NCBI RefSeq assembly: GCF_004010195.1
Contig: NC_057717.1
Span: 32,763,469 to 32,815,628 of the forward strand
Source: Chiloscyllium plagiosum
Taxonomy: Eukaryota
DNA: 52,160 nt
Reading direction: 5' to 3'
Positions 1-52,160 of the stretch are shown piece by piece; positions within the stretch are counted from its first letter, which is position 1; the number at the start of each line of letters is the position of its first letter. The notes below the pieces were generated by a model. The model worked only from the letters and a program-made list of their open reading frames with translations, searched no databases and was not told the DNA's origin. The position numbers and the translations under genes are program-made.

Positions 1-12308: not shown

Positions 12309-12946
12309 GGTTAGTTGAGTGGTCAGCAGGCTGCAGGGCTGGATGGCTGAGAGGTGGGTAGTGTGCCAGGCTGGTAAGTTGAAAGGTGAGGGCAGTGCGG
12401 AGATGGTTGGGTTGAGGTGGGCTGGCTGCTAGGCTGGTTTGTTGAGTTGTCAACAGGGTACCAGGCTGGTCAGTTGAGAGAAGGGCAGGGTGTCAGGCTG
12501 GTTAGTTGAGAGTTCAATAGGGTATCAGTCTGGTTAGTTCAGTGCTGCTCAGGGTATCGGAGCGGTTAGTTGAGAATTTGGCAGAGTACCTGGGTGTTTA
12601 GTTGAGAAGTGGGCAGTGTGCCGGGCTCTTTAGTTGAGATTTTGGCAGGATGTCAGACTGGTTATTTGAGAGGTCGGAAGAGTGTCGGACTGGTTAATTG
12701 AGAGGTGGTCGGGTGTTTGGCTGGGGTTTGAGTGGGAAGCAGGGTGCTGGGCTGGTTGTTTGAGCGGTTTGCAGGGTGTCGGACTGATTAGTTGAGAGGT
12801 GAGCAGGGTGCCAGCCTGGTTATTTGAGAGGTGGGCAGGCTGTTGGGTTGGTTAGTTGAGAGGTGGACAGTGTGTCAGGCTGGTTAGTTGACAGGTGGGT
12901 GACCAGTCTGGTTGGTGATTTGAGTGGCTCAGAAAGGTATTCGGCT
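12309..12946 (+). repeat. G-rich 32-bp minisatellite, about 20 degenerate units (switch-region-like), upstream of Cmu1 copy 2
   Basis: Units align to the consensus GGTTAGTTGAGAGGTGGGCAGGGTGTCAGGCT, with strong G/T skew on the + strand. Confidence 0.92.
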
Positions 12947-13659
12947 GTGGATATGATGACAAAACGTAAAGCTCGGAGTTTGACGAAGTCATAGGCGGAT
13001 AAAGGGAAGTCGGGAAAAGAGCCATAATGCAATATGCACAGGTTGACTTGGGTAAGTTGAGAGTTCAGTGGTGAAGGTCTAAGGTCATGTCCGAGGGAGT
13101 GGCGTCCTGTCAGGGATTGTCAAAATTCTGGTGCCAGGACCAGGTTCACCACGGACCAGGTGCAGGGTGGCAGGGGTGGAATTGAGTGAAAGGAATCGGG
13201 ATTACTTTCTCGTCCATAATATGGATTGTCTTGAATGTGTGTTATGCCTTGTGATGGGAATCCTGTCTTCCAAGGGTGAATGAGTGTATCACAGTGTAGG
13301 GATTGTCAAAGTGAATGGAAAGTGACGTCGAGACAGAAAGTCAGAGCAGTGATTAATCTGACAGATTAGAGTTTTGCAATAAACTGCGTGTCAGTTTGAT
13401 AGTTATTGAAGTTAAAGAGTATTTGTTAATTTCTCGAATCATATTTACATAAATGCTCAGTTCAGCTAGCTGTCACACTCCAAAGTCTCCGAACCTTTAA
13501 TGGTCCTCTTTGTTTCAGAGGCCCCCAGAATTCAGATAATTGTCAAGTCGATCAATGAGCTTCCAGGCAATTAGCATGATATCAGCTGTGACAGATATTC
13601 TCTCAGGCCCAGTGCTCTGCAACTGCCTTATTTCTAGAGGGCGGATTTTGGCTGACATT

Positions 13660-13775
13660 GATAAGCTGGGAAGGTACAATGGACTCGAAACGTTCACTCT
13701 GGTTTCTCTCCACAGATGCTGCCAGTTGTCGGGTTTCTCCAGCAACTTCGGTTTTCATTTCCAATTCCAACTTCC
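13660..13775 (+). mobile_element. Degenerate Penelope-type terminal remnant
   Basis: gactcgaaacgttcactctggtttctctccacagatgctgccag...tccagcaacttcggtttt, with the same cgaaacgt...gatgctgcc...tccagca layout as the other Penelope termini. Confidence 0.55.
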
Positions 13776-14114
13776 ACGTTTTCTTGGTTTGTATTTTGTG
13801 AAAACTCTATGCTCGTCACTTGCAATCCAATGAAAGTGTCAGTTGGTGAGATTTTCAGCAGTTACTCTTCGTCAGATCAAGGTGTTCCTATTTCTAAATT
13901 AAATAGTAATGGTCAAGGTAGAGGGCATGTTTCTTCAGAGGGAACCAATAGATCATGATCAACGACTGATTGGAAACAAAAATAAATTCAAGGTATACTA
14001 AAGGTGTTAGCAGGAACACACTGGTATACGTTTACAACTGAGGAAACATTTGGGTAACCAAAAAGGTCGAATTAACAGAAACTAACTTGCTCAACTGGTC
14101 ATTCTATCCTTGAG

Positions 14115-14421
14115 ACTGCATCTCCCCCTAAACTTTATGGACTTGTCTTCTCCTGTCAGCAACACAACACTGACGGTTCTGTGATCTTTGGTTGTTTGGC
14201 CATGGACTATAACACTGACGTTACCAAGGTGACCTGGAAGAAAGGTGGAGTGCCAATCACGACTGCAGTGAAGACTTATCCATCCGTGAGGAACAACAAG
14301 GGAACTTACACCCTGAGCAGCCAGTTGACCCTGCCTGAGTCAGAGGCAGATTGCAGCGAACTCTCCTGTGAGGTTCAACACAGCGGGTCAAAGCAGAGCA
14401 CTGGAATGCTGTGTAAATCTT
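14115..14421 (+). pseudogene. IGHM: IgM Cmu1 exon (copy 2), open reading frame
   Basis: Reads [102 protein letters not shown]. The C1-set Cys/Trp/Cys and shark Cmu1 motifs are present. Exact splice boundaries are inferred. Confidence 0.92.
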
Positions 14422-14619
14422 GTAGGAACTGAGGTGAACAGCACACCTGTGGTTAACATGAATAGGGCATTAGTTATAACACATTTGACATCGTCATAGA
14501 GATATAGAGTACAGGAAAAGTTCCTGTGGTCCATCCAGTCCACACCTGTCAATAACAGCACCCTAACTATTCCAGTCCAGTATATCCGCAATTGACGCAT
14601 TGCTTTGTGTGACTTGACA

Positions 14620-16300
14620 TTTCTTATGTGCATCTGCATATTTCTCACATGTTATGCGGTGCCTAAACTCTTCAAGACTTACTCACACTGAGCTGCAGAT
14701 TCACACACTCTGTGTGATTTTGGTTTCCCCAATATCCTCCTGTCCTTACCTTAACCCTATGCCCTTGAGACATTGCTCCATCCATTCAGGGGAAAGGATT
14801 TGTCTTGTTTACTCTGTGTATGTCTACCGTAATTCGAGACATCACAATCATCTTCTCTCTCATTCTTCTCTGTTCCAAGTAAAACCCCAGTGTGGTTAAT
14901 GACATTCCATAACTTAAAAACTTCCAGTCCAGGAAAAGTCCTGGAAAATCTCAATAATGCTGCCTTCTGTCTAATCACATTCCTTCCATAACATGCAGTC
15001 CTATACATCACACAATGCTTCATGTCTGGCCTAACCAGTGTTTTATTAATTTCCAGTATCATCTCCCAACACCTAATGTAAATGTCTTGGATCATTAAAG
15101 CTATTACCCGACACACATTCTTAGTCTTTTTATCCACCTGCCACATTACTACAAGGGATCGATGGGCATGCACACCAAAAATCCTCAGTTCTTTTCACGG
15201 TTCCACCATTCAAAACATAATACGTCTTAGTTTCTTCTGACCAAGTGCATCACCTTACACTTATCCAGAATGATTTCCATTTTCTATCTCTTAACACAAG
15301 CAGCCAACCCTTCTGTACCTTGCTGCAATCTAAAGCTATCATGCTCACTACTTACCAACACGGCAATTTTCGTTTCATCTGTGAACTTACTGGCCAAATC
15401 TCTTGCATTGTATTCTAAATCGAGTTTACATAATAGAAACATCAATAAATCAACACTGATCCCTGCAGAACACCACGAGACATTTACTCCCATCCACACA
15501 AACATTCTATGACCATTACCCTCTGCACTCCGCCATTCAGCTAACTCAGTATTCAATTAATCAAATTAACTTGATCTCATCTGGCTCTGATCTTTACTAT
15601 CAACTGGAAATCGACTTACGTCTTCGATAACTAACATGACTTCCCCTCAATGAAATCGTGCTGACAATTTTTGATTAACCTTCCAGATGAAGGTTAATTC
15701 CCCTCTCCATAGTTACAATGTTTTCCCTACTACAATGCCGAACTTAAGCCGAGCCTGTGGTTTCATTGCTTTTCTCTTCGTCTGTCCTGCAAAACAATAC
15801 CACATTGGCAGTTTTACCATATCCCCAGGTGGCCAGGATTTATAAATTGTTGCCAGCCACCCACGACTTCATCCTTTGTTTGGCATACATTTTATCTACC
15901 CTGGAAATATTACTATTTTTTCATCCAGCAACACAGCACATCACATCATCTATCCTAATTTCTGAAAAAAAATCACAACACTTCACAATGTTTTCTATGT
16001 CCACATATTCCCTCACACTGGTGAACATCAACAATCTTCACCGCTCCCACTCCATCTTCATTTTTCCCTGTCTCACTTGAAGGCATTACATTTGGAATAT
16101 TGAACTGCCACTCCTGCCCCTCTCTCAGCATGTCTCCATGATTTCAATTGCACACTTCCTCCTTTGTACCGTTAACTCATCAGCATTGTTTATCATACTC
16201 CTTTCATTAAAATGAATACCATCCAAACTTGCTATCTCTCCCTCTGACTTAACTGGCCTATCATTTTTGTGCCTTATTGACCTCCTTGCTCTACCTCTAA
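14620..16300 (-). mobile_element. Old degenerate CR1 fragments in the Cmu1-Cmu2 intron (paralogue ~35330-36670)
   Basis: Minus-strand remnants SKFTDETKIA and KTLVRPDMKHCV, plus a CR1 3' region. Confidence 0.7.
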
Positions 16301-16453
16301 TTTTAGCATGACATTGTCATTATCACATCGCCCGTCTAATTGTACTGTGTTGATCTCAGCTTCTATAGCACTCTGGACAATTATGATGTTGGTAACATCA
16401 AGGTTCGTATCTATTAACCACAATAAACTTTGTTGCAAAAGAACTGAATGTAT

Positions 16454-16770
16454 GCTGTGGTTCTGTTCGCCGAGCTGGAAGTTTTTGTTGCAAATGTTTC
16501 TTCCCCTGTCTAGATGACATCCTCAGTGCTTGGCAGCCACCTGTGAAGCGCTTTTGTGGTGTTTCCTCCGGCATTTATAGTGGCCTGTCCCTGCGCTTCC
16601 GGTTGTCAGTTTCAGCTGTCCGCTGTAGTGGCCGGTATATTGGGTCCAGGTCGATGTGTTTGTTGGTGGAGTTTGTGGATGAGGACATGCCGCAACCCAA
16701 AGGACTAGCCACACTACCATACATCAAGAACATCTCTGAAATGACAGCCAGACTACTGCGACCACTAGGA
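16454..16770. mobile_element. Penelope-like element (inverted terminal segment plus RT C-terminal fragment), running into a gap
   Basis: 16454-16683 is antisense to the terminus at 26073-26345. It is followed on + by LATLPYIKNISEMTARLLRPLG, the PLE region between RT and GIY-YIG. Confidence 0.85.
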
Positions 16771-17254
16771 NNNNNNNNNNNNNNNNNNNNNNNNNNNNNN
16801 NNNNNNNNNNNNNNNNNNNNNNNNNNNNNNNNNNNNNNNNNNNNNNNNNNNNNNNNNNNNNNNNNNNNNNNNNNNNNNNNNNNNNNNNNNNNNNNNNNNN
16901 NNNNNNNNNNNNNNNNNNNNNNNNNNNNNNNNNNNNNNNNNNNNNNNNNNNNNNNNNNNNNNNNNNNNNNNNNNNNNNNNNNNNNNNNNNNNNNNNNNNN
17001 NNNNNNNNNNNNNNNNNNNNNNNNNNNNNNNNNNNNNNNNNNNNNNNNNNNNNNNNNNNNNNNNNNNNNNNNNNNNNNNNNNNNNNNNNNNNNNNNNNNN
17101 NNNNNNNNNNNNNNNNNNNNNNNNNNNNNNNNNNNNNNNNNNNNNNNNNNNNNNNNNNNNNNNNNNNNNNNNNNNNNNNNNNNNNNNNNNNNNNNNNNNN
17201 NNNNNNNNNNNNNNNNNNNNNTGTCAGATAATTTATACGATGTTTTTCATAAAG

Positions 17255-17310
17255 GTCCACTTCTCCAACAACCCTTCTTCTGATCATGAGTCCCAGTGAA
17301 GAAATCGCAA
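17255..17310 (+). pseudogene. IGHM: IgM Cmu2 exon, 5' portion (copy 2)
   Basis: tttttcataaag| acceptor, then SPTTLLLIMSPSEEIA. It joins SSRFATIVC at 21528 once the CR1 is removed. Confidence 0.85.
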
Positions 17311-20300
17311 CATAGAACATATAACATAGAACAATACAGCACAGAACAGGCCTTTCGGCACATGATGTTGTGCCGAACATTTGTCCTAGCTTAAGCACCT
17401 ATCCATGTACCTATCCAATTGCCACTTAAAGGTCATCAATGATTCTGACTCTGCCACTCCCACAGGCAGCGCATACCATGCCCCCCCCACTCTCTGGGGA
17501 AAGAACATACCCCTGACATCTCCCCTATACCTTCCACCCTTCACCTTTATTTTTTTGTCGCCTTGTAACACTCTGTTGTACCTGGGGAATAAGCCTCTGA
17601 CTGTCTACTCTATCTATTACCCTAATCATCTTATAAACCTCTATCAAGTCACCCCTCATCTTTCGCCGTTCCAATGAGAAAAGGCCTAGCACTGTCAACC
17701 TATCCTCGTACGACCGATTCTCTATTCCAGGCAACATCCTGGTAAATCTCATCTGTACCCTCTCCAAAGCTTCCACATCTTTCCTAAAATGAGGCAACCA
17801 GAACTGCACACAGTACTCCAGGTCCTGTACAGCTGCAACATCACCTCACGACTCTTGAATTCAATCCCTCTGCTAATGTACATTACTACGCCACAGGCCT
17901 TCTTACAATCTCTATCCACCTGAGTGGCAAGTTTCAAAAAGCTATGAACATAGACCCCAAGATCCCTCTGCTCCTCCAACTTACTAAGAACCCTACCGTT
18001 AACCCTGTACTCCGCATTCTTATTTGTCTTTCCAAAATGGACAACCTCACACTTGACAGGGTTGAACTCCATCTTCCACTCCTCAACCAAGCTCTGCATC
18101 ATATCTAAGTCCCTTTGCAGCCGACAACAGCCCTCCTCACTACCTAAAAACTCCACCAATCTTCGTATCGTCTGCAAAATTTCCTGACACAACGTTCGAA
18201 TCCCTCTTCCAAGTCATTAATAAACATTACAAACAGCAGAGGACCCAGAACTGATCCCTGCGGAACTCCACTTGTAACTGGGCTCCAGGCTGAATATTTA
18301 CCATCTACCACCACTCTCTGACTTCGACCGATTAGCCAGTTCTCTATACAGCTGGCCAAATTTCCCACTATCCCATGCTACCTGACTTTCCGCATAAGCC
18401 TACCATGGGGAACCTTATCAAATGCCTTCTTAAAATCCATGTACATTACATCCACTGTTCTACCCTCTTCCACATGCTTGGTCACCTCCTCAAAGAATTC
18501 AATAAGACTTGTACGGCAAGACCTACCCCTCACAAATACTTTCTGGCTGTCCCTAATCAAGCAATGTCTTTCCAGATACTCATAAATTCTATCCCTCAGT
18601 ACCCTTTCCATTACTTTGCCTATCACCGAAGTAAGACTAACTGGCCTATAATTCCCGGGGTTATCCCTATTCCCTTTTTTGAACAGGGATGTAACATCCG
18701 TCACTCTCCAGTGCCCTGGTACCACCCTCGTTGACAGTGAAGACGAATAGATCATTGCCAACGGCTCTGCAATTTCTCTCTTGCTTCTCACATAATCCTA
18801 GGATATATCCCGCCAGGCCCGGGGGACTTGTCTTTCCTCAAGTTTTTCAAAATGCCCAACACATCTTCCTTCCGAACAAGTATCTCCTCCAGCTTACCAG
18901 TCTGTTTCATACTCTCCTCTTCAACAATACGGTCACTCTCATTTGTAAATACTGAAGAAAAGTACTCATTCAAGACCTCTCCTGTCTCTTCCGACTCAAC
19001 ACACAGTCCCCCACTACTGTCCTTGATCGAACCTACCCTCGTTCTCGTCATTCTCATGTTTCTCACATACGTATAAAAGGCCTTGGGGTTATCCTTGATC
19101 CTCCCCGCCAAATATTTTTCATGCCATCTCTAAGCTCTCCTAATCCCTTTCTTCAGCTCCCTCCTGGCTATCCTGTATCCCTCCAATGCTCGTCTGAACC
19201 TTGTTTCCTCAACCTTATGTAAGCCTTCTTTTTCCTCTTTACAGGACATTCAACCTCCCTCCTCAACCAAGGTTCCCTCACACGACCATCTCTTTCCTGC
19301 CTGACAGGTACATACATATCAAGGGCACGTCGTATTCGTTCCTTGAAACATTTCCACATTTCAATGACATCCTTCCCTGACAGCCTATGCTCCCAACTTA
19401 TGCTCCTCAGATCTTGTCTTGCAGCACTCCCTCATCCAAGTCATTAATAAAAATTACGAACAGCAGAGGACCCAGAACTGATCCCTGCGGAACTCCACTT
19501 GTAACTGGGCTCCAGGCTGAATATTTACCATCTACCACCACTCTCTGACTTCGATTGGTTAGCCAGTTCTCTATCCAACTGGCCAAATTTCCCACTATCC
19601 CATGCTACCTGACTTTCCGCATAAGCCTACCATGGGGAACCTTATCAAATGCCTTATTAAAATCCATGTACATTACATCCACTGATCTACCCTCATCCAC
19701 ATGCTTGGTCACCTCCTCAAAGAATTCAATAAGACTTGTACAGCAAGACCTACCCCTCACAAATCCTTGCTGGCTGTCCCTAATCATGCAGTGTCTTTCC
19801 AGATACTTATAAATCCTATCCATCAGTACCCTTTCCATTACTTTGCCTATCACCGAAGTAAGACTAAGTGGCCTATAATTCCAGGGGTTATCCCTATTCC
19901 CTTTTTTGAACAGGGATGCAACATTCGTCACTCTCCAGTGCCCTGGTACCACCCCCGTTGACAGTGAAGACGAATCGATCATTGCCAACGGCTCTGCAAT
20001 TTCTCTCTTGCTTCTCACATAATCCTAGGATATATCCCGCCAGGTCCGGGGGACTTGTCTATCCTCAAGTTTTTCAAAATGCCCAACACATCTTCCTTCC
20101 TAACAAGTATCTCCTCCAGCTTACCAGTCTGTTTAATACTCTCCTCTTCAACAATACGGTCACTCTCATTTGTAAATACTGAAGAAAAGTACTCATTCAA
20201 GACCTCTCCTATCTCTTCCGACTCAACACACAGTCCCCCACGACTGTCCTTGATCGAACCTACCCTCGTTCTCGTCATTCTCATGTTTCTCACATACGTA

Positions 20301-21527
20301 TAAAAGGCCTTGGGGTTATCCTTGATCCTACCCGCCAAAGATGTTTCATGCCATCTCTAAGCTCTCCTAATCCCTTTCTTCAGCTCCCTCCTGGCTATCC
20401 TGTATCCCTCCAACGCTCTGTCTGAACATTGTTCCCTCAACCTTATGTAAGCCTTCTTTTTCCTCTTTACAGGACATTCAACTCCCTCGTCAACCAAGGT
20501 TCCCTCACACGACCATCTCTTTCCTGCCTGACAGGTACATACATATCAAGGGAACGTCGTATTCGTTCCTTGAAACATTTCCACATTTCAATGACATCCT
20601 TCCCTGACAGCCTGTGCTCCCAACTTATGCTCCTCAGATCTTGACTTGCAGCATCGTATTTACCCTTCCCCCAATTGTAAAACCTACCCTGTTGCACGCA
20701 CCTATCTCTCTCCGTAACCAAGGTGAAAGTCTCAGAATTATGGTCACCATCACCAAAATGCTCATCCACTAACAAGCCCTTCACTTTTCCCGGTTCGTTA
20801 CCAAGTACCAAATCCAATATGGCCGCCCCTCTGGTCGGACAACCCACATACTGAGTTAGAAAGGATTCCTGGACACACTGCACAAACACCGCCCCGTCGA
20901 ATCTACTTGATTTAAAGAGCTTCCAATCAATATTTGGGAAGTTGAAATCGTCCATGACTACTACCCTGTGGCTTCTGCACTTTTCTAAAATCTGTTTCCC
21001 AATCTGTTTCTCCACATCTCTGCTGCTATTGGGTGGCCTATATAAAACACCCAACATGGTGACTGTTCCTTTCCTGTTTCTGACTTCATCCCATATTACC
21101 TCCAAAGGGAGATCCCCCTCGAACTGCCTTTCTACAACCGTTATACCATTTCTAATTAGCAACGCCACACACCCCTTCTTTTTTACCACCCTCCCTCATC
21201 TTATTGAAACATCTATAATCAGGGACCTCCAACAATCATTTCTGTCCCTCTTCTTTCTACGTTTCCGTGATGGCCACAACATCGTAGTCCCAAGTACCGA
21301 TCCACGCCTTAAGTTCACCCACCTTATTTCTGATACTCCTTGCGTTGAAGTATACACACTTGAACTCATCTCTGTGTCTGCAAGTATTCCCTGTCAGTAC
21401 TACTTTCTCCACAGCATCCCAACATTCTTGGACATCCTGAAAAACAGCTAACCTACTTGCTGGACTACAAGTCTGGATCCCATCCCCCTGCCAAATTAGC
21501 TTCAACCACCGCCCATGAAGAGTGCTA
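17311..21527 (-). mobile_element. CR1 LINE (5'-truncated, APE + RT) inserted antisense in Cmu2 copy 2, with an internal ~1227-bp tandem duplication
   Basis: Motifs YFNARSIRNK, VAITET, YRPPN, DFNFPNIDW, NYRPVSLTS, DFxKAFDKVPH and [10 protein letters not shown]. The (catagaa)-type 3' tail is at 17311. Paired ORFs are offset by 1227 bp. Confidence 0.95.
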
Positions 21528-21782
21528 GCAAGTAGTCGGTTTGCAACCATTGTCTGTTCAATCATTGAATTCCATCTGAAGCAAATCTCCATGATTTTGT
21601 TGAAAAATGACCAATCCGTGGATTCTGGTGTCTTCACATCTCCTGTGTGTGAGGTGAATGGGAATTTCTCGGTAATGAATCGGCTGACCGGCTGTTATGG
21701 CGAATGGTTCAACAGCGCATGTTTACCTGCCAGGTCACTCACGGAAAGAACACTCAAAGTCAAAACATCAGCACACCCCAGG
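21528..21782 (+). pseudogene. IGHM: IgM Cmu2 exon, 3' portion (copy 2)
   Basis: Reads [47 protein letters not shown]... The core Trp is lost and there is a 1-nt deletion before the second Cys. G|GTAAG donor. Confidence 0.9.
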
Positions 21783-21849
21783 GTAAGACATACATACGAG
21801 AGCACTAGAAATCATTCTGAACTCCGATGTGAATCAGATACACACATTT

Positions 21850-22931
21850 ATCAAACTTAGTCAACAGCACTAAAGTGTGCAGCATCGCATTCACAAACGT
21901 GTCATGCATTTCAGTTTGAGTGTGACATTAGCATTGCTCATAATTCAACATTATGTCTAATCAGAAGAGTATGTTTTCCTCTGTATTGAAGACATGTGAG
22001 CTGGCTTAACAGTCTTTTTTATAAAGTGGTTTGATGGCTGACCACACTTGGAGAGGCATTAGAGTGCCGAATCAATGCCTGGTGAGTTTATTTAGCGGCT
22101 GGGGAGGGGTGCTTGTCTTGTGTGGGCCGGAGCATTAGGGTCACAGTGGTATTATTTTGAAACTTAAAACATAGAGAAAGGCCGAGTTTTGCTGAACGTG
22201 GAGTTTTGACAAGTCGGCGAGAGTAGGACACGAGGGCATAGCCTCGAAGTCAATGGGTGCACCATTTGTAACTGAGGTGGGGAAGAATTTCTTCAGCCAG
22301 AGAGTGGTGGAATTCATTACCACAGACGGTTATGGAGGCCAAGTCAGTGACTGTATTTAAGATGGCGATTGATCGGTAAGGACATGGAGAATCAAACTTA
22401 GTCAACAGCACGAAAGTGTGCAGCATCGCATTCACAAACGTGTCATGCATTTCAGTTTGAGTGTGACATTAGCATTGCTCATAATTCAACATTATGTCTA
22501 ATCAGAAGAGTATGTTTTCCTCTGTATTGAAGACATGTGAGCTGGCTTAACAGTCTTTTTTATAAAGTAGTTTGATGGCTGACCACACTTGGAGAGGCAT
22601 TCGAGTGCCGAATCCATGCCTGGTGAGTTCATGTAGCGGGTGGGTAGGGGTGCTTGTCTTGTGTGGGCCGGGGCATTAGGGTCACAGTGGTATTATTTTG
22701 AAACTTAAAACATAGAGAAAGGGCGAGTTTGGGTGAACGTGGAGTTTGGACAAGTCGGCGAGAGTAGGACACAAGGGCATAGCCTCGAAGTCAATGGGTG
22801 CACCATTTGTAACTGAGGTGGGGAAGAATTTCTTCAGTCAGAGAGTGGTGGAATTCTCTCCCACAGACGGTTATGGAGGCCAAGTCAGTGACTGTATTTA
22901 AGATGGCGATTGATCGGTAAGGACATGGAGA
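21850..22931 (+). repeat. Direct tandem duplication, 2 x ~541 bp, specific to copy 2
   Basis: atcaaacttagtcaac...ggacatggaga occurs at 21850-22390 and 22391-22931, but only once in copies 1 and 3. Confidence 0.92.
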
Positions 22932-24152
22932 AGGCTGGAGAATGTGGGAGAGAAACATATCACACATGATCGAATGGCAGGGCAGACTCGATTGGCCGAA
23001 TTGCCTCATTCTGCTACTATATCTTACTATCTTGTGGTCTCAAAATAACAAGGTAAAATATGCAGTGACCCTTTTTGCAAAATAAATCAAAATGTGTTCA
23101 ATGCTTCATTTCCTGCTCAGGAATGACCTGTTGGACTTGGGCATTGTACATCATAGATTTTATCTGGTAGTGAGCTCTTTAACTTCATTCATGGGAGCAG
23201 GCCGCAGAGCAAGTTGCTATCACATTTGATCAATCCGGATAAACAGGACCTAATTGAAACTCTTTAAGGTACTCTCTGCAATTAGTGGATGTGGCAGGAG
23301 AAAACATTTTAGTGGGATGGCTGCAGTAGCGATGAACGAACGAGGAATTAGAGTCAGGCCTATTCAGCCTGGTGTCAGGATGGAGATGTTCACACAGTGA
23401 TCAGTGGAAGTCTGAATAATGCTCACGCAAATTTCCATTAATTTGTATAAAAAATGTTAGATACACGTATTTGTTTTGTTTTTATTCTCCTAAGAAATTC
23501 AATTTTTGGTTTTTAGACCTACCACAAATTTGACAGGAGGAATAATATCTCATGTTATGTTTTTGAGAATGATCTCACACCAATAATACAAATAATTTAC
23601 AATAACGTTAAACACATTGAACAGAATTTCTGTGACTGATAACTGCCCCGTAACACCTTTAAACGCCTGCAAACGCATGAGAAAAAAGAAAATAATTATG
23701 ATTGATTACAGTTTGTTAAAAGTTGGGGATGGAATTTGACATTCAGAATGCCCAGCAGCATTTGCAAGTAAGTTTCATGAATATAGAAATGAAGTCGTTA
23801 TATTCGGATTAAGCTTGGCAAAAGTATCAAAGTATGGTCCTAAGTGAGAGAAGAGCTCTGAAAGGAAGGTAATTCCATGTGTCACGTCATGGTATCTTTG
23901 ATTTTACTTTTTCACAGGTTTCCCTAGTTACAAACCCAGAGTTCTTTATGAATGATTACATGGGTGATGTTATAGATAATAACAAATGTTTTCACAAATC
24001 AAAATATATCAGCAAGAGGAACCATCATTTCAGCAACATTTGGAAGCTGCCATGTCAAAGGTGGTTTCTTCACTTCATGAGTGAATAGCCTGAAGACTCG
24101 GTGTTTTGATCCTAAAGAGGCATTTTTCATTGATTTGATTTCTGTTTCAGAG

Positions 24153-24460
24153 GAGTTACTGATTGTCACGATTACACAGTTACACTCCGACCACCGCCAT
24201 TAGAACACATCTTACTGGAGGCGACGGTGACATTAACCTGTGTTGTGTCCAATCTTTCTTCTGGTGCCAATGTCACCTTGTACAAGAAAAGAAGACTCTG
24301 AAATCAGAGATCTCTAATCGGCCTAGAGAAAATCCCGACAGCGTGACTAGCAAATTCAGCACTTCTACTGAAGCCTGGATGAGTCACGTTAGTTTTGAAG
24401 GTTTGGTGAACCATCTGTATCTACTGACTCCACTGAGAGACTCCATTCACAAGGAAAATG
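24153..24460 (+). pseudogene. IGHM: IgM Cmu3 exon (copy 2), frameshifted
   Basis: Reads [51 protein letters not shown]...TEAWMSHVSFEGLVNHLYLLTPLRDSIHKEN, then G|GTGAG donor. It has a 1-nt deletion and the second Cys changed to Gly. Confidence 0.92.
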
Positions 24461-24925
24461 GTGAGCGGTGAGATGAAAAAACAAGGCATCCTATGTGTCA
24501 TCTCGATCCAGTAAAATACATGACATGCTTGGATTGGCTCCTAATAACATTGGGAGCATTAAACATGTGTCTGATGTCAGGATAGCTAAATATCTGATTG
24601 AGAACAAGATGGACCAAAGCTTGTTCTTTTTTCATTATAAGTCAAATAAAGTGTGAAAAAGCCTGGTTTGTGTTTTTAACATCAGCAATGACAAATGTAC
24701 AGGAGGTCTTAGTTATAGGTTGGAAACAGGAAACATGGAGGCGATTTTCTAATTAAACCCTTTACTCTTAATGATTAGGATGGATATCATTCTGCTCGAT
24801 CAGAAAATGAGAGTGTATAAATCCCAAATTTAAAAACAAAACTGGCACATTTTAATATGTCTGAAATTGCAATATTAATTTTGGATTTTTATAGTGGATT
24901 TATATTTGTTTCAAATATTCTGCAG

Positions 24926-24962
24926 GAGAAACGCTACTGGAGCCATCAGTGTCGATCCTCCT
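24926..24962 (+). pseudogene. IGHM: Truncated IgM Cmu4 5' stub
   Basis: ttctgcag|gagaaacgctactggagccatcagtgtcgatcctcct is identical to the start of the full exon at 28054 and is then followed by unrelated sequence. Confidence 0.88.
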
Positions 24963-25369
24963 TTTATTGTCGAGATGAACAATTAAAGTGATGGATCAAT
25001 GGCTGTGGCTGTTCAGACAAGTTACATTTTGTTCCTCTCTGAGCTGAAATATATAATAATGTTACCTGAACACCAACGTGAACTATGGAAGGTCTGGTTG
25101 AACATTCCACTGATTGCATACTCCATCCCTGTTACCTGCTCCATTTAGGAGTTATTTGTAATTTATAATTTGAAAATATTTTTATATGTGGCTTCATAAT
25201 TATTGTACAATGAATGCATGTCTTCCAAGTAATTTGCTAAAATGAAAATATTGTTTTATTAAATTAAATCCTTATTTTTATTTTCTCATTCTTCAGCTAT
25301 GCCCAGTACACTCTCCTCAGGTCCCTTTATGGTTCAATATGAACATCTCGTATTCTCAGGCCTGAAGTG

Positions 25370-25725
25370 CCCTGATCTTGTAGAGGCCATGAGTGGCATG
25401 AATATGGTTATTTTCCAAGGTCGGAGAAGTCCAAACTAGCGGGGATAGATTTAAGGTGAAGGGGCAAATTTAAAAAGATACCTGAAGGGGTAACTTTTTT
25501 ACACAGAGGGTAGTGTGTGTACGAAATGAGATGGCAACGAAAGTGATGGAGGCTGGCACAATTACAGCATTTAAGAGGCAATGGATGAGTATGTGAATAA
25601 GAACCATTTAGAGGATCATGGCTCTAATGCTGGCAAAGATTACTACATCAGATTGAAATATCTGGTCCGTGCAGATAAGCTGGACTGAAGGGTCTGTTTC
25701 CGTGCTGTATGACACTATGATTCCA
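25370..25725 (+). mobile_element. Degenerate CR1 3'-end fragment
   Basis: gatttaaggtgaaggggc...tttttacacagagggtagtg...ggactgaagggtctgtttccgtgctgtatgac. Confidence 0.75.
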
Positions 25726-25877
25726 TCAGGCCCTCATTCTAGCAAAGAGTAAAGTGAAACATCAGTGAAAAGCTTCTAAAACCATTGCACATTTTTCTTT
25801 CAGTTTAGGAGTTCATTACTAGACACAATACATCAGATGTTGCTGTGGTTCTGTTCGCCGAGCTGTAAGTTTTTGTT

Positions 25878-25917
25878 GCAAACGTTTCGTCCCCTGTCTA
25901 GTTGACATCCTCAGTGC
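25878..25917 (-). ncRNA. Minimal hammerhead ribozyme motif
   Basis: GCA CUGAGGA U GUCAACU AGAC AGGGGAC GAAA CG UU UGC; stem II is weakened by mismatches. Confidence 0.6.
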
Positions 25918-26227
25918 TTGGGAGCCTCCTTTGAAGCGCTTCTGTGGTGTTTCCTCCGGCATTTATGGTGGCCTGTCCTTGCCGCTTCCGGTTGTCAGTT
26001 TCAGCTGTCTGCTGTAGTGGCCGGTATATTGGGTCCGGGTCGATGTGTTTGTTGATGGAGTTTGTTGAGTGGATCATCCACAAACTCCATCGGCAAACAC
26101 ATCGACCTGGACCCAATATACCGGCCACTACCGCGGACAGCTGAAACTGACAACCGGAAGTGGCAGGGACAGGCCACTATAAATGCTGGAGGAAACACCA
26201 CAGAAGCGCTTCACAGGAGGCTCCCAA

Positions 26228-26267
26228 GCACTGAGGATGTCACCTAGACAGGGGACGAAACGTTTGC
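26228..26267 (+). ncRNA. Minimal hammerhead ribozyme motif
   Basis: GCA CUGAGGA U GUCACCU AGAC AGGGGAC GAAA CG UU UGC, giving the core, a stem II hairpin, GCA/UGC stem I and an AACGUU palindrome. Confidence 0.72.
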
Positions 26268-27574
26268 AACAAAAACTTCCAGCTCGGCGAACAGAACCAC
26301 AGCAACGAGCACCCGAGCTACAAATCTTCTCACAAACTTTGAACACTAGTGTCTGTGTAACCAGGGATCTTGTACCAATGCAGTAGTTGACAGAATGCAT
26401 GTTAATTTCCCCAACAAAGAGACGAGAAAGGAAGGTTATTGTTGTTCATCCGAAGGAGGAGGAGAGGGGAACGATTAACGGTCTGGACTCTGACTCACTC
26501 TGCAGAGTTTTCAAGATAGAAGTCCACTGTAATGTACCACTGTCGCTGACAGGAACAGTCAGCTTCTTCTTTACTGTCCGAAGATTCCATCTTTCCATGC
26601 AAAATAATACCTCTGAGTATGCGAAACATGATTGACCCTGTTAATCGTTTGTTAACATTGACTCCCCTTAATCCTAAACTGGTATTTGCATCATCCCAGT
26701 TTGAAGTCCATAGTTTTGTCTCAGTTTTCTGGAGCACATGGGAGAAATTCTGGTGTTCGAACTTCTGACATAGTTTGCTTCACGTACAGAATATTTATAG
26801 ATGTTTTGTAATCAACATGTTCGGAAATGTAAGTCTGCATGTCTGGAATAGTGGAAATTTGAGCTCACGTGTCTTGTCTCAGAGACAGAAATTCAATCGC
26901 TGCAACAAAGGAGTAGCTCACATCGAGGGCTGAAGGGCCTGGTTTGCGCAGTTTTGTTCTATATTCTAAAACATTTTTCTCTCCACGACGGTCAGAAATG
27001 TTCCTGACAACATCAGGATCAGACATAATTGTTGACAATCCATTAAAACACAAAAATAATGCAAATTATAGTCTAGTATAAGAGCTGAAACAGTTACAGA
27101 GAGATGCTCACAAATACATACGCAAAAACACATACACAGCCTCTCACCTAAAGACACATGTTTATGCACATACATAAACTTGCACACAGATGAACTGTCA
27201 CACACGTTTGCATACACACAGCTACATATGCAAATGGTACTTAAAACACTCATCTCGCCCCCAGAAAAACGCATATTCACAGAAAAAATAGCACATGCAC
27301 AAATGAACAAGGATATCCGCACATAACTGAGAAAAGCGCAGACGCACATTAATACACAAATGGACATGACTGCATTTCTATTCATGCAGCATAATGCTGA
27401 TAGACATACATTCATACGCACACAGATACAACATCTGAAAATTTAATTCCCACGTGTAGGCACGCACAGGCACGTATGAGCACAGGTTAAATAAATATTA
27501 GTTCTTAATTTTCATAATCACAAACGTATGATTGCAGAGGCAGCTTATTTTATTTTGAAACCACTTGATCAGCA

Positions 27575-28090
27575 TCACAAGGAAAATGGTGAGCGGTGAG
27601 ATGAAAAAACAAGGCATCCTATGTGTCATCTCGATCCAGTAAAATACATGACATGCTTGGATTGGCTCCTAATAACATTGGGAGCATTAAACATGTGTCT
27701 GATGTCAGGATAGCTAAATATCTGATTGAGAACAAGATGGACCAAAGCTTGTTCTTTTTTCATTATAAGTCAAATAAAGTGTGAAGAAGCCTGGTTTGTG
27801 TTTTTAACATCAGCAATGACAAATGTCCAGGAGGTCTTAGTTATAGGTTGGAAACAGGAAACATGGAGGCGATTTTCTAATTAAACTCTTTACTCTTAAT
27901 GATTAGGATGGATATCATTCTGCTCGATCAGAAAATGAGAGTGTATAAATCCCAAATTTAAAAACAAAACTGGCACATTTTAATATGTCTGAAATTGCAA
28001 TATTGATTTTGGATTTTTATAGTGGATTTATATTTGTTTCAAATATTCTGCAGGAGAAACGCTACTGGAGCCATCAGTGTCGATCCTCCT
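27575..28090 (+). repeat. Near-identical duplicate of 24447-24962 (Cmu3 3' tip, intron and Cmu4 start)
   Basis: tcacaaggaaaatggtgagcgg...gtcgatcctcct is repeated with only a handful of substitutions. Confidence 0.92.
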
Positions 28091-28445
28091 GCCACCAACA
28101 GAAGACATTTCCGCTAAGAGGTTTCTCTCCCTCACCTGTTTAGTGAGAGGCTTCTCTTCCCGAGAGATCTTAGTCAAGTGGACAAACAATGACAAGCCAG
28201 TTAATCCCAGTAACTACAAGAACACCGAGGTGATGGCGGAAAGCGAGAGCACCTCCTTCTTCATGGACACCCTGTTGTGCATTACAACAGAGGAGTGGGC
28301 CAGTGGTGCTTCTTATTCCTGTGTGGTGGGACATGAAGCGATTCCACTGAAGATCATCAACAGAACAGTCGATAAATCCAGCGGTAAATCAAGTTTTGTG
28401 AACATTTAACTTGCACTGATGGGCATTATTAATTCATGTCAATAA
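28054..28445 (+). pseudogene. IGHM: IgM Cmu4 plus secretory tailpiece (copy 2), premature stop in the tailpiece
   Basis: Reads [49 protein letters not shown]...[50 protein letters not shown]. The internal membrane donor G|GTAAA is at 28383/4 and AATAAA at 28481. Confidence 0.95.
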
Positions 28446-28931
28446 AATTTCGAAGATGTTTTTAATAATTCAACAAAAGTAATAAAGCTTTTTCTTCCAA
28501 TTGTGATTTAAATATACAACCGTTTAATTAATTGTGCTTCTCACTTTTAATTATATTCCAGTTGTAAAGTTAAGGTGGATTAGTAACAGGTGTTGGACTC
28601 ATGCCTTGTGCAGTAAATGTTCCCTGCTCGGACAAAGTTAAGATCAGAGATAGAGTAAAGCTCACGCATTGCCGGATTCTGCAAAGTAACTCTTCCATTT
28701 TAAATTCCAATAAAACGAAATCTGAAAATCCCCAATTTCTGTCAAGTGAACAACACGAATTTTGAAATTGGTTTTCCTGATTCCTCGATTGCACATTCTT
28801 ACGAAATTCATGTCGGCTTTCAACTGCCACAATGCAACAATTGGGAACGCAATCTGAAGAGACATTTGAAATTAGTTTTGATTGGAAAATACCAATCACA
28901 AAGAGTGCAGATTAAGTTGAATATAACACTA

Positions 28932-29603
28932 CTGTTGCAAACGTTTCATCCCCTGTCTAGGGGACATCCTCAGTGCTTGGGAGCCTCCTGTGAAGCGCGC
29001 CTGTGGTGTTTCTTCCGGCATTTATAGTGGCCTGACCTTATCGCTTCCGGTTGTCAGTTTCAGCTAAAACTAAGGACCTGATACCCAGCATGAGCAAAAC
29101 TAACGTAGTGTACAAACTCCCATGCAAGGACTACACAAAACACTATATAGGACAAACAGGAATAAAGCTATCGATCCGCATCCACGAACATCAACTAGCC
29201 ACGAAACGACACGACCAGCTATCCCTAGTAGCCACACACGCAGACGACAAGCAACATGAATTTCACTGGGACAACACGACCATTATAGGGCAAGCGAAAC
29301 AAAGAACAGCCATGGAATTCCTAGAAGCTTGGCACTCATCCACAAACTCCGTCAACAAACACATCGACCTGGACCCAATATACCTGTCACTACAGCGGAC
29401 AGCTGAAACTGACAACCAGAAGCAGCAGGGACAGACCACAATAAATGCCAGAGGAAACACCACAGACGTGCTTCACAGGAGGCTCCCAAGCACGGAGAAT
29501 GTCACCTGGACAGGGGACGAAACGTTTGCAACAAAAACTTCCAGCTCGGCGAACAGAACCACAGCAACGAGCACCCGAGCTACAAATCTTCTCACAAACT
29601 TTG
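28932..29603 (+). mobile_element. Penelope-like retroelement: inverted 5' segment, GIY-YIG endonuclease and terminus, with a 7-bp TSD
   Basis: Reads NVVYKLPCKDYTKHYIGQTG..LSIRIHEH...FLEAWH. AACACTA flanks it at 28925-28931 and 29604-29610. Confidence 0.92.
28937..28976 (-). ncRNA. Minimal hammerhead ribozyme motif (duplicate at 44576-44615)
   Basis: GCA CUGAGGA U GUCCCCU AGAC AGGGGAU GAAA CG UU UGC, with a fully paired 7-bp stem II. Confidence 0.72.
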
Positions 29604-32600
29604 AACACTAGTGTCTGTGTAACCAGGGATCTTGTACCAATGCAGTAGTTGACAGAATGCATGTTAATTTCCCCAAGAAAGAGACCAGAAAGGAAGGTTA
29701 TTGTTGTTCATCCGAAGGAGGAGGAGAGGGGAACTATTAACGGTCTGGACTCTGACTCACTCTGCAGAGTTTTCAAGATAGAAGTCCACTGTAATGNNNN
29801 NNNNNNNNNNNNNNNNNNNNNNNNNNNNNNNNNNNNNNNNNNNNNNNNNNNNNNNNNNNNNNNNNNNNNNNNNNNNNNNNNNNNNNNNNNNNNNNNNNNN
29901 NNNNNNNNNNNNNNNNNNNNNNNNNNNNNNNNNNNNNNNNNNNNNNNNNNNNNNNNNNNNNNNNNNNNNNNNNNNNNNNNNNNNNNNNNNNNNNNNNNNN
30001 NNNNNNNNNNNNNNNNNNNNNNNNNNNNNNNNNNNNNNNNNNNNNNNNNNNNNNNNNNNNNNNNNNNNNNNNNNNNNNNNNNNNNNNNNNNNNNNNNNNN
30101 NNNNNNNNNNNNNNNNNNNNNNNNNNNNNNNNNNNNNNNNNNNNNNNNNNNNNNNNNNNNNNNNNNNNNNNNNNNNNNNNNNNNNNNNNNNNNNNNNNNN
30201 NNNNNNNNNNNNNNNNNNNNNNNNNNNNNNNNNNNNNNNNNNNNNNNNNNNNNNNNNNNNNNNNNNNNNNNNNNNNNNNNNNNNNNNNNNNNNNNNTTTT
30301 GATGGGAGCAGAGTCATTAGGGGCATTTAAGCGACTGCATTGCATGCTCATTTACTGCAGTGAATTGAGGGGTACGCAGGTTAGGTTATTTTATTTTAGG
30401 TTTGGAATAATCCTCAACATAACATCGTGGGCAGAAGGGCCTGTTGTGTGCCATACATTGCTATGTTTAATTGTTAGTCGCATGGAATATGACAGCTTGA
30501 ATTGAAAGAATGGATTTACAAAATGTAATTTTGTTTAGTGAACTATTGAAGATTTTGCAATTGGAAAACGAAGGACTAAATGAGTGCAACAGTGTTCATT
30601 TGTTGTACCAAATTAATGGCTTTGCATAACTTTTTCACACATTCTCTAACAAATGTGCTGTGTATTTGACGCTACTGGAATAAAAAAAACTCTGGGAGAA
30701 GTCTTTTGCATGCTCTCAGTAGTACTGTTTCTTACTCAGTCGAAGCATTGATTTGATGGGATTCTACATTGCACCCCTGAGCGGCTTTCTAAACTTGGAC
30801 TGAACTGATCCATATATTAAGTTGTTTATGCAGCAACTTAAATTGCACAGCATGAATCCAACCGTTTGTAATATGAATTCGAAAGTTTTGTAATCTCTTG
30901 TATTTGCTCCTCTAATGTTATAGAATAAGTAATATATATATCACGCACCTTTGACAAAAGAATGAAGCTGCCAGCTCTGCTGGAGAGTAAAATCTTAGAC
31001 GTCCTCCTGCTCTCCATTTCTGCGTCATTGTAATTATCTTTAGTGCTCTGACATCTCAGTCTCTTCCAGATGTGACTACTCACAAACATGTGTCGAAAGG
31101 TCAGAGGTTTCAGTAAAACAAAATTAAAACGAATGGGAGGAAATAATAAGATAACACCAAGCCAGGATCAGTATAACAGAACCATGACACATATTATATG
31201 ACCTCACCAGCTTCCAGTATAAAGCAATGAGGCATGTTTTTTTCAACCAGTCGTTGCTTAAACCACGGCTGCTGTTCTCTCAGAGAAATATGTTCCACTC
31301 AGATACTGACAACTAATGGCTCCAAACCAATCAATTGATTAATTAACGGTGTATCAGATTGAACATCCTGTTGTTGCACAATGCAGGGCATGGGTAACTC
31401 TTCACACAGCTGGAATGAGAAAGAAATATGGTGGGATATAATAAGTGATCCGCCACAGTATGTCTTCTGTGATAACAAGTAGTAGAAGTGCAATTGCCAT
31501 AGCCAGTAACTAACGAGTGATACAAATCAAAAAGCCACATTTTCCATGTGACAGGATCAATATAGCCACTAAATCTGCGGTAATCGAAACAGAACAACAA
31601 AAGAAGGGTATGTTAAATCATTCCACCTGACAATAGTTCAACATTCTTATTTGTCTATGGTAGATCAGTATGTACACATTGAAAAATCTCCTAAGACAAT
31701 CTCAGGAATTACAAATTAATGAAATAAAATAAAACATATTTCAAATGGTGATTTTGTTGTATGAAAGCCCAAAATGTGGAAAGTTGACTGATCTGTCAAA
31801 GCTGTCCGAGTCTGCCAGCAATGATTAAAAGTTATTAACCTGAGGATATAATGGTCAAACTAGACAGAGACAGTGCACTGACATGAATGGGATTGTGAAT
31901 GGGCAATCACATAACAACACCGAGTTCATGAAGAATTAAGTCACTCATATTCTGGAACATTCGAGATAGAACAAGGTATTAATTGAGTTTTAGGAGAATG
32001 TAGAACGGAAATATCTAATTTTGCTATGTGATTGATCATTATAACGAGACGATATACGTTATAAAATAATTGTAGTTTATTCTGAATTGCTTTACCCTGA
32101 TGGGTTGTATCGAAACAATGCGAAAGAGGAGATCAGTTGTTGAATGGACTGAGAGTTGAGAAAAAGCATACCATAGGGAAATGTGTATGAAGTGCATGCG
32201 AATGTTGGGGAATTCTGTTCTGCAAGGAATGGTGACGAGTACCTTGTCATTTGCAATTTTCATAAACAGTGAATTTGAAAAGCAGAAGCACATTTCACAA
32301 CATAGACATATAACCTGAAGGAGAAAGTGAGGACTGCAGATGCTGGAGATCAGAGCTAAAAATGTGTTGCTGGAAAAGCGCAGCAGGTCAGGCAGCATCC
32401 AAGGGAGCAGGAGAATCAACGTTTCGGAAATGAGCCCTTCTTCAGGAAAAATGACTCATTGCATTATGGGAAGACAAATCTGGTCACAACTGAAAGTGAA
32501 TGATAGTGCAATGATTCATGTTACCGAACATAGTCGCCTGGTGATTCAGATAAAAAGATTCTTAGACTGTCAATGATAGGGCAATAGGTGGCTTTGTCGA

Positions 32601-33173
32601 ACACGGGGACCTGATGGGTGAGATATATAGATTCTTGAAAGAAGAAGGTGTTTGTAAAATTTGTCTTAATTGCACAGAGCATTGAGTATAAGGGCTGAGA
32701 CTTTGTGTTGCAGCAGTAGCTGACATTGGAATGAACTGCCAGAGGAAGTGGTAAATGCAGATAGTTACAACATTTCTAAGACATTTGGACAGGTACAGGA
32801 ACTGAATATATCTCGATAGATATGGGCCAAACGCAGGCTAATGGAATTCGTTTAATTTGGGGACCCTGGTTGGTATGGATAAGCGGTGCTGAAGGATCTG
32901 TTTGTGATGTACGACTTTCTGACTTTATGGTGCAGTAGGCTCAAAGTAGGAAACTGGTGAGCTAGTGGGGGATAGATTGTTAATGTGATAGAGTTTGAGC
33001 TGGTAGGCGGTGAGATGTTGGGTGGCTGCTGGGTAAGCATGCATACACCCAGTCTGGCAGTGTAGCATCAAGGGAAATTATTATGGTCACAAGGAAATAA
33101 TTTGATCGCGTTGTGCTTCGTAGGAGAGAGGTACTATGAGCAGAAATGCAGGAAGTATATCTGGTGCCAAGAT

Positions 33174-33826
33174 GGTTAGTTGAGTGGTCAGCAGGCTGCA
33201 GGGCTGGATGGTTGAGAGTTGGGTAGTGTGCCAGGCTGGTAAGTTGAAAGGTGAGAGCAGTCCGGAGCTGATTGGGGTGAGGTGGACTGTCCTGTTCCCT
33301 GGATGCTGCCTGACCTGCTGTGCTGTTCCAGCAATAAAGTTTCAACAATTGTTGAGTTGTCAACAGGGTAACAGGCTGGTCAGTTGAGAGAAGGGCAGGG
33401 TGTCAGGCTGGTTAGTTGAGAGTTCAATAGGGTATCAGTCTGGTTAGTTCAGTGGTGCTCAGAGTGTCGGAGCGGTTAGTTGAGAATTTGGCAGAGTACC
33501 TGGGTGTTTAGTTCAGAAGTGGGTAGTGTGCCGGGCTCTTTAGTTGAGATGTTAGCAGGATGTCAGATTGGTTATTTGAGAAGTGGTTGGGTGTTCAGCT
33601 GGGGAGTTGCGTGGGAAAAAGGATGCTGGGCTGGTTAGATGAGCGGTTTGCAGGGTGTCTGACTGATTAGTTGAGAGGTGAGCAGGGTGCCAGCCTGGTT
33701 ATTTGAGAGGTGGGCAGGTTGTTGGGTTGGTTAGTTGAGAGGTGGACAGTGTGTCACACTGGTTAGTTGAGAGGTGGGTGGCCAGTCGGGTTGGTGCGTT
33801 GAGTGGCTCAGAAGGGTATTGGGCTG
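33174..33826 (+). repeat. G-rich 32-bp minisatellite (switch-region-like), upstream of Cmu1 copy 3
   Basis: Same unit as 12309-12946, with one unit fewer near 33580 and a ~60-bp Penelope-type fragment at ~33287-33348. Confidence 0.92.
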
Positions 33827-34824
33827 TGGATATAATGACAAAACGTTAAGCTCGGAGTCTGACGAAGTCACAGGCGGTAAAGGGAAGTTGGGAACAGAGC
33901 TATAGTGCAATATGCACAGNNNNNNNNNNNNNNNNNNNNNNNNNNNNNNNNNNNNNNNNNNNNNNNNNNNNNNNNNNNNNNNNNNNNNNNNNNNNNNNNN
34001 NNNNNNNNNNNNNNNNNNNNNNNNNNNNNNNNNNNNNNNNNNNNNNNNNNNNNNNNNNNNNNNNNNNNNNNNNNNNNNNNNNNNNNNNNNNNNNNNNNNN
34101 NNNNNNNNNNNNNNNNNNNNNNNNNNNNNNNNNNNNNNNNNNNNNNNNNNNNNNNNNNNNNNNNNNNNNNNNNNNNNNNNNNNNNNNNNNNNNNNNNNNN
34201 NNNNNNNNNNNNNNNNNNNNNNNNNNNNNNNNNNNNNNNNNNNNNNNNNNNNNNNNNNNNNNNNNNNNNNNNNNNNNNNNNNNNNNNNNNNNNNNNNNNN
34301 NNNNNNNNNNNNNNNNNNNNNNNNNNNNNNNNNNNNNNNNNNNNNNNNNNNNNNNNNNNNNNNNNNNNNNNNNNNNNNNNNNNNNNNNNNNNNNNNNNNN
34401 NNNNNNNNNNNNNNNNNNNNNNNNNNNNNNNNNNNNNNNNNNNNNNNNNNNNNNNNNNNNNNNNNNNNNNNNNNNNNNNNNNNNNNNNNNNNNNNNNNNN
34501 NNNNNNNNNNNNNNNNNNNNNNNNNNNNNNNNNNNNNNNNNNNNNNNNNNNNNNNNNNNNNNNNNNNGCAGTTACTCTTCGTCAGATCAGGGTGTTCCTA
34601 CTTCTAAATTATATAGTAATGGTCAAGGTAGAGGGCATGTTTCTTAAGAGGGAACCAATAGATCATGATCAACGACTGATTGGAAACAAAAATAAATTCC
34701 AGGTATACTAAAGATGTTAGCAGGAACACACTGGTATACGTTCACAAATGCGGGAACATTTGGGTAACCAATAAGGTTGAATTTACAGAAACTAACTTGC
34801 TCAGCTGGTCATTCTATCCTTGAG

Positions 34825-35132
34825 ACTGCATCTCTCCCCAAACTTTATGGACTTGTCTTCTCCTGTCAGCAACACAACACTGACGGTTCTGTGATCTTTG
34901 GTTGTTTGGCCATGGACTATAACACTGACGTTACCAAGGTGACCTGGAAGAAAGGTGGGGTGCCAATCACGACTGCAGTGAAGACTTATCCATCCGTGAG
35001 GAACAACAAGGGAACTCACATCCTGAGCAGCCAGTTGACTCTGCCTGAGTCAGAGGCAGATTGCAGCAAACTCTCCTGTGAGGTTCAACACAGCGGATCA
35101 AAGCAATAAAACTGGAATGCTATGTAAATCTT
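34825..35132 (+). pseudogene. IGHM: IgM Cmu1 exon (copy 3), premature stop
   Basis: Reads [16 protein letters not shown]...GCLAMDY...W...[14 protein letters not shown] at 35107-35109 plus one extra base relative to copy 2. Confidence 0.92.
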
Positions 35133-37511
35133 GTAGGAATTGAGGTGAACAGCACACCCGTGGTTAACATGAATAGGGCATTAGTTATAATACATTTGAC
35201 ATCATCATAGAGATATAAAGAACAGGAAAGGTTCCTGTGGTCCATCCAGTCCACACCTATCAATAACAGCCTCCTAACTATTCCAGTCCAGTATATCCGC
35301 AATTGATGCATTGCTTTGTGTGACATGGCATTTCTTATGTGCATCTGCATATTTCTCACATGTTATGCGGTGCCTAGCCTCTTCAAGACTTACTCACACT
35401 GAGCTGCAGATTCACACACTCTGTGTGATTTTGGTTTCCCCAATATCCTCCTGTCCTTACCTTAACCCTATGCCCTTGAGACATTGCTCCATCCATTAAG
35501 GGGAAAGGATTTGTCCTGTTTACTCTGTGTATGTCTACCGTAATTCTAGACATCACAATCATCCTCTCTCTCATTCTTCTCTGCTCCAAGTAAAACCCCA
35601 GTTTGGTTAATGACATTTCAGAACTTAAAAACCTACAGCCCAGGAAATGTCCTGGAAAATCTCAATAATGCTACCTTCTGTCTAATCACATTCCTTCCAT
35701 AACATGCAGTCCTGTACATCACACAATGCTTCATGTCTGGCCCAACCAGTGTTTTATTAATTTCCAGTATCATCTCCCAACACCTAATGTAAATGTCTTG
35801 GCTCACTAAAGCAAATACCCGACACACATTCTTAGTCTTTTTATCCACCTGCCACATTATTACAAGGGATCGATGGACATGCACACCAAAGATCCTCAGT
35901 CCTTTTCACGGTTCCACCATTCAAAACATAATACCTCTTAGTTTCTTCTGACCAAGTGTATCACCTTACACTTATCCAGAATGATTTCCATTTTCTATTT
36001 CTCACCACAAGTAGCCAACCCTTCTGTACCTTGCTGCAATCTAAAGCTATCATGCTCACTACTTACCAACACGGCAATTTTCGTTTCATCTGTGAACTTA
36101 CTGGTCAAATCTCCTGCATTGTATTCTAAATCGATTTTACATAATAGAAACATCAATAAATCAACACTGATCCCTGCAGAACACCACTAGATATTTACTT
36201 CCATCCACACAAACATTCTATGACCATTACCCTCTGCACTCCGCCATTCAGCTAACTCAGGGTTCAATTCGTCAAATTAACTTGATCTCATCTGGCTCTG
36301 ACCTTTACTATCATCTGGAAATCGACTTACTTCTTCGAAAACTAACATCGAATTGCTCAATGAAATCGTGCTGAGAATTGTTGATTAACCTTCCAGATGA
36401 AGGTTAATTCCCCTCTCCATAGTTACAATGTCTTCCCTACTACAGAGCCGAACTTGAGCCGAGCCTGTGGTTTCAATGTTTTTCTCTTCGTCTGTCCTGC
36501 ATAACAATACCACATTGGCAGTTTTACCATATCCCCAGGTGGCCAGGAATTATAAATTATTGCCAGCCACCCACTATTTCATCCTTTGCTTGGCACACAT
36601 GTTATCTGCCCTGGAAATATTACTAGTTTTTCATCCAGCAACACAGCATCTATCCTAATTTCTGAAAAAAANNNNNNNNNNNNNNNNNNNNNNNNNNNNN
36701 NNNNNNNNNNNNNNNNNNNNNNNNNNNNNNNNNNNNNNNNNNNNNNNNNNNNNNNNNNNNNNNNNNNNNNNNNNNNNNNNNNNNNNNNNNNNNNNNNNNN
36801 NNNNNNNNNNNNNNNNNNNNNNNNNNNNNNNNNNNNNNNNNNNNNNNNNNNNNNNNNNNNNNNNNNNNNNNNNNNNNNNNNNNNNNNNNNNNNNNNNNNN
36901 NNNNNNNNNNNNNNNNNNNNNNNNNNNNNNNNNNNNNNNNNNNNNNNNNNNNNNNNNNNNNNNNNNNNNNNNNNNNNNNNNNNNNNNNNNNNNNNNNNNN
37001 NNNNNNNNNNNNNNNNNNNNNNNNNNNNNNNNNNNNNNNNNNNNNNNNNNNNNNNNNNNNNNNNNNNNNNNNNNNNNNNNNNNNNNNNNNNNNNNNNNNN
37101 NNNNNNNNNNNNNNNNNNNNNNNNNNNNNNNNNNNNNNNNNNNNNNNNNNNNNNNNNNNNNNNNNNNNNNNNNNNNNNNNNNNNNNNNNNNNNNNNNNNN
37201 NNNNNNNNNNNNNNNNNNNNNNNNNNNNNNNNNNNNNNNNNNNNNNNNNNNNNNNNNNNNNNNNNNNNNNNNNNNNNNNNNNNNNNNNNNNNNNNNNNNN
37301 NNNNNNNNNNNNNNNNNNNNNNNNNNNNNNNNNNNNNNNNNNNNNNNNNNNNNNNNNNNNNNNNNNNNNNNNNNNNNNNNNNNNNNNNNNNNNNNNNNNN
37401 NNNNNNNNNNNNNNNNNNNNNNNNNNNNNNNNNNNNNNNNNNNNNNNNNNNNNNNNNNNNNNNNNNNNNNNNNNNNNNNNNNNNNNNNNNNNNNNNNNNN
37501 NNNNNNNNNNN

Positions 37512-37818
37512 TGGATGCGGATCGTTAGCTGTCTTTCTGTTTGTCCTATATAGTGTTTTGTGCACTCATCCACAAACTCCATCAACAAACACATCGACCT
37601 GGACCCAATATACCGGCCACTACAGCGGACAGCTGAGACTGACAACCGGAAGCGGCAGGGACAGGCCACTATAAATGCCGGAGGAAACACCACAGAAGCG
37701 CTTCACAGGAGGCTCCCAAGCACTGAGGATGTCACCTAGACAGGGACAAACTTCCAGCTCGGCGAACAGAACCACAGCAACTAGCACCCGAGCTACAAAT
37801 CTTCTCACAAACTTTGAA
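37512..37818. mobile_element. Penelope-like element 3' terminus with a short inverted GIY-YIG fragment
   Basis: Minus strand reads CTKHYIGQTERQLTIRI at 37512-37565. The plus-strand terminus matches 26073-26345 and the hammerhead GAAA box is deleted. Confidence 0.85.
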
Positions 37819-37876
37819 CTGAATGTATATTTTTTATCAAATTTGTCAGATAATTTATACAATGTTTTTCATAAAG

Positions 37877-37932
37877 GTCCACTTCTCCAACAACTCACCT
37901 TCTGATCATGAGTCACAGTGAAGAAATCGCAA
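37877..37932 (+). pseudogene. IGHM: IgM Cmu2 exon, 5' portion (copy 3)
   Basis: ataaag| acceptor, then SPTTHLLIMSHSEEIA. Confidence 0.85.
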
Positions 37933-40847
37933 CATAGAACATAGAATATAGAACAATACAACACAGAACAGGCCTTTCGGCACATGATGTTGTGCCAAAC
38001 ATTTGTCCGAGCTTAAGCACCTATCCATGTACCTAACCAATTGCCGCTTAAAGGTCACCAATGATTCTGACTCTGCCACTCCCACAGGCAGGGCATTCCA
38101 TGCCCCCACCACTCTCTGGGTAAAGGACCTACCCCTGACATCTCCCCATACCTTCTACCCTTCACCTTTATTTTTTGTCCCCTTGTAACACTCTGTTGAA
38201 CCTGGGGGAAAAGTCTCTGACTGTCTACTCTATCTATTCCCCTAATCATCTTATAAACCTCTATCAAGTCACCCCTCATCCTTCGTCGTTCCAATGAGAA
38301 AAGGCCTAGCACTCTCAACCTATCCTCGTACGACCTTTTCTCTATTCCAGGCAACATCCTGGTAAATCTCCTCTGTACCCTCTCCAAAGCTTCCACATCT
38401 TTCCTAAAATGAGGCGACGAGAACTGCACACAGTAGTCCAAATGTGGCCTTACCAAGGTCCTGTACAGCTGCAACATCACCTCACGACTCTTGAATTCAA
38501 TCCCTCTGCTAAGGTACGTTAATACGCCATAGGCCTTCTTATAAGCTCTTTCCACCTGAGTGGCAACTTTCAACGAGCTATGAACGGAGACCCCAAGATC
38601 CCTCTGCTCCTCCACCTAACTAAGAATCCTACCGTTAACCCTGTATTCCGCATTCTTATTTGTCCTTCCAAAATGGACAACCTCACACTTGACAGGGTTG
38701 AACTCCATCTGCCACTCCTCAGCCCAGCTCTGCATCATATCTAAGTCCCTTTGCAGCCGACAACAGCCCTCCTCACGACCCAAAACTCCACCAATCTTCG
38801 TATCGTCTGCAAATTTACTGACACAACCTTCGAATCCCTCTTCAAAGTCATTAATAAACATTACAAACAGCAGAGAACCCAGAACTGATCCCTGCGAAAC
38901 TCCACTTGTAACTGGGCTCCAGGCTGAATATTTACCATCTACCATCACTCTCTGACTTCGACCGATGAGCCAGTTCTCTATCCAACTGGCCAAATTTCCT
39001 ACTATTCCATGCTTCCTGACTTTCCGCATAAGCCTACCATGGGGAGCCTTATCAAATGCCTTATTAAAATCCATGTACATTACATCCACTGTTCTACCCT
39101 CATCCACATGCATGGTCAACTCCTCAAAGAATTCAATAAGATTTGTACGGCAAGACCTACCCCTCACAAATCCGTGCTGGCTGTCCCTAATCAAGCAGTG
39201 TCTTTCCCGATACTCATAAATCCTATCCCTCAGTACCCTTTCCATTACTTTGCCTATCACTGAAGTAAGACTAACTTGCCTATAATTCCCGGGGTTATCC
39301 CTATTCCCTTTTTTGAACAGGGACACAACATTCGTCACTCTCCAGTGCCCTGGTACCACCCCCGTTGACAGTGAAGACGAAAAGATCATTGCCAACGGCT
39401 CTGCAATTTCTCTCTTGCTTCTCACATAATCCTAGTATATATCCCGCCAGGCCCGGGGGACTTGTCTATCCTCAAGTTTTTCAAAATACCCAACACATCT
39501 TCCTTCCTAACAAGTATCTCCTCTAGCTTACCAGTATGTTTCATACTCTCCTTTTCAACAATACGGTCACTGTCATTTGTAAATACTGAAGAAAAGTCTT
39601 CATTCAAGACCTTTCCTATCTCTTCCGACTCAACACACAGTCCCCCACTACTGTCCTTGATCGAACCTACCCTCGTTCTCGTCATTCTCATGTTTCTCAC
39701 ATACGCATAAAAGGCCTTGGGGTTATCCTTGATCCTACCCGCCAAAGATTTTTCATGCCCTCTCTTAGCTCTACTAATCCCTTTCTTCAGCTCCCTCCTG
39801 GCTATCCTGTATCCCTCCAACGTTCTGTTTGAACCCTGTTTCCTCAACCTTATGTAAGCCTCCTTCTTCCTCTTTACAGGACATTCAACTTCCCTCGTCA
39901 ACCAAGGTTCCCTCACACGACCATCTCTTTCCTGCCTGACAGGTACTTACGTATCAAGGACACGTCGTATCCGTTCCTTGAAAAATTTCCACATTTCAAT
40001 GACATCCTTCCCTGACAGCCTATGCTCCAAACTTATGCTCCTCAGATCTTGTCTTGCAGCATCGTATTTACCCTTCCCCCAATTGTAAAACCTACCCTCA
40101 TCACTTGTCCCGGTTCGTTACCAAGTACCAAATCCAATATGGCCTCCCCTCTGGTCGGACAATCTACAGACTGAGTTAGAAAAGCTTCCTGGACACACTG
40201 AACAAACACCGCCCCGTCCAATTTACTTGATCTAAAGAGCTTCCAATCAATATTTGGGAAGTTGAAATCGTCCATGACTCCTATCCTGTGGCTTCTGCAC
40301 TTTTCTAAAATCTGTTTCCCAATCTGTTTCTCGACATCTCTGCTGCTATTGGGGGGCCTATATAAAACACCCAACAAGGTAACTGTTCCTTTCCTATTTC
40401 TGACTTCATCCCATACTACCTCCAAAGGCAGATCCCCCTCGAACTGCCTTTCTACAGCCGTTATACCATTTCTAATTAGCAACGCCACATACCCCTTCTT
40501 TTTTACCACCCTCCCTAATCTTATAGAAACATCTGTAATCGGGGACCTCCAACAATCATTTCTGTCCCTCTTCTTTCTACGTTTCCGTGATGGCCACAAC
40601 ATCGTAGTCCCAAGTACCGATCCACGCCTTAAGTTCACCCACCTTATTTCTGATACTCCTTGCGTTGAAGTATACACACTTGAACTCATCTCTGTTTCTG
40701 CAAGTATTCCCTGTCAGTGCTACTTTCTCCACAGCCTCCCAACATTCTTGGACGTCCTGCAAAACAGCTAACCAACTTGCTGGACTACAAGTCTGGATCC
40801 CATCCCCGTGCCAAATTAGCTTAAACCGCCGCCCCCAAAGAGTGCGA
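37933..40847 (-). mobile_element. CR1 LINE (5'-truncated, APE + RT) inserted antisense in Cmu2 copy 3
   Basis: RT ORFs with HGFVRGRSC, KFADDTK and YRTLVRPHLDYCVQF. The catagaa tail is at 37933. Junctions match copy 2, and there is an internal deletion near 40098. Confidence 0.95.
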
Positions 40848-41103
40848 GCAAGTAGCAGGTTTGAAACCATCGTCTGTTCAATCATTGATTTCCATCTGAA
40901 GCAAATCTCCATGAGTTGGTTGAAAAATAGCCAATCCGTGGATTCTGGTGTCTTCACATCTCCCATGTGTGAGGTGAATGGGAAATTCTCGGTAATGAAT
41001 CGGCTGACCGCATGTTATGGTGAATGATTCAACAGCGCAGTGTTTACCTGCCAGGTCACTCACGGAAAGAACACTCAAAGTCAAAACATCACCACACCCC
41101 AGG
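40848..41103 (+). pseudogene. IGHM: IgM Cmu2 exon, 3' portion (copy 3), Trp changed to stop
   Basis: Reads [34 protein letters not shown]...[29 protein letters not shown], then G|GTAAG. Confidence 0.92.
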
Positions 41104-42938
41104 GTAAGACATACATACGAGAGCACTAGAAATCATTCTGAACTCCGATGTGAATCAGATACACACATTTATCAAACTTAGTCAACAGCACTAAAGTGTG
41201 CAGCATCCCATTCACAAACGTGTCATGCATTTCAGTTTGAGTGTGACATTAGCATTGCTCATAATTCAACATTATGACTAATCAGAAGAGCATGTTTTCC
41301 TCTATATTGATGGCATGTGAGCTGGTTTAATAGTCTTCTTTTTAAAGTTGTTTGATGGCTGACCACACTTGGAGAGGCATTAGAGTGCTGAATCCACGCC
41401 TGGTTACTTCATTTAGCGGGTGGGTGAGGGGTGCGTGTCTTTTGTGGCCCGGGGGCTTAGGGTCACAGAGGTATTTTTTTGAAACTTAAAACATAGAGAA
41501 AGGCCGAGTTTGGGTGAACGTGGAGTAAATGTTTTGACAAGTCGGCGAGAGTAGGACACGAGGGCATAACCTCCAAGTCAAAGGGTGCACCATTTGTAAC
41601 TGAGGTGGGGAAGAACTTCTTCAGCCAGAGGGTGGTGGAATTCATTCCCACAGACGGTTATGAAGGCCAAGTCAGTGATTGTATTTAAGATGGCGATTGG
41701 TCGGTTAGTACATGGAGAAGGCTGGAGAATGTGGTAGAGAAACATATCACACATGATCGAATGGCAGGGCAGACTCGTTTGGCCGAATTGCCTCATTCTG
41801 CTCCCATATCTTACTATCTTGTGGTCTCAAAATAACAAGGTAAAATATGCAGTGACCCTTTTTGCAAAATAAATCAAAATGTGTTCAATACTTCATTTCC
41901 TGCTCAGGAATGACCTGTTGGACTTGGGCATTGTACATCGTAGATTTTATCTGGTACTGAGCTCTTTAACTTCATTCATGGGAGCAGGTCGAAGAGCAAG
42001 TTGCTATCACATTTGATCAATCCGGATAAACAGGACCTAATTGAAACTCTTTAAGGTACTCTCTGCAATTAGTGGATGTGGCAGGAGAAAACATTTTAGT
42101 GGGAAGGCTACAGTAGCGATGAACGAACGAGGAACTAGAGTCAGGCGTATTCAGCCTGGTGTCCGGATGGAGATGTTCACACAGTGATCAGTGGAAGTCT
42201 GAATAATGCTCACACAAATTTCCATTAATTCGTAGAATAATGTTAGACACTCGTATTTGTTTTGTTTCTATTCTACTAAGAAATTCACTGTTTTGTTTTT
42301 AGACCTACTACAAATTTGACAGGAGGAATAATATCTCATGGTATGCTTTTGAGAATGATCTCACACCAATAATACAAAGAATTTACAATAACGTTAAACA
42401 CATTGAACAGACTTTCTGTGACTGATAACTGCTCCGTAACACCTTTAAACGCCTGCAAACACAAGAGAACAAAGAAAATAATTATGATTGATTACGGTTT
42501 GTTAAAATTTGGGGATGTAACTTGGCATTCAGAATGCCAGGCAGCATTTGCAAGTAAGTTTCATGAACATAGAAATGAAGTCGTTATATTCAGATTAAGC
42601 TTGTCAAAAGTATCAAAGGATGGTCCTAAGTGAGAGAAGAGCTCTGAAAGGAAGGTAATTCCATGTGTTACGTCATGGTATCTTTGATTTTACTTTTTCA
42701 CAGGTTTCACTAGTTGCAAAGCCAGTGTTCTTTATGAATGATTATATGGGTCATGTTATAGATAATAACAGATGTTTTCACAAATCAAAATATATCAGCA
42801 AGAGGAACCATCATTTCAGCAACATTTGGACGCTGCCATGTCAAAGGTGGTTTCCTCACTTCATGAGTGAATAGCCTGAAGACTCGGTGTTTTGATCCTA
42901 AAGAGGCATTTTTCATTGATTTGATTTCTGTTTCATAG

Positions 42939-43246
42939 GAGTTACTGATTGCCACGATTACACAGTTAAAATCCTACCACCGCCATTAGAACACATCTTA
43001 CTGGAGGCGACGGTGACATTAACCTGTGTTGCGTCCAATCTTTCTTCTGGTGCCAATGTCACCTGGTTCAGGAAAAGAAGACTCTGAAATCAGAGATCTC
43101 TAACCAACTTGGAGAAAATCCCGACAGCGTGATCAGCAAATTAATCACTTCTACTGAAGCCTGGATAAGTCACGTTAGTTTTGAAGGTTTGGTGAACCAT
43201 CTGTATCTACTGACTCCACTGAGAGAATCCATCCACAAGGAAAATG
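42939..43246 (+). pseudogene. IGHM: IgM Cmu3 exon (copy 3), frameshifted
   Basis: Reads [52 protein letters not shown]...FEGLVNH...IHKEN. The 1-nt deletion and Cys-to-Gly change are the same as in copy 2. Confidence 0.92.
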
Positions 43247-43705
43247 GTGAGCGGTGAGGTGAAAAAACAAAGCACCCCATGTGTAATCTCGATCCAGTAA
43301 CATACATGACATGCTTGGATTGGCTCCTAATAACATTGGGAGCATTAAACATGTGTCTGATATCAGGATAGCTAAATATCTGATTGAGAACAAGATGGAC
43401 CAAAGCTTGTTCTTTTTTTCATTGTAAGTCAAATAAAATGGGAAGAAGCCTGGTTTGTATTTTTAACATCAGCAATGACAAATGTACAGGAGATCTTAGT
43501 TGTGGGTTGGAAACATGGAGGCGACTTTCGAATTAAGCTCTTTACTCTTAATGATTAGGATGGATATCATTCTGCTCGTTCAGAAAATGAGAGTGTATAA
43601 ATCTCAAATTTAAAAACAAAACTGGCACATTATAATATGTCTGAAATTGCAATATTGAATTTGGATTTTTATAGTGGATTTATATTTATTTCAAATATTC
43701 TGCAG

Positions 43706-44083
43706 GAAAAAAAGCTACTGGAGCCATCAGTGTCGATCCTCCTGCCACCAACAGAAGACGTTTCCGCTGAGAGGTTTCTCTCTCTCACCTGTTTAGTGAG
43801 AGGCTTCACTTCCCGAGAGATCTTAGTTAAGTGGACAAACAATGACAAGCCAGTTAATCCCAGTTACTACAAGAACACCGAGGTGATGGCGGAGAGCGAG
43901 AGCACCTCCTTCTTCAGCATTACAGCAGAGGAGTGGGCCAGTGCTGCTTCTTATTCTTGTGTGGTGGGTCATGAAGCGATTCCACTGAAGATCATCAACA
44001 GAACAGTCGATAAATCCATCGGTAAACCAAGTTTTGTGAACATTTCACTTGCATTGATGGGCACTATTAATTCATGTCAATAA
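43706..44083 (+). pseudogene. IGHM: IgM Cmu4 plus full secretory tailpiece (copy 3)
   Basis: Reads [12 protein letters not shown]...[43 protein letters not shown]. An extra A in the 5' A-run shifts the phase, and there is a 15-nt in-frame deletion (FF-----SI). AATAAA is near 44119. Confidence 0.95.
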
Positions 44084-44085
44084 AA

Positions 44086-45373
44086 ATTTCGAAGATGTTT
44101 TTAATAATTCAACAAAAGTAATAAAGCTTTTTCTTCCAATTGTGATTTAAATATACAACCGTTTAATTAATTGTGCTTCTCACTTTTAATTATATTCCAG
44201 TTGTAAAGTTAAGTTGGATGTGTAACAGGTGTCGAGCTCATGTCTTGTACAGTAAATGTTCCCTGCTCGGACAAAGTTAAGATCAGAGATAGAGTAAAGC
44301 TCACGCATTGCCGGATTCTGCAAAGTAACTTTTCCATTTTAAATTCCAATAAAACGAAATCTGAAAATCCCCAATTTCTGTCAAGTGAACAACACGAATT
44401 TTGAACTTGGTTTTCCTGATTCCCCGATTGCACATTCTTACGAAATTCATGTCGGCTTTCATCTGCCACAATGCAACAATTGGGAACGCAATCTTAAGAG
44501 ACATTTGAAATTAGTTTTGATTGGAAAATACCAATCACAAAGAGTGCAGATTAAGTTGAATATAACACTACTGTTGCAAACGTTTCATCCCCTGTCTAGG
44601 GGACATCCTCAGTGCTTGGGAGCCTCCTGTGAAGCGCGCCTGTGGTGTTTCTTCCGGCATTTATAGTGGCCTGACCTTATCGCTTCCGGTTGTCAGTTTC
44701 AGCTAAAACTAAGGACCTGATACCCAGCATGAGCAAAACTAACGTAGTGTACAAACTCCCATGCAAGGACTGAACAAAACACTATATAGGACAAACAGGA
44801 ATAAAGCTATCGATCCGCATCCACGAACATCAACTAGCCACGAAACGACACGACCAGCTATCCCTAGTAGCCACACACGCAGACGACAAATTCGAAGATG
44901 TTTTTAATAATTCAACAAAAGTAATAAAGCTTTTTCTTCCAATTGTGATTTAAATATACAACCGTTTAATTAATTGTGCTTCTCACTTTTAATTATATTC
45001 AAGTTGTAAAGTTAAGTTGGATGAGTAACAGGTGTCGGACTCATGTCTTGTGCAGTAAATGTTCCCTGCTCGGACAAAGTTAAGATCATAGATAGAGTAA
45101 AGCTCACGCATTGCCGGATTCTGCAAAGTACCTTTTCCATTTTAAATTCCAATAAAACGAAATCTGAAAATCCCCAATTTCTGTCAAGTGAACAACACGA
45201 ATTTTGAACTTGGTTTTCCTGATTCCCCGATTGCACATTCTTACGAAATTCATGTCGGCTTTCATTTGCCACAATGCAAGAATTGGGAACGCAATCTTAA
45301 GAGACATTTGAAATTAGTTTTGATTGGAAAATACCAATCGCAAAGAGTGCAGATTAAGTTGAATATAACACTA
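44086..45373 (+). repeat. Duplicated ~485-bp Cmu4 3' flank (44086-44570 and ~44888-45373) separated by a truncated Penelope fragment (44571-44889)
   Basis: ttcgaagatgtttttaataattc...gaatataacacta occurs twice. Confidence 0.9.
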
Positions 45374-45662
45374 GTGTCTGTGTAACCAGGGATCTTGTAC
45401 CAATGCAGTAGTTGACAGAATGCATGTTAGTTTCCCCAACAAAGAGACCCGAAGGAAGATTATTGTTGTTCAGCCGAAGGAGGAGGAGAGGGGAATTATT
45501 AACGGTCTGTACTCTTACTCACTCTGCAGAGTTTTCAAGATAGAAGTCCACTGTAATGTACCACAGTCGCTGACAGGAACAGTCAGCTTCTTCTTTACTG
45601 TCCGAGATTCCATCTTTCCATGCAAAATAATACCTTTGAGTATGCTCGACACGATTGCATCA

Positions 45663-45787
45663 AAGAAGGGCTAATGCCCGAAACGTCGATTCTCCTGTTC
45701 CCTCGATGCTGCCTGACCTGCTGCGCTTTACCAGCAACACATTTCCATCTCTGACCTCCAGCATCTGCAGACCTCACTTTCTCCTCA
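45663..45787 (+). mobile_element. Short Penelope-type terminal insertion with a 12-bp flanking direct repeat
   Basis: ACGATTGCATCA at 45651-45662 and 45788-45799. The insert is absent from the paralogous site near 26630. Confidence 0.8.
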
Positions 45788-47779
45788 ACGATTGCATCAT
45801 CCCAGTTTGAAGTCCATAGTTTTGTCTCAGTTTTCTGGAGCACATGGGAGAAATTCTGGTATTCGAACATCTGACATAATTTTGCTTCACGTACAGAACA
45901 TTTGTAAATATTTTGTAATCAGCATGTTCAGAAATGTAATTCTGCATGTCTCGAATAGTGGAAATTTGAGCTCAGGTGTCTTGTCTCAGAGACAGAAATT
46001 CAATCGCTGCAACGAAAGAGTAGCTCACATCGAGGGCTCAAGGGCCTGGTTTGCGCAGTTTTGTTCTATGTTCTAAAACATTTATCTCTCCACGACGGTC
46101 AGAAATGTTCCTGACAACATCAGGGTCATACATAATTGTTGACAATCCATTAAAACACAAAAATAATGCAAATTGTAGTCTAGTATAAGAGCTGAAACAG
46201 TTACAGAGAGATTGTCACAAATACATACGCAAAAACACATACACAGGCTCTCACCTAAAGACACATGTTTATGCACATACATAAACGTGCACACAGATGA
46301 ACTGTCACACACATTTGCATGCACACAGCTACACATGCAAATGGTACTTGAACACTCATCTAGCCCCCAGAAAAACGCATATTCACAGAAAAAATAGCAC
46401 ATGCACAAATGAACAAGGATATCCACACATAACTATGAAAAGCATAGACGCACATTATTACACAAATGGACATGACTGCATTTCTATTCATGCAGCATCA
46501 TGCTGATAGACATACATTCATACGCACACAGATACAACATCTGAAAATTCTCATCTCACGTGTAGGCACACACAGGCACGTATGAGCACAGGTTAAAATA
46601 AATATTAGTTCTTAATTTCCATAATCACAAACGTATGATTGCAGAGGCAGCTTATTTTATTTTGAAACCACTTAGATCAGCACTTATACATGGTCACACA
46701 CACACATAAATTCTGAGTCGTATATGCAGACGTGCAAATAATGGGGTGTTTATTAACCAAGGAGAATGACACAAGCATCAGCAAACATTCACACACAATA
46801 ACACAAACAAGCACATCAGGCAATGGTTTAGGATAGATTGCCACAAAAACAGATCATCACGCAAAGATAAACATCCACCAAACATGACGTTGCATGCACA
46901 CATTTATTGAGGACAAACATGAAAATAACCGAATGTTAGGTAGGACCTGAAATAGACAGATCCTGCTGTCTACTGATAGGATGGCATACGAAAAGTAAAC
47001 ACACAGAAGGACGTTAAAAGATAAACGCAGGCGTCAACGAAGTGCCAGTTTAGCATGATGATGCTTACACGTCGTGAAGGGAACAATATTTGAATACAAA
47101 AAAAAAACATGTGAGCACATCAGTAGTAAAGAACATGAGTATGTTTATTCATACACACACTCCAAAATGGGCAAATGCAATGCAAGAGACACGCATTACC
47201 ACATCCACAAACACAAGGAAAAACATACACATCAAGCCATAAAAAAATAAATTAAGAGCGACATGCGTAAAAACTGATTCCTAAATATACAGATCCTACA
47301 AACAAAAATATGAAGCATTTTTCATACTGTGGATGTAATTTGCATTCATGAGATGCCAAGCAATTGGTCACCAATATATCATGAAGATGAGAATCACATA
47401 TGAATTTTCATCCAGTAATGGACAAAATCTTAAACTAAACTGCGGTCACAGCACATAGTTAAAATATAATGATAAAATTAAAGTAATTGTTCTCAATAAG
47501 TATCCCTCAAATGATAATATTCTTCAAAAATAGATTAAAAGACAAAGTAATTCAAAGTGTTCTGACACGGACAGTAAGGAGAAAATGTGCAATTAATATT
47601 AGTTAGTTCTTGCTGCGAATCAATAATGCATTAATACATGCAGATAGAGAGTCAAAATTGAGAAACACCTGACTGCCTAAAGAAGATGTAACGGCGTCTA
47701 ATTACAATACTAAGATGCAGATAGATCGGTCAGCATCAATAAACAATCTGAACATGTTCTCTCAGCTTTATATTCATAG

Positions 47780-47907
47780 ATTCAATAGATCATACTTGGA
47801 TTGAAGACTATGGGGATGATAATGGCAACATCTGGACAACTGCTTCCACGTTCATCACCCTGTTCTTCCTGAGTATTTTCTACAATGCTGCCGTCACTCT
47901 GGTGAAG
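47780..47907 (+). CDS. IGHM: IgM transmembrane exon TM1, intact
   Basis: ttcatag| then (D)SIDHTWIEDYGDDNGNIWTTASTFITLFFLSIFYNAAVTLVK then |gtgatt. It shows the acidic spacer, the conserved antigen-receptor TM motif, phase 1 start and phase 0 end. Confidence 0.92.
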
Positions 47908-49997
47908 GTGATTATAATCAAATAATTCACACAGCAAGCAGCCAAAGATGTTTTGTGAAATATAGAAGTGTGCCACTGAATACAACTCAGAACCTNNNNN
48001 NNNNNNNNNNNNNNNNNNNNNNNNNNNNNNNNNNNNNNNNNNNNNNNNNNNNNNNNNNNNNNNNNNNNNNNNNNNNNNNNNNNNNNNNNNNNNNNNNNNN
48101 NNNNNNNNNNNNNNNNNNNNNNNNNNNNNNNNNNNNNNNNNNNNNNNNNNNNNNNNNNNNNNNNNNNNNNNNNNNNNNNNNNNNNNNNNNNNNNNNNNNN
48201 NNNNNNNNNNNNNNNNNNNNNNNNNNNNNNNNNNNNNNNNNNNNNNNNNNNNNNNNNNNNNNNNNNNNNNNNNNNNNNNNNNNNNNNNNNNNNNNNNNNN
48301 NNNNNNNNNNNNNNNNNNNNNNNNNNNNNNNNNNNNNNNNNNNNNNNNNNNNNNNNNNNNNNNNNNNNNNNNNNNNNNNNNNNNNNNNNNNNNNNNNNNN
48401 NNNNNNNNNNNNNNNNNNNNNNNNNNNNNNNNNNNNNNNNNNNNNNNNNNNNNNNNNNNNNNNNNNNNNNNNNNNNNNNNNNNNNNNNNNNNNNNNNNNN
48501 NNNNNNNNNNNNNNNNNNNNNNNNNNNNNNNNNNNNNNNNNNNNNNNNNNNNNNNNNNNNNNNNNNNNNNNNNNNNNNNNNNNNNNNNNNNNNNNNNNNN
48601 NNNNNNNNNNNNNNNNNNNNNNNNNNNNNNNNNNNNNNNNNNNNNNNNNNNNNNNNNNNNNNNNNNNNNNNNNNNNNNNNNNNNNNNNNNNNNNNNNNNN
48701 NNNNNNNNNNNNNNNNNNNNNNNNNNNNNNNNNNNNNNNNNNNNNNNNNNNNNNNNNNNNNNNNNNNNNNNNNNNNNATATGCACTAACTTTGAGTATGC
48801 TTAGTTCTTTCTTCGAGGCCAATACATAAAAAATACATTTTTCCAAGTTTACACATTCCACTCCCTTCTCAGCAAACACCTTTCACTTGACTTGTCTAGT
48901 TGTGTTTCATACAGTTATTTAGGTTAATTCTGCGCCACCATGTGGACCACTCATATAATTGCATTTCTCACACTGTCTGTCTTACGGAATTCTCCAGAGG
49001 CAGAATGGTTAGAGACCATGTCCTCTTAAGCACAAATCGTCACGCCCACGGGTCACATAATAATAAAAATCAGGAACGTTGCTCACAGAAATCTATGAGA
49101 GGCAGGCAAATGAATGAGGAAGTTGAGTCTGTTTAAACTAAAAGTACTCCCAATGTCGGGACAGGCTGGTTTATTAATGCATAAATCGGCACTCGGATGT
49201 CCAATTAAACGTTTATCGGTCAAAAATGTCAACGTTCAGTCAGACATGCAGGCACAACACATGGAGAAACGTTGGGCGGATTCTCTCAACTGGAGTTTCT
49301 CGCACACATATGACTCGTGGAGCATAAATTCTAGGATCTATTTGACACACCACACCTCTCAAATCCCATTAAGTGAGGCTCAGATATGTCTTATACATAC
49401 AGAAACCCACAAAAATCATAAATCACACCTCGATTTGGATCAGGCCAGGTAGAAATCAGATGTACAGGCAGAATTCAGCACCAATCATTTCAATTGGNNN
49501 NNNNNNNNNNNNNNNNNNNNNNNNNNNNNNNNNNNNNNNNNNNNNNNNNNNNNNNNNNNNNNNNNNNNNNNNNNNNNNNNNNNNNNNNNNNNNNNNNNNN
49601 NNNNNNNNNNNNNNNNNNNNNNNNNNNNNNNNNNNNNNNNNNNNNNNNNNNNNNNNNNNNNNNNNNNNNNNNNNNNNNNNNNNNNNNNNNNNNNNNNNNN
49701 NNNNNNNNNNNNNNNNNNNNNNNNNNNNNNNNNNNNNNNNNNNNNNNNNNNNNNNNNNNNNNNNNNNNNNNNNNNNNNNNNNNNNNNNNNNNNNNNNNNN
49801 NNNNNNNNNNNNNNNNNNNNNNNNNNNNNNNNNNNNNNNNNNNNNNNNNNNNNNNNNNNNNNNNNNNNNNNNNNNNNNNNNNNNNNNNNNNNNNNNNNNN
49901 NNNNNNNNNNNNNNNNNNNNNNNNNNNNNNNNNNNNNNNNNNNNNNNNNNNNNNNNNNNNNNNNNNNNNNNNNNNNNNNNNNNNNNNNNNNNNNNNN

Positions 49998-50215
49998 ATA
50001 ATCTTATGTAACCTTCTTCACCTTCTATGATATAACTAATCTTTGTGTCATCCAAAAACTTGCTCACCATGCCTTCTATTATTTACATACAATTTATTGA
50101 TACAAAAGACAACCAAAAGTGGATCCAGCACCAATCCCTGTGGAGCGCCGCTGGTCACAAGCCTCCAGTCCAACAGACAACCCTCCTCTCCTTCCCTCTG
50201 TCTGCCGCCAATGAG
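49998..50215 (-). mobile_element. CR1 RT fragment
   Basis: DWRLVTSGAPQGLVLDPL and MVSKFLDDTKI. Confidence 0.8.
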
Positions 50216-51009
50216 CAGAAGCACACACACACATACAGAATATAGAGACAAAGAACAGTTCTGTCTTTAAGGCAGAGATAGATATGTTTTGATTGATAAG
50301 GGAATCAAGCATTACAGTCAGAAGGGAGAATTTTGTTGCAAAACATGTCAGCCATGTTAGAACATCTGATCAGACTCGGTGGACCAAACAGTCTAGTTCT
50401 GCACCAATTTCGTACGCTCTATGGTTTACGTTTTCTGAAATGTCTACCCAAGAGAGCGGTGAGACTGAGTTTGATAAATACTTTACTGAACAGAGTCAAT
50501 GGGAATGTGGGACAGGTTTGAGGGGCTGAATGGTCCATTTCTTTCCTATTTGCTGTGCCTGCATGTCTAAAAAAAGAAAAGGTAACTGGCTGTGAAGTTC
50601 ATAAAGTTTTAATTTAGATGCTCCCCCATTGAAGATTGAGATAAGGATGTTCTCATTTCCTTAGGGTTGTGCTGTCTGAGGTATTCTCATCCCCAGGGAA
50701 CAGTGAAGACTGGGTCATTGAAGATATTCAAGGCTGACCTTGACTGACCTTTGTTGTACAGGGGAGTCATGTGTTTATTGGGAATAGACAGGAAAAGAGT
50801 TTTCATCCGCAAACAGACCAGCCAGGATCTTTATAAACTGAGCAGCCGGCTGGAGCTGTTATCTCATTTGTTGTTTCTCACTGCACCCCTTGAGCCTGTT
50901 ACAGAGGGAGAGGAAGATCTCATTCAACCAGACAGTATCACTGCAATGAGGCAGGAGGAGCCCATTCTGCCTCTCTTAGGAGATACGCAGGAATAGAATG
51001 AAGGATTCA

Positions 51010-51385
51010 GTCATAGAGCAATAGAGAAATACATCAGGGAAACAGACTCTTTGATCCAATTCAGCCGTGCCAACCAGATGTAGTTTAGTCTCATTTGCCA
51101 GCATTTCGCCCATATCCCTCTGAATCATTCCTTTCCATATAACCATCTGGATGACATTAAATATTATAGTCACACCAGCCTCCATCACTTCCTCTGGCAG
51201 CTCATTCCATACACATACCATACTCTGTGTGAACAATTTGACCCTTAGGTCCCTTTGATATCCTTCCCGTCTCACCTTAAACCTATGCCCCCTAGTTCTG
51301 CACTCCCTTACCCAAGGAAAAATGTCTTGCCTATTTCCCATATCCATGCCCCTCGTAATTTTATAAACATCTATAAGGTCACCTC
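51010..51385 (-). mobile_element. CR1 3'-end fragment
   Basis: LRGDLIDVYKITRGMD...RTRGHRFKVR...FTQSMVCVWNELPEEV. Confidence 0.85.
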
Positions 51386-51879
51386 TCAAAGACAAGAGGT
51401 TATTTTAATGTGTAGTGCCACCGACAATTTTTCAATACAGCACAACAGCCAAAAATGAAATTAATGATTAAGATTATTTGTTGTGTTGTTAAGGGGATGC
51501 ATGTTAATTAGGCTAATAGAAAATCTGCCCTCTTCCTCAGTGTCTGAAGGTCAAAATTGAGCACATGACTGATATTGCAGAATGGTTCTGTTGCTGCATC
51601 TGAAAGACCACATTTTTAACCGGGTAGTGATCCCCCCAAATCTTAGTCTATTTTCTGTGCTCATCTTTTAAACTCTCAGGGATCAGGATTATTGACGTTA
51701 CGAACTACACGTGATCATCTGACAACAAATGGTCTGAAGGAGGATCACTGAGATCAGAAACCAATCGACACTCAGCTACACAGCATAGCAGGAAGCCATG
51801 CAACCTTTCTGGGCAGGTGCACAGGAACAAGGAAGCTCTGGTTAGCTACCAGGAATTGCAGAGTAGAGACAATTACTTA

Positions 51880-52160
51880 TTTTCAGGTTGGAAAGCTGTC
51901 ACTAGTGGAATTCCTCAGGGATCAGTGTGAGGTCATCAATAGTTTACAACCCAGATTATTGATTTGGATGAACTTGTTAAATGGACTGGAGCTCAATTTG
52001 CTCATACAGCAAAACAGACATTCAATAAGATGTCAAGTTGAGACACGGTGTCTGCAATGGGATTCCGACAGGCGAGTCGTAAGCAAACCTTCAGCAAAAA
52101 AAAAATGTCGGTGATGGGAAGTTTGTGTTTTGGAGGAAGCATAAAACAACAGTAAATTAT
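51880..52160 (+). mobile_element. Highly degenerate CR1 RT fragment
   Basis: ttttcaggttggaaagctgtcactagtggaattcctcagggatcagtg, encoding FSGWKAVTSGIPQGSV. Confidence 0.7.

What the first reader, a model, noticed from the sequence alone, without database searches (positions are those of the whole stretch)
12309..12946. Switch-region-like G-rich 32-bp array upstream of shark Cmu1
Seen: about 20 tandem degenerate units of consensus GGTTAGTTGAGAGGTGGGCAGGGTGTCAGGCT. The array is G-rich on the sense (non-template) strand and ends about 1.2 kb 5' of Cmu1. Each consensus unit holds four RGYW motifs (GGTT, AGTT, GGCA, GGCT). The array recurs before Cmu1 of copy 3 (33174-33826). Known: tetrapod S-mu regions are repetitive, rich in AID hotspots (RGYW/WRCY) and lie just 5' of Cmu, and mammalian ones are G-rich on the non-template strand and form R-loops/G4. 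Sharks are generally said to lack classical S regions, although switch-like recombination between clusters in the J-C intron has been reported in nurse shark. Inference: this could be a proto-switch or AID-targeting element. Caveat: palindromic AGCT, the key S-region motif, is essentially absent from the units.
Basis: partly seen in the sequence, partly recalled or inferred. Interest (0 to 1): 0.85.

Follow-up and report, generated by a model that had tools for sequence, protein, structure and literature searches.

The report
G-rich minisatellite before shark IgM exon
A real, roughly 20-unit, 32-base G-rich tandem repeat sits just upstream of the first constant exon in several copies of a shark antibody (IgM-like) gene; it looks like an old, ordinary "core-type" minisatellite that only partly resembles the switch regions of land vertebrates.

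Summary
TRF finds a 32-bp array at 12308-12899/12924 (18.6 copies, 68% matches) and its paralogue at 33364-33803. It ends 1,167 bp 5' of an Ig C1-set exon.

The array is the most G-rich stretch of the window, at 42.5% G on the sense strand. It is not a dispersed repeat: contig depth on it is like the low-copy flanks, while nearby transposon pieces reach 10^5-10^6.

The switch-region reading is only partly supported:
- RGYW is dense on one strand only (62 against 10 WRCY).
- AGCT counts are 0 and 2, and WGCW and GGG runs fall below shuffles.
- G in GYW context is at background, 0.27 against 0.28.
- A unit with 4 RGYW arises in 3.9% of shuffled units.
- The paralogous arrays align unit for unit and diverge faster than the flanking intron, 7.3% against 4.8%.
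- The surrounding C genes carry frameshifts, stops and a retroelement.

The consensus unit shares 14 exact bases with the human 33.15 minisatellite consensus.

My verdict: an old core-type minisatellite copied along with the gene cluster. Any S-like function is untested. First readers of this scan noted similar arrays at four other IgM sites in this genome; those notes are unchecked.

The parts
12309..12946 (+). 32-bp G-rich degenerate tandem array, cluster copy 2 (about 19-20 units; 64-bp higher-order pairs at the 3' end)
   Evidence: TRF; sequence; unit profile hits; 42.5% G, the top of 431 windows
33174..33826 (+). Paralogous array, cluster copy 3. It aligns unit for unit with copy 2, lacks one exact 32-bp unit and carries about 45 extra non-repeat bases near 33290-33350
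   Evidence: 92.7% identity to copy 2 over aligned columns
10900..13450 (+). Wider domain of positive GC skew (+0.1 to +0.59) around the array; G-rich on the sense strand
   Evidence: Composition profile
14114..14413 (+). Ig heavy-chain CH1 (Cmu1-like) exon of copy 2: open frame, acceptor AG at 14112-14113, donor GT at 14414
   Evidence: Pfam C1-set E=7.8e-13; 66% identity to a Mustelus asterias Ig heavy-chain-like protein
34824..35124 (+). CH1 exon of copy 3, with a 1-nt insertion and a stop a few codons before the exon end
   Evidence: Pfam C1-set E=3.5e-11
11445..11584 (.). Fragment of a very high-copy interspersed repeat in the same intron. It serves as the contrast for the copy-number test
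   Evidence: Summed contig depth 1.4-8.6 million in the bins 11351-11584, against 17-147 in low-copy flanks; many loose ends at 11445/11481
11819..12065 (+). Old interspersed-repeat piece ending about 240 bp before the array. I read it as a LINE 3' tail by eye and from recall; I did not test that
   Evidence: Depth about 58,000-73,000 in 11819-11935, falling to 365-2,660 by 12286; sequence
13574..13807 (.). Another high-copy repeat piece between the array and CH1
   Evidence: Depth 7,500-168,000
17255..21520 (-). Reverse-transcriptase-bearing retroelement next to or within the Cmu2-like exon of copy 2. It is a context sign that these C genes are damaged

Best explanation
The array is an old, decaying, G-rich 'core-type' minisatellite in the intron 5' of the first constant exon of an IgM-like gene.

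How it most likely came about (inferred): a G-rich seed of the kind found in classical hypervariable minisatellites was amplified to about 20 units of 32 bp by replication slippage or unequal exchange. This happened before the local C-region unit was duplicated. The array was then carried along passively each time the cluster was copied. Since then its units have drifted apart by point substitution, with an occasional whole-unit gain or loss and no homogenisation.

What it would do if transcribed from an upstream VDJ (inferred): its 42% G sense strand would give a G-rich RNA over a C-rich template. It would also place many WRCY sites on the template strand only. At most it would be a weak, one-sided AID or R-loop target, not a tetrapod-style switch region.

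Shown: the anatomy, the age relative to the duplication, the low copy number, the motif statistics, the lack of constraint and the core-motif match. Inferred: the origin by slippage and selective neutrality.
For: (1) Tandem structure, 32-bp period and 68% matches among units.

(2) Units of copy 2 and copy 3 align one to one at 92.7% identity, with one exact 32-bp indel. The array therefore predates the duplication and has not been homogenised since.

(3) No constraint. There are 44 mismatches in 606 aligned array positions (7.3%) against 138 in 2,854 (4.8%) in the upstream intron, Fisher p=0.02. Against all intron aligned, p=0.03.

(4) The consensus unit shares an exact 14-nt run with the tandem 33.15 human minisatellite consensus, which I took from the abstract of PMC2235864. 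0 of 3,000 shuffled units reach 14, and P(>=13)=0.0003. In the window the 14-mer occurs 2 times exactly and 11 times with up to 2 mismatches inside the arrays, against 2 elsewhere. A chi-like GCTGGT occurs 6 and 4 times against 0.4 +/- 0.6.

(5) Low copy number. Summed contig depth on the array is 33-804 (X1) and 134-330 (X5), against 17-147 on low-copy flanks and 10^5-10^6 on transposon pieces in the same stretch.

(6) Hotspot density is explained mostly by composition. GYW per G is 0.27-0.28 against 0.279 background. The unit-level chance of 4 RGYW is 0.039.

(7) The host genes look damaged, which fits drift:
- a stop and a 1-nt insertion in CH1 of copy 3;
- a broken Cmu2-like domain beside an RT-bearing retroelement;
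- a Cmu3-like exon of copy 2 split over two frames.
Against: The array is the extreme of the window for G content and for RGYW density. RGYW per G is 0.23 against 0.138 in the rest of the window.

The array sits where tetrapod S regions sit. Unchecked first-reader notes report similar arrays before CH1, or in the JH-Cmu intron, at four other sites: one just upstream of this window and three about 36.6-36.7 Mb away. If those clusters are old and functional, persistence of a recognisable array would hint at retention.

Faster divergence does not exclude a function that depends on composition or repetition rather than on exact sequence.

The single-stranded G-rich strand folds somewhat better than shuffles (z = -3.5, only 20 shuffles).

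I could not read the primary shark switching papers.
Confidence: 0.65

Rival explanations
1. Proto-switch or AID-targeting element. When transcribed from a rearranged VDJ, the G-rich array forms R-loops or stalls polymerase. It exposes DNA to AID and becomes a preferred break site for the cluster-to-cluster isotype switching reported in nurse shark.
For: It lies 1,167 bp 5' of CH1. It is G-rich on the non-template strand, with 42.5% G, GC skew up to 0.59, and the top rank among 431 windows. RGYW is 62 against 42.3 +/- 4.1 in dinucleotide shuffles and 3.5 times the window mean. It is locus-restricted. Other IgM clusters of this genome reportedly carry it, by unchecked notes. Reviews accept that sharks switch between clusters (passages in PMC4279169, PMC8201067, PMC4588147).
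Against: Hotspots are on the template strand only: 10 WRCY, and 19 of 74 sense-strand C in WRC. AGCT is 0 and 2. WGCW is 9 against 17.5 +/- 2.7. GAGCT is 0 and 1, and GGGGT is 1 in each array. GGG runs are 24 against 35.5 +/- 3.7.

The S-region review read here stresses that break formation needs deamination of both strands and abundant overlapping hotspots (PMC9827813).

Each array has one RIZ-like G cluster; array 1 alone holds a canonical G4 motif. The array is only 0.64 kb. There is no constraint between paralogues. No J or promoter lies within 8.5 kb upstream in copy 2, which by recall is far beyond the usual reach of promoter-proximal AID activity. There were 0 RNA reads on the array in the one RNA run laid, of which only about 2% was read. 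The clusters in this window look like pseudogenes.
Confidence: 0.15
2. Repeated protein-binding element, such as an intronic enhancer, insulator, matrix attachment region, or target of a zinc-finger protein that reads the conserved unit head.
For: The first 13 positions of the unit are better kept among units (12-15 of 15) than positions 14-32 (7-14 of 15). The array lies in the intron that holds the enhancer in tetrapod IgH (recalled).
Against: No B-cell motif I counted is enriched: E-box 2 and 3 against 1.6 +/- 1.3, octamer 0, GAGGAA 0, Ikaros-like 1, Myb-like 1 (these motif definitions are recalled). There is no constraint between paralogues. Uneven conservation along a unit is also what an amplification history alone would give.
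Confidence: 0.07
3. Part of a transposable element, either an internal or 3' tandem repeat of an interspersed element, so present wherever that element has landed.
For: A repeat piece ends about 240 bp upstream. Depth falls gradually from about 2,600 to 160-800 between 11936 and 12403.
Against: The array interior has depth like single- to few-copy DNA (33-113 in X1, 134-330 in X5), while true transposon pieces in the same stretch reach 10^4-10^6. No unit is found elsewhere in the 52 kb although the window is full of retroelement copies.
Confidence: 0.04
4. Assembly artefact, such as collapsed or mis-scaffolded repeats.
For: The window has 7 N gaps and internal duplications.
Against: Contigs from independent runs of the same organism span the array. 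X1 record 3 is 685 nt with 2 other letters over 12398-12671. X5 record 19 covers 12824-13137. Two diverged paralogous copies agree unit for unit.
Confidence: 0.01

Closest known systems
Classical G-rich 'core' hypervariable minisatellites (human 33.15-type loci)
   Same: It has tandem units of tens of bp, a G-rich strand and locus-specific arrays. The consensus unit shares an exact 14-nt run with the 33.15 consensus. It has a chi-like GCTGGT. Paralogues differ by whole units, and a variant contig skips 56 bases with 25 other letters in their place.
   Different: The unit is 32 bp, with a second, non-core half (the GGTTAGTTGAG head). The units are already 30% diverged, so it is probably no longer hypervariable. 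Allelic length polymorphism and meiotic instability were not tested.
Mammalian immunoglobulin switch regions (S-mu and others)
   Same: It is in the intron 5' of the first CH exon, is tandemly repetitive, and is G-rich on the non-template strand with strong GC skew.
   Different: It is 0.64 kb rather than kilobases (the kilobase figure is recalled). GAGCT, GGGGT and GGGCT pentamers are not enriched. AGCT is absent. Hotspots lie on one strand only. GGG runs are depleted. No germline promoter is known. The S-region features are taken from passages of PMC9827813.
Xenopus S-mu (AT-rich switch region)
   Same: It is a repetitive tract 5' of Cmu in an ectotherm.
   Different: Xenopus S regions are AT-rich (passage in PMC8201067). 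From recall, they depend on dense AGCT palindromes. The shark array is G-rich with 0-2 AGCT.
Nurse-shark inter-cluster isotype switching (Zhu et al. 2012; Zhang et al. 2013)
   Same: It is the process the array would have to serve.
   Different: Reviews state that shark Ig loci lack switch regions (PMC4279169, PMC4588147, PMC8201067). The primary papers are not held. I therefore could not see where junctions map, or whether intronic repeats were described.

Membership tests
Immunoglobulin switch (S) region | Lies in the intron 5' of the first exon of a CH gene | tested here: met
   The array ends 1,167 bp before the C1-set exon 14114-14413. The same order holds in copy 3.
Immunoglobulin switch (S) region | Long tandemly repetitive tract (kilobases in mammals; the figure is recalled) | tested here: not met
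   It is repetitive, but only 592-638 bp and 18.6 copies. No further units lie nearby.
Immunoglobulin switch (S) region | G-rich non-template strand with G/C skew (mammalian type) | tested here: met
   269 G against 74 C, skew 0.52-0.59, the highest G fraction of 431 windows.
Immunoglobulin switch (S) region | Enrichment of the pentamers GGG(G/C)T and GAGCT (PMC9827813) | tested here: not met
   Array 1: GAGCT 0, GGGGT 1 (5.6 expected from mononucleotide shuffles), GGGCT 4 (1.6-1.9 expected). Array 2 is similar.
Immunoglobulin switch (S) region | Dense overlapping AID hotspots (AGCT/WGCW) giving targets on both strands | tested here: not met
   AGCT 0 and 2. WGCW 9 against 17.5 +/- 2.7 in dinucleotide shuffles. 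RGYW 62 against WRCY 10. The arrays are not among the top windows for min(RGYW, WRCY).
Immunoglobulin switch (S) region | R-loop formation on transcription, with G clusters as initiation zones | tested here: inconclusive
   G density is at least 40%, but each array has only one three-cluster G3 motif, and array 1 alone holds a canonical G4 motif. GGG runs are depleted. The motif definitions are recalled. There is no wet-lab data.
Immunoglobulin switch (S) region | Own germline (I) promoter and sterile transcript upstream | not testable with these tools
   Only a bacterial-type promoter scan is available, and it is irrelevant here. The RNA run gave 0 reads on the array.
Immunoglobulin switch (S) region | Somatic recombination junctions and AID-dependent mutations in B cells | not testable with these tools
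   No B-cell DNA data were laid. Contigs cannot show rare somatic events.
Core-type G-rich minisatellite | Tandem array of 10-100 bp units at a single locus or a few loci | tested here: met
   32-bp units, 18.6 copies. Depth is like low-copy flanks.
Core-type G-rich minisatellite | Unit contains the shared G-rich core motif | tested here: met
   An exact 14-nt run matches the 33.15 consensus as given in the abstract of PMC2235864. 0 of 3,000 shuffled units reach 14.
Core-type G-rich minisatellite | Copy-number change by whole units | tested here: met
   There is an exact 32-bp indel between paralogues, and a variant contig in X1 (joint 12671/12728).
Core-type G-rich minisatellite | Allelic length hypervariability | not tested
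   This needs population or long-read data. The 30% divergence among units argues against current instability.

The most novel reading that the evidence does not exclude
The 32-bp G-rich array is a primordial switch-like tract. On this reading, a repeat kept 5' of Cmu1 in many IgM clusters of this shark forms R-loops or stalls polymerase when transcribed, and it focuses AID-dependent breaks for cluster-to-cluster switching. Repetitive, G-skewed S-type DNA would then predate tetrapods. The AGCT-rich, two-strand design would be a later refinement.
Probability: 0.1. Interest if true: 0.85.

Novelty: new member of a known kind. Interest (0 to 1): 0.35.

Why it matters
Reviews say that shark Ig loci have no switch regions, yet that sharks switch VDJs between clusters (passages read). 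How breaks are focused in the J-C intron is therefore an open question.

A G-skewed tandem array sitting just 5' of Cmu1, and reportedly recurring in other IgM clusters of the same genome, gives a concrete and cheap target. Junction maps, R-loop footprints or an S-region replacement assay could show whether repetitive G-rich DNA already served switching before tetrapods.

On present evidence it is more likely an ordinary old minisatellite. In that case its value is as a marker of IgM cluster genealogy, and as a caution that G-richness plus RGYW counts alone do not make a switch region.

Tried and rejected
- **Dispersed-repeat hypothesis: rejected.** Depth on the array matches the low-copy flanks, and no units occur elsewhere in the window.
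- **Assembly artefact: rejected.** Independent contigs carry the array.
- **tRNA-derived SINE near the array:** ARAGORN found 0 genes in 11200-14000.
- **Promoter scan:** it uses bacterial sigma-70 patterns, so it says nothing about a vertebrate I promoter. I ignored it.
- **Search for V, J and RSS in all six frames:** no VH- or JH-like match on the + strand, and no canonical RSS (heptamer with matching nonamer) was found. One search was the same search spoiled by a placeholder pattern of mine that matched the translated N runs and flooded the output. I repeated it cleanly.
- **Cross-species conservation: unresolved.** Organism B's contigs, at 85% likeness or more, cover 13028-14500 at about 86-90% identity but give depth 0-2.9 on the array. 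The flanks barely pass the threshold and the array evolves about 1.5 times faster, so this blank is uninformative.
- **Metagenome scan for two adjacent unit heads:** 0 hits. That collection is not expected to hold shark DNA.
- **Literature:**
  - Zhu et al. 2012 and Zhang et al. 2013 are not held.
  - Kokubu et al. 1988 and a recalled PMC id for a 2018 review are not held.
  - PMC2191167 has no text on introns or switching.
  - PMC9921937 gave no passages for my terms.
  - Full-text searches turned up no paper describing a G-rich tandem array 5' of shark Cmu1. This does not cover subscription journals, the unheld primary papers, or their supplements, which could hold junction maps and intron dot plots.
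- **B-cell transcription-factor motifs: not enriched**.

Full report
**Observation.**

Tandem Repeats Finder reports a 32-bp array at 12308-12899 (18.6 copies, 68% matches, score 350). A 64-bp higher-order row runs to 12924. A second array lies at 33364-33778/33803. Reading the sequence in 32-base register shows about 20 units over 12309-12946. It also shows the copy at 33174-33826, interrupted near 33290-33350.

The 13-base head of the unit, with up to 2 mismatches, matches 28 times in the window against 1.27 +/- 1.05 in shuffles. 26 of the 28 lie within the two arrays. A profile built from 15 units finds hits with E<0.1 only there.

The consensus unit has 4 RGYW and 0 WRCY. AGCT occurs 0 and 2 times.

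**Context.**

A self-comparison shows that the window holds tandem paralogous copies of a C-region unit. Copy 2 runs from 9417 to about 29250. Copy 3 runs from 30297 to about 46700. Copy 1 contributes only 1-3296. Seven N gaps interrupt the window.

The exon 1,167 bp downstream of the array (14114-14413) has an AG acceptor and a GT donor. It is an Ig C1-set domain. It is 66% identical to an Ig heavy-chain-like protein of Mustelus asterias. The last C exon (28023-28406) is 84% identical to a Chiloscyllium punctatum protein.

No source names any of these proteins IgM. No VH, JH or RSS is visible anywhere in the window, so 'J-C intron' is inferred.

The genes look damaged in three ways.
- CH1 of copy 3 has a 1-nt insertion and a stop.
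- The second C domain is partial, sits in two frames in copy 2 and has a stop in copy 3. It lies beside a minus-strand element with a reverse-transcriptase domain.
- The third C exon of copy 2 is split over two frames and gives no Pfam hit.

**Age and constraint.**

The two arrays align unit for unit. They differ by one exact 32-bp indel and about 45 extra bases in copy 3. Units within an array are only 68% alike, whereas matching units of the two copies are 92.7% alike. The array therefore predates the duplication and has not been homogenised since.

Its divergence between paralogues is 44 of 606 positions (7.3%). That is higher than the upstream intron, at 138 of 2,854 (4.8%), with Fisher p=0.02. 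It is also higher than all aligned intron, p=0.03. There is no sign of sequence constraint.

**Copy number and other data sets.**

I laid contigs of two runs of the same organism (X1, X5), one run of a second organism (X13), and raw reads of a single-cell poly-A RNA run (X17) on 11000-14500 at 85% likeness or more.

| Stretch | Summed contig depth |
|---|---|
| Array bins | 33-804 (X1), 134-330 (X5) |
| Low-copy flanks | 17-147 |
| 11351-11584 | millions |
| 11819-11935 | about 60,000-73,000 |
| 13691-13807 | about 130,000-170,000 |
| CH1 bins | 620-3,774 |

Individual contigs span it: X1 record 3 is 685 nt at depth 32.9, and X5 record 19 also covers it. It is therefore not an assembly artefact.

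Organism B covers 13028-14500 at about 86-90% identity but gives depth 0-2.9 on the array. Because the flanks barely pass the threshold, this says nothing about conservation.

The RNA run gave 0 reads on the array and a handful on CH1, all with paralogue-like differences. Only about 2% of that run was read.

**Switch-region features.**

For the S-like reading:
- A 600-nt window on the array has the highest G fraction of 431 windows (42.5%).
- It has the highest RGYW count, 58 against 16.8 +/- 7.2.
- It has the highest RGYW+WRCY sum, 68 against 33.4 +/- 7.2.
- RGYW exceeds dinucleotide-preserving shuffles: 62 against 42.3 +/- 4.1, and 57 against 39.6 +/- 4.1 in array 2.

Against it:
- WRCY on the sense strand is 10, not enriched.
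- WGCW is 9 against 17.5 +/- 2.7.
- GAGCT is 0 and 1, and GGGGT is 1 in each array.
- GGG runs are 24 against 35.5 +/- 3.7.
- Each array has one three-cluster G motif; array 1 alone holds a canonical G4 motif.
- G in GYW context is 0.27-0.28 against 0.279 in the rest of the window. RGYW per G is 0.23 against 0.138, so only the purine at the first position is enriched.
- 3.9% of shuffled units have 4 or more RGYW. The array-level statistic is one moderately unusual unit multiplied about 20 times.

The review PMC9827813 (passages) describes mammalian S regions as long, repetitive and enriched in GGG(G/C)T and GAGCT. It stresses that breaks need deamination on both strands. The array fails these points and meets only position, repetitiveness and G skew.

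**What it resembles most.**

The middle of the consensus unit shares an exact 14-nt run with the tandem consensus of the human 33.15 minisatellite. I took that consensus from the abstract of PMC2235864. 0 of 3,000 shuffled units reach 14.

In the real sequence the 14-mer occurs exactly 2 times. With up to 2 mismatches it occurs 11 times inside the arrays and 2 times elsewhere. A chi-like GCTGGT joins successive units, 6 and 4 times against 0.4 +/- 0.6 expected.

Taken together, these features fit a core-type G-rich minisatellite:
- the 32-bp period;
- the whole-unit indel;
- the higher-order 64-bp pairs;
- the low copy number.

That such cores are recombinogenic and were once compared with switch repeats is my recollection. 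No call tested it.

**Earlier notes of the scan.**

First readers noted similar arrays at four other places in this genome:
- 4,395 bases before this window (s1-883570, presumably copy 1);
- about 36.6-36.7 Mb away on the same piece (s1-885978, s1-883555, s1-886159).

Two of these are described as lying in a JH-Cmu intron. I could not read those sequences. If the notes are right, the array is a common feature of IgM clusters here. That fits shared ancestry and does not by itself show function.

**Literature limits.**

Reviews say that shark loci lack switch regions while switching between clusters occurs (passages of PMC4279169, PMC4588147 and PMC8201067). The primary papers and their supplements were not available. 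I cannot say whether junctions were mapped near such repeats, or whether such repeats were described. Five full-text searches found no such description.

**Verdict.**

It is locus-restricted and older than the local duplication. It is best read as a decaying core-type minisatellite carried in the intron 5' of Cmu1 (confidence 0.65).

It works like a switch region only in position, repetitiveness and strand composition. It fails the tested membership features of S regions. The proto-switch reading remains possible (about 0.1-0.15), and junction mapping would test it directly.

Noticed in passing
window 1-46700: There are three tandem paralogous copies of an IgM-like C-region unit with a period of about 17-20 kb. 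No VH, D, JH or RSS is visible between them. Seven N gaps could hide such segments.
   Followed up: partly
window 21519-21857 and 41000-41150: The second C domain is disabled differently in each copy. It is split over two frames in copy 2 and has an in-frame stop at the conserved Trp position in copy 3. Both lie beside an RT-bearing retroelement. A review passage (PMC5192425) recalls a natural shark IgM form that lacks a C domain.
   Followed up: partly
window 24134-24468: The third C exon of copy 2 is split over two frames and has lost the second canonical cysteine context. Pfam finds no domain in either piece.
   Followed up: partly
window 11445-11584: This is a fragment of an extremely abundant interspersed repeat. 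Summed contig depth is in the millions in both organisms A and B. It is also abundant in poly-A single-cell RNA reads on both strands.
   Followed up: no
window 14500-16000: A strongly C-rich stretch on the sense strand (GC skew down to -0.49) lies in the CH1-CH2 intron, mirroring the G-rich domain upstream of CH1. Minus-strand LINE-like ORFs lie there.
   Followed up: no
window 24447-24962 vs 27575-28090: A 516-bp internal duplication at 99.2% identity lies within copy 2, far closer than the 93-95% between copies. It is either a recent duplication or an assembly redundancy.
   Followed up: no
window 18201-19426 vs 19428-20653: A head-to-tail 1.2-kb duplication (96.5% identity) lies inside the retroelement of copy 2.
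   Followed up: no

Follow-up and report, generated by a model that had tools for sequence, protein, structure and literature searches.

A CR1-type LINE in the Cmu2 exon of three IgM pseudogene copies of Chiloscyllium plagiosum, very probably a single insertion older than the duplications

In the nurse shark, IgM clusters, sorted into Groups 1-8, are spaced at least 120 kb apart and include pseudogene clusters (Groups 6-8 and G2C) that coexist with functional ones (PMC2435157). In bamboo sharks, 37 IgM clusters have been reported for one species (PMC8692893). The nurse shark also has IgM1gj, an IgM without Cmu2 (PMC5192425, PMC4279169); it is expressed, its VDJ is already joined in the germline and its three C domains are functional. 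As to mobile elements, the target site duplications (TSDs) of CR1/L2 elements peak at 3-5 bp, and an annealing pathway has been described for them in which the overhang left at the target, a short one, base-pairs with the nascent cDNA and truncated inserts result (PMC4245944). HER1, a LINE of sharks and rays named alongside the HE1 SINE, is listed in PMC3747384.

The 52,160-nt stretch of Chiloscyllium plagiosum DNA analysed here (the window) contains three paralogous copies, A, B and C, of an IgM constant-region pseudogene, about 5-6% apart. Self-alignment delimits A at 1-3296, B at 9417-29250 and C from 30297 onwards, with 90-95% identity and a B-C homology that extends over about 14 kb. The order Cmu1-Cmu4, secretory tail, TM1 is the same as in the IgM miniloci of Ginglymostoma (P0003, P0005) and Chiloscyllium punctatum (P0004). 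Unlike these, however, all copies here are dead, Cmu2 holds a LINE and no VH, D or JH was found in the window. Pseudogene clusters are also known in the nurse shark (PMC2435157), but clusters there keep their distance of at least 120 kb, whereas the present copies lie about 20 kb apart in the assembly, a spacing that crosses nominal gaps. The features are as follows.

1-1100, minus strand: copy A LINE, 5' part (ORF2 aa 3-324 of P0012), clipped by the window start
1101-1357, plus strand: copy A Cmu2 3' piece, beginning with ACAA; private +1 frameshift near 1175
3191-3296, plus strand: copy A Cmu3 start, open; the gap cuts the exon ahead of the B/C frameshift site
3297-3796: 500-N gap between A and B, nominal size
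14112-14414, plus strand: copy B Cmu1, open frame, C1-set domain, about 77-78% identical to P0004
17255-17310, plus strand: copy B Cmu2 5' piece, ending with GCAA; out of frame with its own acceptor, a lesion also present in C
17311-21527, minus strand: copy B 5'-truncated CR1-type LINE with endonuclease and reverse transcriptase ORF2 and a microsatellite-like 3' tail at 17311, multiply disabled
18201-20653: 1227-bp tandem duplication within the B element, in B only (18201-19426 and 19428-20653; 3.35% apart)
21528-21782, plus strand: copy B Cmu2 3' piece, beginning with GCAA; private -1 frameshift near 21720
24154-24460, plus strand: copy B Cmu3 with a -1 frameshift near 24279 and a Cys>Gly change, both also in C
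28055-28445, plus strand: copy B Cmu4 and secretory tail; private stop at 28407-28409
29797-30296: 500-N gap between B and C, nominal size
34822-35125, plus strand: copy C Cmu1; private +1 frameshift near 35107
37877-37932, plus strand: copy C Cmu2 5' piece, ending with GCAA; the out-of-frame lesion of B is present
37933-40847, minus strand: copy C LINE insertion, 2915 bp, aa 3-926 of the 936-aa ORF2 P0012; private 88-bp deletion
40848-41103, plus strand: copy C Cmu2 3' piece, beginning with GCAA; private stop at 41025-41027
42940-43246, plus strand: copy C Cmu3; -1 frameshift near 43068 and Cys>Gly in common with B
43706-44083, plus strand: copy C Cmu4 and secretory tail; private 15-bp deletion
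47779-47910, plus strand: copy C TM1 exon, 91% identical to P0004

The exon order Cmu1-Cmu4 and the secretory tail were placed by tblastn with intact IgM. Four C1-set Cmu exons occur in order, with shark IgM as best match, as a whole set in B and C and as a partial one in A; a secretory tail follows Cmu4 in B (with a stop) and in C, and the TM exon was placed in C. Cmu1 is closest to shark IgM heavy chains, with Chiloscyllium punctatum P0004 at about 77-78%, and the identity of single exon pieces to P0004 ranges from 64 to 91%. No copy has open frames in all its C exons, each of them bearing frameshifts or stops. Searches for V, J and RSS gave no credible match anywhere in the window, including the 10.3 kb upstream of B Cmu1, and neither a V region nor a D segment was found within the window; the VH-D-D-JH segments that precede the constant exons in a shark IgM locus may lie beyond the gap.

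The LINE interrupts Cmu2 in antisense orientation between EEIA and SSRF. At the left junction, GCAA (17307-17310 in B, 37929-37932 in C) is followed by the reverse-complemented 3' tail of the element. At the right junction the exon resumes with GCAA at 21528-21531 in B and 40848-40851 in C, and with ACAA at 1101-1104 in A. B and C are base-identical at the junctions on both sides; A was compared at the right junction, its left one being outside the window. An earlier note on this DNA had described the contacts of the Cmu2 5' piece with the CR1 tail and of the CR1 5' end with GCAA, as well as matching junctions at 37932/40848 and a right-hand one at 1101 (ACAA), and all of these proved correct base by base. 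An intact Cmu2 was expected to read continuously across the junction, and the intact bamboo-shark IgM P0004 (Chiloscyllium punctatum) does so, with EEIASSKFATIVC uninterrupted across the insertion site and SSSEEIASSKFATIVC unbroken over the junction position. The claim that removal of the element restores the frame, in turn, applies locally but not to the whole exon. Ig exons are phase 1; read in this phase from the acceptor AG at 17253-54 (B) or 37875-76 (C), both copies run into a TGA once 8 codons have been read, the opening 43 nt of Cmu2 being out of frame with EEIA.

The element is 4217 bp long in B (17311-21527) and 2915 bp in C (37933-40847), and its part in A (1-1100) is clipped by the window start; the greater length in B is due to the B-only 1227-bp tandem duplication, with 3.35% divergence between its units. 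On the minus strand lies an ORF2 with APE-type endonuclease and reverse transcriptase domains (PF14529/PF03372, PF00078), which covers aa 3-926 of the intact 936-aa P0012, the closest intact ORF2 found, at about 70% identity. Since the sequence ends about 140 bp upstream of ORF2, and ORF1 and the 5' UTR are absent, the element is 5'-truncated. Its 3' tail consists in C of 5.6 repeats of a 7-bp unit (37931-37970), and the B tail is alike. CR1-type elements have a microsatellite-like 3' tail, with no poly(A) and no LTRs, and by its ORF2 and tail type the present element is probably one of them, in agreement with the earlier note. The short TSD and 5' truncation of the CR1 type are both seen here, as GCAA on both sides and as the missing ORF1 and 5' UTR. 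In all three contig runs (3/3), summed contig depth was mostly 10^5-10^6 over the element versus 10^1-10^4 over the flanks; the element belongs to a very high-copy family.

Is GCAA a target duplication or a microhomology? The question had been put in these terms, but it probably poses a false alternative: the four bases are likely to be a target duplication and a 5' microhomology at once. The AA of the left GCAA also fits the tail unit of the element. At the other end, the translations of related elements run on past the truncation point, as RFAR in P0015 and, in the next frame, as EVC in P0013; taken together, they imply that the element itself would have GCAA on the plus strand at this point, as judged from relatives of 41-44% identity in which an offset of 3-4 nt occurs farther inside. 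The Cmu2 site fits the annealing model, in which the same four bases may have served as TSD and microhomology. Formally the site could represent anything from a 4-bp duplication down to a 2-bp target loss, TSD length being inseparable from microhomology. Set against CR1/L2 integration as described in PMC4245944, the insertion has the same 5' truncation, 4-bp duplication, junction microhomology, endonuclease and reverse transcriptase ORF2 and repeat tail, and we found no difference.

In this model, integration would have proceeded by target-primed reverse transcription from a plus-strand nick after GCAA, the final AA of the nicked GCAA pairing with the terminus of the tail of the element. Another nick, four bases off, would leave an overhang, which could anneal to the GCAA that the newly made cDNA has a short distance upstream of ORF2. 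Annealing at this position would set the 5' truncation point and yield a 4-bp duplication that doubles as microhomology.

The identical target base and identical 5' truncation point, found inside alignments of 2-3.6 kb with 90-95% identity, exclude chance. We consider it nearly certain that one insertion preceded the duplication of the copies, and very probable that the LINE inserted just once, antisense at one base of Cmu2, before DNA-level duplications made the three IgM pseudogene copies. A single antisense insertion older than the copy split had been proposed earlier, and the proposal is upheld by the same junctions, by the equal divergence of element and flanks and by ORF2 lesions in common. 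Between B and C, the element differs at 155 of 2858 positions (5.4%) and the flanks at 441 of 9242 (4.8%; p=0.17). Five ORF2 lesions relative to P0012 are common to B and C (stops at aa 45, 52 and 459, frameshifts near 70 and 463), next to 4 private ones in C and 6-7 in B. Three of the five sites are spanned by A, which has the aa-52 stop and the aa-70 frameshift; its TTT at aa 45, in place of the stop of B and C, counts against the single origin. These common lesions could also stem from the template RNA, in which case the interval inferred before duplication would be shorter. In a protein tree with four distant relatives as its only outgroups, the closest about 70% identical, A, B and C are joined at 100/100, but 33 of 500 shuffles equal this value, and the tree thus suggests only weakly that the three elements may be monophyletic. 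Private changes in the flanks are similar in number in all three copies, which argues for two duplications close in time.

The element of copy A has about twice as many private changes as the A flank (44/968 versus 53/2105, p=0.004), an observation that counts against a single origin. When 28 private changes of the A element were sorted by direction, 17 led away from the family, 3 towards it and 8 neither way; this pattern is more in keeping with error or local mutation than with an origin of its own. A as an outgroup and conversion of the A element by another family copy are not supported. Absolute dating at the 7e-10 per generation given in PMC10587355 was tried and rejected, as it yields implausibly old dates.

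How far can the arrangement of the copies be trusted? A is separated from B, and B from C, by a gap of exactly 500 N. Gaps of this kind mark scaffold joins. A breaks off in Cmu3, and the sequence past the gap has no match to what lies further downstream in the unit, which makes the gap size nominal. The amplified, triplicated block of the earlier note is therefore retained as three paralogs but not as a tandem block, its boundaries being nominal 500-N gaps. The copies are real paralogs, 5-6% apart and with private lesions, and their spacing runs across these gaps. It is unlikely that the three copies are partly a product of assembly, with scaffolding having placed haplotigs or chimeric contigs from just one or two loci next to each other. 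The 500-N gaps, which cannot contain the missing sequence, the 516-bp repeat in B, only 0.78% diverged, and the small share of transitions (just 128 of 284 single private changes) would agree with this, but a divergence of 5-6% with private indels and stops would not, and in a diploid three versions cannot come from fewer than two loci. Moreover, the units of B's internal duplication share derived bases against A and C (14 and 5 sites), and a contig from an independent run crosses the Cmu3 lesion ungapped over 198 nt, with 8 differences, and so suggests that the Cmu3 frameshift is genuine. An assembly product would in any case bear on the adjacency of the copies more than on their existence. 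Sharks have many similar IgM clusters, 37 in one bamboo shark (PMC8692893), and the A element is more diverged than its own flank; both points would suit independent insertions at a preferred site in separate clusters, or gene conversion between existing clusters. In independent insertions, however, neither the 5' truncation base nor the disabling lesions would coincide, and conversion of the element by itself would leave it younger than the flanks, which is not what we observe, while the B-C homology spans about 14 kb. We hold independent insertion or conversion to be extremely improbable, and for B and C it is largely refuted.

That an already damaged gene was copied, as the earlier note had it, is supported by the Cmu2 and Cmu3 frameshifts and the Cys294Gly change common to B and C, the last two both in Cmu3, where the frameshift is -1. 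Whether the insertion was the disabling event is another matter: the LINE does predate the copying, but other B/C lesions are of comparable age. Common and private lesions stand at 2:5 in the exons versus 5:11 in the element (Fisher p=1.0). Of 301 positions at which three intact IgMs agree, B and C have both changed at 40, B only at 11 and C only at 10, and the endonuclease part of the element has a similar ratio (15 of 105 changed in both, 4 in B only, 4 in C only), the common counts of 40/301 and 15/105 being upper bounds that include divergence during the functional phase. Conserved residues changed in both copies amount to 12 of 66 in Cmu2 versus 28 of 235 in the other exons (p=0.22). Gene death and insertion are alike in age, both about 2-4 times as old as the split, and their order is unreadable from such figures.

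A single early insertion might thus have hit a gene already killed by the Cmu2 5' or the Cmu3 frameshift, so that the LINE would be a passenger marker and not the cause. That B and C have in common two frameshifts in Ig exons and the loss of a core cysteine agrees with this, as do the like lesion ratios of exons and element, which give no order, and a Cmu2 decay not significantly above that of the other exons. We give this possibility somewhat less than an even chance; against it, the element's pre-split decay equals or exceeds that of the exons, so the gene had not been long dead before the element arrived. Because the element's pre-split decay is no less than the exons', we lean slightly towards the LINE as the first hit. 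Under the single insertion before copying that we prefer, the gene would have died at about the time of insertion, with either the LINE or a Cmu2 or Cmu3 frameshift coming first. The dead gene would have decayed for about 1-3 times the time since copying, two copyings would have followed in close succession, and each copy would have decayed independently after duplication.

Skipping of a phase-1 Ig exon preserves the reading frame, and the exon damaged here is the exon absent from nurse shark IgM1gj. The insertion could in principle have caused Cmu2 skipping and given rise to a functional IgM of three domains, comparable to IgM1gj, that was retained, underwent amplification and died later. The precedent of IgM1gj, likewise without Cmu2 (PMC5192425, PMC4279169), is joined on this side by the B/C pN/pS of Cmu1 (0.23) and Cmu4 (0.48) and by the Cmu3 of A, open over its visible part. 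However, the split Cmu2 has an equally low pN/pS (0.43), so protein selection cannot explain it there, and Cmu2 is without an excess of common decay (p=0.22). The Cmu3 frameshift and the loss of the core cysteine predate the B/C split. IgM1gj differs in being expressed, in having its VDJ joined in the germline and in its three functional C domains. B and C, with the frameshift and the cysteine loss in Cmu3, do not combine a working Cmu1, Cmu3 and Cmu4, the Cmu3 of A is cut by the gap, and no V, D or J was found in the window. We regard such a functional phase as very unlikely. The same holds for its broader implication, a three-domain, IgG-like IgM that reached the IgM1gj type by an independent route and was selected for a while, possibly still in A.

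The substitution pattern of the exons deserves a separate comment. Between B and C, 24 of 61 exon differences are synonymous versus 27% expected (p=0.02), more than neutral decay predicts and thus a point against the history preferred here, and pN/pS is 0.45 in the exons versus 0.86 in the element (p=0.03). In comparisons with A, the dead element itself has values of 0.56-0.58, and the A/C exons reach 1.96. Because of these values and the 0.43 of the split Cmu2, the low B/C exon pN/pS is tentatively taken as noise or conversion. A CpG effect is insufficient as its source. A signature of somatic hypermutation was rejected, tandem private changes numbering 24 of 308 versus 17.7 expected. One of 1895 RNA reads was at least 99% alike; it was not taken as evidence of expression. 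Of 309 joints in the read alignment, none among the 15 listed crosses the element, and the loose ends listed include none at the junctions, which speaks neither for nor against the insertion.

A search by title and abstract, in which most subscription journals and the classic shark Ig papers were not covered, found no report of a LINE-split shark Cmu exon, and the main text of PMC7677710 contains nothing on IgM. A protein search with the Cmu2 piece gave nine candidates, none of which matched it, and an exact DNA pattern search of metagenome contigs gave no match. In a scan for related loci, 2 of 104 candidates were distant, degraded loci.

The history of this locus is probably one of ordinary turnover of shark antibody gene clusters: a LINE insertion, the death of a cluster and its duplication at a later time, when dead. 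Pseudogene clusters of Ig genes and LINE insertions with short TSDs are already known, and specialists are unlikely to be surprised. The case indicates nevertheless that dead shark IgM clusters can still duplicate, so that cluster number need not follow selection for more antibody genes, and that raw counts of IgM clusters include amplified pseudogenes. The junction itself, a presence/absence character with little homoplasy, can serve to order IgM duplications across carpet sharks.

Of the three paralogous IgM constant-region pseudogene copies, B carries two tandem duplications of its own and a further repeat, and C carries a duplication behind its secretory tail:

18201-20653, copy B, tandem duplication of 1227 bp within the antisense CR1-type element that splits Cmu2 (3.35% between units)
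21850-22931, copy B, tandem duplication of 541 bp in the Cmu2-Cmu3 intron (3.33% between units)
24447-24962 and 27575-28090, copy B, 516-bp repeat from the end of Cmu3 to the start of Cmu4 (0.78% diverged)
44085-44574 and 44888-45377, copy C, 490-bp duplication directly 3' of the secretory tail, enclosing a repeat fragment (2.45% diverged)

The tandem duplications of B are separate, equal in apparent age (3.35% versus 3.33%), and both younger than the split of B from A and C. The units of the 516-bp repeat lie 2.6 kb apart, with downstream-flank sequence in the spacer; either this repeat was produced by a rearrangement not long ago, or two haplotypes were joined there when the genome was assembled. 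Changes between copies are transversion-rich (transitions make up 128 of 284 single private changes across A, B and C), with no excess of tandem changes among the private changes, and this pattern may reflect some assembly error. At the Cmu3 splice acceptor (24150-24153 in B), B reads GAG where A and C read TAG, and a CAG stands two bases upstream.

Repeated fragments in both orientations occur at:

16448-16770
25837-26344
29036-29606, with a GIY-YIG-like frame at 29036-29608
37562-37819

A Pfam search with these fragments gave no match; we take them to be, probably, of Penelope type. One lies just 5' of the Cmu2 acceptor in B, and likewise in C.

Upstream of Cmu1, where a tetrapod switch-like region would lie, B and C carry degenerate G-rich arrays (66-68% matches):

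12308-12899, copy B, 32-bp tandem array, 18.6 copies
33364-33778, copy C, 32-bp tandem array, 13 copies

In nurse shark, according to PMC2435157, JH lies 6.3-6.8 kb from Cmu1, whereas in B our search of the 10.3 kb that precede Cmu1 (3797-14111) gave no credible match to a VH, JH or RSS. The V(D)J part of B may have been deleted, or may lie beyond the assembly gap.
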